Assembly: GCA_963729045.1 (NCBI GenBank) | Contig: CAVSMN010000014.1 | Coordinates: forward strand, 1-64,000 | DNA from: an uncultured Nitrososphaeraceae archaeon | GTDB taxonomy: Archaea > Thermoproteota > Nitrososphaeria > Nitrososphaerales > Nitrososphaeraceae | Direction: 5' to 3' | Length of the DNA: 64,000 bases | Shown here: piece by piece, positions 1-64,000 of the stretch | How the letters are laid out: each line of letters opens with the position of its first letter | Numbering within the stretch: the stretch's first letter is position 1 | The notes under the pieces: generated by a model | Told to the model about the DNA's origin: nothing | What the model saw: only the letters and a program-made list of their open reading frames with translations | Databases searched by the model: none | Translations under genes and position numbers: made by a program

Positions 1-404
1 TTTGATTTTCTTGTAAATGCTCTTGCTAAGCGAATCGAATGCATGGTTGCCTCAGCTCCAGTATTCATAATTCTTATCATTTCTGCACATGGAATTATTT
101 TGGAACAAATTTCAGCTAGCTGAGTTTCCTTTTCTGTAGGTATAAAATAGATTGCCTTTGTCTATCTGACTCTTTATTTCAGAGCCTATTTGTTGATTAC
201 CATGTCCTAGAAAAACTGATCCGTAACCTAGGCAATAATCAATTAATACATTACCATCATTGGTAAATAGCCTACTTGCGTTGGCAGATTCAACAAAAAA
301 GGGTACGGTTGAAAATATCTGACTGGACTATTAACCCCTCCTGGAATCACTTTGGATGCTTTTTCAAATAGAATACGTGATTTATCAAATGTTATATCCG
401 TCAT
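1..404 (-). CDS. hemL: glutamate-1-semialdehyde 2,1-aminomutase, N-terminal part (runs off window)
   Basis: Not in ORF track. My translation from ATG at 404: MTDITFDKSRILFEKASKVIPGGVNSPVRYF...IDYCLGYGSVFLGH...RIMNTGAEATMHSIRLARAFT, which has the diagnostic PGGVNSPVR and NxGxEAT motifs; same strand as upstream hemB/hemA. Confidence 0.95.
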
Positions 405-801
405 GAGGTATAATGATATTGTTGGTTATATGTTCTAGATATACATTATCTAATATTTTAATTATCAACACTTTTGGTCTAAAATTTCTAACTTTCGATC
501 ATCTCATTAATTGGATTTTTGGATGATTCTTTGATTGTTTCTATCTTCTGGATAGGTGCTTACCTACATACATATTTACATTTCATTAGCTACTATTCAA
601 GTGATCAAAACAATTTTGTTTTTCCTTGGATTTTCATTTATTTGGAGTCATATGTATAAGACAAGAACTAAGTAGACATCTATGCTATATACATACCTTC
701 TTCATCAACAACAAGAAAGGGACAATTTATAAATACTAGATTTTGATCTGCATGGTCAAAAAAGGAGAAAAAATGTGATTTAAAGGAAACTATGAAGAAC
801 T

Positions 802-960
802 CTATCTTGCTGCTGCCAATATTATTAATACTATTCCAACTATTGCTAGAATAAACCCTACTATCTTCGCTATGGTATTTGCACAAGGAGGCAGCATGCT
901 TGAAATCGAATAAAATATTACACCAATTATGGTAATAATTATTCCAGAAACCCAACTCAC
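802..960 (-). CDS. small two-helix membrane protein (52 aa)
   Basis: GTG at 960 to TAG at 802: MSWVSGIIITIIGVIFYSISSMLPPCANTIAKIVGFILAIVGIVLIILAAAR, two clean hydrophobic helices with a Pro-Pro turn; more protein-like than the overlapping 680..1003 track ORF. Confidence 0.7.
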   Translation of the reverse strand: MSWVSGIIITIIGVIFYSISSMLPPCANTIAKIVGFILAIVGIVLIILAAAR

Positions 961-1641
961 ATAATATATGTAACTTTATTAGAATATCATTGTTTAGTGA
1001 CAATCTTTTAGCAAATTCTAGGAATGGTCTACTAAAAGGCTGACATTACTTCTGTAATGATTTTATCTATTGCAACGGTCCCAATATTTTGACCTTCAGT
1101 GTGATTTAATCACGATGAGGTTTATTGAAACATCTGAATTCTAAATCCTAGTATTTGGCACGTTAGAGGATGATTAAAAATGTATCCTAAATAATCGTCA
1201 ACATGATTTTAAAAACTAGCTGCTTGTTTCCTGATTTTGGTTTTTTTTCCAAATTTTCTCGCTTTTTCTAGAATCCTGTAATAGGTCATTGTCTGATTAA
1301 AAACTAATGAGATAATGAATATAGTTGCGAGTATTACAGCAAGCATAAAAGTTAAATGCTGTAAAAAACTCATACTTATTACAAAAAGTCATACACTTAT
1401 ATGTCTAATCATTTATCTGCGTATTCTTGAATAGACAGAAATTAGTAGGTTGTAAAATTCTTTGAATTAATAATTATTTTTTAGAAAATTCAGATCACCG
1501 AAAGTGGCTAGGTAGGAAAACCTGTCAATTGCTGGGCTATCTCTTTATGGACAGATCTTTCAAAATACTTTAATCACTTCTTAATTTATCTTTAATAAGA
1601 AATTCATAAAAGATAATAAAGGCAAATGTCCATAACAGTTA

Positions 1642-2229
1642 ATGCAAAATTATGTAACATTAATCCTTGTTATTATGTTGATAAGTGGTTTTGCTTTTTT
1701 AGGCTTGATTGCAACTACCACTTTGGCATTGCCTATTGATTTTCTTGACAATACTTATGTTTTTGGACCTATTACTGGATTAACACAGGATAATAACGGT
1801 ACAATAGATTGGGTACTGGCAGGAGTATGGAGAGCAAGTTTACCTAACGCTACCGATACCTCAATTGATACAAACAGTAGTTCATTTAATGCAGCAATTG
1901 AAATGATTCGACCTGATGGTACTGGTAGACATACACATACTCTAACTGATTTTACTTTGTTAAATTCTTCTCAATCTGATACTAATTCTACATTCTATAA
2001 TGGGACTTCCACTGTTAGCCTTGCCAAAGGTCCTGCACTTGACATTCCTACCTCCATTGCATTATCAAATAAGAGCGCAATATCAATATGGCTTGATCCT
2101 GAAAGTGTAGATCATCATTTTGGCGATTCACATACCATATTTGGAATAGTGGCGAGTCCTGAATTTGACAGGTCCATTCAGAATTCTCCCCTACAAAATG
2201 GACCAGGTAATAATACGCTGGATCATTAA
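1642..2229 (+). CDS. secreted/membrane-anchored hypothetical protein
   Basis: N-terminal hydrophobic signal, many N-x-S/T sequons, HTH(T) and DHHFG His clusters. Confidence 0.75.
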   Translation: MQNYVTLILVIMLISGFAFLGLIATTTLALPIDFLDNTYVFGPITGLTQDNNGTIDWVLAGVWRASLPNATDTSIDTNSSSFNAAIEMIRPDGTGRHTHTLTDFTLLNSSQSDTNSTFYNGTSTVSLAKGPALDIPTSIALSNKSAISIWLDPESVDHHFGDSHTIFGIVASPEFDRSIQNSPLQNGPGNNTLDH

Positions 2230-2303
2230 ATAACCGAATTTTTCTTCATTTTATTTTTGGACTTTAAAAAACTATTTAAATAATGGATCATTGATATTAC
2301 GAG

Positions 2304-3262
2304 ATGAAGCTTATTCCATTTGCTATTTTAAGCACACTTGTAATAGGTGTGATGTTATTAACGGCAAGCCACTTCTCTGCATATGCCCTAGAATTTGCTC
2401 ATAAAACTATGTGGGGGAGAAAGGTGTTGCTCAAGGTCAATTTAACCAGGTTTCTGGTATCGGTGTTGACTCTGAAGATAATGTGTATGTATCAGATTTT
2501 GCCGGATATACAACCAAAATGATCCAAAAATTTACTCCTAATGGCACATTTATCCTTGGTTTTGGTACATTTGGCAATGGGCCACAGTACTTTACTAATC
2601 CTGCTGGCATTGCAATAAATTCCAATAATTCTGTTTACATAGCTGACTTTGGAAATCCCACTTATGCAATAAAGGAATTTACTCCTAATGGCACATTTAT
2701 CCGATCTATAGGATCATTTGGCCTTGGTCCTGGATTATTTATTAGTCCAGGTGGTGTCGGCGTGGACAAAGAAAATAATCTTTATGCCACAGATTTTGGA
2801 GAAAATAATAACGTGCAGAAATTCGATCCGAATGGGTATTACATGATGAGTTTTGGGTCACCAGGTATCGGTAATGGTCAATTTAATAATCCTGCAGATG
2901 TAGCCGTGGATTCAAATAATAATATTTTTGTAACTGATTCTAGTAACAACAGGGTACAAAAATTCGATCAGGATGGAAATTACTTGATGAAATTCGGAAC
3001 CTTCGGATCAGGCAATGGTCAATTTAAAGCACCTATGGATTTAGCAATAGATCCTGCTAACAATGTTTACGTGGCAGACAGCGATAACAACAGAATTCAA
3101 GTTTTTTACAATAATGGTACGTATATTACTCAATTTGGAAATACAGGTGCATCACATGAAAGGGTTCAGGATCCGGTCGGAATTGCATTGGATTCCCAAG
3201 GAGATGTATACGTGGCCGATGGGAAAGATACAGACATTCACGTGTTCTCTCCAATACCTTAA
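2304..3262 (+). CDS. secreted NHL-repeat (six-bladed beta-propeller) protein; 1-nt frameshift in G-run at ~2413-2417
   Basis: Signal peptide ORF 2304.. joins ORF 2411..3262 if TGGGGGAG gains one G (MWG-EKG); repeated GQFxxPxG(I/V)A(V/I)D...VYVAD..N.RIQ(K/V)F blades. Confidence 0.9.
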
Positions 3263-3345
3263 TTTTTAATAATTTTCTATAGTATGATACTTGATTACCT
3301 AATAATTGAGTATTCTATATCAAACCAAACCAAACTTTCATTTCT

Positions 3346-4434
3346 CTAACTATTCCTTAAAATTTCTGCCATTTTTTTTGCATAATAAGATATTATAATA
3401 TTTGCACCTGCTCGTTTGATAGCCGTCAGAGATTCCGTAACAGCTAGATTTTCATCCATCCAATTATTCAACGTAGCTGCTTTTATCATGGAATATTCTC
3501 CAGATACACTATATGCTGCAATAGGATGAAGAGTATTTTGCTTTGCAGCATAAATTAGATCTAAATTGGGTATCGCTGGTTTTATCATAAGTACATCTGC
3601 ACCTTCTTCGACATCTGATTTAATTTCTCTACCGGCTTCTCTTGAATTATGATAGCTCATTTGATATGAAAGTCTATTACCAAATTCAGGTTTAGAGTGT
3701 GCTGCGTCTCTAAAGGGAGAAAAAAAAGATGATGCCTGTTTGGCAGAATATCCCATTATTAGTGTATCCTTAAATTCATTATCATCAAGAATATCTCTTA
3801 TAGATTTTACCTGGCCATCCATCATTGCTGAAGGTGCTACTATATCAGCACCGGCGACCGCATGGCTCAAAGCAGTCTTTGACAGTATATCCAAAGATTT
3901 GTCGTTATTAATCTCATTTCCTTGGAAAATTCCACAATGGCCATGTGATGTATACTGACATAGGCATACATCCGTAATTATAGCTAATTTTTCTCCAAAG
4001 TTTTTCTTAATGGATTTGATGGTTTCTTGAACAATACCTTTGTCATTGAATGAATTTTTTCCATTAGGGTCTTTCTTTAGTGGGATCCCAAAGAGTATTA
4101 TTCCCTTAATTCCAAGGGTTGAAATCTGGTCAATTTCTTCTAAAATTTTATCTGGAGAATATCTAAATATTCCTGGCATTGATTCTATTTCCAGATTTTT
4201 GTTTATCCCCTCTTGAACAAATATAGGCATAACAAAGTCTTTTGGAGATAAACGTATCTCTTGGAAGAGTTCTCTTATAGCAGCAGTTTTTCTTAATCTC
4301 CTTAATCGCATTTTTGGAAAGAGTTCATAACTAGAATGTTTATCTGAGATGAAAGTTGTGTTATCTCTAAAATCGCTATCTATACTTTGGTTCTTGTCTA
4401 TGTTCCTTGATTTATCTACGTTACGGTTTTTCAT
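3346..4434 (-). CDS. hemB: porphobilinogen synthase (delta-aminolevulinic acid dehydratase)
   Basis: RLRRLR, DVCLCQYTSHGHCG Zn motif, PSAMMDG, MIKPA, YSVSGEY. Confidence 0.97.
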   Translation of the reverse strand: MKNRNVDKSRNIDKNQSIDSDFRDNTTFISDKHSSYELFPKMRLRRLRKTAAIRELFQEIRLSPKDFVMPIFVQEGINKNLEIESMPGIFRYSPDKILEEIDQISTLGIKGIILFGIPLKKDPNGKNSFNDKGIVQETIKSIKKNFGEKLAIITDVCLCQYTSHGHCGIFQGNEINNDKSLDILSKTALSHAVAGADIVAPSAMMDGQVKSIRDILDDNEFKDTLIMGYSAKQASSFFSPFRDAAHSKPEFGNRLSYQMSYHNSREAGREIKSDVEEGADVLMIKPAIPNLDLIYAAKQNTLHPIAAYSVSGEYSMIKAATLNNWMDENLAVTESLTAIKRAGANIIISYYAKKMAEILRNS

Positions 4435-5707
4435 AATTAAATAACTTTAAAGCCAAATTTATTAATTCATTTTCATTTTTATTATTTGCAAATTCCTTTC
4501 GTAGGTTATTCATAGGTGTAGATAATATCCCTTCTACCAGTGCATATGAAAACTGTTCAAGAATCTTAATATCATCATTACTAACTCTATTACCAATTAA
4601 TGATAAGGCCTTTTTGAATTCTTTGTTTCTTATAGAATCTGCATTCTTGAATATGGTTATTATAGCTGGTTCAGAACTCTTTCTTTTTAAAATTTCCTTG
4701 ATTGCTATCAGTTCATCATTTATTATCTTTTCTGCTGATTGAATTTCTTTTTTCCTTCTTCCAACATTCTTTTCTACAATTTCTGAAATTTGATCGATAT
4801 TTACCAATTTGATATTATTTAGAGTAGCAATCTTGTCTTCTACAGTTCTGGGATTTGATAAATCAAAAATCATTAATCCCTTGTTTCTGTTTTTCATCAT
4901 ATTGGCAATTCTCTCATATGTTAGTAAATAATATGGAGCAACCGTTGAGATGAATACAATATCTATATTGTCATTGATTTTTTCCAAAGCCGTTTCAAAA
5001 GGTATGGGGGAACCAGCTACAGTATCTGCAAATGATCGTGCTCTTTCAAAAGTTCTGCTTGTAACAAAAAATTTCATATTTCTTTGTTTCAGAGCTTTCG
5101 CGATTAAACTAGCTCCCTCTCCAGAGCCAATGAGGAGAATCTCTTTTTCTTTTATGTCATCAAAATATTCATAGGCTAAATTTACTGCCATAGACCCAAC
5201 TGATGTGCTTCCTTTGTTAATACCTGTTAAAGTTCTAACTCTGCTTCCTATTTTTATCGTCTTGTCAAAAAGTATGTTTAGATTCGGACCTGCAAATCCG
5301 TTTTTTCTTGAAAACTCTAGGGATCTTTTGACCTGACCCAAAATTTGATCCTCGCCTACTACTAACGAATCAAGCCCAGATGTTAATTTCACTAGATGTT
5401 TTAAAGCTTCTTCCCCATCGTTTATTATTACATTATTTTTCACTTGATCTGCTGGTAAATTAATTAAATAAGACCATGCGGTAATTAAATTCTCATAATC
5501 AGGATTTATTCCTACACCATAAATTTCAACACGATTACATGTCTGCAAAATAATACATTCTTGCAAATCAGCCAAATTCAACAGGTGTTGATGAGCATCA
5601 AAAACATCTTTAAAAGCAAATTTTTCTAATATGTGAATAGGGGAGTTTTTAAATGTGACTCTTATATTGACAAATTGTGATGATTGTACTCCTAGATATA
5701 GCGTCAT
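4421..5707 (-). CDS. hemA: glutamyl-tRNA reductase
   Basis: TCNRVEIY catalytic motif, SGLDSLVVGEDQILGQ, Rossmann IGSGE, DLSNPR. Confidence 0.97.
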   Translation of the reverse strand: MTLYLGVQSSQFVNIRVTFKNSPIHILEKFAFKDVFDAHQHLLNLADLQECIILQTCNRVEIYGVGINPDYENLITAWSYLINLPADQVKNNVIINDGEEALKHLVKLTSGLDSLVVGEDQILGQVKRSLEFSRKNGFAGPNLNILFDKTIKIGSRVRTLTGINKGSTSVGSMAVNLAYEYFDDIKEKEILLIGSGEGASLIAKALKQRNMKFFVTSRTFERARSFADTVAGSPIPFETALEKINDNIDIVFISTVAPYYLLTYERIANMMKNRNKGLMIFDLSNPRTVEDKIATLNNIKLVNIDQISEIVEKNVGRRKKEIQSAEKIINDELIAIKEILKRKSSEPAIITIFKNADSIRNKEFKKALSLIGNRVSNDDIKILEQFSYALVEGILSTPMNNLRKEFANNKNENELINLALKLFNYEKP

Positions 5708-6378
5708 CTGCTTTTATTATCCTCCCATTTATCTAATGTATTAATAATTCTTTCTTTGGCCTTATCTATGTTATTTTTTGCTATTAATTCTTGAATCTCT
5801 CGATCGTCTACTATGCTGTACAAAAACTTCCTTCTTTCATGTTGATTATCGATGTAGTCTCTTACATGTTCTCTGGCAAATTCTTGAATTTTAATATTAT
5901 CTGTATCTTTTTTCCCTATTATATTTTTTATAGCATTTTCAATTCTGTCTCTAATGATTTTGCTCATCAAGGGGCTTTTCCCCGACGTGGAAATTGCTAT
6001 CTGAATTATTTCATCAATATTTATTATCGAAGTGAAAAAGAAATCACTTGCTGAGGCATCATCAATGCTATAAGAAAGTAGTCCTTTCTCCTTTGCCCTC
6101 TCTATAATTTTTTTGTTCAAAAATGGATCATTAGTTGATGCAAAAACTACAAAAATATCATTAAACTCATCTATGATACTTGGATCCTCAATTTTTCTTC
6201 TTATTATAATGATTGGATTATTTTTTCCCTCTATTTCATAAAGTGATTCATTGACAGTTTCGCTTATTATTATTATTTTGCAATCGTGTTTAGACAACGA
6301 TTTTATCCTCTTGGCGCCCTCCATGCCAGCCCCTATCACCAAGATATTTCTGCCTTTCAGGTTTAAGTCAACAATCAC
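5704..6378 (-). CDS. sirC: precorrin-2 dehydrogenase / sirohydrochlorin ferrochelatase (SirC/Met8 type)
   Basis: MIVDLNLKGRNILVIGAG, IAISTSGKSP motif; overlaps hemA start. Confidence 0.9.
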   Translation of the reverse strand: MIVDLNLKGRNILVIGAGMEGAKRIKSLSKHDCKIIIISETVNESLYEIEGKNNPIIIIRRKIEDPSIIDEFNDIFVVFASTNDPFLNKKIIERAKEKGLLSYSIDDASASDFFFTSIINIDEIIQIAISTSGKSPLMSKIIRDRIENAIKNIIGKKDTDNIKIQEFAREHVRDYIDNQHERRKFLYSIVDDREIQELIAKNNIDKAKERIINTLDKWEDNKSR

Positions 6379-6584
6379 GTCTATTAAAGATCGTCTTCAA
6401 TTAGATTTAATATAGTTTATTTATTAAACCCATGACTACATCATGCTTCAGATAATAAACTAAAATTATGGCATCTTTTTCGTTAGATCAGTCCCATTCC
6501 ATATTTTTCTAATTTGCCTTTAACATTGTTTAGTCCGAATTATTAGCATTATTGAAATATTGGATTAGATAAAATAATGTATAT

Positions 6585-7601
6585 TTGAATTTTAGTCCAG
6601 ATTCTAGTCCGTTCTTTAATACTAAATCGAATAAAAATCCTTTTTCTTTAGATTTATTACCTAATTTACCCGATGATATGATAAAGTTATTAAAAGAATC
6701 AGGCTATCTGTCCATAAAAGATCTGGTTATAGAGGGACCGTTTGAAATTTCTACCAGGGCTGGAATCAGTATCGATGATTCTACCTTCATTTATAATCAA
6801 TCTATTACATTTCTTGAGGAGTTTGGAATAATGGAAAAGCGCTTTACTCCCGCTACAGCCTTGTATCATAAACGAAAAAAAATAGGAAGGATTTCTACGG
6901 GTTCTGAGAACTTTGACAAACTTCTTGGGGGTGGAATTGAAACTAATGCTATTACCGAAGTTTACGGGGAATTCGGAACGGGGAAAACGCAGTTATGTCA
7001 TACTGCTTGCGTAATGGTACAACTCAATCATTCGGAAGGCGGGCTAGAAGGCGGAGCACTATTTATTGATACCGAAAATACTTTTAGACCCGAAAGAATT
7101 GATGCCATTTCAAGAGCCCGTGCTCTAAACCCAACTAAAATCCTTGATAACATTGTGGTTGCAAAGGCATACAGTAGTTCGCATCAGGAACTGATATTGT
7201 CTGAGTCAAGCAGAATAATTGAGTCTCAAGACATAAAGTTAATGATATTTGATTCTGCGATCTCTTTATACCGTTCTGAATTTCTGGGGTTATCTACCCT
7301 ATCAATCCGTCAACAGCGTTTGAATAAGTTAGTTCATACTATTATGAGGATCGCTCAAACTCACCAAATCGCCGTCTTATTAACCAATCAGGTTCAGTCC
7401 TCACCAGAATCGGGTTTTGCCGGGAATGCCTTTAAAGCTGCTGGCGGAAATATCTTCGCGCATTCTAGTACATACCGGATTTTTCTGAGAAAGGCCGACA
7501 GAAATCGGATCGCTAGAATTGTCGATTCGCCAAATCATCCTGAGAGTGAAATTTTGTTTTCAATAGGAGAATCTGGAATTTCTGATCCTATAAAAAAATG
7601 A
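6585..7601 (+). CDS. radA: RadA/Rad51-family recombinase (RadA or close paralogue)
   Basis: FTPA oligomerisation motif, Walker A GEFGTGKTQ, IDTENTFRPER, Walker B IFDS, TNQV, GGNIFAH, VDSP. Confidence 0.85.
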   Translation: MNFSPDSSPFFNTKSNKNPFSLDLLPNLPDDMIKLLKESGYLSIKDLVIEGPFEISTRAGISIDDSTFIYNQSITFLEEFGIMEKRFTPATALYHKRKKIGRISTGSENFDKLLGGGIETNAITEVYGEFGTGKTQLCHTACVMVQLNHSEGGLEGGALFIDTENTFRPERIDAISRARALNPTKILDNIVVAKAYSSSHQELILSESSRIIESQDIKLMIFDSAISLYRSEFLGLSTLSIRQQRLNKLVHTIMRIAQTHQIAVLLTNQVQSSPESGFAGNAFKAAGGNIFAHSSTYRIFLRKADRNRIARIVDSPNHPESEILFSIGESGISDPIKK

Positions 7602-7668
7602 AGTACAAGTAGAGATATTGTATTTTGATTGTAAATAATTTTTATTAGGGTATTTATGAAATGATGTT

Positions 7669-7953
7669 ATGCCCTCATCACACGGAACTAGAAGGAAATC
7701 CCGATCGATATTAACAAAATCTAACAAAATTACCGGTATATCATATTTGCTCATAGAATATAAACCAGGTGATAAAGTTGTAATTGATATAGACCCAAGC
7801 GAGCATAATACTATGCCTCATAGACGTTTTCAGGGCAAAGTTGGAATAATCGAGCATGTTGGCAGACGCATAGTTAAAGTCGTTGTAGTGTTCGGAAGTA
7901 AGCCAAAGTACTTGCAAACAAAACTTAATCATATTCGACCAATAGTTGTCTAA
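7669..7953 (+). CDS. rpl21e: 50S ribosomal protein L21e
   Basis: SHGTRRKSR, GDKVVIDIDPS, MPHRRFQGKVG, HIRP. Confidence 0.96.
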   Translation: MPSSHGTRRKSRSILTKSNKITGISYLLIEYKPGDKVVIDIDPSEHNTMPHRRFQGKVGIIEHVGRRIVKVVVVFGSKPKYLQTKLNHIRPIVV

Positions 7954-7968
7954 CTAATTATAAAGTGT

Positions 7969-8346
7969 GTGCTTGATTTGCCCGAAGTAATAAAAAGAGA
8001 GATCGTCACTTTGTCTGAAGTGAAAAAAATATTAGAATCTATTCCTGTGGATGAGATGGATCAAATTCAACGTTGGACATTTGATTACTCTAAGAAGTTT
8101 TCAAAGGTTGATTACGAGCCAGCTAAAGAAATGGTCGATAGGCTTGTGGCTGAAGGTGATTTGACCAATGAAGAGTCTGTAGAATTGGTAAACGTAATGC
8201 CGCGGTCCATAGAAGAATTGAGGGCTTTTACATTTGGGTGGAAAAAATTAATAGTTACAGAAAAACTTGAAAAGATTAAATCCATTTTACTCTCTAAGAG
8301 TGAGAATAATGGGGACGAACAACTTCAATCACAAGTTGAAAGTTAA
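7969..8346 (+). CDS. rpo4: RNA polymerase subunit Rpo4 (RpoF)
   Basis: TLSEVKKIL, QRWTFDYSKKFSK, VNVMPRSIEELRA; conserved position after rpl21e. Confidence 0.92.
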   Translation: MLDLPEVIKREIVTLSEVKKILESIPVDEMDQIQRWTFDYSKKFSKVDYEPAKEMVDRLVAEGDLTNEESVELVNVMPRSIEELRAFTFGWKKLIVTEKLEKIKSILLSKSENNGDEQLQSQVES

Positions 8347-8389
8347 ATAAAAAGTCATTTCTTATATATTTGTAAAGGTAAAACATATT

Positions 8390-8992
8390 TTGTCAAGGTA
8401 TAATTCAAACAGAGATAATTATAGCAGACATGGTGATACTTTTTCTCCACGAAAATTCGAAGAGTATGCTTACATTTTAGATTATATTCAAAATGGAAAA
8501 TCTTCTATAGTGAGAATGAGGGAGGGAGTAATTATTCACGCAATAGGTGAAGAGCATTTAACATTATTAGAATTATTGGGAATTAGTAACGAAAAATTTA
8601 GCATTGGTGAACGTGTGTATATCGGTAAAGATGGGCGTGAGAAGATTATTAGTGTATTGGGCAGACTTGATTATACTCACATTTCTCAATCCGCAAAAAA
8701 TGAATTACCAATTGTAATTGAAAAAATAGTCAATGTAAATGAAAAACGATTTATAGATTATTTCAATTCCGCTCAACCAATGACACCACGGGTTCATTCC
8801 CTTGAGCTTATCCCTGGAATAGGGAAAACATACATGAAGTCGATACTGGATGAAAGAGATAAGCGAAAATTCGAATCATTTTCAGATCTACAAAATAGGA
8901 CGGGATTACGAGATGTAACAAAATTGATTGCAAAAAGAATATACGATGAAATTTCTGGCGAAACCCGAATGAATATCTTTGTAAGAAAATAG
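8390..8992 (+). CDS. DUF655 family putative RNA-binding protein
   Basis: EEYAYILD, IGEEHLTLLE, HSLELIPGIGK HhH motif; standard archaeal rpl21e-rpoF-DUF655-ksgA order. Confidence 0.92.
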   Translation: MSRYNSNRDNYSRHGDTFSPRKFEEYAYILDYIQNGKSSIVRMREGVIIHAIGEEHLTLLELLGISNEKFSIGERVYIGKDGREKIISVLGRLDYTHISQSAKNELPIVIEKIVNVNEKRFIDYFNSAQPMTPRVHSLELIPGIGKTYMKSILDERDKRKFESFSDLQNRTGLRDVTKLIAKRIYDEISGETRMNIFVRK

Positions 8993-9067
8993 GGTTGTAA
9001 TTTTTATTCCAGAATTTTCACGGCAATCTATTCAAAAAAGTTAGGTCACAAAATTTCTCAACTCACA

Positions 9068-9844
9068 TTGAAAAAACCTACCATTTTAGGACAAAATTTT
9101 CTCGTAGATCATACTATGATGAGAAAAATAATTCAGGAATCTAAAATCAATAGAGAAGATGTGATATACGAAGTTGGAACTGGAAAGGGCATCCTTACTA
9201 CAGAGCTATGCAAAATTTCAAAATTTGTACATTCATTCGAATTGGATTCTACTCTGTACTCTCATTGTAAGAGAAATTTGAAACATGCGAATTTAGCATT
9301 ATTGCAACTGGATGGTTTTAATGAAAATCTGACTATTCCCTTTGATGTTTTTTTCTCTAGTCTACCTTACTATGAGAGCCGAAACGCAGTAACATGGTTG
9401 TGCCAAAAAAATTTTAAAAGGGGAATAATCCTATTACAACGTGAATTTGTTGAAAAACTTCTCTCAAAGCCTGGAGAGAAGAATTATAGGGCTATTTCTA
9501 TATTGTCTCAATATAGGTTCTCAATCAAAAAGTTATTCGATGTTCCTCGTACGTCGTTTTCACCAATCCCAAAAGTTGATTCAGTCTTAATCGAGATATG
9601 CCCAAGAACATCACCCTTAACAAATAAACTCATTAAGGATATTCAATTCTTGTTATCCTTTAGGAAAAAGACCATCTCCTTTATAGTCAATTATTTTAAA
9701 AAGAATTATAACAGTGAATTTGACGATTTTGATCATAATGGATTTGGAAAAAATAAACTTGTAAAATTGTCTCCCGAAGACATAATTCGTTTTAGTACAT
9801 ACTTGAATAATACCTTTAATGGCAAACAGATAATAAAAAATTGA
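9068..9844 (+). CDS. rsmA: 16S rRNA adenine dimethyltransferase KsgA/Dim1
   Basis: LGQNFL, EVGTGKGILT, SLPY, FSPIPKVDS. Confidence 0.93.
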   Translation: MKKPTILGQNFLVDHTMMRKIIQESKINREDVIYEVGTGKGILTTELCKISKFVHSFELDSTLYSHCKRNLKHANLALLQLDGFNENLTIPFDVFFSSLPYYESRNAVTWLCQKNFKRGIILLQREFVEKLLSKPGEKNYRAISILSQYRFSIKKLFDVPRTSFSPIPKVDSVLIEICPRTSPLTNKLIKDIQFLLSFRKKTISFIVNYFKKNYNSEFDDFDHNGFGKNKLVKLSPEDIIRFSTYLNNTFNGKQIIKN

Positions 9845-10281
9845 TTCATTAGCCAACCATAAATTTCAGAAGGAAGGACTAGTTTCTACAGTTGATATCT
9901 TATTTGCTATTTCCTTTTGCTTTCTCCATCGTCATACATATACAAGAATATTCCGCATTAAAACAAGCTCCGTCTAACATTTGTCTTGATTTACCTATTT
10001 TTATGATGAAGTCTAGGAGAAAAATAAATTATCCAAGTTTATTGTGACACCTTCTACCCACTGTAGTTGATAAACTTGTTCATAATCATCCAAATGTTAG
10101 AAACAACCATAATTCAAAAAACTAGAATATTAATAAAAATAAGTGATATTTATCATGATGATTAACTATTTTTTCAAGGCAGAACACTGTGAATTATATA
10201 AGGATTTCTGCAACTATTTTATTATCGATTGCATTAGAAACATTTAGAAATTTGTATTAAAAAAAGATAGTTTGTGTTGTC

Positions 10282-10722
10282 TTGATTGGCGAATACAGTA
10301 TACTGATTCAAGGTATTCATTCGGTTTCATCAATTTTATGGTGGAGTGTTACCCTAATTGTAGTTACTATTATTAGACCTCTAAACGGAAGGGGCAACTT
10401 ATCTATCATCTTGCCGCACATTCGTAAACTTGTGATATTTGCCTCTACAGTTTCTATTACAAGCGGATTTGTCCTATTTGGCTTTAATTCAAATTTCCAA
10501 TTTGAGGATTTGATTCATACAACAAAGGGTATCGTCATTCTATTTGGCGGTTCTCTATCCCTAGTAGTTTATTATCATGTTTTATCTGGATCAAAGCCCA
10601 ATTCAGTGGCATCAAAGTTGCACAAAGGGTTGAAATTGAATAAATTTATTCCTTACATCATGTTCGGTTTTCTTACTACTGCCCTAGTATCAATGATCCT
10701 TGCATCTGCGATCATATTTTAA
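10282..10722 (+). CDS. four-helix integral membrane protein
   Basis: Four hydrophobic segments; N-terminal IH...W pattern loosely like CopD/DUF4149-type proteins. Confidence 0.6.
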   Translation: MIGEYSILIQGIHSVSSILWWSVTLIVVTIIRPLNGRGNLSIILPHIRKLVIFASTVSITSGFVLFGFNSNFQFEDLIHTTKGIVILFGGSLSLVVYYHVLSGSKPNSVASKLHKGLKLNKFIPYIMFGFLTTALVSMILASAIIF

Positions 10723-10826
10723 CTATATCATCAAACCTTGAAGCAGTAAATTCTTGATAGATTTCACTCGTTGATATCTAATAATGCATTTCAAAATTCC
10801 TCTTTGATATTTATTTGATGATGATT

Positions 10827-11300
10827 TTATTTTACTATTAGGATGGGACAATGAGCATAGGTAGAAATTCCGGAGGCTACGCTTCCTACTATTAGTTTTT
10901 TCCAACCGGATTTGCCTTTAGATCCAATAATTATTAAATTGATATTTTCCTTCTCAGCATATGTTAGGATACCTTCTACTATTGATATTACCGTAAACAC
11001 AACTTCAGTTTTAATTTGTACATTTCTTCCCTCGGCTTTCTTGTTTATTTCTTCAAACCATTTTTCTGCTTCTTGCTTTGCTTCAAGATTCAAATCATTT
11101 AAAGAACTTGATGTAATGGCTCCCGCTACTGTTTCCTTATGAAAAGCAAAGCCTGATTGTGAATACAAGACATGCAACGCTAATAGCTCACTTTTATATT
11201 TATCCGCTAGGTCCACGGCGTAATCAATGGCCTTCATGGAATTTATAGAACCATCTACGGGGATCAAAATCTTACTAAATATATTATTGTTCACGTTCAT
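10827..11300 (-). CDS. universal stress protein (UspA family)
   Basis: KILIPVDGS, IIIGSKG...GSVA...AHCPILIVK. Confidence 0.95.
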   Translation of the reverse strand: MNVNNNIFSKILIPVDGSINSMKAIDYAVDLADKYKSELLALHVLYSQSGFAFHKETVAGAITSSSLNDLNLEAKQEAEKWFEEINKKAEGRNVQIKTEVVFTVISIVEGILTYAEKENINLIIIGSKGKSGWKKLIVGSVASGISTYAHCPILIVK

Positions 11301-11527
11301 CTATGAAAACATTTTCCAACATAAAACTATTTTTTGAACGGTTTTGATTCAATAGTTAACATTAGATGTTTGTTTGTCAAAAAAACAGTCGGTTGTTAGG
11401 TAAATCTTAAAAATATTTTCTAATATTTTTTGAGATGACTATTACATTTTATATCTAACACTTGGTTTAAGTTGACCACTTTCCTGATAATAAAACTTAT
11501 ATGCGAAATTTAACAACAATCTTGTGA

Positions 11528-12556
11528 TTGCCAAAAACCTACAATCACATTTTTGTCACCTACTCTGTGACTAGCATTCTTGTATGTGTAATACTTTTAC
11601 TAGTCTCTTTTAATATGTCCTATGCCGTAGACCACCTGGAACTCAATATAACCGATAATCCCAGGGCTTATATCAAAAATTATTCATCTTATCTTGATGG
11701 AGATAATAACATCGTAATTATTGGTTCCGTTGCAAAGTCTGATTATCAGATTTACCCACAAAATGTTACCGTAGGTATCTTGGCATATAACAATATTACC
11801 GGCAGTCATGAAATCATTGCCGAAAAACCCTATAATTCAATATTGTCTAAAAATAATGAACCATTTCCTTTCAAATTCAAATTAAATTCTACTATTTTTC
11901 CTCTAGCAACAAGAGCTGAGCCATTTATTCTTGAGAGCGAAAACGTTAGTTTGCCTACCACTAAACTAAATACTATCAAATTGGACTATCCCGTAATCCC
12001 TCAAGGTAAAAATAAGGAATTATTCGGCAATATAACCAACACCAGTCCTATACCACTCAATAACATCACCTTGTTTGCGATTGTAAATGACAAAAATAGC
12101 ACACAAATAGACTCTGTAAGGACCTTTATACCTGTTTTAAAACCCTATGAAAAAGTACAGTTTTCATTTACACCAGATCCTGCTATAAAGGACAGAGTTT
12201 ATTTTTATAGTTGTGTTGGAGGTGACATCGATGATATGAAAATTGATGAATTTAAAATTGTCAATATATCTGCTACAAAAATATTAGGATATAAATTTTC
12301 AGCACTAGTTCAAATCGATTCGATGAATTATAATGATAGCAGTAAACAGTTTGATTTTGCAATAAACAATATCTATCCTTATCCTGGGTCACTATCTGTA
12401 GAATTAATGCCCATGCAAAATAATCCTGTCTCTATCATGATGGACGGATCACCTTACCAGGCCACAAACTTGAAAAACACTGATAATAAAACTGCAATAG
12501 AATTATCGATACCACAAGGTATCCATGATGTTGCAATATTAGACATAGAGGATTAA
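11528..12556 (+). CDS. secreted hypothetical protein with FxLYD-like Ig-type domains
   Basis: Signal/anchor helix; GNITNTS...NITLFAIVNDKN...ID pattern; many sequons. Confidence 0.65.
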   Translation: MPKTYNHIFVTYSVTSILVCVILLLVSFNMSYAVDHLELNITDNPRAYIKNYSSYLDGDNNIVIIGSVAKSDYQIYPQNVTVGILAYNNITGSHEIIAEKPYNSILSKNNEPFPFKFKLNSTIFPLATRAEPFILESENVSLPTTKLNTIKLDYPVIPQGKNKELFGNITNTSPIPLNNITLFAIVNDKNSTQIDSVRTFIPVLKPYEKVQFSFTPDPAIKDRVYFYSCVGGDIDDMKIDEFKIVNISATKILGYKFSALVQIDSMNYNDSSKQFDFAINNIYPYPGSLSVELMPMQNNPVSIMMDGSPYQATNLKNTDNKTAIELSIPQGIHDVAILDIED

Positions 12557-12559
12557 CAA

Positions 12560-12599
12560 ATAGTATCCAACATTTGAAAGGACTATGTTGGATGACTAT
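12560..12599. terminator. inverted repeat directly after the 11528..12556 stop
   Basis: ATAGTATCCAACAT (12560-12573) versus ATGTTGGATGACTAT (12585-12599), complementary with a one-base bulge. Confidence 0.4.
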
Positions 12600-13218
12600 A
12601 TTGGAAAAGGAAAACCCAAACCGGACTATTCCTATGAATTAATTGCCTGGGATGTATTTGTAACTTTGGCGATAAATGATGCCTATAGCCCATATAGGAA
12701 TGGTAAGATCAGGAGAACCGGCTTGTGAATATGAAACAAATGAACATAGCAATGTGGTTTTACCTCTAATCAACTCATTGTATCACATTTACATGGATGA
12801 TTTGTCTTTTAGAGATTCTATTGAAAGTGGGGTTCCTGAACATGGTTCTTTGGATAGTTCCAATACAAAGTTGAGTTAAAAAATGAAACTTGGATAAACG
12901 TGAAGCCTCTGATAGATTGAAGGATAAAATTTGCATTAATGAGTGATCAGCCTTTAATCTTGCGAAGAAACCCATTCTATACATTAAGACACTTGTTACG
13001 ATTTGGGCTTTCAAAATCCGACTGTATCTCAAAAATCACTAAAGAACCCGCCCAAATTATTGGGATGGACAATATTGGACAAATCAAACCTGAATTTATC
13101 TCATCAATGATAATATGAAATGGTGATCCTTTTTCATTACCAGCAACCATATCATGGAGATAGCTGAAGGCAATACCACTTATCAGGAGTAATTCTTAAT
13201 ATTTATAGAATTAAGTTC

Positions 13219-13767
13219 TTGATGATGATTGATGCAGAGTTTATTATTAAGAAATTGGAATTAGAGAAACATATCTCTGAAGGTGGATATTTTAAAGAAT
13301 CATATCGTTCCCCTGATAATATATCGAATAATGGATTTCATAACAAGAAACACGGACATAAGATTTCTGAAGAGACCACTCATCCTGAAAAAATACGTCC
13401 AGCTTCAACTTTAATATATTATTTGTTGGTTGGAAATCAATACTCCGCTATACATAGAGTCAAGAGTGATGAAATTTGGCATTTTTATTTGGGTAGTCCT
13501 GTTACCATTCATTTAATTAATGAAGACCATATTAGTCCACGAATTAAACTTGGCAATAATCTTGAAAACGATGAAAATATCCATTACGTAGTAAAAAAGG
13601 ATACTTGGTTTTGTGCCGAAGTAAACAACAAAATGTCATTTGCACTGATGGGCTGTACTGTTTCTCCTGGATTTGATTTTGAAGATTTTGAATTGGGTAA
13701 CAAGGATAAATTGATACTCCAGTATCCTCAACATAAGGATCTCATAGAAAGATTCGCAAAACAATAA
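13219..13767 (+). CDS. cupin superfamily protein (DUF985/Cupin_5)
   Basis: H.EGGYFKE, STLIYYLL, HRVKSDEIWHFYLG, GCTVSPGFDFEDFE. Confidence 0.92.
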   Translation: MMMIDAEFIIKKLELEKHISEGGYFKESYRSPDNISNNGFHNKKHGHKISEETTHPEKIRPASTLIYYLLVGNQYSAIHRVKSDEIWHFYLGSPVTIHLINEDHISPRIKLGNNLENDENIHYVVKKDTWFCAEVNNKMSFALMGCTVSPGFDFEDFELGNKDKLILQYPQHKDLIERFAKQ

Positions 13768-13929
13768 AACCGATATCAAAATTCTATTCTCCTATTACTT
13801 AACTGTGGTGATCCCTTAAAATGCGCGATATTTATGCTAAATGTTACTCATTGTATTCATAGCATTATATCAATTAAGTAATTTACTAAAATCTTGCACA
13901 GTTTAGTCGAATTGAATGGGTATCCTTTA

Positions 13930-15249
13930 TTATGAAGGTATAATTATTTCATATTTCTTTCTGCATAGTTTATGGATTTGCTCTTCGATATCTCTTGTTG
14001 TCGATATCATTTGTTCATCAAGTTCTTTTTTTTGCTTAGTAATCTCATCTTTAGTTTGATTTTCTAACATGATGATCCTCTCATCTTCTTTTCTCTCATC
14101 TTCTTTTCTCCTTAATTCGTCGAGGACTGCTATTTTGTCTTTGTCCTTTAATCGATCTACTCTTGAATCTAACTCTTTGATCTCAGCTTTAAATTTCGGT
14201 AATTCGTCTATTAGCATGTCAAAATATTGTAATACCTTTTTAGCATCTTTTAATACAATTTTATTACTCCTTACAGATTCTTTGATATCTTTTAGTAGTG
14301 TTATGTATTCTGACATATCTGGCTTGGAAACTATTTCTGAAGGTTTATTTACAATTGTATCTATTTTTTCTACCGTTCCTCTAGATAGTCCATAAGAATA
14401 TTTATTTGCCGCTTTTGTCAAACGGTTGGAAATTTCGTAGAGTTCATTAATAGATTTCTTTCTCTCCTTATCAATTTCCTCCTTTTCTTGTAGGTATTTT
14501 AAACATTTACCATAGTCTGAAGAGGATTTTATTGAATTAATTTCCTTTTCTCTCCTATCTTTTACTTCCTTAAGCTGTCTTATCTTTTGATCAAGATTTT
14601 TAATTGTGGTAGTAGCCTTATCAATTTCATCTATTTTGGAATGCATGCTTAAGAGGTTAGATCTACACTGTTCTATCATGTTTCTTTCCTCGGTTATCTG
14701 ATCATATTCGTCGTTTAATTTTTCAGAACTGTCACTTATTCTTTTTAATTCTCCCCTTAAACTATTTGCATGTTTTTTCATAAAGGTATTAACGATTCTG
14801 CTATGCGAGCTTGTAACTTCGCCGAATCTGTTTATTGACGCCTCCACTGATTCCCTGAATTTGATGAACTCTTCAAAAGTCTTGGGAATGGGTAAGATGT
14901 TGGAAGATTCGCGTTTTAATGCCCTTACAATGGTATTTTTTGTATTCTGCACTAAGGGCATCAGTTTTTCTTCTTCGGTATTAATGACTTCAGCGTCTAA
15001 ATCCTCTGCAATAATATTAATGTGTTGAAAGGCTAGATTCGTCTCCTCAAATGTTTTTTCCAAATTAATCAAGAGATTCTTAGTTATCCTTCCTTCACTC
15101 TTTTCTAACTCTTTTACAGCGTCCTCAATAGTAATTTTATTGTCTTGGGCTTGAACTATCGGTATTGTTGAATTTGCAGCACCACTCTTTTTATTACTTA
15201 ATTTTGAAATATCTTTGTCTTTTTTCTTAAAAAAATTAAACGAGGGCAT
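13930..15249 (-). CDS. long coiled-coil hypothetical protein
   Basis: 439 aa, Lys/Glu-rich heptad patterns, no Walker motif visible. Confidence 0.8.
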   Translation of the reverse strand: MPSFNFFKKKDKDISKLSNKKSGAANSTIPIVQAQDNKITIEDAVKELEKSEGRITKNLLINLEKTFEETNLAFQHINIIAEDLDAEVINTEEEKLMPLVQNTKNTIVRALKRESSNILPIPKTFEEFIKFRESVEASINRFGEVTSSHSRIVNTFMKKHANSLRGELKRISDSSEKLNDEYDQITEERNMIEQCRSNLLSMHSKIDEIDKATTTIKNLDQKIRQLKEVKDRREKEINSIKSSSDYGKCLKYLQEKEEIDKERKKSINELYEISNRLTKAANKYSYGLSRGTVEKIDTIVNKPSEIVSKPDMSEYITLLKDIKESVRSNKIVLKDAKKVLQYFDMLIDELPKFKAEIKELDSRVDRLKDKDKIAVLDELRRKEDERKEDERIIMLENQTKDEITKQKKELDEQMISTTRDIEEQIHKLCRKKYEIIIPS

Positions 15250-15541
15250 GAATCTATATTAATTTCGACAAAAATAAGTATATATGTTAACGGAAAAATC
15301 CGAATGTATATTTTCCGGACTATATTGGATCATAAACGGTTTTAAGTAGATAAGATATCACTCACTCATAACTCACTAAATCCTGATTAACGGTCATTAA
15401 TTCTCCTTTTTAAAATTCACTGGTTAACAAAAAAGACCTAATTGTAATAATTGAGTTAGCAAATCAATAAAATGGTTCAAAAACAACAATTCTTTAGAAG
15501 GGAAATTATGTTAGTCCTAAACTCGGAGTTATGTATGATTG

Positions 15542-16354
15542 TTATTTTTCCCTTAGATTTTGTCGTTTTTTTATTAGATCGTTCAAACAGTATCTGAAGG
15601 CAAGATACTCGAGGAGTAAACCTGTATCGCTGTCTGCATCTCTTGCCTTGTTTATAAGGACTTTGCAGGTTTTCGTCACTATGGGATGACCATTATTAAT
15701 AGAGTCTGCGATGGAAACGCATTCACGTAATAGTTTTTCTTTTAATAAAATAGAGTTTTTGGTTATCGGGTTATCCTGTTGTTTTTCATCATCGTTTAAT
15801 CTGACTATCTTATTGACGAGTTTTATTCTATATGCTTCGTCGGCGTCTATTATTTTTCCGGTATATATCAGTTCTTTGGCTTTTGAGATGCCTACTATTC
15901 TTGATAATCTCTGCGTACCTCCCCACCCAGGTGAAATTCCTATCTTAACCTCCGGTTGCCCTATTTTTGCATTACTGGATGCAATTCTCAAATCACAGGC
16001 CAGTGCTATCTGACATCCCCCGCCTAATGCAAAACCATTAATCGCAGCGAGTACAGGCTTGGCTAGCCCTTCAATTAGGTTTAATAGTTCATGAACATGA
16101 TTTGCGTATTGTATTGCTTCATTAGGAGACATCTTAATAACGTTGTTTAAATCTCCACCAGCACTGAAAGAGTTTAATCCTTCTCCTGTTAAGATTACGG
16201 CACAAATTTTCTCGTTGGTTTCACATAAACCAATCTCTCGCTTTAATTCTGTAACCAAATCGAAATTAATCGCATTATGAACCTCTGGCCTATTAATTTT
16301 GATTATACTGGTGCCTCCTCTTTGTTCGGTAATGGTGTATCTCATGTTCTGCAA
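15542..16354 (-). CDS. enoyl-CoA hydratase/isomerase (crotonase) family protein
   Basis: INRPEVHNA, FSAGGDL, AAINGFALGGG, GQPEVKIGISPGWGGTQRL. Confidence 0.93.
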   Translation of the reverse strand: MQNMRYTITEQRGGTSIIKINRPEVHNAINFDLVTELKREIGLCETNEKICAVILTGEGLNSFSAGGDLNNVIKMSPNEAIQYANHVHELLNLIEGLAKPVLAAINGFALGGGCQIALACDLRIASSNAKIGQPEVKIGISPGWGGTQRLSRIVGISKAKELIYTGKIIDADEAYRIKLVNKIVRLNDDEKQQDNPITKNSILLKEKLLRECVSIADSINNGHPIVTKTCKVLINKARDADSDTGLLLEYLAFRYCLNDLIKKRQNLREK

Positions 16355-16526
16355 TTAAATATTGTATTTTAATTGTTTAGATATTTAGATTATGTATATC
16401 TTTGATCTAATTATTTAATATTCAGTTTTTACTCTTTCTATTCTCTTTACATATCATAATACCTACTATTCATTCAACGGATCTGCCAACGACATTCTTT
16501 ATAACTAGCAGACAGTCAAAAATATC

Positions 16527-16895
16527 ATGTCTACAAATACCCAACAATTTGAAAATGAATCCTATTTGAATCTTGAAACTTATAGAAAAAACAATCAACC
16601 AGTAGTTACACCAGTTTGGTTCATCTTAAATGATAATGATATTTTTGTAGTAACTAAGGAAAAGACCGGAAAAGTGAAACGCCTTAAGAATAATAATGTT
16701 GTGAGAGTGGCTCCATGCAATTATAGAGGCCATCCAAAGGGGAAGTGGGTGACTGGCACTGCACATTTTGTTGACTCGCAGGAGAAAAGCGATATTCTAA
16801 AAATGAGAGATAAGAAATATGGTATCAAAGCAAAAATGGCAAACTTACTTAGTATGCAAAAAGGAAATTATGTTGTAATTGCAGTACAAGTTTGA
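16527..16895 (+). CDS. PPOX-class F420-dependent oxidoreductase
   Basis: YLNLETYRKN...TPVWF, TGKVKRLKNN..VRVAPC, KKYG. Confidence 0.9.
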   Translation: MSTNTQQFENESYLNLETYRKNNQPVVTPVWFILNDNDIFVVTKEKTGKVKRLKNNNVVRVAPCNYRGHPKGKWVTGTAHFVDSQEKSDILKMRDKKYGIKAKMANLLSMQKGNYVVIAVQV

Positions 16896-17248
16896 TATTT
16901 TATTACTGATTTTTTCAAACATATTGGTTTCCAGGGGTATTTGGGACAATCATATAAATAATCATCAATATAAATATCATTCAATCTTTTCATGACCCGG
17001 AATCGCAATTATGATTGATAATTGATTACAATATTCAGAAGTAATTACTATTTGAAGTGTTGGATTGGAAATTTCAATTAGAACGAGGATCCGTAGAGCA
17101 TCTAGGATCGCATCAGCCTAAAATTCGATTGTCATTTATTTGAATATTTAACATATAATTGATAACAAAAAATAAATATCATCACTAATTAGTAATCAGT
17201 ATATCAGAGATAAAAAAAGAGAAACCGGTAAGTTCTAAAAAAAATAGA

Positions 17249-17551
17249 ATAGAACCATTTGCAGTCGCAGACGAGAATTCTTTTGACGATTTACTAAAAA
17301 AACTCGATGAAGATGAGATTAAAATAATTGTTCAACTATATGTAATTAAACGAGGTAAACGAGTAACAAACATCAAGGGGTTTACCGATCAAGAAAAAAT
17401 GGAATCAATTGCTCATGAATTAAAAAAATCCATAGGTACAGGTGGAACCGCAAAAAATGGGATGATCGTATTGCAAGGAGATCATAGATCAAAGGTAACT
17501 GAATTTTTGTTGACCAAGGGTTATCCTAGAGAAGCTATAGAAGTAATTTGA
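17249..17551 (+). CDS. translation initiation factor aIF1/SUI1 family protein (start codon uncertain)
   Basis: Not in ORF track. Open frame 17189-17551 reads ...FAVADENSFDDLLKKLDEDEIKIIVQLYVIKRGKRVTNIKGF...IAHELKKSIGTGGTAKNGMIVLQGDHRSKVTEFLLTKGYPREAIEVI; the LK..GxGGT and LQGDHR motifs are diagnostic. Confidence 0.9.
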   Translation: MEPFAVADENSFDDLLKKLDEDEIKIIVQLYVIKRGKRVTNIKGFTDQEKMESIAHELKKSIGTGGTAKNGMIVLQGDHRSKVTEFLLTKGYPREAIEVI

Positions 17552-17758
17552 TTGAGAATACATATATACAATCCAATGATTTTTTTATAATATGATTATT
17601 GCCGCGTTAATTCCTTCTTTCTCATTAGATTTGGAGTGTGCTGACATTCTGATTTCCAAGATATAAGTAAACTATGTGCAATAAAGCTCCATGAGATTTT
17701 ATTGAATTTTTTGACAATTGTGTCATAGGCGGTATAGTTCAATATACCTCTTTTCTTA

Positions 17759-18754
17759 TTGATACTTATGCTCGACCATTTATCTACCAAAAGGATTGAT
17801 TGGCAGAAACCGAGGAAAGAAGGAATTACTTATATCGTAGATAAATTTCAAGGATTTGATAGTGCGAATTTCAGAATAATTTCTCCGCTAATAGACATTG
17901 TAAAAATTTATGGTCCACTGCCCCTCTTGATTTCAAACGATCAACTTATGGAACGGATAAATTTCTACCATGAACATGACATATTGGTTTCCGTTGGGAG
18001 TACACTCACAGAATATGCTTTGTTAGAAAAATCATTTGATAAATACATTGAAGATGCCTCAAAGCTGGGGTTTGACATCATTGAAGTAGGTGAAAATAAT
18101 ATTGAATTATCTCTAGAAAAAAAGAAACAGATTGCAGCTAAATTAAAGTCCAAAGACTTGGTGGCACTATGGAAAGTAGGAAAGAAAGATCCAAGAAGGC
18201 AACTTTCGTTTGATCAATCAATTACTAAAATTAATGAGGCAATAGAAGTGGGTTCAGAAAAAATTCTCCTTGAAGGTAATCTGGGATATGCCGTAGGCAT
18301 ATACGACGAAAAAGGGAATATTAAATGGAATATAGTTGGTGCAGTAACATCGAAAATATCTCCAAATAAGATCATATTTGAAACTCCTTTGGAAATTCAA
18401 CAGTCAGCAATGATTGCTGAATTCGGTCAAAGGGTAAATCTTGCTGAAACAAATTTGGAGAACGTAATATCCATTGAATCACAAAGAAAGGGATTCTTAT
18501 CCCGATCTAGTTATGGAATTTCCAGCATGAAAAAAATAGCCAAAGGCAGTCCAGCTACAAAGTTTATTTATTATATCATTCGAACTCGAAATTCTATGGA
18601 ACAAAGCGAATTAATTAATATTACTAATTTACCCCGTAGAACCGTTCAAACAGGGTTGGAGGAACTAAAAGAACAAGGACTAATTGTTGAAAAAACTAAC
18701 CTAGATGACGTAAGAAAGAAGATATATCATATAGTAAAAGATGAATGGATATGA
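17759..18754 (+). CDS. ComA (phosphosulfolactate synthase)-like TIM barrel fused to C-terminal winged HTH
   Basis: KPRKEGIT, GSTLTEYA, LGFDIIEV, VGKK, IIFETP, FGQRVNLA; C-terminal QSELINITNLPRRTVQTGLEELKEQGLI...DVRKKIY wHTH. Confidence 0.85.
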   Translation: MILMLDHLSTKRIDWQKPRKEGITYIVDKFQGFDSANFRIISPLIDIVKIYGPLPLLISNDQLMERINFYHEHDILVSVGSTLTEYALLEKSFDKYIEDASKLGFDIIEVGENNIELSLEKKKQIAAKLKSKDLVALWKVGKKDPRRQLSFDQSITKINEAIEVGSEKILLEGNLGYAVGIYDEKGNIKWNIVGAVTSKISPNKIIFETPLEIQQSAMIAEFGQRVNLAETNLENVISIESQRKGFLSRSSYGISSMKKIAKGSPATKFIYYIIRTRNSMEQSELINITNLPRRTVQTGLEELKEQGLIVEKTNLDDVRKKIYHIVKDEWI

Positions 18755-18856
18755 AATTAGGACAATCGATCAACATATCTATATACAAGATTTCCAATTT
18801 CGATGGAACATAAAACATTAAAAGGAAAGCGGGATGAATGTGAATTAATTAGATAA

Positions 18857-19237
18857 ATGGTGATAACTGGAATTGCTTCAACATCTGTATTTGTAAAAGA
18901 TCAGCAGGAGTCTTTGACCTTTTGGGTTGAAAAGGTAGGCTTTGAAGTTATATGTGATTTGGAATTGGAATCAAACTTCAGATGGGTGGAGATTGCCCCA
19001 AGATCATCGACTTCCTCGATTAATCTATATCCAAAATCATTAATTTCCAAAAAAGATCTAAAACCCATGCCCGTGATAATTTTTAGGACCGATGATATTC
19101 ATGGTACATTTAATAATTTAAAAGCAAAAGGAGTTACTTTTTCTCGTAATCCTTTAAAGTCTATTCTAGGAATTCATGCGATGTTTAAAGATGTCGATGG
19201 AAATGAATTTCTAATTCTAGAAAAACATAAAAATTGA
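18857..19237 (+). CDS. VOC/glyoxalase family protein
   Basis: VFVKDQQESLTFW..KVGF, RWVEI, FRTDDI...LKAKGV, FKDVDGN. Confidence 0.9.
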   Translation: MVITGIASTSVFVKDQQESLTFWVEKVGFEVICDLELESNFRWVEIAPRSSTSSINLYPKSLISKKDLKPMPVIIFRTDDIHGTFNNLKAKGVTFSRNPLKSILGIHAMFKDVDGNEFLILEKHKN

Positions 19238-19260
19238 CTTATCTGGTGATGAATTGAAAA

Positions 19261-19713
19261 ATGAAATCTTTTGAACAATCATTCAAGGTCAATTGTAGCA
19301 TAGATAAAGTTTGGAAGTTCTATACTGATATCAAGCATCTAGAAATAGTTACACCACCCAACCTGAACTTAAAAATTATTGAAACCTCCGATAAACAAAT
19401 TGTCAAAGGTCTCAGAATGACCATATCAGGCAGGTTATTCCTTTATAACAGCAAATGGAATTCAATAATATCTTTGGTTGATATATCTAAGCATATGTAT
19501 ATTGATGAAATGGTAAAAGGACCATTCAAAAAATGGAAACATGTACATCTATTTTCAGAAATTGGAGAAAATCAAACAGTTATTACAGACAAGATTGAAT
19601 TCGAATTGCCTTTTTTCTTTTTAGGAAAATTAATGGAAGGTTATGTAGAAAATAATTTAAAGAAAATTTTTGAATTTAGGAAAATTCAAACTGTGACGCT
19701 ATTTATCGAATAA
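19261..19713 (+). CDS. SRPBCC/polyketide cyclase-like protein
   Basis: VWKF...L..VTPP, YIDEMVKGPFKKWKHVH, IFEFR. Confidence 0.85.
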   Translation: MKSFEQSFKVNCSIDKVWKFYTDIKHLEIVTPPNLNLKIIETSDKQIVKGLRMTISGRLFLYNSKWNSIISLVDISKHMYIDEMVKGPFKKWKHVHLFSEIGENQTVITDKIEFELPFFFLGKLMEGYVENNLKKIFEFRKIQTVTLFIE

Positions 19714-19809
19714 ATCTGCGGGTGAGTAGGCATTATTTCCATCAGGCAAGATAGATAAACTACTAGTAAATATGATCGAAATAGAGAAAAATTAGGAAGA
19801 TTTTACTGC

Positions 19810-20935
19810 ATGAATAATACAAAAAATAAAAATATTATTTTTTATGAAAATTCATTGTATATGCCTAGTAAATACCAACCATTGTTAGTTGGTTCCTTTT
19901 TGATTTTTTCTTTACTTATTGCTAATGTGTCTATATCATACGCGTCAAATCCAATCTCTGCGATTAACTATAATGATTCCTCAGGTACTATGCAGGCATT
20001 AAAGAATTTTGCTTTATCCAAGATAAATGAGGATCGTGCAAAACATGCTCTTTCGCCATTATTACAAAGTAATAACACAGCTGCCCAAATTCACGCAAAT
20101 GAGTTATTACAAACGAAGACTATATCTCACATGAGCCTGGATGGGTTTAAACCCTACATGTTATATTCGTTGTATAATGGTACTGGCTATGTTCAGCAAA
20201 ACATAGGGCAAATAAGTTATGTACTTTCAAACAATGGCCAAAATTACTACAAAGCATCTGATTTATGTTATGATTTCAAGCGGTATTACTGTCCAGTCAC
20301 TTGATCAATACAAAGCAATTAATGATTTGGAATACTCCATGATGAATAATGATGAGGCTTGTTGCAACAATGGACACAAGAATAATATTTTAAACAAGTT
20401 TCATACCCATGTGAGCATTGGCATTGCATTTAACAAATATTATTTTGTCATGGTACAGAATTTTGAAAATCACTATCTAAGCTCCGATCTTAAAATCCTA
20501 AAAAATAATGAAGATATAATATTGGAAGCTAAAATCAATGATCAAAATAAATTTAATTTTGTCATAAATCATGTTTCGTTCTTCTTAGACGAATTCCCAA
20601 CCAAACTGAATTATGAAAAAAATAGAGACAAGAATAGTTATGATTTTGGAGATCTTAAATTAATGATATCTAAACCCTTACCATCAGACTTGCAATATAT
20701 TCAGGAAAAAAAAGATGATTCCTACAAGATAATAGAAGCAAAAAAGTGGGACTTGAGTAAGAATAATATTGACTTGGAATTTCAACTTCCAGATACTCTA
20801 AACACAAAAAACAAAATCTTGACCATGGTTGTTTATGCTCAGAACCTTGAAGATAATCCCGAAGCTAATCAAGATGAAAACTATCTTAATCCTGAATATG
20901 TTCCTTTAACATCGTACACTTTTTTTAACTATTAG
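19810..20935 (+). CDS. secreted CAP/SCP-domain protein; 1-nt frameshift at ~20300
   Basis: INEDRAKHALSPL, AAQIHA, ISH in first ORF; GHKNNIL...HVSIGIA...VQNF in second; rejoin as CPVIDQY by removing one C. Confidence 0.85.
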
Positions 20936-21152
20936 GATTCAAAAAAAAGCATTGGTACCAGACAACTGATCTATTGTTTACCATATTTCAATAATTAATT
21001 TTTACAAAAACATATACTACTCTTCTTCTTACTCTCCTTTTCATTGGTTTCGAATTGAAAGGATGTTGAATTTTATACTTTAAATCTAGATTTGATTTTT
21101 GATACGAAGATAGATCCAGACTCCAAGATACTATTTTAAAAATGTTTAGGAA

Positions 21153-21431
21153 TTAAGATTTGCCAAACTTGTGTATGGACAAAATCCCTGATAATAATCC
21201 TGTAAGTCTTAGCAAAACAACTTGATCGAATATTTCTTTAGTAAGACCTTGTAACTTTTCATCTTCATGTACATTAAAGTCTTTTTCATAGCTTCGTTCT
21301 ATCCATTGTAGTACTTTCTTATCCAAATCAGCAACGTCCTTATCTCCAATTGTCGAGATCACATTGCCTTCGATCAACTGTCTTATAAATTCAGTAACTG
21401 TCCAGTATTGGAATTCAATTAGTGGATGCAT
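21153..21431 (-). CDS. hypothetical protein
   Basis: 92 aa ORF with ATG start and protein-like composition. Confidence 0.6.
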   Translation of the reverse strand: MHPLIEFQYWTVTEFIRQLIEGNVISTIGDKDVADLDKKVLQWIERSYEKDFNVHEDEKLQGLTKEIFDQVVLLRLTGLLSGILSIHKFGKS

Positions 21432-21756
21432 ACTAGGTATAATAAATTTTGATATTTAACACTTCTGTTTTATACTCTGATTTTTACTTTGACTTGTATT
21501 TGGAAATATGAGAAATCTAATTTGAAAAACCGGATTCAAATTATAAAATCCTTTAAGAATTTTCATCTTTTTACCCAATTTGTCAATAAATAAATTGAGT
21601 CAATGCCGGTTGATTTAATTTTCCGGTAATAGTAAGGTATTTAACATCATTATTGTAGATACATTAGGAATGGATCTATCCTCAAATCAAAATTAAAGAA
21701 CTATATTGAATATTAATTCTTACTAAAATGAAAAAAGGGGGACGGATGAACTATAT

Positions 21757-22425
21757 TTGTCATTAGATAAAGTTAATGAACAAATCACTTTATGCAGCCA
21801 GTGTCCGCGTCTCCTGCAATATATTCGCAAAGTTGGAGACTATAGGCCGCAAAGATATAGTGGTTATACATATTGGGCAAAACCTGTACCGTCCTTCGGT
21901 GATCCTAAAGCGAGATTATTGATAATTGGTTTAGCACCAGCAGCCAATGGTGGTAACAGAACAGGAAGGATGTTTACAGGAGATAGCTCCGGGGAATGGT
22001 TGATGAAAGCATTGTTTGAAACTGGTTTTGCTAATAGCCCCCACAGTGTATCTGTTGATGATGGGTTGCTCCTATCCGACGCATACGTTACCTCTATAGT
22101 CAAGTGTGCTCCTCCAACGAACAAACCTACTAATTCTGAAATTTCTAATTGTTCACGATTTTTAAGAAGCGAATTAAATCTGTTAAAAAATAGTGTAGTC
22201 GTAGTCATAACTTTAGGCAAAATGGCTTTTGATACGTATTGCAAATTGAGTGATATGAGAGGATTGTACTTCAAACACAATAGTGTTTACCAAATAGATT
22301 CTACTAAGACTCTGATCGTTTCGTATCATCCAAGCAGGAGAAATACCAATACTGGGACTTTAACATGGCCTATGTGGATTCAAATATTTGAAAAGGCGAA
22401 ATCGATTATTGAGACCAAGTTATAG
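21757..22425 (+). CDS. udgB: uracil-DNA glycosylase family 5 (UdgB type, Fe-S)
   Basis: CSQCPRL, YWAKPVPSFGD, GLAPAANGGNRTGRMFTGD, VKCAPP.NKP, YHPSRRNT. Confidence 0.92.
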   Translation: MSLDKVNEQITLCSQCPRLLQYIRKVGDYRPQRYSGYTYWAKPVPSFGDPKARLLIIGLAPAANGGNRTGRMFTGDSSGEWLMKALFETGFANSPHSVSVDDGLLLSDAYVTSIVKCAPPTNKPTNSEISNCSRFLRSELNLLKNSVVVVITLGKMAFDTYCKLSDMRGLYFKHNSVYQIDSTKTLIVSYHPSRRNTNTGTLTWPMWIQIFEKAKSIIETKL

Positions 22426-22687
22426 GAACACATCTAGTCATCAATAACATATATTTTAATTATTGACCCAATAATTGTCAAACTCGATAGCAACTTTATA
22501 TCTGTATAAATCTTTGAATGGACTAAAAAGACAAACAAATAATAAATTCCAGGTAACCGTAAATCCTTAATTTACCTATTTATTAACCCCTCAAGATATT
22601 TTCCAAAGTATTTACTTGTTTGATTACTTTGGTGAGTATCAAAAGGCTTCATAATTATCAAGATCCAATTCAAAATACATATAATTT

Positions 22688-23473
22688 TTATCCTAAAGGA
22701 TATTTACGCTTGGCCCAATCTATGATGGACCCATCGTACAGTCTTACATTGGCAAAACCTGCTTGTTTTAGTTGCAAATATGTATGTGCAGCTCGAATTC
22801 CAGAGTGACAATAGCATATTATTTGTTTGTCCTGGGTGATACCTATTCTTTCGAAATCTTTTTTTAACACTTCAACATCCTTAATCATTTTACCATTGTC
22901 TCCTATTCCCTCATCATAATTGTGCAGGATTGAGCCTGGAATTCTCGCGTATAAATGCTCTTGGGGGGTGCGTGCATCTATGATGATAGTTTCAGGCTTG
23001 TCTTTCTCTTCAAAAATGATTTGTGCATCAGCTCTCTCAGTAGCTTTAATATGCGCAATAAATCCTCTGTCTGGTTTTGTCGCTGTATTATTTGATTTAA
23101 AGTCTTTTGTAACGGGGTATCCACTTTGTAACCAGTTTTCAAAACCAATATCTAGAATCTTTACATTCCTGTGACCAAAATAAATAAGTGTCCAAACAAT
23201 TCTTGCGAGTGAAGGATCTGGGTATTCACCATACACGATAACTACTTTGGTGTCATCAATACCCATGTCAGTAAATATTTGTTCTGCAGCTTGGGGCGTA
23301 ATTACCAGATGAGCCCCATTTTCATCGGTTGATATCACCTTTTCCACACCCATCGGCACAGCATTCTTAATATGACTGAATCTAAAGGGCATAATTCCCC
23401 TGGAATCAATTATTATCAAATTTTCATCGTCTAAATGTGAAGCCAACCAACTGGCGTCTATTATCATATTCAT
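22688..23473 (-). CDS. thiosulfate/3-mercaptopyruvate sulfurtransferase (tandem rhodanese)
   Basis: HIKNA, IDAR...RIPGS, active loop YCHSGIRA, LYDGSIIDW. Confidence 0.93.
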   Translation of the reverse strand: MNMIIDASWLASHLDDENLIIIDSRGIMPFRFSHIKNAVPMGVEKVISTDENGAHLVITPQAAEQIFTDMGIDDTKVVIVYGEYPDPSLARIVWTLIYFGHRNVKILDIGFENWLQSGYPVTKDFKSNNTATKPDRGFIAHIKATERADAQIIFEEKDKPETIIIDARTPQEHLYARIPGSILHNYDEGIGDNGKMIKDVEVLKKDFERIGITQDKQIICYCHSGIRAAHTYLQLKQAGFANVRLYDGSIIDWAKRKYPLG

Positions 23474-23607
23474 TTACAAAAAATCATGTATATTTGGGTG
23501 AACGTGTTATATTTCTTTAATGCCTAAATTTTCTAAAATCTTGATATGATTTTTGTGAGGTATACAAATAGGTTTTATATACGTACTTACTAATTTTTCG
23601 TATATCC

Positions 23608-25890
23608 ATGGCCTCAGGTAAATATGATGAAAAGTCATTACCTCCTCATGGTTTTCATCTGCATAAAAATACGCAGTTATTATATGGAGCTGAAAATGCG
23701 GTAGGAAAAGGCGTAGAATTTATGAAAAATGTTAAACATAGGATGGATATTACATTTGATCATAGAGCTCCTTCGATAGTTATTGAAATCCCACAGTACT
23801 ACAATGGCTACGGGGATATTCTAAAAAGGGGAGGAAAAATTAGATGTATAACCGAAATTACAAAAGAAAATCTACGATATTGCGAAGAACTAGTGAAAAC
23901 TGTTACTGAATTAAGACATATGGATGGTCTTAAAGGAGGAATTGCTATAAATGAAACTGAGTACATGGCTACTACAGTCCTTCAAGAAGCACAGCCATTA
24001 ACTGAGGTAATCTATAGCAATGTAGACGAAGTTGTTGCTCAGGGGCAATTTATTTTTGATACTTTATGGAAAAATGCTACAGTTGCTCAAAAGAAGATCA
24101 AAGAATTAAAAGAAGGGATCAAATCTTATGAAACAAAATTAATCACAGAATCTAGTGATTCATTAATAGAAACTGAGTTTGGGCGAGTAGTATGGAATTC
24201 TTCTGAAATTAATGTTTGTACATCTATTGACGGTTTAAGGATTAACAAAAATTATCTTGTAGAATCCATAATAAATGCATTAACAAATGAGGGGATAAAT
24301 ACACATAAACGAATAAGAATTCTAGTTGAGATCACTAGAGACAATCTAGAGATAGTTAAAGAATTACTAGATTTAGGAATACAGATTAGACATATCAAAG
24401 ATATGTCTTCTATCGATTACACTGTCACTAATTCGGATCTTATTATAGCAGTTAAGAGAACGGAAAGAAATGATCCTAGCGATAGTATTTTATATAGTAA
24501 TGATCCCTCATATTTAGATCATTTCTCAAATGTATTTGAAGAGCTGTGGAAGAGTAGCAAGGATCCAGAAAGAGTCATAAAATCATTAGAAGAGGAAACT
24601 GAATTATCTTTTATAGAAACCATCGATGATCCTGAGGAGTCAGTGAAATTAGTTCGTACTTTGATATCATCTGCTAAATATGAAATTTTAGCTATTCTTC
24701 CCAATTTTAATTCATTTTTAAGACAGGTCGAATCGGGAATGATGGAGTTTATGAAGAATATCTCTATATCAAGAAAGAATATGAATATCAGAATCCTTAT
24801 CGTAGAGGAAACTGATAATGAAATACAGCACAAGATTTTGACAATATTTGACAAATTTAATGGAAAGATTCCCGGCATTTCTAACTCTGACGAGATCCCA
24901 CTGGAATTTAAATTCAAGGGTGTTGAGAATTTCAAATTGAAAATTTTAAACAGCAGGTTATTTACTGAGATAGGATTCTTAATTGTTGATAAGAATAAAT
25001 CATTGATAATCGAATCAAAAAACATACCTGCGATTGATATGATTGAGTCTATTGGACTTTCATCATATTCAAATAGTCACAGGGTTTCTAAATCATATGC
25101 GTCTATATTTGAAGCTCTTTGGAATCAAGCTGAACTATACGATAAATTAAAAGTACAAGACAGACTACAAAAAGAATTTATTAATATTGCTGCACATGAA
25201 CTTAGAAATCCGGTGCAATCATTGTTAGGATATTCAGATATCTTGATGAATACCACAGGAAATATCGACAACTATAGCAACTTTATAGTTACTATAAATC
25301 AAAGCACAAAGAGGCTTGCACGGTTAATTGATAAAGTATTGGATGTTACGCAACTAGAAAATGAATTATTGATACTGCATAAAGAAAATTTCAGTTTAGA
25401 GAAACTTGTAATAGAAATTGTAAGAGAATATAATAATAATATACATCTCTTAAATAAAAATCAGTTAGAAATCAGGTACGATTCCAGACTCAATGATTGC
25501 AATAGTACTAATTCTGAAAGCAGAAGAAATTTTGGATATGTGTTTGCGGATAGAACACGAATTATTCAGGTAATAGTAAACATCTTAGAAAATGCAGTTG
25601 AATTTACAGACAGTGGGACAATCACTCTGCGATTAAGTGAGAACAAGACAACCAGTGAGATTTTATTGACTATTAGTGATTCGGGGCGCGGGATAGATCC
25701 AGAAATTCTACCTAATCTATTCACCAAGTTCGTATCAAAATCACGCAAAGGAACCGGATTAGGATTGTACATTTCAAAAAAAATAATTGAGACACATGAG
25801 GGAAAGATATGGGCTGAAAATTGTTACGATGGAAATAACAAGATTGAAGGATCAAAGTTTACACTGACCTTACCATCAAAAGGCAATTAA
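23608..25890 (+). CDS. soluble sensor histidine kinase (orphan)
   Basis: H-box FINIAAHELRNP, N-box NILENA, G1 DSGRGI, G2 GTGLGL; no TM segments. Confidence 0.95.
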   Translation: MASGKYDEKSLPPHGFHLHKNTQLLYGAENAVGKGVEFMKNVKHRMDITFDHRAPSIVIEIPQYYNGYGDILKRGGKIRCITEITKENLRYCEELVKTVTELRHMDGLKGGIAINETEYMATTVLQEAQPLTEVIYSNVDEVVAQGQFIFDTLWKNATVAQKKIKELKEGIKSYETKLITESSDSLIETEFGRVVWNSSEINVCTSIDGLRINKNYLVESIINALTNEGINTHKRIRILVEITRDNLEIVKELLDLGIQIRHIKDMSSIDYTVTNSDLIIAVKRTERNDPSDSILYSNDPSYLDHFSNVFEELWKSSKDPERVIKSLEEETELSFIETIDDPEESVKLVRTLISSAKYEILAILPNFNSFLRQVESGMMEFMKNISISRKNMNIRILIVEETDNEIQHKILTIFDKFNGKIPGISNSDEIPLEFKFKGVENFKLKILNSRLFTEIGFLIVDKNKSLIIESKNIPAIDMIESIGLSSYSNSHRVSKSYASIFEALWNQAELYDKLKVQDRLQKEFINIAAHELRNPVQSLLGYSDILMNTTGNIDNYSNFIVTINQSTKRLARLIDKVLDVTQLENELLILHKENFSLEKLVIEIVREYNNNIHLLNKNQLEIRYDSRLNDCNSTNSESRRNFGYVFADRTRIIQVIVNILENAVEFTDSGTITLRLSENKTTSEILLTISDSGRGIDPEILPNLFTKFVSKSRKGTGLGLYISKKIIETHEGKIWAENCYDGNNKIEGSKFTLTLPSKGN

Positions 25891-26144
25891 GAACTTTATA
25901 ATTATATCGTTATCAGGAAATCATGGTATAACTAATAAGAAAATCCTGTTCCTATTGTACCTTACTGAAGCCAAATCTTGGATATTTCGCCAAGGAATCA
26001 AATGAATTAACACAAATGATAGGACTTGATATTTTTTTATCTATTATTGTTTAAATAAATCTACTAAAAAGTAAGAGGGTGAGTTAAACTTTGGTTGGAA
26101 TAGAATAATAATGCCCTCAAAAATGAGATTTGTTTCATAATTGA

Positions 26145-27170
26145 CTAGGTCAGATCATTCCTTAATATTATACGATATCTTGCTTTCCCTGCCTCTAGAT
26201 GTTCTAGGGCTTCATTAACTTTGGACAATGGATATTCCTCAACTAGTGGCATAATCTGGTTTCGTGTACAAAAATTGAGCATACTCAAGATAACCGCAGG
26301 ACCTCCAGTTGGGGAGGCTCCTATTGATCTTTCATGAGAAATCAAAGGAGACATCGTGGCCCTTACCTGAGGGACGGCTCCAACTATATGCAGTCTTCCT
26401 CCTGGGGCAAGAGTATTGATATAGGCATCCCAATCTATCTCGACATTTGCAGTTACAAGAATCATCTTAAATTTATTTGCTAATGAGTTCAGATTTTTCG
26501 TATTATTTGAATTTATAAAGTGATGTGCCCCAAATTTCCTAGCTTCTTTCTCTTTTTTAGGATTAGTAGAGAAAGCTGTAACTTCACATCCCCATGCATT
26601 GAGAAAAAGGAGAGCCATATGGCCAAGTCCTCCTATTCCTACTACTGCGACATGATCTGTAGCCTTGATCCCATTTTGAATGATGGGACTAAATACTGTG
26701 ATACCACCACAAAAGAGTGGACCTGCTGTTTTAATGTCTAGGTTATCTGGTAGTGGAAAAGCCCATAAGGCTTGACAGCGGACCTTATTTCCAAATCCAC
26801 CATGTCTACCCACAATTACATCTTCTCCAGTTAAACATCGGTTATGATAACCACTCAAACATTGTTCACATGTCTGACATGAACGAGATCTCCATCCAAC
26901 TCCAACTCGTTGGCCTGTTTTTAGATGAGTTACCATTTTTCCAACGGATGAAATTTTTCCAATGATTTCATGTCCTGGGACAAATGGATATTTGGTGATC
27001 CCCCATTCATTCTTGAGCATGTGCAAATCGCTATGGCAGATTCCACAATACTCGATGTCTATGTCAACTTCATCAGGCTTGAGTGGTCCCAGCTCATATT
27101 CAAAAGGCTTTAATTTTGATCCTGATTTAGTTGCAGCAAAGGCTTGGACTTTCATGATAGTAGTTGGCAT
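26145..27170 (-). CDS. Zn-dependent NAD(P)H alcohol dehydrogenase / aldehyde reductase (CAD/Ahr-like)
   Basis: CGICHSD, GHE, CxxCxxC...C structural Zn, GPLFCGGITV, GIGGLGH, GKARYR. Confidence 0.95.
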   Translation of the reverse strand: MPTTIMKVQAFAATKSGSKLKPFEYELGPLKPDEVDIDIEYCGICHSDLHMLKNEWGITKYPFVPGHEIIGKISSVGKMVTHLKTGQRVGVGWRSRSCQTCEQCLSGYHNRCLTGEDVIVGRHGGFGNKVRCQALWAFPLPDNLDIKTAGPLFCGGITVFSPIIQNGIKATDHVAVVGIGGLGHMALLFLNAWGCEVTAFSTNPKKEKEARKFGAHHFINSNNTKNLNSLANKFKMILVTANVEIDWDAYINTLAPGGRLHIVGAVPQVRATMSPLISHERSIGASPTGGPAVILSMLNFCTRNQIMPLVEEYPLSKVNEALEHLEAGKARYRIILRNDLT

Positions 27171-27360
27171 ATATTGTATAAATAAATAATCGTTTGCCTA
27201 TTTGAAAGTGGCTTTGCATCATCATAAAAATTAAAATTTTGGAAATTGCTTGGTATAATGACATTTACACGTCCTAAATACCGATATCATGTCCTAAACC
27301 ATATCTTAATAATTATTCAAGTCTAAAACTTGCTAATTCATTGAAATCTTAAAATCTATA

Positions 27361-28026
27361 GTGAAAAATAAAGGTGATATTATTATATATTTAGATATGT
27401 TATCCACCACGGAGAAAAAAATTTCTAGTATGAAGACTGTAGGAATTTTGATATTTAACGATGTAGAAGTTTTGGATGTTGCTGGTCCATTTGAAGTTTT
27501 TTCGATGACGCGTCTTGATGAAAACAAGAGATATGAAACCGCATCACCTTTTCGAGTTGTGCTGTTATCGGAAACAAAAACACCTATCATTGCAATCGGA
27601 GGATTAAAGCTCCTTCCAGATTTTACTTTTGATGATTGTCCAAATTTAGATTTATTCATCGTACCCGGCGGATGGGGCACACGTAGAGAGGTAAATAACC
27701 TTGTATTGCTCCAAAAGATATCAAAACTATCTGCAAAATCTACTTTGACCGCATCAGTTTGTACAGGTTCAAGTCTAATTGGTAGGGCGGGACTTTTGGA
27801 TGGAAAAAAGGCTACTACTCATTGGAGAACATTTAATTTTCTACGTGACTCTGCACCCAAAGCTCAAATACAACAAGATGTGATTTTTACTGTTGATGGA
27901 ACTATATTTACTTCTGCAGGGGTTGCTTCAGGCATAAGGTTATCTTTATTCCTTGTCAGTCATTTTTTTGGAGCACAGGTTGGCAAAGAGACTGCACGGT
28001 TCCTTGAATTTCCATATCCTGAGTAG
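27361..28026 (+). CDS. DJ-1/PfpI family protein (isocyanide hydratase-like); start may be 27397 or 27429
   Basis: EVLDVAGPFEVF, VPGG.G, SVCTG, ATTHW, TSAGV. Confidence 0.9.
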   Translation: MKNKGDIIIYLDMLSTTEKKISSMKTVGILIFNDVEVLDVAGPFEVFSMTRLDENKRYETASPFRVVLLSETKTPIIAIGGLKLLPDFTFDDCPNLDLFIVPGGWGTRREVNNLVLLQKISKLSAKSTLTASVCTGSSLIGRAGLLDGKKATTHWRTFNFLRDSAPKAQIQQDVIFTVDGTIFTSAGVASGIRLSLFLVSHFFGAQVGKETARFLEFPYPE

Positions 28027-28282
28027 TTTAGAGAGAAGAGGGTCATCAAAAAATATCCTAAAGGAACATCACCGAGTGAGATTCTAGATTTTCTAGAGGC
28101 GAACTCATATAATCATGATCAAATTTTTCAACAATCTCAAGCCGTTTTGTTATTTTAAGTTATATGAATATTTTCATTTATCTACAAAGTTCTAGAATTT
28201 CTAACACGTATTTTTTACATTTTCTTATGGGGTGAAGCAAAGGAACAAAAAATATCATGATTAAATAGCAAATCATCCAAAT

Positions 28283-29191
28283 ATGGTTAGGAAAATGGAG
28301 AGTTCTTGGAGGAAAAGGGATACTGGGATAACAATAAGAATAATTATTTGCTTGGGCATATTGGCCTTTTTGTACATTGTTTTTATCACGGTTTTGGCTT
28401 ATTTTGGCTTGGGTTTTTTTCCAATAGTAATAATTTCGGCAGTTTTTATTTTGGGTCAGTGGTTTTTTTCTGATAGAATAGTTCTTTGGAGTACTGGAGC
28501 AAAAATAGTTACCAAGGAACAATATGTAAGTTTGCACTCTATGGTGGAAAATATAGTGTCTAATAATAATTTGCCCAAGCCCAAGATTGCTGTAGTAAAC
28601 AACCGAATTCCTAATGCGTTTGCCACAGGCAAAGGTCATCGCAGTTCTGTGGTTGCTGTTACTACAGGATTATTAGAAATATTAGATCAGGATGAATTAG
28701 AGGGAGTTTTAGCACACGAATTAACACACATAAAAAATCGAGATGTAATGGTAATAACACTCGCTAGTTTGTTTTCAACCATAGCATGGCAAATGATGCA
28801 ATTCGGATTTTTTGGAGGAATATATGGTGCAGGAAGGGATCGCAATAATGGAAGCTCTATGATAATCATAATTGTTGTTTCATTAGTAACTTGGATAGTG
28901 AGTTTTCTAATAATTAGGGCCATCTCGCGTTATAGAGAATATTCTGCAGATAGAGGTGCGGCTCAAATGACCAGAAAGCCTGTCAGCTTGGCTAACGCAT
29001 TGTTGAAAATTAGTGGAACTATGCATAAAGTGCCACCAAAGGAATTAAAACACATAGAGGGCTACAATGCCTTTTTCATAATTCCTGCAATTTCAGGTGA
29101 CACTCTTACGCAACTTTTTTCAACTCATCCACCAATCGAAAAGAGAGTTCAAAAATTGTTAGACATGGAGTCATCTATGCGTCGATATTAA
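28283..29191 (+). CDS. htpX: zinc metalloprotease HtpX (M48)
   Basis: PNAFATG, HELTH, SRYREYSADRG, FSTHPP. Confidence 0.95.
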   Translation: MVRKMESSWRKRDTGITIRIIICLGILAFLYIVFITVLAYFGLGFFPIVIISAVFILGQWFFSDRIVLWSTGAKIVTKEQYVSLHSMVENIVSNNNLPKPKIAVVNNRIPNAFATGKGHRSSVVAVTTGLLEILDQDELEGVLAHELTHIKNRDVMVITLASLFSTIAWQMMQFGFFGGIYGAGRDRNNGSSMIIIIVVSLVTWIVSFLIIRAISRYREYSADRGAAQMTRKPVSLANALLKISGTMHKVPPKELKHIEGYNAFFIIPAISGDTLTQLFSTHPPIEKRVQKLLDMESSMRRY

Positions 29192-29424
29192 TGCTCATCA
29201 AAGGGAGGTATTAATCTAAGATGAATTCAATTTTTGAATTTGTCTTCGATTTATTCATTTGACCATATAGATAAAGTCATGAGAATTGCACTTGATGACT
29301 ATAATGAAAATAATGATTGATGTATCTTGTTGCCTTTAACTTCCAACCTTGGTTAGGGCTATTCGGTCAAACGATATTAGGATTACAAATAAGGATAAAG
29401 TGTTCTTTTATTAAATTCGGTGGA

Positions 29425-31674
<2,250 letters not shown>

Positions 31675-31949
31675 TTATACTAGTATTAATAGTGAATTAT
31701 TTTTGGCAACATTTTTAGTCCCTAAAGTAAAAGTCTATGCAACCTTTTCCAAAAAATTTTCATACTCAAATTTCTAAATTTTTTTAATTCCTTAAAATTT
31801 TCATAAAATATTCCAAACTTAAATACCACATACGTTCGAATAATATCTAAGTCTTTACTAGGTCAATCTACGATAGTTCGATCAAAACACAAACAAGATA
31901 AACAACATAATAACAGGATATAAAAATTTCAATCTTATTACAATTCGAC

Positions 31950-32095
31950 TAAAACTGGCTAGAGAGGACATTGCAGTATATAAAAAAAGACAGGACCAAA
32001 GAAAAATTTGACGATTATTTTCCATCTAGAAAGAAAAACTGTATCAAAACATGTACAAACCTGGATGAATCGATTTACATATCAAAATAATTGGG
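31950..32095 (+). mobile_element. degenerate remnant of a DDE (IS6-like) transposase C-terminus
   Basis: Frames read LERTLQYIKKDRTKEKFDDYFPSRKKNC / KHVQTWMNRFTYQN, recalling the ERTxQYIKDR..FDDYFP...HV.NW tail of thaumarchaeal DDE transposases (from memory); upstream stop codons, no start. Confidence 0.55.
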
Positions 32096-32169
32096 GAAAT
32101 ATCTCATTAAGATGTCTCACCGGCAGGTATGGAAAAGAATAAGTAATAGCTGTCTTTAGGTAACCTGTA

Positions 32170-32754
32170 TTGTTGGCAAAAATCACTATACTTCCTTTAT
32201 TCTTGCTTTTTTTTTCTTTTCTTTTCTTTTCTCCGGTAGTCTTGGGACAAACAAATGTGACAAAAACCACCTTTCAAGATCCGCGTACAGGAATTACTCT
32301 TCAGTATCCATCGGATTGGAAGGTAACTGATAAAGAATACGCTGATGCGATCTTTGGAGATATGGATGGTATGGATAATGGGTTGAATCAAGATCCTAAA
32401 CTTGTTGAACCTATAGTTTTGTTACTCCCAGAATCTCTGGATGGATCTTCATTTTTAATTTTGTCTGAGTTACTTCCTTTCCCCGTGTCCATTGAAAAAT
32501 ATACCGAATTAACTAGGAATTCATTACTGTCTGATCCTACAATCAAATTGTCAAATAACCTTCCAATTTCACTCAGTAATATGAGTGGGTTAAAATATAA
32601 TGTTACTTCTAAAAGCGATCCGTACTTACAAACACAAATTTTATTTGTTAATGATTCGAATGCGTTTGTAGTAGGCTATACAGTTGGGGAAACTGAAAAA
32701 TCGCAAAATATCATGGATATTAACTCTATGGTTGATTCCATAAGAATTGACTAA
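32170..32754 (+). CDS. secreted PsbP-like domain protein
   Basis: Signal peptide; F.D...GITLQYPSDW motif. Confidence 0.75.
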   Translation: MLAKITILPLFLLFFSFLFFSPVVLGQTNVTKTTFQDPRTGITLQYPSDWKVTDKEYADAIFGDMDGMDNGLNQDPKLVEPIVLLLPESLDGSSFLILSELLPFPVSIEKYTELTRNSLLSDPTIKLSNNLPISLSNMSGLKYNVTSKSDPYLQTQILFVNDSNAFVVGYTVGETEKSQNIMDINSMVDSIRID

Positions 32755-32942
32755 CAATGTCTTTTCCACTTATTTTTTATCTTAGCAAATTATTTATGGA
32801 GAATTGATTCATATTGCATAATTGCCTTCCAAGCTTAAAATCAAACATCATTGCGTTTCAGTATTTCAAAGATATTCGGACAAGGATTCTCTTGCATCAA
32901 TCTATGATTTATTCTATCGTTGACAATTTCTGAAATATAAAC

Positions 32943-33188
32943 ATGCAAAAAATTTTGATATTAGCCGATGATCCGATAAGGACTAAATTAGAAGAAAAAT
33001 TAAGACGGCGGTTTGATGTGGAATCTGTTCCACCTCCTTTAAATGGCATATGTGAAATCAAAATGCGCCTCCGTGGAAACTGGATCACATTATGTAGATT
33101 TTCACCAAATGAAAACTTCCGCGATATAATAACGATGTTTAACGTAAATTATGATTTAAAATCTCGAACAACAAAATCAATGTCATAG
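32943..33188 (+). CDS. hypothetical protein
   Basis: 81 aa ATG-initiated ORF with globular composition. Confidence 0.7.
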   Translation: MQKILILADDPIRTKLEEKLRRRFDVESVPPPLNGICEIKMRLRGNWITLCRFSPNENFRDIITMFNVNYDLKSRTTKSMS

Positions 33189-33403
33189 AAACACAGACGC
33201 CTCTTCTTCTTATTCCTTATTTTCTCTATTATATTTGACCTTTTTGTCTTATCCTTTTATTTACATATACAACATAGTCGTAGCATTTTGTCGATAATCA
33301 AAATAAAAAGGGAATTGAAAAAACTATGAATTACTAAATTCAGGACTCTATGTGATACGCTTGAAATAAATAAAGTACAAAAATATGTTTGCACCTCTAC
33401 TAG

Positions 33404-33637
33404 TTATATGTCCCCATCATCGATTCTAATGATCTTACAATATTTACAATAATATTCGTTCTTTTTTATCAAATCCATTTTTCTATTGCAGCGGTTACAT
33501 CTTGACATTTGTTCTTTTATAATACGATGCTGAATCCTCTTCAAAACAAAGGGGATGATAAAACCTATCATTATGTATCCTACGACGCGTGATAATACGC
33601 CCCTTCTCTGCCTCCCAGAGTTTCCGTATTTTGCCAT
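33404..33637 (-). CDS. small membrane-anchored zinc-ribbon protein
   Basis: One TM helix followed by CNRC...CKYC. Confidence 0.7.
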   Translation of the reverse strand: MAKYGNSGRQRRGVLSRVVGYIMIGFIIPFVLKRIQHRIIKEQMSRCNRCNRKMDLIKKNEYYCKYCKIIRIDDGDI

Positions 33638-34414
33638 AGTTCGATTTCATGTATATATTAGTAATCGGTATTGAATAATCTTTTGTTTGAGATGAGATTA
33701 AAAATCAGATTGAATATCATGTGAACTTGTTTAATATTGCCTCCGAATCAAACCATAATGCAATTTTATTAATGACACTTGTATTTACAGCCAAAATTAT
33801 AGAATATCCATTCTGAATTATTTAATTATGACATGGAGAACTAGATAGTACTTTATAAAGAAATATGGTAACAAACTTTCTCAAAGCAGGTTAGCGTATG
33901 ATCATGACAATTGTAGTCTGCTCCTTGGTGCAGATTTAGTATGATTATCTAAACCTGTTTCCAATATCATAGTATCCTATTGCTTGTAATAATATAATTA
34001 ATACCAAGAAAATTGAATTTGTCTGGTTATGAAAGAAACTAGATATGGTGGGGTCTAAAATGACAAATTCTGGAATAAAGGTCGCACATTAAGGATTTAT
34101 TAGGTCTAAAATAATTACTTCACTTTCATTCTAAAAAAATTCTAACTCAATCCCTTAATTTCTCTAACTCGGCCTTTCTATTAGGTTAGTATCTTTGGTC
34201 AATAATGGTAAATGGCTCTTTATCAAAAGGATTAGATAAATTATTAATACCATGTTATAAGAAAGCACACACCATGGTCGATATTTGTTTGCTATCTTCA
34301 TGAGTACAACTATACCGAAACTATCTCAATGTCAATTTCTATGTACAATCCTTATCAAACCTATTGATAATAGCGGCTCGGCCTGTATAAGCAATCAAGT
34401 ATGTATATATTAAA

Positions 34415-35092
34415 TTGAAAAGATATATTACTTTGAAAAACTGGTTGGATGATGCTAATTATTACGAAGTCTTGGAGATATCACGATACGCCAATCAGAG
34501 AGATATAAAAAGTGCGTTTAGACGACTTGCAAGGAGATACCATCCCGACAGGAATTCAACAGTTTCTGATGATATAATGAAGAATATTAATATCGCGTTT
34601 GAAATTCTATCCGATCCAGGAAAAAGGCAACAATACGATGAATCTCTTGCTGGTGAGCGTCCAAGAAAATTAGACCGTTCTGATCAAAATCATGAAGATA
34701 ATTCAACTTCTAATCGATATAATTGGAAAGTAGATACTATCTCAGACGACTTGGACCGTCAGACTGGAAGTTACGATAATGAAGTCAACGTAAATTTTGA
34801 AAGTAGATTAAATGCTGAACATGAGGCTGCGTCGTTAGGTAAGGATACTTCTTTATTAGAAAGTCGATATCGTATAATTATAGAGCCGTCACTCTGCTTA
34901 GCATTCGGAAGTTGTGAAACGCTTGCTCCGAAGGTTTTTGTAGTTGAGAAGAATAGACGTATAAATCCAAAAGCGATAGTTATATCAGAAACAGCCGAAG
35001 ATTTTGAAACTATACTTGATGCAGCCAAAACTTGTCCCACTAAGGCAATTTTCATCATTGACAGATATACAGGCGAACGCATTTTTCCATAG
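34415..35092 (+). CDS. DnaJ-domain-ferredoxin fusion (DnaJ-Fer)
   Basis: NYYEVL...YHPDRN...KRQQYD J-domain; C-terminal CLAFGSC...CPTKAI ferredoxin. Confidence 0.92.
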   Translation: MKRYITLKNWLDDANYYEVLEISRYANQRDIKSAFRRLARRYHPDRNSTVSDDIMKNINIAFEILSDPGKRQQYDESLAGERPRKLDRSDQNHEDNSTSNRYNWKVDTISDDLDRQTGSYDNEVNVNFESRLNAEHEAASLGKDTSLLESRYRIIIEPSLCLAFGSCETLAPKVFVVEKNRRINPKAIVISETAEDFETILDAAKTCPTKAIFIIDRYTGERIFP

Positions 35093-35469
35093 TTTCCACA
35101 TAATGAACATCTAGTTCCGCTAAATGATCTTTCTTTTGTCAGTGGTTCTGTGAGTAGAAATAACAATCTGTTTCAGCAAAATCTAATTTATACAAGATAT
35201 TTGATTTCAGGACAAAGTGCCACTACCGTTGGTGATTCCATATGGTTGTTGTGATACATGTTATAACTTATCTCCATGACCACCAGTGAACTTTGCTTTT
35301 CTTGTAGATTTCCTTTAATTTACCTCTGATTGAACTCCAAGTTAATTAACATTATTATTATTTTGCTCATCATAACAGTGAGACTAAATTAGTTCTATCT
35401 CATACTGCAAATAAATTTCATAAAATTATTTATCCTATAAAGTATTAAGGTTGTTGAGGGAGAAGTTCT

Positions 35470-36943
35470 TTGAATGATGCTACTATGACCGGGAGAATTA
35501 CTGCTGAATCTGTCGATCGAGACTTTATGCAAATAAGGTATACTGATCTTATAGGCAAGTTTCTCGCAAAATATATTCAAATCGATAAAGAGTTAATTCA
35601 GGATGTTTTTAGAAAGGGGATAGGGTTGGATGGTTCTTCAGTAATTGGTTTTTCAACTATAGATGAGTCTGATATGATGCTGTTTCCTGATAGAAAAACA
35701 TTAAGAAAAATACCTTTGTCAAGCTATGAAATAATGACTGTTATTGCTGATGTTTACAATGGATTTGATCAAGGTAGATCTCGAAAAGATCCACGGAGCG
35801 TTTCGCAAACTCTTGAGGATCACCTTGCCGTGAGTCAGATTGCGTGTCAAGTAGGTGCTGAGGTTGAATGCTTTGTATTTGATCAAATAATCTTTGATAT
35901 GGAAAAGAATGACCCCGCAAGTAATAATGTAAATGGTCGGAATCGTGCAAAAGATGTTTCAATCCTATCTTCAGAACAATATGGAATTGGGAAATATCCT
36001 ATTCGTAAAAAATCTGGGTATGATGTTCCTACTTTTCAAGACTCTCTGATTGAATTTCGGTTTGAGGTAGCTAATATATTGAAACAATATTATGATATCA
36101 ATGTCACAAATATGAATCACGAAGTGGCTAGTAGTGGCCAAATTGAAATCAATTTTATGCATGATTACTTGACTCAATCCGCCGACAACGTTCAGATTTA
36201 TAAAGATGTAGTCAGAAATGTGGCAAAAAAATACAACAAGATTGCAAATTTCATGCCAAAACCAATTTTTGATCCTCTGAACAATGAAAATAGTGATAAT
36301 GGATCAGGTATGCACGTAAGCATAAGCTTATGGACAAAATCAGCAAATAAGAATGCCAATTTATTTTATGATGAGTCTGATGATTACGCCGAATTGAGCC
36401 AAACTGGGCGATACTTCATAGGCGGTATTTTAGATCATGCTAGATCATTATCTGCAATAGTAACTCCAACCGTAAATTCGTATAAAAGGATTATACCAGG
36501 ATTTGAGGCACCCGTCTATATTGCTTGGGCTAGGGGAAATAGATCTGCTGTAGTTAGACTCCCAGTCAACGAAAAAAAGAGTTCGAACTCAAAAAGAATT
36601 GAGTGACCGGGCACCCGATCCTTCCGCAAATCCCTATCTTGCTTTCTCTGCCATAGTTGCAGCAGGATTGGACGGAATAAATAGAAAAATTGAACCAGGG
36701 AACCCTGTTAGTGAGGACATTTACAAAATGTCTGACTCAAGGAGGAAGGATCTTGGAATAGGTGTTCTACCTGGTAGTTTGGAGGAAGCGTTATCTTCGT
36801 TGAAAAGTGATTCAAATTATCTAAACCTTTGTTTTCACCATGATTTAATCAGTACGTATTCGGATCTTAAAAATAAGGAAATAGTGGAAATAGGTAACGA
36901 TGAATCAGTCATAAATCAATTCATGTTTTACTATGATGTCTAA
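35470..36943 (+). CDS. glnA: glutamine synthetase type I; 1-nt insertion at ~36605
   Basis: DGSS, HEVA..GQIEI, ANFMPKP, NGSGMH, NSYKR..PGFEAP, NRSA; GAG T(G)AC CGG GCA CCC GAT restores RIEYRAPDPSANPYL. Confidence 0.93.
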
Positions 36944-37003
36944 GAATATTATTTCTTTCGTATCTTATATTTCTTTTATCTTATTCTTTTATATCCAATG
37001 CGC

Positions 37004-37222
37004 TCATCTTTTCTGTTCTTTTCTCAATAGGACTAAATCCTCAATATTATTGGGGTTCATATATACTTCTCCCCGTGTAGCCTCTTTGATACCGACAATA
37101 GGTTCATCACATTCTGGACATATTTGAAAATAAACAAAAATACTGGCACTTCTCTTATTTTTTCCAACAAGCGTATTACGCATGTTAGAATGAAATTGGC
37201 TCTGACATGTGGGACATTCCAT
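37004..37222 (-). CDS. small CPxC zinc-finger protein
   Basis: MECPTC...CPECDEP. Confidence 0.75.
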   Translation of the reverse strand: MECPTCQSQFHSNMRNTLVGKNKRSASIFVYFQICPECDEPIVGIKEATRGEVYMNPNNIEDLVLLRKEQKR

Positions 37223-37683
37223 ATTAATATTTTAATTTGAATTGTATATGTACTTTAACATACCCGAGAAATAATTTAGTAGTTGATTGATTAGTGCTAT
37301 TATTAAAAATATGTTGTACTAGATTCTTGACTTTTTTCCCTAACACATCTAACCATCTGAACCTCGTCTTGGCGACCTATTATAGTATCAGAATTGTATG
37401 AAATATTACTGCATAAAATGGATTATGAGGAATATCCACATAATTGGTTGTTTGCTTTCATTCTGTACCTAAAAAACATGTTTATAACATGACTGGGCAA
37501 ATGATGGTGATCAAAGGTTTGACACTAAAAATACTAAACCTGACGAATACATTATACTTAATTTTAGAATATGTGATATGATTGATAAGATAATTTCACT
37601 GTGCGTCTCTCAAAACCGTTCTAGTTACCAAATTTTGTCTTACTTCCGAATCTCGGTTTGAAACTTTATGGTTTTTTGATCGA

Positions 37684-39016
37684 TTGTTTATCCGAACAGT
37701 AATAATACGTCAATCCATGGTTTACTTGTGTATGTCTTCATTCAAGCAAGTATTTTCTCTTCCTGTTACCTCCATAATACTTGCTAGGATCATATATGCA
37801 GTAAATTGGTTTAATATTTCTTCTATTTTTTATCTCATCTTAAATGAATTTAAACAGGATGTTTCGATGTTGGGATTGGTAACTTCTGGATTTCTAATAG
37901 GGATTGGCCTTTTTCAGATTCCAGCTGGAATACTGTCGGCAAGATACGATGCAAAATTTATGATATTTTTTGGAACAATGTTGTTGTCTATATCTTCTCT
38001 TCTTTCAGGGTTGAGTTCAGAGTTATATCAAATGGTAATTCTAAGATTCCTAGTAGGAGTTGGGATGGCGTTTTTCTTTGGTCCTAGCGTTATTCTCATT
38101 TCAAAATATTTGGGTAAAGGATCAGATGGGCTAGGTGTTGGAATTTTAAATTCCGCCCATTCATTGGGTGGAATTATTGGAATATTTGGCTGGATCATCA
38201 TTGCGGAGGCTATTGGTTGGAGGACAAGTCTAGTAATCAGTGGAATCTTGGGAATACTCAGTGGATTGTTCTTGCTATACGCTCTACAGATAAAAAATTA
38301 TGATAGCTCCAATAATCTATCTAATTATTCTTTTCAGGAAAAAGTTTCCATTTTTTTTAAATTCTTTGACCTGAACAAAGAAACCCGCGATCAAAAGTCT
38401 AAATTCACAATTAATTTTGATGCCCTCAAATCTATCATGTTGAATAAACATATGATTTATGTGGGATTATCATTGCTTGGATTTCAAATAGCTTGGAATT
38501 TAGTCTCTACTTTTATCATTCTATTTCTTAGAGTCGAACTTGATATTACCTCTTCAATTGCGGGTCTAATTGGGGGATTAACCTTGATAGTGAATGTTAT
38601 ATTTGCTCCTTTTATTGGTAGAATTTATGATAAATTAACTCGAAAAAATAATTTCAATAATGATATAATATTGTTGCTAATATGTGGAATAGTTATTTCA
38701 GTAAATATCATTTGTTTTTCATATGCTTAATATTTATTTCTTGATCCCTTCAATAATGATAATTGGAATTTTTGCATCAGGAGGATTTGTAATTCCATAT
38801 GCATTGGCAAGGAGATTAGCCTTGGAGAAACTCGGATTGCCTAAATATGAAATTCTTGCTGTTAGTTTTGTTAACGGATTATCTTTACTTGGAGCTTTTT
38901 GGGTTCCATTTGTATTCTCTATCATGGTAAAATCATTTGGTTATTCTTTGGCATGGTTGTTTGGTGGATTATTGGTTTTAGTTTTCATAATTCCAATCAT
39001 AAAACTCCGCAGCTAA
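37684..39016 (+). CDS. MFS transporter; 1-nt frameshift at ~38722
   Basis: About 12 TM segments over two abutting ORFs; G.L..R motif, LRFLVGVG; true start probably 37732. Confidence 0.88.
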
Positions 39017-39164
39017 AGTCATAATCATTCTAGTTTCGAGTTACTTCTCTCAAACAGAATCCTTTTGTGATAATAGGCGGGTTTTTATTGACTATTGTCA
39101 ATTATTTATCAGGAAACATTCTATCCTTTAATCCCACTTTAAACAATTTTGGATCTTCCACTTC

Positions 39165-39557
39165 TCAAGTAATATCTGTGATGAATTTTCCAGGACTCGA
39201 TGAATCATCTAATTCTGTTGGAATATTTTTGTTTAGAAATATTCTATATCCTAACTTGTTGATCATAGAATTCATGTTAGAAGCATCTCGAAGCGTTTTC
39301 CTTTCTATATATGCAAAGTCCTTCTCACAGTTAATATTTAGATCGCTATTTTCTTTAAAATATTTATTCTTGACAAAATTCAATACATCATTCCATGTAT
39401 ATGCCTTTATTCTATCGATTGGTTCCCTAGACTCAGGAACGGTTGTCTCGTCGTTGTATTCAAAAACTTCAAAGTAGTCAATCGACTTGTTACACTCTCC
39501 ACAGTAAGTCTTCTTACTAATTTGTCTACATTTTTCACATTGTAATATTATGGCCAT
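39165..39557 (-). CDS. hypothetical protein with N-terminal zinc ribbon
   Basis: CEKC...CGEC. Confidence 0.65.
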   Translation of the reverse strand: MAIILQCEKCRQISKKTYCGECNKSIDYFEVFEYNDETTVPESREPIDRIKAYTWNDVLNFVKNKYFKENSDLNINCEKDFAYIERKTLRDASNMNSMINKLGYRIFLNKNIPTELDDSSSPGKFITDIT

Positions 39558-39955
39558 ATTAGAATATTATCAGATCATGAGCATATTTATTAAATACTTA
39601 CAAATGTGCTATCAGCAGCCACAATATAAGACAAGTATTATTTTACATTGCAAACTATAATTTCTCATCACTATTATCCGTATTTCTAATTGTAAATCAA
39701 AGCCGAAAGGACTGGCAATATCATCTAAAATAAAGCCGAGCTCAAACTCGGGGAATGCCAAGGGTAGTAAAGCATATCCATGCATGTCCCTTGATGATTC
39801 TTTCTTGAACTAACAAATAATATTAATCTCAATGGATCTGGATCTCCCAAAAATTTACTCCTCTCGCTCTGTTGGGATTTCCCAATATTTTTGATTTGTA
39901 GGCAACCAAATTCAAAAATTATTTGTCTTCTATTTCTAATAATGTCATATTCCTG

Positions 39956-41167
39956 TTAGGATGTACCGAAATAATCGGATATTCTGCTATGACTCTTTCT
40001 TGTTTTAATTATACTGCTATTTCCAATCCATTCATTTTTTGATATGGTTAAGTTATTACACGCGAAGGATAGTGCCATGTCCAGTGTATCAAATTTGTTG
40101 CAGTTCATTCTCAAAGCCTCTCTTATTCCCTCTCTTATTTGCCAGACTCCGACAGGGAGAATGTATTCTGGATGTATTTCTCTAAGGACTATTACTGATG
40201 CACTTCTTTTTTGGTAATGCAGAAATTCTATGACAGCTAGCCTAGCAGCAAAATAAGATCCCCCTATTTTTGGATAGTTCTTCAGACCACTTGAATCCTC
40301 GGAATCTGTTTCTATCTTTGCATCTCCTTTTTTGTCTATCCATGCTTCATGCATCTCAAAACTCCATAATTCATCTGGGATTAAGACAATGGAATAATAA
40401 TTCCCCAGGTGAACGTATTTGTAGATCCTAGTCCGATCGAGTGGTTGAAAGGTATTAGTTTTTTTTATCAAGTCAGATGAAATTATTTGATCAATTGCAG
40501 AGATGCTCCATTTGGTCGGTACGAGTCTTCTATTTTTTTTAATTCCAATCATTCCTAAACTTAGGATTTTACTAATTTTACTTATCTCAATTCCTTCTTC
40601 GTATAAATAGTTGATTGCTTCTATGGCTCTAAAATCAAGATCATAAAATGCTTTTTCAATTTTCTTGTTACTAGAAATATTTGAAGGCAGTTTCAAACTC
40701 TCTAATTCTGATGCCATCCCGAATTGGATCGTGTCAGAATCCGATGTCGTCCTTGATGAGATTTCTTCCAAATTCAATTTGGGTTTTCTCTCAAATGTAA
40801 CTTCTATTTCAGTAGATCTAGTTGCCATAGTTAATTCCTGAAGGGATTGAATATAGCGATCAGCATTCAAATTTGTTTTTACATGAGTTGAATGTGTGCC
40901 TCTGATTAGAGATAGTTTGTATCTTATTATATCTTCAATGGACTTTCCTGCCCATTTTTCGGGGTGATCCAGTATTGTCGAATCGGTTTGCAATGGTGAA
41001 AATAGGGGTCCTACTTTTACTTTTGGATATGTGTAACTGCTAACGAACACGGAGGGAGGAGATCCACCTGATATTTTTTCTGAAAGATTATTAAAGTTCG
41101 ATCTTAAGATCTGTTCCCAACCTTCTGTTATGCGTTTTTTTATCTCCTCGGTGTTCTTGCCATGCAT
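39956..41167 (-). CDS. nreA: Nre-family DNA repair protein
   Basis: GSPPSVFV..YPKV, RRLVPTKWSISAID, GGSYFAARL, YILPVGVWQIRE; C-terminal PIP-like HSRISDYF. Confidence 0.9.
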   Translation of the reverse strand: MHGKNTEEIKKRITEGWEQILRSNFNNLSEKISGGSPPSVFVSSYTYPKVKVGPLFSPLQTDSTILDHPEKWAGKSIEDIIRYKLSLIRGTHSTHVKTNLNADRYIQSLQELTMATRSTEIEVTFERKPKLNLEEISSRTTSDSDTIQFGMASELESLKLPSNISSNKKIEKAFYDLDFRAIEAINYLYEEGIEISKISKILSLGMIGIKKNRRLVPTKWSISAIDQIISSDLIKKTNTFQPLDRTRIYKYVHLGNYYSIVLIPDELWSFEMHEAWIDKKGDAKIETDSEDSSGLKNYPKIGGSYFAARLAVIEFLHYQKRSASVIVLREIHPEYILPVGVWQIREGIREALRMNCNKFDTLDMALSFACNNLTISKNEWIGNSSIIKTRKSHSRISDYFGTS

Positions 41168-41301
41168 TGCAAATTGAATCTGTTTGTTAATGATCTTATT
41201 TGAATTTACATCCTACAATGATGGAACCAGAGATTGATAGATCAGGAAATTTGGTTAGAATTATGAGGAGACCATTTTGATGTAATTTGAGAGTAATTTT
41301 A

Positions 41302-43180
41302 TTATTTCAATTTTTTGAGTAATTCTGGTACAGGTAATGTATTTAGAATATCATTTCTTCCTGCCCACCCTCTTCTTGCTTGTCCTATACCAAATTCCAA
41401 AAATGCATAATGCAGGGGGTGATGAGCATCTGAATCAACAACTAATTTAACTTCATTCTGTATAGCTGTTCTTATGTATTCATCACGTAAATCTAACCTG
41501 TTATAGTGAGAATCAATTTCCAGAATTGTGTTAGTTTCGTTTGCAATTGTCATTAATTTCGGAATATCCACAGGATAGCCATCTCTTTTATTAATGATTC
41601 TGCCAGTTGGATGAAAGATAATATCTACACTCGGATTTTGGGCTGCTTTAATTAACCTATTTGTTTGTACCTCTATTGGTTGAGAAAAATTAGAATGAAT
41701 TGCAGCACCTACTATGTCTAATTTATCCAAAATGTTGTTTGGAATGTCTAATGAACCGTCGCTAAGGATGTTTACTTCTGCTGAAGAAAGTATTCTAAAG
41801 TCACTCAAATTCCTTTCGCTTTTTTTTCTCTTCTTTTCGTAGTTGCTTGTTTTCCTTTCTAACTGTTTTTCTTCATTATGTTTATTTAGATCCACAAAGA
41901 AAGTACCGCTTTTTATTGAATCATTAAATTCTTGAATCTTATGTGCTTGGTCTAGTAGCTGTTGTTCGTCTAATCCCCTAGCGATTCTTAGGCTTTTTGT
42001 GTGATCTGTGATGGCGATATAATCAAGATTAAAATTCGTCATTGCAAAATATGCCATCTCTTTTATTGACATTTTCCCGTCCGTATTGTTTGAATGTACT
42101 TGTAGATCTCCTTTTATATCACCATACTTTATCAATCCTTTCATTTTTTCCTGCCACTCCTTTGACCCTTTCTTTGCTATCTCGATTTCTCCACTGTTTT
42201 CTCTCAATTCTGGAGGGATCCATTCCAACCCTAATTCATTGTACAACTGTTCTTCTGATTCGCCTGATATTTTTTGATCGGATTTAATATCAAATAATCC
42301 CCATTCATTTAAGCGAAGTGCCTTGGATTGTGCTAATCTTCGCAATGCTATTCCGTGTTCCTTACTTCCGGTAAAATATTGTAATGCTGCTCCATAACTT
42401 TCTTTAGGAACGACCAATAAATCGGAATCTAATCCATTATTAAATTTAATAAATGCTTTAGTACCACCTTTGCTTAGAATTTCTTTAACTTCGGGCATAT
42501 TTACGAATGAATTAATTACTTTATCTGGATTGTCTGAAACTACTAGAAAATCGATATCACCTATGGTTTCCTTCATTCTTCTAAAGGATCCTACTGCTGT
42601 TACAGTAGAAACGTTTTCCAAATTTGTTAAATATTTTTCTATTTGCTTTACCAATGGATAAATATCTCCAAGTAGATGCCTTTTTTTGCCTATGTTGTGT
42701 AATTCAATTCTCCTTAGTATTTTTTCTTCTTTTTTTTTAGAAATTCCTGAAATCCCGTTCAACTTCCCTTCTCTAGCAGCCCTTTCTAAATCACTGAGAT
42801 TTCTTATGGGTAACTTGTCAATTATTACTCTCAAAGTTTTCGGACCTATTCCTTCTAAGCCTACGAAATCATCTATCTTTATGGGGTATTTCGATTTTAG
42901 TATTTCATAATATTCAATCTTGCCTGTTTCAATATATTCTTCTATTTTTGAGGAGATTGCTTTACCAATAGAAGGAATTTGTATTAATCCATTAATCCCT
43001 CTTTCCTCATAAAGAGATGTAATACTTAGCGGAAGGTTATCAATTTGATCAGCTGCTCTAATATATGCTCTATTTTTGAAATTTAAATTAGTCTTGTTAT
43101 CATCATTATCATTATCCAACTCCAGTAGAAATGAAATCTTACGAAGGATATCAGAAATCTCTAGCGTTTGTAAGTTTCAC
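41302..43180 (-). CDS. polX: DNA polymerase X with PHP domain; 1-nt insertion at ~43165 separates the true N-terminus
   Basis: GTG at 43180 gives MKLTN|LEISDILRKISFLLELD; GSFRR.KETIGDID, YFTGSKEH, PPELRE; PHP motifs ITDH, HPTGR, SDAH. Confidence 0.93.
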
Positions 43181-43485
43181 ACTATAACTCATTCTCGGGT
43201 ATTCATTAATTTTCTCATTGATTTGTTTTGGTGATTGGGTTGATGTTTGAAAGGGGGTGAAACAGTGGACACCAGTAATCAATATTTTTCATTTATTTAT
43301 ATGGCAGTCTTGAATTTTTATATCATATAATTTGATCAAAAAATTATATCATTAAACGATAATATTTATAATATTTATAGATGATACTAAAAGATATGTA
43401 GATCATGTACCAATAAGGTAAGAAATATTGAAAGTTTATTACAAAATATATATATTTAGCTGGACTTATTACAAAAGAATTAGCG

Positions 43486-43644
43486 ATGTTAGTCGAATCC
43501 TTAACCATTGGGATAATCATAGGGGTATGTGGACTTGTGACTTGGTTAGTAAAGAATAAGTTTCAACCAGAAATTGAACGTGATATACAAGAACGTGAGC
43601 AAAAGACTTTGAAATATGCTCGAGAAATACGAAAAAACCCGTAG
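43486..43644 (+). CDS. small single-pass membrane protein (52 aa)
   Basis: Not in track. MLVESLTIGIIIGVCGLVTWLVKNKFQPEIERDIQEREQKTLKYAREIRKNP; TM helix plus charged helix. Confidence 0.7.
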   Translation: MLVESLTIGIIIGVCGLVTWLVKNKFQPEIERDIQEREQKTLKYAREIRKNP

Positions 43645-43692
43645 AAATATTACTACTTTATTACACTAGACATATTCTGGGATTATTGAATA

Positions 43693-44220
43693 TCAATCCA
43701 TGGTTAAAATTTTTTTGGCCTGATTTAGTTTTTCAAATAATTCTTTGATGAACAAATCGGCAAACTTGTCAAAATCAATTGTTCCAAATTGCTTCTTATA
43801 TTCTTCTTTGCGTTTATTATATTCGTCTTCAAGCCATAGAAAATCTGCTTCTTTCAATCTTACAATGAATCTATTAGTTTTAGCTTTGGATTCAAATACA
43901 TTTATCATAAAAATTCCTGCAAATTGTGTAAAATTTTTTAATTTATATTTTCTCATATATTCCTCTTTATGAATTTCATAGTTTTCTTTTAACCATGTTT
44001 TTACATCCATCCTAATTGTCAACGAGGTGTACACTCCGGAAAAGTCTAATTTCAGATTATGCATTTCAACAGAATAATGACCACGTTTGATTTCATTCAT
44101 CATAATTATTAGGGCACTTGGAAGAAACATTCCTGGGTAATATTCATCTGTAGAGTTCTGTAGTTTGTTTAGTATAGATGGTTTTAGCCCGATAGTTGCA
44201 TATCCCTTCGTAGGCATCAT
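43693..44220 (-). CDS. protein of internal repeats, ribbon-helix-helix-like; putative DNA-binding regulator
   Basis: WLKENYEIHKEEYMRKYKLKNFTQFAGIFMINVFE versus WLEDEYNKRKEEYKKQFGTIDFDKFADLFIKELFE; each unit preceded by an alternating beta-strand (YATIGL, YTSLTI, FIVRL). Confidence 0.6.
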   Translation of the reverse strand: MMPTKGYATIGLKPSILNKLQNSTDEYYPGMFLPSALIIMMNEIKRGHYSVEMHNLKLDFSGVYTSLTIRMDVKTWLKENYEIHKEEYMRKYKLKNFTQFAGIFMINVFESKAKTNRFIVRLKEADFLWLEDEYNKRKEEYKKQFGTIDFDKFADLFIKELFEKLNQAKKILTMD

Positions 44221-44289
44221 TTTTATTCACTTTAGTATGCTTATTAACTTATTTTGGATGAGGCTAAAAAATAAAATGGTGAATTATTT

Positions 44290-45811
44290 TTAGTGAGATG
44301 GGGGTACATAATTCTTCAGGTCTTCACCATTGACAACATCTTCCTCAGGTGGTACATAGTCCACAACTCCATGTCGCTTGAATCCTGGATCCTTCTTCTG
44401 AGTAAGCAATGCTACGATTATGAAAAGAACAAACGATACTATGGGTGGTATAAAAGTATCTAATCCTGCATACTCTGGTGGGGTAGTATAATACAATACC
44501 AATCTTAGGGTGGACCCTACCACAATTGATGCGATTGCAGCCGGCCAGTTTGCCTTCTTCCAAAACAGACCTAATGTAAGTGGAGCCCATAACCCTGCAA
44601 ATACTATATCAAATGCAAGTATTAAATAAATTCCTGGACGAGGGATTGCTGCTCCGAGGAGAAGACCTGATAGCATTACTGGTATCGTTACACATCGAGT
44701 TAATATAAGCAACTTTTTATCCTCTATTCCGGCTTTTTTGAATAATGATCTAAGGATGTCTCTTTGAATCAAGTTTCTCGCTATAACACTTGAGATCGCA
44801 AGAAGACCACCGTTAGCAGTTGACATAGACGCGCCTAAAACTCCCATTAGTAAAGCAGCTCCTATTGGAAACGGAAGTAGGTTGATAGCAAGTAGAGGAT
44901 ACACTGTGTACGGATCTTCTATGTCTGGTAACATGTATAACGCAATTATTCCCATCATACTCGTAGGTACAATAATTGAAATTGTTAAAATTCCAGCCAT
45001 GAATGCACCTCTTCGAGCTGTCTTGCCATCTCTTGCTGAAAATACTCTTTCCATAAAATCAAGTGCTACTACATCACCAAGACCCAATGCTATAATTCCT
45101 GCCCAGTTTACCAAAGCCCCGTTTTTAGGATCGGTTAGACCGGACAAATCCAAATAGCTCTCTGGCGTGGCAGACAAGAATAGTTCCTAAATCCACTCCT
45201 CCAAATCCAAAGGCAAAATACAGAAATGCTGCCCAGAATGCTCCGATAGTTAAGTAAACCTGGAAAATATCTGTATACGCAGAAGAAAATAACCCTCCCG
45301 CAAACGTATATACCAATACCGCCAATGAAACAATTAGCATACCCCAGAAAAGTGGAATGTGCAAGACAGTTGACAGTATAAATCCCCCTGCTGCAAAATT
45401 CCCTGCAACTAATATTATGAAACTTAAAGACAAAAGTATGGATGACATTCCCTCTGCGCCAACACCATATCTTCTATAATAAAAATCTGGAAGGGTGAGC
45501 ATGGACATTTTGTTTACCCTTTTCGCATAGAAAATTCCTGTTATTATTAAACAAGATGCCAATCCAATTGGTATCGCAGCTCCAGCCCAAAAACCAAATT
45601 GATAAACAAGTGCCACGTTACCTAAGGAAGAGTTACCATCGATTGATTGAGCTGAAAGCATTGTTCCTACAAATATTAACGGTAGGCTCTTTCCTGCAAC
45701 CATGTATCTTTTGCTACTTTTTTTTACCATCATGGAAGTTAATACTCCCACAGACAGGACCAGCCCCATGAACGAGAGAACTGCTATACCATAAGCATCT
45801 ATGAAAACCAA
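44290..45811 (-). CDS. sodium:solute symporter (SSS family); 1-nt insertion at ~45178
   Basis: YMVAGKSL, TLPDFYYRRYG, YTFAGGLFSSAYTDIFQ, ERVFSAR, ASMSTANG, GLFWKKAN; two overlapping ORFs rejoin as GTILSATPE. Confidence 0.92.
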
Positions 45812-46026
45812 TGTTATTGGTATTTAGTTAGTAAATATATAAATATTATTAATTTAATGAATACTATTTTTTTTGATTCCTTTTTCATAAATAATTTCGG
45901 AAACTTTGCTTCAAAAAATGAAATTTCCCGATCTGTATATCTGACGCTATGTTATTTGACTGGTTATTCCTTATGTATGGTGGTTATACCACTAAGATCA
46001 ATACATAATATGTTATGGCAAGAAAA

Positions 46027-46041
46027 GACGTAAACTACGTC
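46027..46041. promoter_or_regulatory. palindromic operator-like site GACGTA-AAC-TACGTC
   Basis: Perfect 6-bp inverted repeat in the SSS/ureohydrolase divergent region. Confidence 0.65.
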
Positions 46042-46099
46042 AAATGTAATAATTGTGAATATTAAGCATAATATATTCGGTTGTCGAACTTTTTTTTAA

Positions 46100-46111
46100 A
46101 CGTAGTTTACT
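46100..46111. promoter_or_regulatory. second operator-like site ACGTA-GTT-TACT
   Basis: 11 nt (46100-46110) are the exact reverse complement of 46030-46040; lies just upstream of TTTATTAA TATA-like box at ~46120. Confidence 0.6.
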
Positions 46112-46157
46112 TAACAATATTTATTAATTATTCATAGACATAATAATTAGATATTAT

Positions 46158-47276
46158 ATGGGAATGGAATTTTACGGAGATTCTTACAAGGGAAATGACG
46201 AACCTATTTTTGTTGGCATACCTACTTTTCTAAAACTACCTTATGTCAAAAAAAATGAAGAATTGCAAAAGATAAAGCCTGACATCGCAATAGTAGGAGA
46301 GCCTTTCGATTTTGGAACTACGATAAGACCTGGTTCTCGTTACGGCCCAAGAGCAATTAGAGCTGCATCTACTGTTCCTTCTCCACCTTATGAACATTTC
46401 AACATTGAAACTGGGGTCGACCCGTTTGGAGTCTTTAAAGCTGTTGACTACGGTGATGTCAATATCTCTCCTGGGGATGTCATTGAGTCTCATAGACGGA
46501 TGACTAATAAAGTTAAAGAAGTTCTCGATATAGATGCAATCCCAATAATTTTGGGCGGAGATCATTCAGTGACCTTTGCAAACGTTCGTGCACTTTCTAA
46601 AAAATATAAGAACATAGGAATGATCCATATTGATTGTCATGCTGATTGCGCACCACAAGGACTTTGTGGATTCAAATATGATCATGGAGCTCACATTAGA
46701 CGAATCATGGAATTGGGATGTCTTAAGGGAAAAAATTATACGCTTATAGGTCCTAGAGGTTATTGGCCAGGACCAGATCTGTACAAATGGATGGCCGACC
46801 AGGATTTTCAGTGGTTTACGATGCTTGATGTGGAGGAATTAGGTATTGATCAGATTGCCAAAGAGGCTGCGGATAGGGCAAACGACGATGTTGATGCTGT
46901 TTATGTTAGTTGGGATATCGACACTTTTGATCCTGCGTACGCACCAGGAACCGGTGAACCAGAGCCCAATGGTCTAACTTCAAGGGAAGGGATGAAGCTA
47001 ATGAGATTATTATCAACTTCATTTGATCCAGATAGATTTGCATTCGATCTTGTTGAGGTTTCCCCAACATATGATGTAAGTGACGTTAATTCTTATAACG
47101 GAGGTATTACATCTGGGCTCGCAAATCGTTTGATAGTTGAATTAATGGCAGGGTTATCCTTGACCAAAAAGGGCGAATCTGAAGGAAAGCCTGTACGACC
47201 CAAATTTTATCGTGGTAAGGGAAATACATACGATTTTGGAAACGGTCCTAAAGCAAAGATACCAAAAAGAAAGTAA
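46158..47276 (+). CDS. ureohydrolase (agmatinase/guanidinobutyrase/guanidinase superfamily)
   Basis: PTFLKLP, RPGSRYGPRAIR, GGDHS, HIDCHAD, SWDIDTFDP, PGTGEPE, DLVEVSP; all binuclear-metal ligands present. Confidence 0.93.
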   Translation: MGMEFYGDSYKGNDEPIFVGIPTFLKLPYVKKNEELQKIKPDIAIVGEPFDFGTTIRPGSRYGPRAIRAASTVPSPPYEHFNIETGVDPFGVFKAVDYGDVNISPGDVIESHRRMTNKVKEVLDIDAIPIILGGDHSVTFANVRALSKKYKNIGMIHIDCHADCAPQGLCGFKYDHGAHIRRIMELGCLKGKNYTLIGPRGYWPGPDLYKWMADQDFQWFTMLDVEELGIDQIAKEAADRANDDVDAVYVSWDIDTFDPAYAPGTGEPEPNGLTSREGMKLMRLLSTSFDPDRFAFDLVEVSPTYDVSDVNSYNGGITSGLANRLIVELMAGLSLTKKGESEGKPVRPKFYRGKGNTYDFGNGPKAKIPKRK

Positions 47277-47658
47277 TGCATCTAATCAGAGTACATTGCT
47301 TTTCTTCACATCAAACTATCCATCACAATATTTTTTTGAGAGATGAAATCGATGAAACTATATTTTTTAATACATTCAAGATTATTGAAACAAAAATCAA
47401 AAGGCAATTAAGAATCAATTTAAATGAATCGATGTGGTTTTATTGCGGATGTGTCTTAAATCAATTACACTTGGGTACTGCATATAGATGAAATCAGGAC
47501 AAATTTATCTAAGATACTAAGTGAAGAAATGGTTATGATAGGAGTAGTGGAGTTAATGAAAAAAATTGAAATTGAAATAAAAATTGTTACAGGATCACAT
47601 TATTTCCCATAATATAAGATTAAGATTAGTAAAGCCAATACGGATGAGTAAAAATTAA
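47276..47658 (+). CDS. stand-alone urease gamma subunit (UreA)-like protein; two 1-nt frameshifts (~47483, ~47605)
   Basis: Joined frames read KIKRQLRINLNESMWFYCGCVLNQLHLGTA-IDEIRTNLSKILSEEMVMIGVVELMKKIEIE...RLVKPI, aligning with UreA RLARGLKLNYPEA...G....L......L....VMEGVPEM...IQVE...VHNPI; ATG overlaps ureohydrolase stop (TAATG). Confidence 0.75.
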
Positions 47659-47799
47659 ACAGCAAATGCATCAAATCGTGTTTTATTTTTTGAAAATTGA
47701 TAACCAGTGCTGAAAAAAATTGTTGATATTTACTGTTGATATTTGAGTTTAAAACTTGAATTTGTTCCACCATTTTGTATCTATCTGATCAATAGAAAA

Positions 47800-49506
47800 T
47801 TAATAATAATGGTGATGGGGTCTTTGTTGTTTGCCCAACCTATCAAAGTAATGATCATGTTTTTTGTCTCCACCAGCATGCGAATGCTCTGTCCCATCCT
47901 CATGGGTATGAGTGTTCATTAGTGGTTTTTTGATAATAATGTCGTCTATATTTATCAAAAGACGGCTTACTTCTACGGCTGTATTGAGCACTTGCTCCTT
48001 TACAATTGTAGGTTCGATCACATCCCAATCCAGTTGAGATATTTTTCTTTCGTCTGAATTTAGTCCAAACCATTTAACCTTTTTACTATCAAAATTCTGA
48101 GATAGATTTAGTCTAAGTTGAATAAAAGCATCCATCAAATTCAACCCTGAATTTTTTGCAAGAATTAATGGAATTTCTTCTAATGCTTCGGAGAATTTAA
48201 GTAAAACTATTTGCTCCGTTCCTTCAATCATGTTTGCTCTTTTTCTTACTTGTTGTGCCATTAATGCTTCACAAGACCCACCTCCAATGACAATGGATGG
48301 ATGTTGGACGAATCTACTTATACTGGTAATAGTACTTTGAATTGCACGATGATATTCATCTAGCATCATTTTTGAATTTGCTCTGATTAAAATTGAAACT
48401 GTTTTAGGATTTATACATCCTTCTACAAATATCATCTTATCGCTCCCTATTTTCTTCTCATATACATTTTTGGCATATCCTACATTACTTTGTATGTTTC
48501 TAACATCTAAATCCTTTATCAGTTTTCCGCCTGTAGCTTTCTCTAGCCAATGAAGATCATTCTCTTTTACTCTTTTGACTGACATTATTCCAAACTTGGC
48601 CAAAAGATCCTGTGCCACCAAGTCTATTCCTTTACGGTTTATTACTACATTTACACCACTATCGATTATTTTTTGTATTTTGTTTCTCGTGATGTGGTTT
48701 TCTTCAATCCTAAATAGATACATCTGTTCTGGACTGCTGATTGATAATTGAGATTCTGTTTTTGTCGACCTTGCCTGAAGGTCTTCGTCTAGTAAAAGGA
48801 TTCGTGCATTTTTGACAAATTTAGGCATGAGATCACTATCTATTGTTTTATCAATCAGTACTCCATCAATCAGAATACTCTCTGATAAATTACCAATTTT
48901 TTCCTCAATTTTTATGTCATCCGCCTCTAAAAGGTAGTTATTATTAGAATATACAGTATTAATCGCATTAACGGTAATTTCTAAAATATTATTTAATTCG
49001 GATTGTGGGTCAGAGGAAAGCCTGACTTTTGTTCCTAAACACGTCCGTGCGAGTTTCTCAATGATTGTCCTATCCTTGCTACTTACTTTTCTTGAGATAT
49101 TGTGCAAGGTCTCTAGGGAATATTTGAGCCCTTTATCATATCCGTTAACAATAGTAGCTGGATATATGTTCATCGCCAACATCTCTTGTGCCTTTTCCAA
49201 AAGAGTAGCCGCAATTATGGCAGTTGTTAGTGTTCCATCCCCTACTTCGTTATCCACTGTATTAGTGGCATCGATTATCACTTTAGCTGCGGGATGTTGA
49301 ACATCAATCTTACGGAGGAATGTGGCACCATCTTTTGTGCATGTCGATTCACCAATTATGTCAATATAGATCTTTTCATTTCCTAAAGGACCATAGCAGC
49401 TCTCAATTAGAGATTTTATCAGCCGAGCGGCATGAATGTTATAACTCCTTACTTCTTTGCCACTTGTTCGCTGTGTATCATCAGGGATTAGTTTAGCATA
49501 GGACAT
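47800..49506 (-). CDS. thermosome (group II chaperonin) subunit paralogue with His-rich C-terminal tail
   Basis: GPLG, TKDGAT, VQHPAAK, EVGDGT, GGGSCE, LEEIP, VIEP, NIDD; tail HTHEDGTEHSHAGGDKKHDH...PHHHYY. Confidence 0.95.
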   Translation of the reverse strand: MSYAKLIPDDTQRTSGKEVRSYNIHAARLIKSLIESCYGPLGNEKIYIDIIGESTCTKDGATFLRKIDVQHPAAKVIIDATNTVDNEVGDGTLTTAIIAATLLEKAQEMLAMNIYPATIVNGYDKGLKYSLETLHNISRKVSSKDRTIIEKLARTCLGTKVRLSSDPQSELNNILEITVNAINTVYSNNNYLLEADDIKIEEKIGNLSESILIDGVLIDKTIDSDLMPKFVKNARILLLDEDLQARSTKTESQLSISSPEQMYLFRIEENHITRNKIQKIIDSGVNVVINRKGIDLVAQDLLAKFGIMSVKRVKENDLHWLEKATGGKLIKDLDVRNIQSNVGYAKNVYEKKIGSDKMIFVEGCINPKTVSILIRANSKMMLDEYHRAIQSTITSISRFVQHPSIVIGGGSCEALMAQQVRKRANMIEGTEQIVLLKFSEALEEIPLILAKNSGLNLMDAFIQLRLNLSQNFDSKKVKWFGLNSDERKISQLDWDVIEPTIVKEQVLNTAVEVSRLLINIDDIIIKKPLMNTHTHEDGTEHSHAGGDKKHDHYFDRLGKQQRPHHHYY

Positions 49507-49550
49507 ATCTTGTTATAATTCTTGGAGTTTATATATGGTAACATCAAAAA

Positions 49551-49603
49551 TGTATTTTACAAAAATTTGTAATTCGTTCTGAAAATATAAAAGTAGATTA
49601 CGT
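49551..49603. promoter_or_regulatory. two operator-like GTA-N3-TAC sites
   Basis: TGTA-TTT-TACA (49551-49561) and AGTA-GAT-TACG (49592-49602) in the thermosome/49681 divergent region. Confidence 0.45.
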
Positions 49604-49680
49604 ATTCGTTTTTTGGAACAAATGTGTAAATTCCTCTTTTTTGCAATACTTTTTTATAGTTATTAATTATTAATTCCTTA

Positions 49681-49974
49681 ATGCCAACTGTAACATCTAA
49701 AGTTGAAATTGAAAATGCTTCAAAGAATGCAATAAACGCCCTCTTTGGACCAAATGTTGAAAATTTTAGAATACGTGAAGTATTTCCATATTCTGAGGAT
49801 CAAATTGTAGCCCATAGCGAACAAATGGACGAGACGTCTCAACCAAAAGATGGATGGGATATTCAGGTTACATTCTTGTTAAACGGTCTTCAATATACAG
49901 TGGATCTCATCATTCATGAAAAAGATGGACAGGTAAGTTATTCTAGGGTCATTGACAAAATGGTTCCTCTCTGA
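49681..49974 (+). CDS. hypothetical protein (small alpha/beta, PepSY-like pattern)
   Basis: Helix followed by WDIQVTF...YTVDLII...GQV strands. Confidence 0.7.
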   Translation: MPTVTSKVEIENASKNAINALFGPNVENFRIREVFPYSEDQIVAHSEQMDETSQPKDGWDIQVTFLLNGLQYTVDLIIHEKDGQVSYSRVIDKMVPL

Positions 49975-49981
49975 TTTTTAG

Positions 49982-50441
49982 ATGCTATTTAAGAATATTT
50001 TACTAGCTTTCGATGGCTCAACATGCTTCGTCAAAAGCAGCAGAATATGCAATTTACTTGTGTAAATTAGAAGGGGCACCTCTTACATTCTTACACATCC
50101 TTGATAATATTAAGCAAGGCGGGGTCATAGGTCTAAGAGCACGATATGGTGATACTAATTTGATTGATGGATACAAAAGGGCAAGAAGGCAGGACGCAGA
50201 AAAATGGATAAAACCAATTCAAGAGAGAGCCACAACAGAGGGTATCAAGAGTACCATTGCTATTTTAGATGATGAAAAAAATTCTAAAGTAGAAACAATC
50301 GTTCAATTTATAGAAAAAAATAATATTGATCTAGTTATTATGGGTTCGAGAGGATTATCTAAATTTAAACAAATGTTAGTTGGAAGTATTGCATCAGGGA
50401 TAATTAGTCATTCCAAATGCCCTGTGTTGGTAATCCGATAA
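49982..50441 (+). CDS. universal stress protein; 1-nt insertion at ~50025
   Basis: ATG 49982 gives MLFKNILLAFDGSTC|SSKAAEYA; C-terminal MGSRG...GSIA...CPVLVIR. Confidence 0.92.
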
Positions 50442-50445
50442 CCAT

Positions 50446-51198
50446 CTACTTTTTTTTTAGATAGTTTAGGATTATTTCTTTTACAAAATCATTTACCTCA
50501 TGACCATTCTCTTTTGCCTTTTGCTCTAAAGAATTCCACAGGATTCTATCCTTTTCTTTGGAAGGATTAAAAACTAATCTTACTGTAAGTAGTCCTTTGG
50601 GAGCGCCTCTTTTTATCCCTAATCGGATGAGTTCTTCTTTCAATGCAGCAGGCTCGATATCTGCCAACTTTATCTGAACTTCAGATGGCTGTCTTGCTAT
50701 TTTTATGCCTTCATAAAGCGTAATTTCACCATTTTCTATTTTTTCCTGAATCTGATTTGGAAGGGTAAGAATGCTTAGCCATTCACTAATTGTGCTTTTC
50801 GGTAACCCGTATAAACGAGATACTCCTGTAATTCCAGACTTCGTCGATTCTACCAATTTTTTTACCATTCTTGCCTTTTCTAAAGGGGAGAGATCTTTTC
50901 TTATTAAATTTTCAAACAGAGAGGCTGCCTCTGCTTCTGCACCCTTTAATTTTGTAATAACTGCTGGAATTTCTTTCTCTCCTTTATTGTGGAGGGCTAA
51001 AAATCTTCTCCTTCCGATAAGTAACTTATATCTTTTAGTAAAATTATCAAATCGGACCACAACCGGTTGAAGTAATTCAAATTTTGCCAAATGTTCTTTC
51101 ATTAAGTTATCACTTGAATCTTTTCCAAATGAAAAATTCTTACGGACATTTTCATCTGCTACATCGATTAAATCAACCGGAATATTCTTGATTTTCAA
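50446..51198 (-). CDS. ParB/Spo0J-family protein (ParB-N CTPase domain + HTH + C-terminal dimerisation region)
   Basis: NVRK, LLQPVVVR, LIGRRRFLA, ENLIRKDLSPLEKA, HTH SRLYGLPKSTISEWL, LP..IQ..I..GEI. Confidence 0.9.
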   Translation of the reverse strand: MKIKNIPVDLIDVADENVRKNFSFGKDSSDNLMKEHLAKFELLQPVVVRFDNFTKRYKLLIGRRRFLALHNKGEKEIPAVITKLKGAEAEAASLFENLIRKDLSPLEKARMVKKLVESTKSGITGVSRLYGLPKSTISEWLSILTLPNQIQEKIENGEITLYEGIKIARQPSEVQIKLADIEPAALKEELIRLGIKRGAPKGLLTVRLVFNPSKEKDRILWNSLEQKAKENGHEVNDFVKEIILNYLKKK

Positions 51199-51275
51199 TC
51201 CTTATTACTTATTCATCTTTTATATTATTATTCATTTTGGTTTGAAGCCATTAGTTTGCCACTTTCTTTATTAAT

Positions 51276-51318
51276 CGTATTATACGCATCAATCTTACGC
51301 CTATATTCGTAATTTACG
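51276..51318. promoter_or_regulatory. two perfect CGTA-N3-TACG palindromes, 32 bp apart
   Basis: CGTA-TTA-TACG (51276-51286) and CGTA-ATT-TACG (51308-51318) upstream of the parB-like gene and 51360. Confidence 0.65.
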
Positions 51319-51359
51319 GGATTCTAAACAATCCTTATATTAATTAAATTTGATAGTAA

Positions 51360-51629
51360 GTGATGCAAAGTTATCTCAAATCAAATGAAAAACTTGATCA
51401 TTATGATGAATTGAGTAAAGCGACTTTTTTATCTTACTTTATTTCTTTATATATTTCTACTATTGAACATAAGAATAGGAATGATAGTGTTTCAGTTAGT
51501 GAAATTTATGATTTTATACAAGATTTACAAGACGAATTGGATTTTAAAGTTCCTCATGTTGACAAAAGAGATATCAGTTTGTGCTTTTATATTTTAGACA
51601 AGTTGGGTGTATGTAGTTGTTTAAAATAA
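51360..51629 (+). CDS. hypothetical protein (possible winged-helix fold)
   Basis: SVSEIYDFI...DISLCFYILDKLGV pattern. Confidence 0.55.
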   Translation: MMQSYLKSNEKLDHYDELSKATFLSYFISLYISTIEHKNRNDSVSVSEIYDFIQDLQDELDFKVPHVDKRDISLCFYILDKLGVCSCLK

Positions 51630-51660
51630 ACACAAACTATTTTAAGAATAAATACAAAAA

Positions 51661-52131
51661 TTTGGTAACGAAAGTTCGATTACAGATGAAACCATCAATC
51701 TTGAAGAACTGGTAAAGTGTGGTGAAAAAGAGGCCAGTCGGAATAATTTTGAAAAGGCTCTAGATATTTTTGATAAGGCAATAAGGATAAATCCCGCATT
51801 TGACTCTGCTTACGGTGATAAGGCCCTAGTATTTGACAAGATGGGAAAATTGGATGAATCTTTAAAAATGTATTCTAAGGCATTGGAAATTAATCCAAAA
51901 AATTCGATAACGTGGCATAATAAGGGTTTAACCCTAATCAAAAAGAAAAGAATGGATGAAGCCATTAATTGTTTTGATAAAGCTATTTCTATTGATAAAA
52001 ATTATTCCAAGGCTTGGTATAACAAAGGAAGATGCCTTGAGATGCAGGGTAATTTGGAAAATGCACAGATTTGTCTAACTAAGGCTAGAAAATTAGATCC
52101 ATTCCTGTTTTCTAAAATTAAACTAAGATAA
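51661..52131 (+). CDS. TPR-repeat protein (start uncertain; frame open well upstream of track ATG 51841)
   Basis: TPR consensus (FEKALDIFDKAIRINP...AYGDKA; WHNKG; AWYNKG) begins ~150 nt before the track start. Confidence 0.85.
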   Translation, partial: FGNESSITDETINLEELVKCGEKEASRNNFEKALDIFDKAIRINPAFDSAYGDKALVFDKMGKLDESLKMYSKALEINPKNSITWHNKGLTLIKKKRMDEAINCFDKAISIDKNYSKAWYNKGRCLEMQGNLENAQICLTKARKLDPFLFSKIKLR

Positions 52132-52319
52132 AAGAGCAAATAATACCCCTTTTTAGTTCCTGTTTTGCTTTATTAAATTTCGACCAAATATTCTATTCAA
52201 TTTGTTACAGACTGTAAGTGCGACAAAAGATGATAAAAGCTGTATCTCTTAAAACATTATTATTAATGTATGTAAAAATAATTAGTAAAGTTTAATTTAG
52301 AGATTCTGTATTTATTTTC

Positions 52320-52679
52320 ATGAAAGAAATCAATGTTTATATTCGACCGAACGATCTTTCAAAAGTGACTGATATTTTACAAAAGCATAAGTTGGGTATT
52401 ACCTTTTTTGATATCCAGGGAACTGGTAGAACTCCACGATCTACCTCCGAAATTATTCATTCTTATCAAACCGGTAGAACCACAATACCTAAATTTATAG
52501 GCCGTGTCCTTGTGATTTCAATAGTTTCGGATTCGATTGTTAACCAAATCATTGAGGAGATGATGCGTAGTTTTGATATGCAAGAAGAACCATACGGCGT
52601 ACTCTTTGTAAAAGATGTGACTAATGCCTATGAATTAGGGACTGAGTTGAAAGGGGATGAAGTTCTAGTTTCAAAATGA
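52320..52679 (+). CDS. divergent P-II-family signal transduction protein
   Basis: MKEINVYIRP.....V...L, GIT...G.G, G.LFV.DV..A...T...G. Confidence 0.85.
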   Translation: MKEINVYIRPNDLSKVTDILQKHKLGITFFDIQGTGRTPRSTSEIIHSYQTGRTTIPKFIGRVLVISIVSDSIVNQIIEEMMRSFDMQEEPYGVLFVKDVTNAYELGTELKGDEVLVSK

Positions 52680-52960
52680 TCTAATTCTAATAAATGAACA
52701 ATCTTTTGAAAAAGGCTTTGCGTTTTCAAAATTATCTCGACGTCTTTTTCGGGTATCTTAATGTCTACTAACGGTTTTCTTTCATATCTTGGCTGCTCTA
52801 AGACATTAAGTCCGGTTTAATCAAATTACTATTTACAGTATTAGTTGAAGATAAGTAAATTAGGATCATGATAACAGCCATAGTCATTTTAATCTTTGTC
52901 ATGAGATCTAGTTTAACAAGATCTTAACCAATAATAGTCGGTCCTGATTATTGACAAGAA

Positions 52961-53240
52961 TTGACCAAAGAACTATCAGAAGAAGAAGCTTGGAATATTA
53001 TCAAACCTATCTGTAGAGAACTTGATGAATTGAGAAATGAAGGCCACTTGATAGTTTTTGTCTGGACTTCAAAATGAAAATGATGGAACCTATAAAATAA
53101 ACCTGCGGAGTAATCATTTGCATTTTGCGTCGCGAGGATTAAAGGATAGTATAGGTGATATATCATATGAGACTGGTAGAATCAGAATTGGTATGCGAGC
53201 TAATGGGATTCCGATAAACATATTCGTTGAACTATTTTGA
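52961..53240 (+). CDS. hypothetical protein; 1-nt frameshift in T-run at ~53056
   Basis: TTG 52961 MTKELSEEEAWNIIKPICRELDELRNEGHLIV joins track ORF 53058 (LSGLQNEND...). Confidence 0.7.
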
Positions 53241-53420
53241 TATGGGGGTTTTGTATTAGGTAAAATGGTCGGAATAATGAACCTAGTCATTAATTCTTGA
53301 TTTATGTAGAACATGTAGTACAGGATTTCTTTTACTAAAAATGGGGAATTTTGCCCTCAATTACGATTTTTCTTGCTAGATAGCCAGCTGCACTATGTGA
53401 GAGTGTGACAATTGGAGAAT

Positions 53421-54978
53421 TTATAGTTCATGCTCTTTTAGAGTAATTTGATTCGTTCTTCTTTTCAATAGTATCATACAGGGGAAGGATATCAAAGAAA
53501 TTATTGTTGCGGTGATAAAGATGAGATCATATGATAACTGAGAAGGAAATGATTGTCCCCCCATACTGATTACTGACTCTTGAAAAGCTTGCATATAAGT
53601 TGAGGCAATTACTGGACCTATGGAACTGCCCATTAATACTAATACTACTGATATCCCTATCGAGACTCCGCTATACTGATGGGGTGTATGTTGCAATGTG
53701 ATATTGAAAGCTCCTACTTGTGTCAATGACAATCCTGCGGAGATTATTATCAAATTTAGTGAAATTAAAAATTCACTTCCATGAAATGCGAATAAACTAG
53801 CAAAACCAATTGTAGTCAAAACACTTCCTACAACAATTGGCTTGAAATTGCCTATTTTTGATACTATAAATCCTGAGGATGGAGCAAATATTAAGAAAAC
53901 TATCATGAACGGCAATTGAACCATTGCACTATCCATTGCTTCCCCACCAAATCCAAACGGTATTGGGCTAGTTACCAAAATTGGTATAGTTTGATAAATC
54001 ATAAACATTGTTATTCCAAAAACTAAGAGGATAATATTTGATGGAAGCAAAATCCTGTCTGATATTAATCTGAGTGGTATTAACGGATCCTTTGCCTTTC
54101 TTTCAACGAGTACAAATGCTGTCATTGAGCAAATTGTCAGTGTAACAAGTGAACCTAGGACAATGCCATCAAACGACGTAAAATTATTGGATTCACTATT
54201 TGTGTTAGCAAAATATGTTAAAGTTAATAGGAAAGATGAAATTGATAAAGCTAACGATATTGCTCCTTTAATATCTATATGATGTCTGGTTTTTTTATCA
54301 CTAAGGTTACTTTGATCTAATCGTCCATTTTCCTTTTTGGGTTGGATTGAAATTTGAATTTTGTTCACCCTCGTTGTTGATATTTGATGTGTCATCATCC
54401 TTTATTCGCTTCTTTATTATGATCCAAAGTATGATTGCCACTGGTATTATGGTGAAAAAGGTAGCTTGCCATCCAAAATTTTGGACTATTGTCCCACCTA
54501 TAGCCATTCCAACTACTGATCCTGCAGCAAACATCGAACTGAAAACTCCTATACCAATTGCAATCTTAGACATAGGAAATTGGTCTCTTATGATTCCAAA
54601 TGCGATGGGGAACATTGAAATACCTATACCTTGAATGATTCTTGCCAAAACTAAAGTGTAAATATTAGTTGACAATCCTCCGATGGCGATCCCTATAATA
54701 TAAATAATAAAAATCACAAGCACCATTTTCTTTCTACCATATATGTCTGATAATTTTCCTGCTATAGGCGTCATGACTGCTCCTGAAATTAAGTAGGCCG
54801 TCAGAATCCATGACGAGGTACTATATGAAATATCAAAGTCTCTAATTATATCACTAATAGCTGGTAAAAGCATGGTTTCTCCGTACATCGTTATCAAAAT
54901 TGTCGATCCCAATATTGCCAGTGTTATCCACGTGGATTCGTGAATCTTTTCGCTGGCATTTGGTTTTATGTTTTTCAT
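53421..54978 (-). CDS. MFS transporter, 14-TM DHA2-like; frameshift in central loop (~54310-54390)
   Basis: WILTAYL, GKLSDIYGRK, ARIIQGIG, D.KG, VERK..DPLIPL. Confidence 0.9.
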
Positions 54979-55023
54979 GAATGAATACCTAGTTTAGCAA
55001 AAAATGGTAGTAATGTTATCAGA

Positions 55024-56069
55024 TCATACGGCTGGAATTTTAACTTCCTTCTTTAATTTACTTCTATATTCTCTATAGTCCTCATCAATCTCCATGGCTG
55101 CTTGAAGTATTTTGCTTCTTATTGTGTTAGATGAATTGATAAACATCCTTGTATCTTTGGGAAGACAGTGACCTCCTATTCCATCCCTAGGTTCTAGAAC
55201 TTCTACATTCCATTTTGTATTGAGTGATTCACGTAATTCAGAAAAACTGATACTGTTAGACTTGCAATAGAGGTAAAGCTCTTCTGCAAATGCTATTTGA
55301 AGATATCTATGAGCATTTTCTACTATTTTTGTTAGTTCTGCTACTTCAACTGACGATACTGGATGCATTGGAATTGATAGAGTTTTTATCCCAGCTGATG
55401 ATGAAGCTTTGTTGTTTCTGTTGTCTGGGGTACTACTTCCCGTCCATCATAAAAGTTAAGACCGTGTTGCAAGCAGCAGTTGCTCACACCTCCTACAATA
55501 CGTAATTGATTAACACCGTGAACTTCTTCTTCTAATGCATACCATCTATGTGGTGCATGTACAACGTGTAGTCTATGGTCTACTTTTTCAAATACTTTTT
55601 TAGATGTACCTTTTGGTATAGTGCTTTCAATTGATATTAGTGCGCCTGTTTTAGCTTCTCTAGATATCTTTTCAACAACAGACATCAAACCATCTACTTG
55701 TGGTGTAAACATATCATCTGGTCTATGTGTAGATACACAGATAATTAGTACGTCAAAATCACCAAAGTTGGATGCTTGCTTTATTCCATAGTTGGCTTCA
55801 GCTGATTGCATGGTTTTTTGATTTATATCATATCCATAAGTATCAAAACCATGTTCTTTAACATATTTTGCAACTGGAAGACCAAGTTGGCCAAGTCCTA
55901 TGATAACTACTTTTTCATTTTTAAGGATGTTGGGCCTTTGGGCATTTAACTTGTTAGATGTAATTGGATTAGTAGTGCTAAGGACACTATCTGAATAACT
56001 AAACTGTTCCTGTGTCTCCAAACGCATGCCGTCTAAAGACTGGTCATTTTCCTTCCTTAATGGAATCAT
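55024..56069 (-). CDS. nucleotide-sugar dehydrogenase-like protein lacking the C-terminal domain; frameshift at ~55410
   Basis: GLGQLGLP Rossmann, ICVST, IESTIP.GT, AELTKIVENAHR...AFAEE, GIGGHCLPKD catalytic Cys motif; frames rejoin via SSSAGIKTLSIPMHPVS. Confidence 0.85.
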
Positions 56070-56103
56070 GATTTATCTTACTAATACTCCTTAATAAATT
56101 AAA

Positions 56104-56115
56104 CTGACTGGTCAG
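56104..56115. promoter_or_regulatory. TetR-type palindromic operator CTGAC-TG-GTCAG
   Basis: Perfect palindrome next to the minus-strand TTTATTAA box (56091-56098); weaker copy AGACTGGTCA at 56037-56046. Confidence 0.65.
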
Positions 56116-56416
56116 ACATGTTTATTAGTATCCAGACCTAAATTAACTTGTTCGTGTCTAGACTTGATTTTAATTCCCAAGAACTTGCTTCAAAGTATTT
56201 TTTACGATTTAGAATGAGAATTGCCTCTTTACCTAACGATATAAAAAATGATACTAGAAAATTTCAAATTATTGGTAGTTACATTAAACCTATAATATTG
56301 TGTGCCATAAATTTTTTATTAAAAAAAAGTGGAAAATCAGATGTGTCCCGTATTGAAGTAGTAAACCTCAGAGGATACAAGTATTCTTACAGACATCTTG
56401 AAATGGGTGAACATTA

Positions 56417-57016
56417 ATGTGTCCAAAGGTAACATCTCAACATAAGCAAGAAGTACGAGGTAGGATTATCCAATCAGCAATTGAATGCTTTTCTAAAAAT
56501 GGATTCGATCGAACTCGAATGGATGAAATATCTCTTTTGGCCGATTTAAGTAAAGGAACATTATATAATTATTTTGATAATAAAGAAGATTTATTTCATG
56601 CAATTTGTGAGGACAGTCTCGACCTACTAAAAATTCAACTTGATCACTTATTTACTAAAAGTAGGGATGACCTAATATCCAATGCAGAATTATTTTACGA
56701 AAACTTTCAAAAAATACAAAAGGAAGGAAGTGCAAAGGTCTTTTTTGAGGCCTTATCAGAATCAACACGCAATCCAAAATTAAAAATAATCTTGTTCAAA
56801 CATAGACTCAAAATCTATAAAGTTGTTGAAAACTATTTGCAGATCCAAAGTGACAAGGGGTTTATTAAAGGTGATATTAACTTAACCTATGTTGCCTCAG
56901 GAATGGTGTCTTTGTTTGACGGTATTACCGCAGGAAGTCTCCTTGGGATCCCTGAAGATTATAATAAGAATATTTGGGCCGTAACGATAAAGGCGATATT
57001 GTCAAATTTAAACTAG
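56417..57016 (+). CDS. TetR/AcrR family transcriptional regulator
   Basis: RGRIIQSAIECFSKNGFDRTRMDEI...LSKGTLYNYFDNKEDLF. Confidence 0.96.
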   Translation: MCPKVTSQHKQEVRGRIIQSAIECFSKNGFDRTRMDEISLLADLSKGTLYNYFDNKEDLFHAICEDSLDLLKIQLDHLFTKSRDDLISNAELFYENFQKIQKEGSAKVFFEALSESTRNPKLKIILFKHRLKIYKVVENYLQIQSDKGFIKGDINLTYVASGMVSLFDGITAGSLLGIPEDYNKNIWAVTIKAILSNLN

Positions 57017-57124
57017 AACCAAACCAAAGCTAGAAAGTTGGCACATCAATTTCAAGTGGAGTGATCCCAATTCATATCGACTAGTCTGTAATAATTTATA
57101 ACCCATTACATCATTAAGACGAGT

Positions 57125-57638
57125 GTGTCATTATTGCCTTTTAAAAATAAAGTTCCAAAAATAAATTCCGATTGTTTTATTGCACCGAATTCTGTGATTA
57201 TCGGTGACGTAGAAATAGGCTCTCGTACATCGATTTGGTTTGGTACTGTTCTTAGAGGTGATGTCTTTCACATCAAGAGTTGGATATAATACCAATATAC
57301 AAGATAATAGTGTTGTGCATGTTACCGCTAATAAATATCCAACCATAATTGGTAACAATGTTACTATTGGTCATTCGGTGACACTTCATGGTTGTTCAAT
57401 AAAAGATAACTCGCTGGTTGGGATTGGATCTGTTGTCATGGATGAGTGCGAGCTTGGAGAATGGTCTATAATTGCTGCAGGATCCGTGGTTAAGCCAAAC
57501 ACTAAAATTCCCTCAGGTAAACTTTGGGGGGGATTGCCCGCAAAGGAAATCCGTGACATAAATGACAAGGAACGAGAATGGATAAAAGAGTTATCAAATA
57601 ATTACTTAGAATTATCAAAACAATATTTGAGTATATAA
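57125..57638 (+). CDS. gamma-carbonic anhydrase family (YrdA/CaiE-like) hexapeptide protein; 1-nt insertion at ~57276
   Basis: GTG 57125 MSLLPFKNKVPKI...FIAPNSVIIGDVEIG..SIWFGTVLRGD joins NIQDNSVVH...IGHSVTLHGC (three His ligands). Confidence 0.92.
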
Positions 57639-57890
57639 AGGGAAACAGGCATATATTTTTCAAATTTATATGCTGTGAATCAAATTTGTCCCTACTTACG
57701 AATATTCAAATCTAATCTCTAAAACCAGCCTGCATATGTTAGAATACTAGCAATGTGTTTTAGTAGAGTTCTATTATATAACTAAATAGGTTAATTTTGT
57801 TTCTTTTATTTTTATTGAACATGATGTTGTACTATTGATGAAGTAATCAGTTATCAAACTGCTTTATGGGATTAGCTAGGATCTTCAATA

Positions 57891-59272
57891 ATGCTAAAGA
57901 TTATACCATTTAATCTACTATTAATATTCTTAGTAGTGGTAGTAACAGGTACAAGTACACACGCAATCTTTAATCAAAACGTATTAGCACAAAACTCTGG
58001 TGAAGACAGTTCTCGTGGATTAAATTTTGATAGTCTATTCGGAAGTAGCAAAGAAGGTTTCAGTTTCGATGAATTGTTCCCCTTCGGTGATTCTAGCACT
58101 TCAGGTTCTCAAGATGAATCATCATCTAGCGATGATGACTCTGCTTCAGGTTCTCAAGATGAATCCGCAGCTACTGATCCAATGGGTGGAATCGATCTTG
58201 TATTTCCTTTCAATGATATTCAATCTCCAAAAGCACAATCTGATACACCATCTGAAGATGCAAGCTCCACAAGTCCAGACGACAATAGTAAATCTATAGC
58301 TCCTCAGAATGAATCAGCCTTCTGAAGACTGAAAAGGCAACAAGCCTCTAAAGACGACTGATAAAGCAACAAGCCTCTGAAGACGACTGATAAAGCAACA
58401 GCAGCTCTGAAGACGACATGACGCAAAGCAACAAGCTCTCTGAAGACGACAAGCAACAAGCTCTGAAGACTGACAAGCAACAAGCTCTGAAGACGACTGA
58501 TAAGGCAACAGCCTCTGAAGACGACAAGCAACCAGCCTCTGAAGACGACTGATAAGGCAACAAGCCTCTGAAGACGACTGATAAAGCAACAGCTCTGAAG
58601 ACGACGATGCAACAGCTTCTAAAGACGACAAGCATCTGAAGCACGCTTCTGAAGACGACAGCACTGAAGCACGCTTCTGAAGACGACAGCAGCTCTAATG
58701 ACGACAAGCAGCCTCTAAAGACGACAGACGACAGCAGCTCTAAAGACGACAGATAAGCAGCAGCTCTGAAGACGACGATGCAGCAGCTCTAAAGACGACA
58801 GCAGCAGCCTCTGAAGACGACAGCACTCTGATGAAGACGACGAAGCAGCCTCTGAAGACGACAGCACACAATCAAGCTTCTGAAGACGACAGATGACAGC
58901 AGCCTCTGAAGACGACAGCACCTCTTCTGAAGACGACAACGCAGCGCTCTAAAGACGACAGATCGACAGCAGCCTCTGAAGACGACAGCACTAAAGTCAA
59001 GCTCTGAAGACGACGATGCAGCAGCTCTAAAGACGACTGACGACAGCAGCTCTGAAGACGACTGACGCAGCAGCTCTAAAGACGACTGACGCAGCAGCTC
59101 TAAAGACGACAGCAGCCGCTTCTGAAGACGACAGCGACAAATCAAGCTCTGACAACTCTCGTATGATTGCTCCTCAAAGTGAAACTACAGCAACAGAAAC
59201 AGGTAAACCAGTAGCTCCTCAAAGTGAAACACAACAACAGAAACAGGTAAACCACTAGCTCCAATAGCATAA
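57891..59272 (+). CDS. secreted Ser/Asp/Glu-rich repeat protein, reading frame broken many times in the repeat
   Basis: Signal peptide and acidic N-terminus (track 57891..58325); repeat core TCTGAAGACGAC encodes SEDD; 3' end reads DNSRMIAPQSETTATETGKPVAPQSE..TETGKPLAPIA* (TAA 59270-59272). Confidence 0.7.
58250..59150 (+). repeat. degenerate tandem repeat, roughly 35 copies of (GC)TCT(G/A)AAGACGAC with short AGC/AAC-rich linkers
   Basis: Counted by eye; period about 20-33 nt; followed by a ~45-nt direct duplication at 59169-59262. Confidence 0.95.
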
Positions 59273-59295
59273 TAGGATTGACAATGATTAGGTGA

Positions 59296-59328
59296 TGCAG
59301 GTGCGAATGGAAAAATTTCATACCTGCA
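59296..59328. terminator. stem-loop after the repeat-protein gene
   Basis: TGCAGGTGCGAA...TTCATACCTGCA, followed by T-rich sequence. Confidence 0.45.
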
Positions 59329-59576
59329 ACCCTAAAACCAAAATTTTTATATTTTTGATTTATTCAGATTATTAGTTTATTTTTTGACGTATTATTTCGG
59401 GTCATTCGACATATAGAATAATTAATTTTACAAAAGAAAATTCCAGTGCAAGTTGTTAGTCTAGAAAAACTCATTATTTACAGCTATTCTTAATATTATT
59501 ATGAATTTATGAATCTTAATTTTACAATTCTTTCATTTGGCAGTACAACATGTAGTTTTTTCAATAGTAATTAGTT

Positions 59577-59804
59577 TCATGAAACGGATTCAAATATTTT
59601 CTTGAGATCTTCCTTAAGGGCTTTGTATTTGTCCAATCTTGTTCGTCCTTCCTCCGTGGATGGTATATTCTCTAATAATTTTCTTTGTTCTTTTTCTGTC
59701 ATACAGTCAACCGAGTTCAGGATGTCTTCTAGTTCAGACTTTGATAATTCAAGTGTGATTATTTCATTGGGATGATTCGTTTTAACAATTTTTGTCATGT
59801 TCAT
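59577..59804 (-). CDS. hypothetical protein
   Basis: 75 aa helical, charged ORF. Confidence 0.65.
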   Translation of the reverse strand: MNMTKIVKTNHPNEIITLELSKSELEDILNSVDCMTEKEQRKLLENIPSTEEGRTRLDKYKALKEDLKKIFESVS

Positions 59805-60086
59805 ATTGATATGTTCAAATTAATATCTTTGTTCATAACCAAACACAGACTAGCCCGGTTGCAACGATTTTCGACATTAAAATTAATCGAAATGGTTAAG
59901 GTTAAACATTGATTGGTCCAAATAAGTTCATATCTTAAATAGTCTCAATTTATGCCTTCATAATGCAATTATTTAATTCTCTCTTAAATATTCAAATGTT
60001 ACTGCTGTTGTAATATGTTTCACAAATTCATATGTGTTCTAATTTCAAATAGGATGGAGTACATGATATGTCGTTAGTCTCAGGAA

Positions 60087-60761
60087 TTATTTTATTTTTA
60101 GACTCACTTCTTCCCCATGTCCGATTGGGACTGTTACTGATTGAACAGAATCTTTTTTCCTTATATGTTCTATATATTTGGACATACTTGGTCTATATTC
60201 CTCAGGATACAATACATTATCCGTAACGATCACTCCACCCTTCTTGACTATTGAGATAGCTAAATCAAAATATTCTGGTAAATTTTCTTTGTCAGCATCC
60301 AAAAAAATGAAGTCAAAATATTTGGATTGATCGCCTGAATTATCATTAACATAGTTTGACAATTGCTTTAGTACTTCTATGGCATTTCCTTCAATTATTT
60401 CTATTATGTCACTGACTCCAGCATTCTTAAAATTTGTTGTTGCTTTCTTAGTCTTTAGTGGATTATTGTCTATGGTAGTGATATTTCCTTTTGGCGGGTG
60501 AGAGTTTTCTTCATTCTGATAAAACGAATATGCTAACCACAGTGTCGAGTATCCAACAGAAGTACCTACTTCTAATATCTTTTTGGCATTCATTGATGAT
60601 AGTAAGATACTAAAAAATTTTCCAGTGTCACCGGTAATCGCAAGCATCGAATCCTCATGGGATACCTCTGCTAAGCCTGATCTTTCTAATGTTGATTGTT
60701 TTTCCAGCTCGGTTAAGACTTTAATGATTCTCGAACAAGTATTAAGATCCAAGTCTGACAT
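60087..60761 (-). CDS. O-methyltransferase (caffeoyl-CoA OMT-like)
   Basis: ILEVGTSVGYSTLWLA, FDFIFLDADK, GGVIVTDNV. Confidence 0.93.
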   Translation of the reverse strand: MSDLDLNTCSRIIKVLTELEKQSTLERSGLAEVSHEDSMLAITGDTGKFFSILLSSMNAKKILEVGTSVGYSTLWLAYSFYQNEENSHPPKGNITTIDNNPLKTKKATTNFKNAGVSDIIEIIEGNAIEVLKQLSNYVNDNSGDQSKYFDFIFLDADKENLPEYFDLAISIVKKGGVIVTDNVLYPEEYRPSMSKYIEHIRKKDSVQSVTVPIGHGEEVSLKIK

Positions 60762-61476
60762 TTTCTCGTACCGTGATTATTTGGTTATCCTAATATTAAA
60801 ACGATATTTCTCGCATTCTAAATTGATAGAATTAAAGATTATAGTTAATTTTTGCCTTTTCTCCGATATTATAATAGAAAAGACAAAAATCATGAATTTG
60901 GAGTCTGATCTTGATATTTTGACCTAATACATGAATGATACTAAAACCCCGATAAATGCCCGGAATAAACTTCAACACGCAGTCAATATGTTAACCGTCA
61001 ACCGAGGTGACCTGTTATAATTTAGCTGATCAGAATGATTTACTTTATGATAACAAGAGAATAGCAATCTAATGCTATCAAAGATAGGGTACAGAATCTA
61101 GGATTTAAAGAAAAAACTGAAGATAAACCTTCAGAAAATATACCAGTGTTCTAGTGAGAGAGATTGTAAAAGTACCTGTCTATTTCGAGAAATAGAAATT
61201 TCGGGTTTGATTAGTCTTTTTATTAGCTATGATTAACGTTACTCAATTTAGGGAATGAAAATAGCTTGCATTTAGTAAAATTTGATTAGTGTCATTCTAA
61301 AAAAATATTTATTTTCAATCTCTGATCAAAAAATTGATAATATTTCTACTTTTGGCATTTTGTTTCTAATGTTATCATAATTTTCCAGTATTCAATTATT
61401 ATTAATTGCTAAATCCAAAAAAGATAAAAAAATTGCAAATATTTTTAATAAAGTTCATCTTACAATAAGTTATAGA

Positions 61477-62151
61477 ATGAAAACCCTTCAAATTGCTACC
61501 TTTGGTGACGATGATCAAGATGGAATTGCACTAGGGATTCGAAATTTTCCAATTCATCAACTCATATTGATATGCTACTCAAGTGATGAATCCAAAGCTA
61601 TCGAATATTCAAAGAAGATTGAAACAATAATCGGTATCGGTTCAGAAATAATTCTTGTTGAGAAGGAAAACGTCGTAAAGGATACAATTGAAAGAGTTAA
61701 TGAAGTATTGTTAAAGAAAAGTATGGAATATCATCAGATACTTATGAATGTAAGTTCTGGGGATAAATTAATCAGTTGTGCTGCACTCTCATCAGCATTC
61801 ATTAATGGAATAAAGGCTTTTGCAATGGACCATGCTCACACTGTACCTCTGTTATTACCGGTACTAAAGTTCAGTTACAGCGAAATCATATCAGATACCA
61901 AAATAAAAATACTAAAAAGTATTGATAGCATAGGCGGCATGGTAAGCAGCTTGGAAGAACTAGAACAAATTTCGGGTTACGGAAAACCTCTTTTGAGCTA
62001 TCATGTTCAAGGCGGTAAGGAAAATAAAGGATTGGCAGATTTGGGGTTGGTAGAAGTAGACAAAGGTGACAGAGGTAAAACAGTAATTAACATTACTACT
62101 TTGGGCAAACTAATGGTTACATCCAACCTCGTAAATTCTTCTCAGCATTAA
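61477..62151 (+). CDS. CARF-like Rossmann domain + winged-HTH transcriptional regulator (DUF6293/Csa3-like architecture)
   Basis: LQIATFG first strand; ILMNVSSGDKLISCAAL matches the CARF (D/N)x(S/T)xGx(K/R) motif; C-terminal SLEEL....GKPLLSYH...L..LGLV...ITTLG. Confidence 0.8.
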   Translation: MKTLQIATFGDDDQDGIALGIRNFPIHQLILICYSSDESKAIEYSKKIETIIGIGSEIILVEKENVVKDTIERVNEVLLKKSMEYHQILMNVSSGDKLISCAALSSAFINGIKAFAMDHAHTVPLLLPVLKFSYSEIISDTKIKILKSIDSIGGMVSSLEELEQISGYGKPLLSYHVQGGKENKGLADLGLVEVDKGDRGKTVINITTLGKLMVTSNLVNSSQH

Positions 62152-62196
62152 TATTATGTTAATCTTAAAAAATATAATAATCTGAGAGTGTCAGAT

Positions 62197-62294
62197 GGGC
62201 TCGTAGCGCAGACTTTGGATAATCAAAGGTGCATAATGGATAGCGCGGACGCCTCCTAAGCGTCAGGCCGAGGGTTCAAATCCCTCCGGGCCCG
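62197..62294 (+). tRNA. tRNA-Arg(CCT) with ~23-nt intron in the D-loop (62212-62234, position ~15/16)
   Basis: Acceptor GGGCTCG/CGGGCCC, D-stem GCGC/GCGC, anticodon arm GACGC-CTCCTAA-GCGTC, T-arm GAGGG-TTCAAAT-CCCTC; intron hairpin CTTTG/CAAAG plus GCGC/GTGC central helix. Confidence 0.93.
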
Positions 62295-62550
62295 TTACGA
62301 TAAAGATTGTTTTAATTTACATGTCCTGTCCAAATCATTTGAACGAAATAGTCTCTAATCTCAGTAATATTGGGATTAGTAATCTTTAAAGCTTGATATG
62401 TTTATTGAAATAGAAATCCAATCATAAAGTGTTAGTAAAACGAATCCACGTTGAATATCGGATTTATCGATTATTTTTTTTAAGAAAAACCATAACATCC
62501 AAGACACTAACAAAGGAGGTTTCTTAATTGGTCCATCATAGCAAAATTAA

Positions 62551-62763
62551 TTATTCTAAAATTGTCCAGCCTATGAAGGTCATATGTAAATGCTCTTGAC
62601 AATAATAGGCCGAACACGGAACACACCTGGATATCGGCTTACCAGAACAATGATGTACAGAACAACAAATTGTATTTTCATGGGTTGTGGATGATTCGAT
62701 ATTTAAATGCTCAGATGAAATATTGTTTAATGAATCAAAATAATCTGTGGACATTTCAAACAA
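62551..62763 (-). CDS. small Cys/His zinc-finger protein
   Basis: CCSVHHC...CVPC..YYCQEH, resembling B-box/AN1 spacing. Confidence 0.6.
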   Translation of the reverse strand: MFEMSTDYFDSLNNISSEHLNIESSTTHENTICCSVHHCSGKPISRCVPCSAYYCQEHLHMTFIGWTILE

Positions 62764-63177
62764 TACTATGAGGAAAAGAATCTAGATAAGCATTCGAGAC
62801 GATATAATCTATTTACTCTTATATCATGACAGATGGATTTACTTATTTCTGCGGTTAAATTACCTATTATTATTTGATATGTAGTAATCTACTAGAATCT
62901 ATTTAAAGAACTGATATCAGTCGTAAGCCCTTCGGGTCCTTTTTATTTATTCTAAATAATAGTATTTATAAAAAAAGTAAAAGGTAGAGTTCCAAATTTG
63001 GTAGAACGAGAATTAGAGATCCAACTGCCAACACTTAGTATTCTAGATAACTTGACCGTCTCACTTCTCAAATTAGTTTAAATAAATAATTGAAACTAAT
63101 TGGTTGATTTGGCCTCAAAGGAAGAAATCGCTTATTGCCACTTGCTATAAATATGAGAAAATATTTGTTTTTCAGAT

Positions 63178-63777
63178 TTATGCTGGGTACGAACTTTCGC
63201 TTTTCCCATTCTTATTGATGATCAAAATATCTATACCATCACCACTTGCAGAATCCCTTTGAATGGATGATCGAATGGATCTTAATGCTAGATTTGTTGC
63301 CTTCTCCTCATCTAGGTTTTCATTGAACTCTGCATCCATTACTCCCAATGCCATTTCAGCTCCAGTTCCTACTGCAGCATATCTATCTGGTAAAACCGAA
63401 CCTAGTGGATCGAGAGTATAAATTTCTGGTTTTCCAGTTGTAACACCTCCCACCACAACCTGAGTCAATAAGGGAAAGTATCTCCTTTCAAACATTATGA
63501 CGGACATCAATTTTGCAACCGAATTTGGTTCGACGTTACGTCGGGTTTCCAATTTCCTGATTTTTGATAGAGCGCTTACCTGGCGTACAAGAACCTGCAT
63601 GTCAGCAACCATACCTGCACAGGCGGCACCCACATGATCAGTAACATTAAATGTTTTTTTAGTATTTTTATTAACTACGAAATTGCCATATGAAACTCTC
63701 TTTTCAGCAGCCAAAAGTACTCCATCATTGTAAGTAATCCCAACTGCTGTTGCTCCGGGCATAAATTGAAAAGCCAT
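63178..63777 (-). CDS. psmB: proteasome beta subunit, probably non-catalytic type
   Basis: PG-ATAVGI, AAEKR, AGMVAD, LDPLGS, AVGTG, RDSASGDG. Confidence 0.93.
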   Translation of the reverse strand: MAFQFMPGATAVGITYNDGVLLAAEKRVSYGNFVVNKNTKKTFNVTDHVGAACAGMVADMQVLVRQVSALSKIRKLETRRNVEPNSVAKLMSVIMFERRYFPLLTQVVVGGVTTGKPEIYTLDPLGSVLPDRYAAVGTGAEMALGVMDAEFNENLDEEKATNLALRSIRSSIQRDSASGDGIDILIINKNGKSESSYPA

Positions 63778-63826
63778 TTAATAATTAAAAAAAAAGAGTT
63801 AGATTTAGTCGTTTCTATATTGATGC

Positions 63827-64000
63827 CTACTTTTTCAACATTGAGTAGTCATGAATCTTGATTGCTTCGGATATTAGCTTATTTTGAATTTCTAGAATGT
63901 CCTTTGCCTCTGGATACTTTGATCCAACCACCACCTCTGCAACAATATTTGTTATGTGTCTGAATAGGAATTCATCTCCTCTTTGAGCCTCTACCTTATA
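63827..64000 (-). CDS. 3' end of an unidentified CDS entering from beyond the window
   Basis: Open frame YKVEAQRGDEFLFRHITNIVAEVVVGSKYPEAKDILEIQNKLISEAIKIHDYSMLKK*. Confidence 0.65.
   Translation of the reverse strand, partial: YKVEAQRGDEFLFRHITNIVAEVVVGSKYPEAKDILEIQNKLISEAIKIHDYSMLKK

Follow-up and report, generated by a model that had tools for sequence, protein, structure and literature searches.

In ammonia-oxidising archaea (AOA), the systems closest to the locus studied here are the archaeal urease loci of Abby et al. (2018, PMC5797428), whose description covers the same organisms and neighbourhood and places a chaperonin paralogue (an Hsp60 homologue) and SSS/UT transporters, including an SSS-type 'urea transporter', by the urease genes. 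Passages in two further papers (PMC11131427, PMC6790972) assign the SSS protein to the DUR3-type urea transporters and label the linked enzyme 'agmatinase SpeB'. The former (ISME J 2024) reports that the same pair, SSS and 'agmatinase (SpeB)', is clustered, conserved and expressed in NS-delta soil AOA; its statement on the pair is a single sentence about one clade, reads the agmatinase as regulating the urea level, and makes no mention of the urease-gamma-like protein (UreAL), the His-tailed thermosome, orf97, orf175, the operator, the phyletic pattern or the haloarchaeal counterpart presented below. An earlier note on this DNA, which presented the module as a candidate undescribed one, had overlooked that portions of the neighbourhood were published.

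The window, a stretch of 64,000 nt from an uncultured Nitrososphaeraceae archaeon, contains a related gene set at 43693-52679, which comprises orf175, an SSS transporter, an arginase-family ureohydrolase (UH), UreAL, a thermosome paralogue, orf97, a universal stress protein (Usp), a ParB-like protein, orf89, a TPR protein and a PII-like protein. We think it somewhat likelier than the contrary that this set serves AOA as an accessory module for nitrogen scavenging, dependent on urease, and obtains urea from an imported guanidino compound. The SSS transporter would import the compound, UH would split it into urea and an amine or amino acid, and the cell's urease, which is encoded on contig C9 here and adjacent to the module in many relatives, would free ammonia from the urea. 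UreAL, translationally coupled to UH, the thermosome with its cavity-facing His-rich tail, and orf97 would be archaeon-specific additions, and the module genes may share a cGTA-N3-TACg operator, with orf175 as its most likely reader (or else the ParB-like protein).

Gene content of the locus

The SSS gene (44290-45811, minus strand; Pfam SSF matches both halves) is divergent from the UH gene (46158-47276, plus strand), as had been described in the earlier note. A 1-nt insertion at approximately position 45177, an extra T relative to four relatives, splits the SSS gene into two ORFs; it is in a single frame in all 61 relatives, and two congeneric genomes, G086 and G069, encode it unbroken (504 aa). 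Two further 1-nt insertions (at approximately 47481 and 47591) break the UreAL gene (47276-47658, plus strand; approximately 127 aa, identified by family comparison with relatives) into three frames, and another at approximately 50023 displaces the start of the Usp gene (49982-50441, plus strand; PF00582, 84.2 bits) relative to three relatives and related contigs. Both SSS and UreAL are intact in two complete same-genus genomes, and we take the single-base insertions in SSS, UreAL and Usp to be assembly errors. If those in SSS and UreAL were real, the module would be defective in this strain. The earlier note identified these two genes correctly but overlooked their frameshifts. The best PDB relatives of the SSS protein are the choline transporter CHT1 (E ~1e-21) and vSGLT.

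The TPR gene (51841-52131, plus strand; domain match and gene order of relatives) lies directly 5' of UH in many relatives. The gene for the PII-like protein (52320-52679, plus strand; PF00543, 38.8 bits) was found in 17 of 80 loci and is retained in the module by some lineages, and orf89 (51360-51629, plus strand), an ORF call for a small protein of unassigned family divergent from ParB, was found in 24 of 80. The window holds no ureB, ureC or ureG/hypB-type gene, and HypA has no match over the cut-off anywhere in the genome, in agreement with the earlier statement that ureBC, hypA and hypB are missing from the window. Contig C9 carries ureC as well as UreG, the sole strong cobW-family match, and C12 has a second, weak cobW match. 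The earlier note missed the complete urease locus that the genome carries on a different contig.

Co-inheritance of the module and its link to urease

A synteny comparison had been proposed in the earlier note, and in it the four genes co-occur while the flanks change. Among 33 related loci that extend 6 kb or more to each side, SSS was present in 32, UreAL in 30, and the thermosome and orf97 in 29 each, whereas the flanking genes Nre and PolX were present in 5 and 3, respectively; the gene order within the module was rearranged between lineages. The 251 genomes that we surveyed belong to one order and are related genomes rather than independent samples; UH was found in 49 of them, SSS in 48 (47 with UH), UreAL in 44 and the His-tail thermosome in 36. 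All 44 UreAL genomes were UH-positive, with each UreAL directly downstream of UH, and so were all 36 genomes with the His-tail thermosome. ureC was present in 47 of the 49 UH-positive genomes versus 36 of the 202 UH-negative genomes, and UH occurred in only 2 of 168 ureC-negative genomes. Synteny and survey together uphold the earlier proposal that these genes form a module, a co-inherited set rather than a chance neighbourhood, and the tie to urea is stronger than had been claimed, given the distribution of ureC and the presence of ureABC within 8 kb of the module in 22 of 80 related loci. Since a tightly co-inherited set is found almost only with urease, this near-restriction points to an organic nitrogen source that has gone unrecognised and is made into urea.

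In Nitrososphaera-type loci the order Usp-SSS-ParB-TPR-UH-UreAL-Ths is followed by ureABC-orf97-ureDGF, and the module is part of the archaeal urease-locus neighbourhood. An unlikely though possible explanation, to which we give less weight, is that the genes are simply parts of an ordinary urea-utilisation locus: SSS would be a high-affinity urea importer, the thermosome would stabilise urease or help to metallate it, UreAL would be a redundant or degenerate gamma subunit, and UH would be an agmatinase tuning the internal levels of urea and polyamines. If SSS imports urea, the UH substrate could be endogenous. The adjacency of ureABC to the thermosome in Nitrososphaera-type loci, the 22 loci with ureC within 8 kb and the urease in 47 of 49 UH-positive genomes are all compatible with this explanation, as are the published annotations in the relevant passages (PMC5797428, PMC11131427, PMC6790972). 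However, SSS and the His-tail thermosome follow UH, not urease, and 36 urease-positive genomes lack SSS, UH, UreAL and the His-tail thermosome. All 10 other genomes of the window's genus carry ureC and the urease-locus Hsp60, but only 3 of them carry UH, SSS and the His-tail thermosome; the seven urease-positive genomes without these genes also lack UreAL. Moreover, urease in this genome is accompanied at its locus by a separate chaperonin paralogue, UT transporter, ParB and Usp. The module thus appears to be more than 'the urease locus'.

A haloarchaeal counterpart

On haloarchaeal plasmids, a UH homologue (53-54% identity) lies beside a homologous SSS gene (35-46%) and a regulator gene. This SSS-regulator-UH arrangement is present in Haloarcula, whose cluster also has a Cpn60 paralogue and Usp, and in Halalkalicoccus, and the UH homologue of Natronorubrum lies beside ureBCAGDEF. 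The haloarchaeal cluster repeats the arrangement independently in another phylum and as such supports the module. It occurs without adjacent urease in two of the three haloarchaeal genera looked at, which again argues against an ordinary urea-utilisation locus.

The ureohydrolase

UH is an intact protein of 372 aa (PF00491, 265.8 bits). Its best PDB relatives are guanidinobutyrase (3nio, 1.8e-52), which outscores GdmH (7esr, 4.4e-49), and 9fek (2.6e-48). It has the same fold and family as the guanidino-acid and guanidine hydrolases (GbuA from P. aeruginosa, 3nio; guanidinopropionase, 3nip; GdmH from Synechocystis, 7esr/7oi1; proclavaminate amidinohydrolase, 1gq6) and is closer to them (E 1.8e-52 to 3.8e-45) than to true agmatinases (~1e-31 to 1e-33). 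Like these hydrolases, UH carries the motifs GGDH, DxHxD and DxD, which hold two metals in the arginase family; they are invariant in 39 UH sequences with a mean column identity of 95%. UH is 88-99% identical across 80 loci from several genera and is under purifying selection (dN of 0.05-0.07 with dS saturated), so that it looks catalytically competent and strongly constrained. Such extreme conservation would not be expected of a side enzyme in an ordinary urea locus.

UH differs from the known guanidino hydrolases in forming a separate, very conserved archaeal subfamily, in its conserved 40-residue basic C-terminal extension, and in being followed by the gene for a urease-gamma paralogue. Its nearest non-AOA cluster is the haloarchaeal one, and the next are at most 47% identical. 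UH scores below every NCBIfam equivalog cut-off (agmatinase, 157.4 versus 174.3), and its sequence offers no assignable substrate-defining residue. Because 52 of the family's 56 genomes encode a 287-aa agmatinase-like paralogue irrespective of UH, UH is distinct from the housekeeping agmatinase; this near-universal separate paralogue also speaks against UH as the agmatinase of a urea locus.

In its specific, GdmH-like form, the proposal of the earlier note would make UH a Ni-dependent guanidine hydrolase whose metal is delivered by the His-tail chaperonin together with the gamma-like protein instead of HypA/HypB-type helpers. The rank of GdmH 7esr and the 9fek chain among the best solved UH relatives, the genome's want of HypA over the cut-off and of HypB besides UreG, the His tail of all 48 relatives, and the statement in PMC11410670 that Ni loading of the comammox enzyme is not understood are consistent with that proposal. 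However, guanidinobutyrase scores above GdmH, and the gate Trp305/313 described for the guanidine pocket of GdmH-type enzymes (PMC11410670) corresponds to an invariant Glu in the UH family and the haloarchaeal homologue (Thr in GbuA). Because of this replacement we regard a GdmH-type guanidinase as improbable. In addition, UH has no sequence feature that distinguishes Ni from Mn, an Rfam scan of 43000-52500 detected no guanidine riboswitch or other family, and Palatinszky et al. (PMC11410670), applying their own criteria, list no genes for guanidine degradation in AOA.

UreAL and the His-tail thermosome

Metformin hydrolase MfmAB (8snf, 8ryi), a UH relative at ~1e-36, is an arginase-family enzyme that needs a second co-encoded subunit. 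That partner is another arginase-fold protein, whereas the candidate partner of UH, UreAL, would have a urease-gamma fold. The UreAL ATG (47276) shares one base with the UH stop codon TAA. The 71-aa ORF in the window has no Pfam match; the relatives are 120-140 aa long, and six of seven tested are over the PF00547 cut-off. All 16 PDB matches of the family profile are urease gamma chains, the best being UreA of Klebsiella aerogenes (1a5k chain A, E 8.4e-14; profile positions 26-119 versus residues 7-99 of 100), so that the homology spans almost the entire subunit. Thus, the UreA-like ORF of the earlier note does overlap the UH stop, and the likeness is real in the relatives but invisible in the 71-aa ORF. 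UreAL differs from UreA in having approximately 25 extra N-terminal residues with a conserved GExD motif and a beta hairpin predicted by eye, in being encoded 3' of an arginase-family gene and not in ureABC, and in its UreA score (30-47 bits versus ~145-151 bits for true UreA of the same genomes).

UreAL lies directly 3' of UH in 72 of 80 loci; in 45 of these the two genes overlap at the UH stop, and in 16 the UreAL start is at most 20 nt away. Five loci with downstream sequence (L014-L018) lack UreAL or retain remnants of it, and the gene went undetected in 5 of the 49 UH-positive genomes; some lineages can therefore dispense with it. This loss, the fast evolution of UreAL (47% mean column identity), its broken state in the window and the origin of all AOA loci from related families would fit a lack of any functional link, in which case the genes would adjoin through common descent within one archaeal lineage, with UreAL as a decaying ureA duplicate. 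We consider this highly improbable, as UreAL is an open frame of 120-140 aa with invariant residues in 59 loci and commonly overlaps the UH stop, the neighbourhood outlasts repeated rearrangement while its flanks are replaced, the set is gained and lost together within single genera, and the SSS-UH pairing recurs in Halobacteria.

Of the four Cpn60_TCP1 genes in this genome, the thermosome paralogue (47800-49506, minus strand) is convergent to UH/UreAL; it is a group II chaperonin that scored 474.8 bits against NF041082 (cut-off 450). Its His-rich tail, already remarked on in the earlier note, has 9 His among the last 45 residues; all 48 full-length relatives have 8-10 there, and this conserved tail takes the place of the usual Gly/Met tail. 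It is probably a metal-binding segment, as would be fitting if the chaperonin served a nickel enzyme like urease in an ordinary urea locus. Helicobacter HspA and mycobacterial GroEL1 likewise carry metal-binding His-rich C-terminal segments on chaperonin-type proteins, and that of Helicobacter is linked to a nickel enzyme. Unlike in those proteins, the tail here follows a fixed pattern instead of a plain stretch of His and is kept across families.

The Hsp60 of the urease operon on contig C9 (518 aa) is a different paralogue, 24-28% identical and without a His tail. Its type occurs in 31 of 56, 4 of 11 and 0 of 57 genomes of families f1, f9 and f13, respectively, in agreement with the description in the pertinent part of PMC5797428, and from this distribution we infer that the Hsp60 described there is of the C9 type. 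The His-tail thermosome tracks UH and occurs in f13 too; it was not found in 13 of the 49 UH-positive genomes, including all four of family f4.

Palindromic sites and candidate regulators

GTA-N3-TAC occurs 16 times in the window versus 9.3 +/- 3.0 expected, a number reached in 1 of 100 shuffles. Six of these sites lie, two each, in three divergent intergenic regions (681 nt in total), as the earlier note had seen: cGTA-N3-TAC within 46029-46111 (46029-46039 and 46101-46110; 128 and 56 nt 5' of the UH start codon), GTA-N3-TAC at 49552-49601 between the thermosome gene and orf97, and full CGTA-N3-TACG at 51276-51318 between ParB and orf89. The module holds 3 of the 11 full sites of the genome. 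The positions recur upstream of UH in relatives (-55 to -61 and -117 to -132), and at least one palindrome lies within 400 nt upstream of UH in 54 of 77 loci.

orf175 (43693-44220, minus strand; 175 aa) is conserved (73% mean column identity) and has no Pfam or PDB family. Its predicted model (pLDDT 70) shows two strand-helix-helix units and a helix pair and has no Foldseek match, and the RHH-like repeat protein proposed earlier was not substantiated. Among 37 loci, orf175 and the palindrome were both present in 21 and both missing in 9, and orf175 never occurred without the motif (0 loci); we regard it as a candidate DNA-binding regulator. The ParB-like protein (50446-51198, minus strand; ParB_N and HTH_ParB) is indeed an orphan, with no ParA-type gene (PF13614) within the window. 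orf97 (49681-49974, plus strand), a small conserved protein without a known family, had no Foldseek match at E<=0.001 and only cystatin/monellin-like shapes at E>=0.027; its model (pLDDT 84.5) consists of one helix and a four-stranded sheet. In soil metatranscriptome contigs from three studies, the module genes were covered and the SSS/UH intergenic region was uncovered, whereas a DNA run covered the latter, which is a weak hint of transcription.

Gene organization and single-base breaks

The genome measures 2.85 Mb in 22 contigs and is 87% complete; the window lies on contig C14, and its nearest relatives are labelled Candidatus Nitrosocosmicus and Nitrososphaeraceae. From the left, the minus strand carries orf175 (43693-44220), which belongs to no known family, and a sodium:solute symporter-family (SSS) transporter gene read as two overlapping ORFs (44290-45811). 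On the plus strand, the gene for an arginase-family ureohydrolase (UH; 46158-47276) is followed by a 71-aa ORF from 47276, whose ATG overlaps the UH stop. An ORF listing and family scans placed beyond these a thermosome paralogue (47800-49506, minus strand), orf97 (49681-49974, plus strand), a Usp gene ending at 50441 (plus strand), a ParB-like protein gene (50446-51198, minus strand) and, all on the plus strand, orf89 (51360-51629), a TPR protein gene (51841-52131) and a PII-like protein gene (52320-52679). The left flank (39956-43119), which encodes the archaeal Nre and a family-X DNA polymerase (PolX with a PHP domain), is common to the closest relatives only.

Several of these genes are broken in the window. 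The SSS gene is split by one extra T (about 45177) relative to four close relatives, and its halves lie in one frame in all 61 relatives showing both. The 71-aa ORF is the first third of an approximately 127-codon urease-gamma-like gene (UreAL) ending at 47658, in which two further 1-nt insertions (~47481 and ~47591) carry the reading through all three frames, and the Usp gene has one 1-nt insertion near 50023. Comparison with three relatives revealed about eight private 1-nt indels within coding sequence over 17 kb of the window, a pattern that resembles an unpolished long-read assembly. The extra bases are missing from the related contigs of four sequencing runs, one of DNA and three of RNA. 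Gene order is unchanged in G086 and G069, two complete genomes from the same genus, and there both SSS (504 aa) and the gene downstream of UH (126 aa) are intact. The breaks in SSS, UreAL and Usp are most likely assembly noise. Source reads of the strain were not found in the sequencing runs, none of which contained more than 0.42 of the sampled words. Against two or three close relatives, the private indels lie at 38723, 39055, 45177, 47481, 47591, 50023, 53443 and 54342, splitting SSS, UreAL, Usp and an MFS transporter gene (53421-54978), among others. The idea that UreAL is decaying genus-wide was dropped, because the stops within the G086 and G069 matches turned out to be normal gene ends, neither copy being broken.

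The ureohydrolase

UH scored 265.8 bits against PF00491 (cut-off, 22) over profile positions 2-278 of 280. The His/Asp metal-binding motifs of the arginase/ureohydrolase family, GGDH, DxHxD and DxD, are invariant in 39 UH sequences (G133-H136, D159/H161/D163 and D253/D255, respectively) and line up with their counterparts in 3nio and 7esr. The nearest solved relatives were the guanidinobutyrase 3nio (1.8e-52), GdmH 7esr (4.4e-49), 9fek, proclavaminate amidinohydrolase and guanidinopropionase, with true agmatinases far behind (about 1e-31 to 1e-33). UH did not reach the agmatinase SpeB equivalog (NCBIfam TIGR01230; 157.4 bits versus a cut-off of 174.3); a 287-aa agmatinase-like paralogue, which 52 of the family's 56 genomes carry, also fell under this cut-off (141.8 bits), so the model does not separate the two. 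Near-universal presence is expected of an agmatinase of polyamine or hypusine synthesis, and UH, found in 49 of the 251 sampled genomes of the order and 3 of 10 in its own genus, lacks such a distribution.

Within its own family, UH stays 87-99% identical from genus to genus, and copies in two other families are 75-83% identical; mean column identity is 95% (39 sequences, several genera). Comparisons between genera gave a dN of 0.05-0.07 with saturated synonymous sites, third positions being 42-49% identical; low dN despite saturated synonymous sites indicates that the conservation reflects selection, not recent transfer. Among 1.84 billion cluster representatives, the nearest outside cluster was 54% identical and the next at most 47%.

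A guanidinase has a gate tryptophan over a small pocket (Trp305 in Synechocystis and Trp313 in N. inopinata, as described in PMC11410670). In an HMMER alignment to 7esr, by contrast, UH has Glu267 at this position, and the Glu is invariant in the 39 UH sequences and retained in the haloarchaeal homologue. The Synechocystis GdmH is encoded alongside HypA/HypB-like nickel loaders. No HypA match over cut-off was present in the 87% complete genome, in which the only strong cobW-family gene was ureG on another contig (C9). The invariant Glu makes a GdmH-type guanidine hydrolase unlikely.

The SSS transporter

The two halves of the SSS gene product matched PF00474 with 47.2 and 54.3 bits, and intact relatives with 81.9-96.4 bits. 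The SSS matches included neither a model nor a structure of DUR3, the best solved relatives being the choline transporter CHT1 and vSGLT; the name DUR3-type urea transporter comes from published annotation only. Published archaeal work notes SSS-type 'urea transporters' and, in one clade, SSS clustered with 'agmatinase' (PMC11131427).

A urease-gamma-like gene follows the ureohydrolase gene

The likeness of the gene after UH to UreA, suggested previously from the broken copy, was borne out by its relatives. Six of seven scored 30.0-46.9 bits against PF00547 (Urease_gamma; cut-off, 23.9), and those of two further loci (L041 and L038) also exceeded the cut-off; the nearest relative (locus L008) gave 21.1 bits, below it, and in the broken window copy the middle piece alone matched, with 13.7 bits. 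A profile built from 59 members had 16 PDB matches, all of them to urease gamma chains (best, 8.4e-14, residues 7-99 of 100), and public pipelines already label UreAL 'urease subunit gamma'. It differs from the urease gamma subunit in about 25 additional N-terminal residues and in its setting: whereas urease gamma is encoded with ureB and ureC, UreAL follows UH, and the same genomes carry a separate true ureA. UreAL lies directly 3' of UH in 72 of 80 loci, its start overlapping the UH stop in 45 of the 72 and lying within 20 nt of it in 16 more, and all 44 genome matches follow UH.

UreAL is absent or a remnant in five loci (L014-L018) and fragmented in L026; in L025 and L056, the contig end is too near to judge. 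L014-L018 and genome G248 belong to one Nitrosocosmicus-related subclade in which UreAL is gone or a remnant (27.5 bits in L017) and UH, SSS and the thermosome are kept. We also dropped the idea that UreAL conservation depends on adjacent ureABC, as L041-type loci and genome G242 keep a well-conserved UreAL without ureABC. A 1:1 complex prediction for UH and UreAL with their own alignments scored 0.00, which gives no verdict and says nothing either way. A search of longer proteins, itself weak evidence, returned no UH-UreAL fusion at E <= 1e-10.

The His-tailed thermosome paralogue

The window thermosome scored 474.8 bits against NF041082 (cut-off, 450) and 427.8 bits against PF00118, and is one of four Cpn60_TCP1 genes in the genome, the others being two canonical genes and one inside the C9 urease operon. 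Canonical group II chaperonins have the nucleotide motif GDGTT, the Asp of the HDA motif and a Gly/Met-rich C-terminal tail. In the window thermosome and all orthologues, this tail is replaced by a patterned His-rich one; the His-rich tail described in the earlier note proved a constant feature, with 8-10 His in the last 45 residues of all 48 full-length copies. The window protein also has GDGTL for GDGTT and Ser for the HDA Asp, at which copies of family f13 have Asn; Nitrososphaera-type orthologues retain both GDGTT and the Asp. Judged from these substitutions, the chaperonin of some lineages may no longer hydrolyse ATP. Three Nitrososphaera-type copies (loci L035, at 10119-11948, L024 and L049) are 609-620 aa long, and that of L035, the only one of them aligned, has a second His/Asp-rich insertion of ~40 residues mid-protein.

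The chaperonin of the C9 urease operon is 24-28% identical to the window thermosome and has no His tail. An Hsp60 homologue in archaeal urease loci has already been noted (PMC5797428). The 'urease-locus chaperonin' separates here into two distinct paralogues, of which the His-tailed one follows UH, not urease.

Conservation of the module and its link to urease

In the 33 loci that extend 6 kb to either side, SSS was found in 32, UreAL in 30, the thermosome and orf97 in 29 each, orf175 in 18, TPR in 16, ParB and ureC in 15 each, Usp in 13 and the PII-like gene in 9; the flanking Nre and PolX genes were found in 5 and 3. Across the 251 genomes, UreAL (44 genomes) and the His-tailed thermosome (36) occurred exclusively with UH, SSS in 48 genomes (47 UH-positive), ureC in 83 (including 47 of the 49 with UH) and the C9-type chaperonin in 36, always beside ureC; the counts come from a sample of related genomes and are to be read as a pattern, with no statistical test implied. 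The co-occurrence of SSS, UH, UreAL and thermosome that the earlier note proposed to look for was found both in the loci and in nearly the same genomes. Families f13 and f4 also carry the module, with the same small genes. In the f13 genome G099, UH is 89% identical to that of the window (75-80% in other f13 genomes) and the thermosome is also closer to it (51% versus 40-46%); from these identities, the module may have been transferred between families.

The module and urease genes are often neighbors. The Nitrososphaera-type order is Usp-SSS-ParB-TPR-UH-UreAL-thermosome (minus strand)-ureABC-orf97-ureDGF, and ureC lies within 8 kb in 22 of the 80 loci. Such adjacency is accounted for by the main rival explanation, that the module genes act only in urea uptake and in maturing urease, but this leaves unexplained the congeners with urease and without the module: in the window's genus, ureC and the C9-type chaperonin occur in all 10 other genomes and UH, SSS and the His-tailed thermosome in 3. 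Overall, about half of the sampled archaeal genomes with urease carried the module. The urease of the window's own genome lies on C9 (114000-134000), accompanied there by a separate UT transporter, ParB, Usp and chaperonin. The gene order there is ParB, orf179, Usp, UT transporter (two ORFs), orf134, ureABC, a 518-aa chaperonin, orf138, ureEFGD and a ZnuABC-type metal transporter, which parallels the module gene for gene in ParB, Usp, chaperonin, transporter and gamma subunit. Two complete genomes of genus g5 (G152 and G164) have two ureC each, one beside the C9-type chaperonin and one beside the His-tailed thermosome and UH; from the placement of the latter, the published 'extra ureABC set' of Nitrososphaera seems to be part of the module.

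Counterparts also exist in haloarchaea, where the 54% identical UH homologue is an 'agmatinase family protein' on plasmids. Haloarcula marismortui pNG700 carries genes for a formamidase, a Cpn60 paralogue, Usp, an APC permease, a homologous SSS, a PhoU-type regulator and UH; Halalkalicoccus jeotgali has SSS, a regulator and UH; and Natronorubrum bangense has a urease operon, a regulator and UH, together with an SSS fragment next to an insertion element. A search of the Haloarcula and Natronorubrum loci returned no gamma-like gene. These SSS-UH pairs are likewise left unexplained if the genes serve only urea uptake and urease maturation. On pNG700 (66555-85661), the Cpn60/TCP-1 paralogue has a short His-bearing tail and lies right after the formamidase gene, near the SSS-regulator-UH genes, raising the question of whether such paralogues serve amidohydrolases more generally.

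The reading that best fits these gene patterns is that the module is an accessory pathway that would import a compound, release urea from it and rely on urease, because SSS and UH are strictly co-inherited and recur in another phylum, and because the module is near-restricted to urease-positive genomes and absent from many urease-positive congeners. In three soil metatranscriptome studies, module genes are covered by contigs of >=88% likeness that stop short of the SSS/UH intergenic region, which is covered by a DNA run; as the runs were compared as contigs only, they cannot rank expression, and uncovered parts were left out as evidence. They are a weak hint that the module is transcribed in relatives.

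We consider it improbable that UreAL and the His-tailed thermosome are dedicated assembly parts of a new enzyme complex. UreAL, made in step with UH, would tether UH to urease or stand in for a gamma subunit, so that urea derived from a guanidino compound would reach urease directly and not be lost by leakage; the chaperonin, with its ring of His-rich tails, would fold and metal-load the complex. If true, such an arrangement would give ammonia-oxidizing archaea, now held to be without guanidine-type pathways, a widespread route from an organic nitrogen compound to ammonia.

Urea and cyanate are the organic nitrogen sources accepted so far for archaeal ammonia oxidizers, and a 2024 study reportedly found guanidine use in bacteria only; the organic nitrogen sources of soil and marine ammonia oxidizers are a matter of agricultural weight. 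The module offers concrete candidates (enzyme, transporter, regulator and operator) and natural controls in the congeners with urease and without it, and a urease-gamma fold used outside urease would be new. A literature search that covered openly available papers, and so not subscription-journal ones such as those on the N. gargensis and N. viennensis genomes, found no published account of UreAL, the His-tailed thermosome or the whole module.

Putative operator and candidate regulators

The palindrome GTA-N3-TAC, previously pointed out in three divergent promoter regions, is there and is enriched in the window (16 observed versus 9.3 +/- 3.0 expected), with 6 of the 16 sites within these three intergenic regions. 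The genome has 14 paired clusters and 11 full CGTA-N3-TACG sites, of which the module accounts for 3 each; the same scan found neither at the C9 urease locus. Other genera share sites at about -56 and -128 relative to the start of UH (54 of 77 loci). In 37 loci with flanks, the motif was present in 21/21 with orf175 and 18/18 with the window-type ParB, and absent in the 9 with neither. Since f13 loci with orf175 and without ParB carry the motif, we infer that orf175 is the better candidate for the protein that reads the operator.

The ParB-like protein has ParB_N (49.9 bits) and HTH (40.0 bits) domains and scored 90.6 bits against TIGR00180. It is an orphan in the window, as previously described: no ParA (PF13614) match was found there, the nearest lying outside at C14:107179. 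No RHH Pfam family was detected at E <= 1 in 21 orf175 members, and a structure model predicted strand-helix-helix units at 7-45 and 65-113 (best Foldseek E, 0.27; TM < 0.2). Neither orf175 nor orf97 had PDB sequence relatives, a consistent Pfam family or a Foldseek match at E <= 0.001. orf97 weakly matched the Lsr2 dimerization domain in 8 of 26 members (best E, 0.003) and fell only into unnamed archaeal clusters in the Atlas. A search of 43000-52500 against Rfam gave only two chance-level matches and no riboswitch.

The PII-like gene accompanies the module in 17 of the 80 loci, in some of them between the thermosome gene and orf97. GlnK regulates the AmtB transporter, and by analogy the PII-like protein could possibly regulate the SSS transporter.

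Follow-up and report, generated by a model that had tools for sequence, protein, structure and literature searches.

Ammonia-oxidizing archaea drive nitrification in soil and in the ocean, and the use of organic nitrogen (urea, cyanate, or, in comammox, guanidine) is an active question. The urease cluster of these archaea is accompanied by SSS and UT transporters, and a gene for an "agmatinase (SpeB)" that lies beside the SSS gene is conserved and expressed (PMC11131427, in part). GdmH is a nickel-dependent guanidine hydrolase with the arginase fold that has accessory proteins (Sll1077 from Synechocystis, PDB entries 7esr and 7oi1, and the guanidinase of comammox; PMC11410670, in part). Its specificity for guanidine is associated with a pair of residues, a threonine and a tryptophan (T97 and W305 in the Synechocystis enzyme, or T105 and W313 in N. 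inopinata; PMC11410670, in part). We examined an arginase-fold ureohydrolase from an ammonia-oxidizing archaeon, along with the gene that follows it, which encodes a relative of the urease gamma subunit (UreA) and which we will call the UreA-like gene. We found no description of the UreA-like gene in the literature that we searched, and neither agmatinase nor urease gamma has a row in the complexome supplement of PMC10030591 (which mentions urease only 5 times).

The ureohydrolase is encoded at 46158-47276 on the forward strand of the window, which is the entire 64,000-nucleotide stretch of DNA that we analyzed. It has 372 amino acids, it is similar to GbuA and GdmH (PF00491, E = 6e-79), and it has the complete set of metal ligands and a C-terminal tail that is rich in lysine and proline. 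The GGDH, DxHxD, and DxD motifs are invariant in 78 ureohydrolase sequences, and they line up with the metal ligands of the guanidinase 9fek (numbering from PMC11410670, in part). The best relatives in the PDB are guanidinobutyrase (3nio), guanidine hydrolase (7esr/7oi1), 9fek, 1gq6, 3nip, and metformin hydrolase. The enzyme does not reach the cutoffs for the agmatinase SpeB (TIGR01230: 157.4 bits versus 174.3; PRK02190: 200.5 bits versus 302). Orthologs at 75% identity or above are present in 81 of the 301 genomes of the class, and identity across these genomes is 75-99%. It is unlikely to be a housekeeping agmatinase, as it is found in just those 81 genomes, it has sub-equivalog scores, and the same genome contains three other paralogs from the arginase family. 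We also considered free guanidine as the substrate. In HMMER alignments to 9fek and 7esr, the threonine of the specificity pair is present (GTTIRPG), but the tryptophan is replaced by glutamate (PGTGEPEP), so free guanidine is an unlikely substrate and we rejected a free-guanidine hydrolase. In one lineage (f4), the tail at the end of the ureohydrolase is rich in histidine.

The UreA-like protein (126 amino acids) is spread over three frames at 47276-47658 on the forward strand and is interrupted by two 1-bp insertions. The ORF that was called at this location (47276-47491, 71 amino acids) is the start fragment of the gene, and three overlapping open stretches cover it (47252-47488, 47460-47609, and 47581-47655). 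When aligned with the congeners G022, G004, and G013 (94%, 90%, and 89% DNA identity), the window has exactly two extra bases in this gene, at about 47482 or 47483 and at about 47590 (in blastn, the positions are 47481 and 47591). The first piece (residues 1-69, 47276-47482) encodes the N-terminal beta-hairpin, helices 1 and 2, and the RINLNE motif. It is identical to the G022 protein at 67 of 69 residues, and it covers the family profile from position 1 to position 71 or 73 (101.8-123.2 bits). The first extra base (47483, or 47481-47483 depending on the aligner) lies within GCATATAG and outside of any homopolymer. The second piece (residues 70-104, 47484-47589) includes the VMIGV.E motif and is identical to G022 at 28 of 35 residues. 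The second extra base (47590) lies within GTTACAGG, again outside of any homopolymer. The third piece (47591-47658) encodes the C-terminal beta-hairpin and ends with ...VKPIRMSKN and a TAA stop codon at 47656-47658; reading the alignment by eye, 18 of its 21 residues match G022. In sum, the product is identical to the intact 126-residue protein of G022 at 113 of 125 positions, and reading through it piece by piece gives no stop besides the final TAA. The frames, the alignment to congeners, and the identity to G022 all agree with the preliminary description, which had proposed a stand-alone protein of about 126 amino acids that was masked by two single-base shifts. It located the first shift correctly, near 47483. 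The second shift, which it had placed at 47605, is actually 15 nucleotides upstream at about 47590 (47605 still falls within the region that is open in both frames).

The UreA-like protein is a genuine homolog of UreA, with an added N-terminal beta-hairpin. The signal is weak on the window's own pieces: only the middle piece matches PF00547 (positions 53-90, E = 0.016, 16 bits versus a cutoff of 23.9), and in a search of the whole genome with PF00547, the window's piece had E = 0.167. The signal is solid only with intact relatives. Six intact orthologs from the genus match PF00547 with E values from 7e-7 to 3e-3 (18-30 bits, with three of the six reaching the cutoff), and UreA-like ORFs from other genera score 23.7-51 bits, with the cutoff being reached by 17 of 18 in one set and by 5 of 5 in another. 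The UreA-like protein of G349 scores 72.5 bits. Comparing the family profile to the PDB identified UreA from K. aerogenes (1a5k_A, E = 4e-6), and HHalign against seven true archaeal UreA proteins gave a probability of 98.4% (E = 7.4e-15 across 98 columns). In the AF2 model of the G022 ortholog (pLDDT 80.6), the predicted structure has the alpha-beta fold of urease gamma. The top 10 hits from Foldseek with this model are all urease gamma (TM of about 0.72 on the target), and VIA gave Z = 7.3-9.5 to 13 urease gamma chains (95-101 residues, rmsd 3.2-3.8), with the next unrelated match at Z = 4.3. PF00547 with intact relatives, HHalign, and VIA all uphold the match to urease gamma that was claimed earlier.

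The UreA-like family is not canonical UreA, however: NCBIfam's urease gamma models give 19-34 bits, as compared to cutoffs of 82-123, and contig C9 of the same genome carries ureB, ureC, and a separate canonical ureA (100 amino acids). The family keeps the INxNE (LN..E) and VMxGVPE motifs, which are both invariant in true UreA, and it does not retain the sequence of UreA's C-terminal hairpin or its EGARDG loop. Members have 110-144 amino acids and follow a gene from the arginase family; the longer members (156-215 amino acids) differ only by low-complexity tails. A search of 1.84 billion proteins gave 87 representatives at E ≤ 1e-10. We conclude that the UreA-like protein is an old and fast-evolving paralog of UreA. 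Databases label these proteins as "urease subunit gamma," so urease genes are being miscounted.

The ureohydrolase and the UreA-like gene overlap by a TAATG at 47274-47278 (forward strand): the ureohydrolase's TAA stop codon is at 47274-47276 and the UreA-like ATG begins at 47276. The overlap supports the translational coupling that was proposed earlier, and similar junctions are found elsewhere. All five of the listed congeners have TAATG, TGATG, or the like. In other genera, 9 of 15 loci have ATGA and 5 more have gaps of 6-16 nucleotides; locus L037 has a gap of 82 nucleotides and its upstream ORF is truncated. Altogether, 14 of 20 pairs have an overlap of the ATGA or TAATG type. In all 32 of the gene-holding loci that we inspected where the contig reached, the two genes are adjacent on the same strand, always with the UreA-like gene second. 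A 488-residue open frame at G407 suggested a fusion of the two proteins, but this is an upstream stop-to-stop extension and we rejected it. The UreA-like gene is present in 73 of the 81 genomes that contain the ureohydrolase and is missing from the other eight (one of which keeps a remnant); the reverse case, a UreA-like match in a genome with no detected enzyme, was seen once, and there the match is only partial. Intact orthologs do lie beside ureohydrolases elsewhere, so the preliminary account of the gene survives. Five congeners lack the gene (G002, G010, G005, G019, and G016). The UreA-like gene's dN/dS was 0.13-0.43 across seven pairs, which implies that it is functional; values for the ureohydrolase were 0.003-0.044. 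At the protein level, the UreA-like gene is evolving 10-100 times faster than the ureohydrolase. The locus normally encodes an intact and functional protein of about 125 amino acids, and its gene comes second in an operon that is conserved across ammonia-oxidizing archaea (ureohydrolase, UreA-like, and often a NicO/NiCoT-like permease).

The preliminary description called the arginase-fold enzyme unrelated. With respect to urea metabolism, this does not stand, as the enzyme occurs almost only in genomes that encode urease: the urease alpha subunit is present in 80 of the 81 genomes with the ureohydrolase, versus 45 of the 220 others, and the sole exception (G120) has ureA and ureD. At first, 11 of the 75 genomes with a UreA-like gene had no match to the N-domain of UreC, but rechecks of all of these but G124 found other urease genes in most of them, so we dropped the idea that there was no link to urease. 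G083 has ureD and a ureC that is cut off by the end of the contig; G102 and G131 have true ureA; G120, as noted above, has ureA and ureD; and G055, G129, and G045 have ureD. No urease genes were found on rechecking G093, G123, and G147. Of the 10 genomes in which UreC did not turn up, 7 still have UreD. It had also been claimed that the UreA-like gene sits away from ureB and ureC. This is true in this genus, where ureABC is on contig C9, but in other genera the pair is in or beside the urease cluster (L023, L024, L039, L040, and L063), and in one lineage it immediately precedes ureABC, in the same orientation. In G349, the genes for the ureohydrolase, a 110-residue UreA-like protein without the hairpin, a NicO-like permease, and ureABC lie in that order on one strand; this short form of the protein suggests that the UreA-like gene originated inside the urease operon.

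The pair's neighbors include ureABC, ureD/G, NicO, and NikR. A NicO/NiCoT-like permease with a HAFEPDH motif (HX4DH type) is directly downstream in nine loci (L033, L038, L039, L040, L045, L049, L050, L052, and L063), and such a permease is also found behind the enzyme where the UreA-like gene is missing. NikR is present in L040. In the window, a sodium:solute symporter (SSS, from the DUR3-type urea transporter family) is divergently transcribed at 44290-45811 on the reverse strand. Its two halves, both of which match PF00474, are separate ORFs because of a 1-bp insertion at about 45177; G004 has an intact ORF of 512 amino acids, and the symporter is a conserved neighbor in 11 of 18 loci from other genera. 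Convergent with the pair is a thermosome (group II chaperonin) paralog at 47800-49506 on the reverse strand (PF00118, E = 7e-128). Its C-terminal tail is His-rich in 17 of 17 loci, with 8-10 histidines in the last 45 residues, and there are 0 in the tails of the genome's three other chaperonin paralogs. We are highly confident in the identity of the UreA-like protein and this genomic pattern, taken jointly.

The two insertions in the window's UreA-like gene are probably errors in the assembly. Of 27 ORFs that are intact in G004, 10 are broken in the window, mostly by 1-bp insertions; in the reverse direction, it is 0 of 22. The window's broken ORFs include those at 45177, 36605, and 54346. Elsewhere in the same genome, PolB and ThrRS are split, and the completeness is 87% in only 22 contigs. 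We also compared the window to contigs from four related soil runs (the best public run contains 0.43 of the sampled words). The first extra base is missing from all of the X1 depth at that site (121.3 + 44.9 of 166.1, from three contigs) and from the X13 contig. The second is missing from both X2 contigs, from the X13 contig, and from one X1 contig only, with the remaining X1 depth coming from other contigs. In one of the X2 contigs, the missing base is placed at 47592; one X2 contig is 93 nucleotides long, has a single mismatch, and lacks base 47590. Alternatively, the insertions might be real, and the window's copy might be a very recent pseudogene in a strain that is losing the gene, like several of its congeners. 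Both indels are in the deposited sequence and neither is in a homopolymer; the gene is absent from 5 of 11 congener loci, one of which has a transposase instead; and three X1 contigs show the loss of one base in a run of seven A's at 47559, so there are frame-breaking variants, or contig errors, in related populations. We consider a pseudogene to be improbable and prefer assembly errors because the neighboring ORFs are disrupted in this assembly alone, PolB and ThrRS are split as well, related contigs lack the extra bases, and the gene has no other stops and matches G022 at 113 of 125 residues. If so, this assembly hides many genes behind indel errors, which is a concern for annotation practice. 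We also note that the X13 contig, which is from an RNA library, spans the whole stretch; this is not proof of transcription.

We tentatively propose, from sequence and genomic context and with a little less than even confidence, that the UreA-like protein is a non-catalytic partner of the ureohydrolase. The overlap of stop and start codons would cause the small protein to be made in step with the enzyme, and it might then support the ureohydrolase oligomer as UreA holds the alpha subunits of urease together. Isolated UreA forms trimers on the three-fold axis of urease, and arginase-fold enzymes form trimers or hexamers, so the symmetries match. More specifically, and just as tentatively, a duplicate of UreA may have been co-opted by an unrelated arginase-fold enzyme as a dedicated subunit, which might cap the trimer or might enable recognition by urease or by its nickel-insertion machinery. 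The module would release urea by hydrolyzing a guanidino compound, which is more probably a cationic molecule similar to agmatine than free guanidine, and urease would then split the urea to give ammonia for energy and nitrogen. Several observations count against a partner role. The UreA-like gene is dispensable in some lineages (it is absent from 8 of 81 genomes and from five congeners), the enzyme's C-terminal tail is alike with or without it, and evolving so much faster than the enzyme is unusual for an obligate subunit.

Adjacency and co-occurrence fit other roles equally well. It is unlikely, but conceivable, that the UreA-like protein presents a nickel-dependent ureohydrolase to UreD/F/G/E or otherwise helps the enzyme to acquire nickel, which the NicO-like permease would provide. 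The permease in nine loci (and behind the enzyme where UreA-like is missing), NikR in L040, the His-rich tails of the thermosome and of the f4-lineage enzyme, the near-obligate co-occurrence with urease genes (including UreD where UreC was not found), and the fact that the close PDB relatives are nickel enzymes (PMC11410670, in part) would all be consistent with this. However, the UreA-like family has no conserved cluster of histidines and only one nearly invariant cysteine, the nickel genes might be there only for urease, the enzyme's dependence on nickel is putative, and the gene's absence from 8 of 81 genomes counts against this role too. To our knowledge, UreA does not bind metal and is not the main docking site for UreD. 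Somewhat less likely still is the second idea of the preliminary description, in which the UreA-like protein might dock the ureohydrolase onto urease, or replace UreA in some protomers, so that urea is channeled between the enzymes. The two retained UreA motifs fit a partner on the urease side as well as they fit a purely structural role; in addition, 80 of the 81 genomes encode urease, and the pair adjoins ureABC in five loci. On the other hand, UreA's C-terminal hairpin sequence and EGARDG loop were lost and an N-terminal hairpin was gained, the pair is unlinked from ureABC in this genus, and urea diffuses freely, so channeling is unnecessary.

Whichever role is correct, an extremely conserved ureohydrolase is tied to urease-encoding genomes, is nearly always co-translated with a paralog of urease gamma, and in many cases has a nickel-type permease downstream. 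This pattern defines a candidate module that would feed urease from a guanidino substrate, and it suggests a partnership in urea and nickel metabolism that has not been described. It also gives a handle on two questions, namely the range of guanidino compounds that are available to these archaea and the way in which they mature nickel enzymes besides urease. If the UreA-like protein is indeed a partner of the ureohydrolase, then an enzyme of a different fold has recruited a structural subunit, which is unusual, and the conversion of a guanidino compound to urea and ammonia would be a nickel-linked module that is specific to urease-positive ammonia-oxidizing archaea.

As compared to UreA itself (PF00547; 1a5k chain A from Klebsiella aerogenes), the UreA-like protein is homologous across about 98 columns and has the same alpha-beta fold, but it is only about 17% identical and has an extra N-terminal hairpin of about 20 residues. 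It evolves quickly, and it is not encoded as the gamma subunit with ureB/ureC but is always coupled to the arginase-fold gene; a canonical 100-residue ureA is present in addition in every genome that we checked. The neighborhood is the one described in PMC11131427, with an SSS symporter adjoining the ureohydrolase, and we found no mention of the UreA-like, NicO-like, or His-tailed thermosome genes in the parts of that paper that we read. GdmH is a close relative of the ureohydrolase (E = 4.4e-49): both are arginase-fold ureohydrolases that release urea for urease, they share the threonine of the specificity pair, and nickel genes are nearby here as well. Unlike GdmH, as described in part in PMC11410670, the ureohydrolase has a glutamate instead of the specificity tryptophan, we saw no HypA/HypB-like genes or riboswitch, and its accessory gene is a paralog of UreA, which that description does not report for GdmH. 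The metformin hydrolase MfmAB (8snf, 8ryi) is a heteromeric, nickel-dependent ureohydrolase and is also related to this enzyme (E = 1.8e-36). MfmAB sets a precedent, as an arginase-fold enzyme that combines nickel with a second subunit that differs from the first. That second subunit also has the arginase fold, unlike the UreA-like protein; if our proposal is correct, then this would be the first case in which a heteromeric ureohydrolase includes a subunit that derives from urease.

The arginase-family ORF (46158-47276, + strand; PF00491, E = 6e-79) terminates in TAA, and the final base of this stop codon is the A of the ATG at 47276 that begins the gene for the UreA-like protein, just as the preliminary description had it with its TAATG overlap. 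From this ATG, translation table 11 gives only 71 amino acids, and overlapping open stretches follow in two more frames (47460-47609 and 47581-47655). The window is AT-rich (33.8% GC) and archaeal, close homologues have source names that indicate Candidatus Nitrosocosmicus, and the same region is present in the congeners G022, G004, and G013 (94%, 90%, and 89% DNA identity). Aligned to these three, the window has exactly two single extra bases, at about 47482/3 and 47590 (blastn places them at 47481 and 47591). Both proposed single-base shifts are confirmed, but the second lies 15 nt from the claimed 47605; that position still falls inside the stretch with both frames open. The three pieces match the intact 126-aa protein of G022 at 67/69, 28/35, and 18/21 residues (the last figure was read by eye from frame and alignment), with no further stop codons in the pieced-together frame.

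The two frameshifts are probably not real, because such breaks are confined to the window's assembly, essential genes are split, and contigs from related populations are without the extra bases. The syntenic contig of G004 (C35) is 88-93% identical to the window by segment, and 10 of its 27 ORFs of at least 150 amino acids are broken in the window, mostly by 1-bp insertions (7/24 if three overlapping shadow ORFs of a divergent stretch are left out). In the reverse comparison, none of 22 window ORFs is broken in G004. Assembly-only breaks occur across 28746-64000 (for example, at 36605, 38723, 45177, 54346, 55409, 57276, and 58317); the one at ~45177 splits a SSS (DUR3-type) symporter gene (44290-45811, - strand), which is intact in G004 (512 aa), into ORFs of 228 and 295 aa. 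Outside the window, the genes for DNA polymerase B and threonyl-tRNA synthetase are fragmented, and the genome is 87% complete though it has only 22 contigs. The pattern suggests that the assembly is of an unpolished long-read type, and gene calling in this genome requires frameshift-aware annotation.

Among public runs we found none of the strain itself (the best share was 0.43 of the sampled words), and the check near both shifts used runs from related soil populations. The extra base at 47482/3 is absent from all of the depth in run X1 (three contigs) and from a contig of X13, an RNA library. The base at 47590 is absent from the X13 contig, both X2 contigs (one, of 93 nt, has a single mismatch), and the one X1 contig inspected (the rest of the X1 depth there belongs to other contigs). 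Together with the lopsided count of broken ORFs, these contigs argue against the idea that the insertions are real and that the copy in the window is a genuine pseudogene. We consider this rather unlikely, even though neither insertion is within a homopolymer, the gene was lost at 5 of 11 congener loci, and three X1 contigs are without one base of an A7 run at 47559 (47559-47566) inside the gene. The A7-run loss could be natural frame-breaking variation in the related populations or contig error. At a congener locus without the UreA-like gene (L012, G005:C12), the thermosome and ureohydrolase genes are separated by transposase-like ORFs (658-1293).

The likeness to urease gamma is weak on the window's pieces alone and firm with intact relatives. 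The pieces gave only one match to PF00547, from the middle piece (16 bits, E = 0.016), whereas six congener proteins matched at E = 7e-7 to 3e-3, and the Pfam cut-off was reached by 17/18 proteins from other genera and by 5/5 UreA-like proteins from a second family. A 36-sequence family profile found Klebsiella UreA in the PDB (E = 4e-6), and profile-profile comparison with seven true archaeal UreA gave 98.4% probability (E = 7.4e-15, 98 columns, 17% identity). The fold agrees: with an AF2 model (pLDDT 80.6), the ten best Foldseek matches were all urease gamma chains, and VIA-align gave Z of 7.3-9.5 for 13 urease chains (next match, 4.3). An extra beta-hairpin (model residues 1-19) is outside the aligned range. 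We rejected annotation as canonical UreA because scores against the NCBIfam urease gamma equivalogs (19-34 bits) reached none of the cut-offs (82-123), and because contig C9 of the genome carries a separate 100-aa ureA alongside ureB and ureC.

One search found 50 clusters of the UreA-like family at 90% identity, and 87 representatives had E ≤ 1e-10 among 1.84 billion proteins. All Atlas clusters come from Nitrososphaerota, under the name 'urease subunit gamma family protein'. Member P0007, from a 113-kb contig, has 'Candidatus Saccharimonadales bacterium' as its source label; the contig is probably archaeal and mis-binned. Within the archaeon's own taxonomic family, the gene is in 75/151 genomes and 13/18 genera (the genera tally counts true ureA matches too and includes the unpublished genome G111). 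Among the class's 301 genomes it also occurs in f4 and in f13, another large family, whose genomes are small. A ureohydrolase orthologue (75-99% identity) is present in 81 of the 301, and 73 of these have the UreA-like gene; of the other eight, G395 retains a remnant. One genome has the UreA-like gene and no detected enzyme (G414, partial match). Intact orthologues lie directly behind, and co-oriented with, an arginase-family gene in every locus inspected, which bears out the proposed pairing. The junction is an ATGA overlap in 9/20 pairs, a one-base overlap of the TAATG or TGATG type in 5/20, and a gap of 6-16 nt in 5/20; one 82-nt gap is beside a truncated upstream ORF. dN/dS is 0.13-0.43 for the UreA-like gene and 0.003-0.044 for the ureohydrolase (extreme constraint).

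Near the pair we found a thermosome gene at 17/18 loci and a divergent SSS symporter at 11/18. The preliminary description placed the UreA-like gene away from ureB and ureC; this holds here, with ureABC on C9, but not in G349 or in L023, L024, L039, and L040, where ureABC is just past the thermosome. On C9, ureABC adjoins a very divergent chaperonin-like gene (122809-124221; 24.6% identity to the window's thermosome), and the operon is also flanked by a UT-type urea transporter-like gene, apparently split into two overlapping ORFs (L001, 2688-3297). Genes for a universal stress protein and a ParB-like protein are found near the block across several genera: in the window (50013-51198) and in L029, L030, L034, L039, and L040.

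Other loci have ureG/ureD (L033), ureD (L049), or NikR (L040) near the pair. A NicO/NiCoT-like permease with a HAFEPDH motif is directly downstream in L033, L038-L040, L045, L049, L050, L052, and L063. Behind the pair or the enzyme alone, L045, L049, L050, L052, and L056-L063 encode a 246-254-aa membrane protein with this motif (HX4DH, NiCoT-like), whose Pfam match is weak (NicO/DsbD_2, E = 1e-7 to 2e-4) or absent. In f4, the ureohydrolase immediately precedes NicO-like and ureABC, all on one strand, and has a His-rich C-terminal tail (...HIHSHKHGHHAHNH...; L062 994-2244 and L063 3024-4337). In G349, one strand carries ureohydrolase, UreA-like, NicO-like, ureA, ureB, and ureC, and the UreA-like protein (110 aa, 72.5 bits to PF00547) is without the N-terminal hairpin; G027 has this order minus the UreA-like gene. 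As an apparent intermediate, the G349 arrangement suggests that ureA was duplicated within the urease operon.

A urease alpha match is present in 80/81 ureohydrolase-positive genomes versus 45/220 others (these are counts only, and relatives are not independent); the sole exception, G120, has ureA and ureD on the same contig. At the family level, 11/75 UreA-like-positive genomes have no UreC N-domain match (the tally includes G111 and G130, neither of which alone supports any claim). Of the 10 retested, 7 have ureD, and G083, G102, and G131 also have fragments of ureC or ureA where contigs end, so most of the missing matches are due to assembly fragmentation.

The genome has four arginase-family paralogues; the ureohydrolase is one of them, with its metal ligands intact. 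Its best PDB relatives are guanidinobutyrase, a Ni-dependent guanidine hydrolase, proclavaminate amidinohydrolase, guanidinopropionase, and metformin hydrolase, and it does not reach the NCBIfam agmatinase cut-offs. According to PMC11410670, a Thr and a Trp confer guanidine specificity. In our alignment the Thr is kept and the Trp position is Glu, so we infer that the substrate may be cationic and agmatine-like, not free guanidine. PMC11131427 reports an SSS gene clustered with an expressed 'agmatinase', and PMC8573960 lists agmatinase under polyamine synthesis; full-text searches gave no account of the UreA-like gene in the literature they covered.

This UreA paralogue is conserved and under selection. 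It is co-translated with a ureohydrolase and lies in a urease/nickel neighbourhood of urease-encoding archaea. We tentatively propose that the protein is a putative non-catalytic partner of the ureohydrolase, which seems to us a real possibility if somewhat short of probable. That it would instead be a putative nickel-maturation adaptor is unlikely, and a putative bridge to urease is quite unlikely.

The thermosome paralogue that adjoins the pair (47800-49506, - strand) has a conserved His-rich C-terminal tail, THTHxDGTxHSHxGG..HDHYFDxLGKxQRPxHHYY, with 8-10 His in the last 45 residues at 17/17 loci (L023-L040). None of the genome's three other chaperonin paralogues has such a tail. By analogy, this paralogue may be a candidate nickel-binding chaperonin: the GroES of Helicobacter is His-rich, and we liken the thermosome tail to it.
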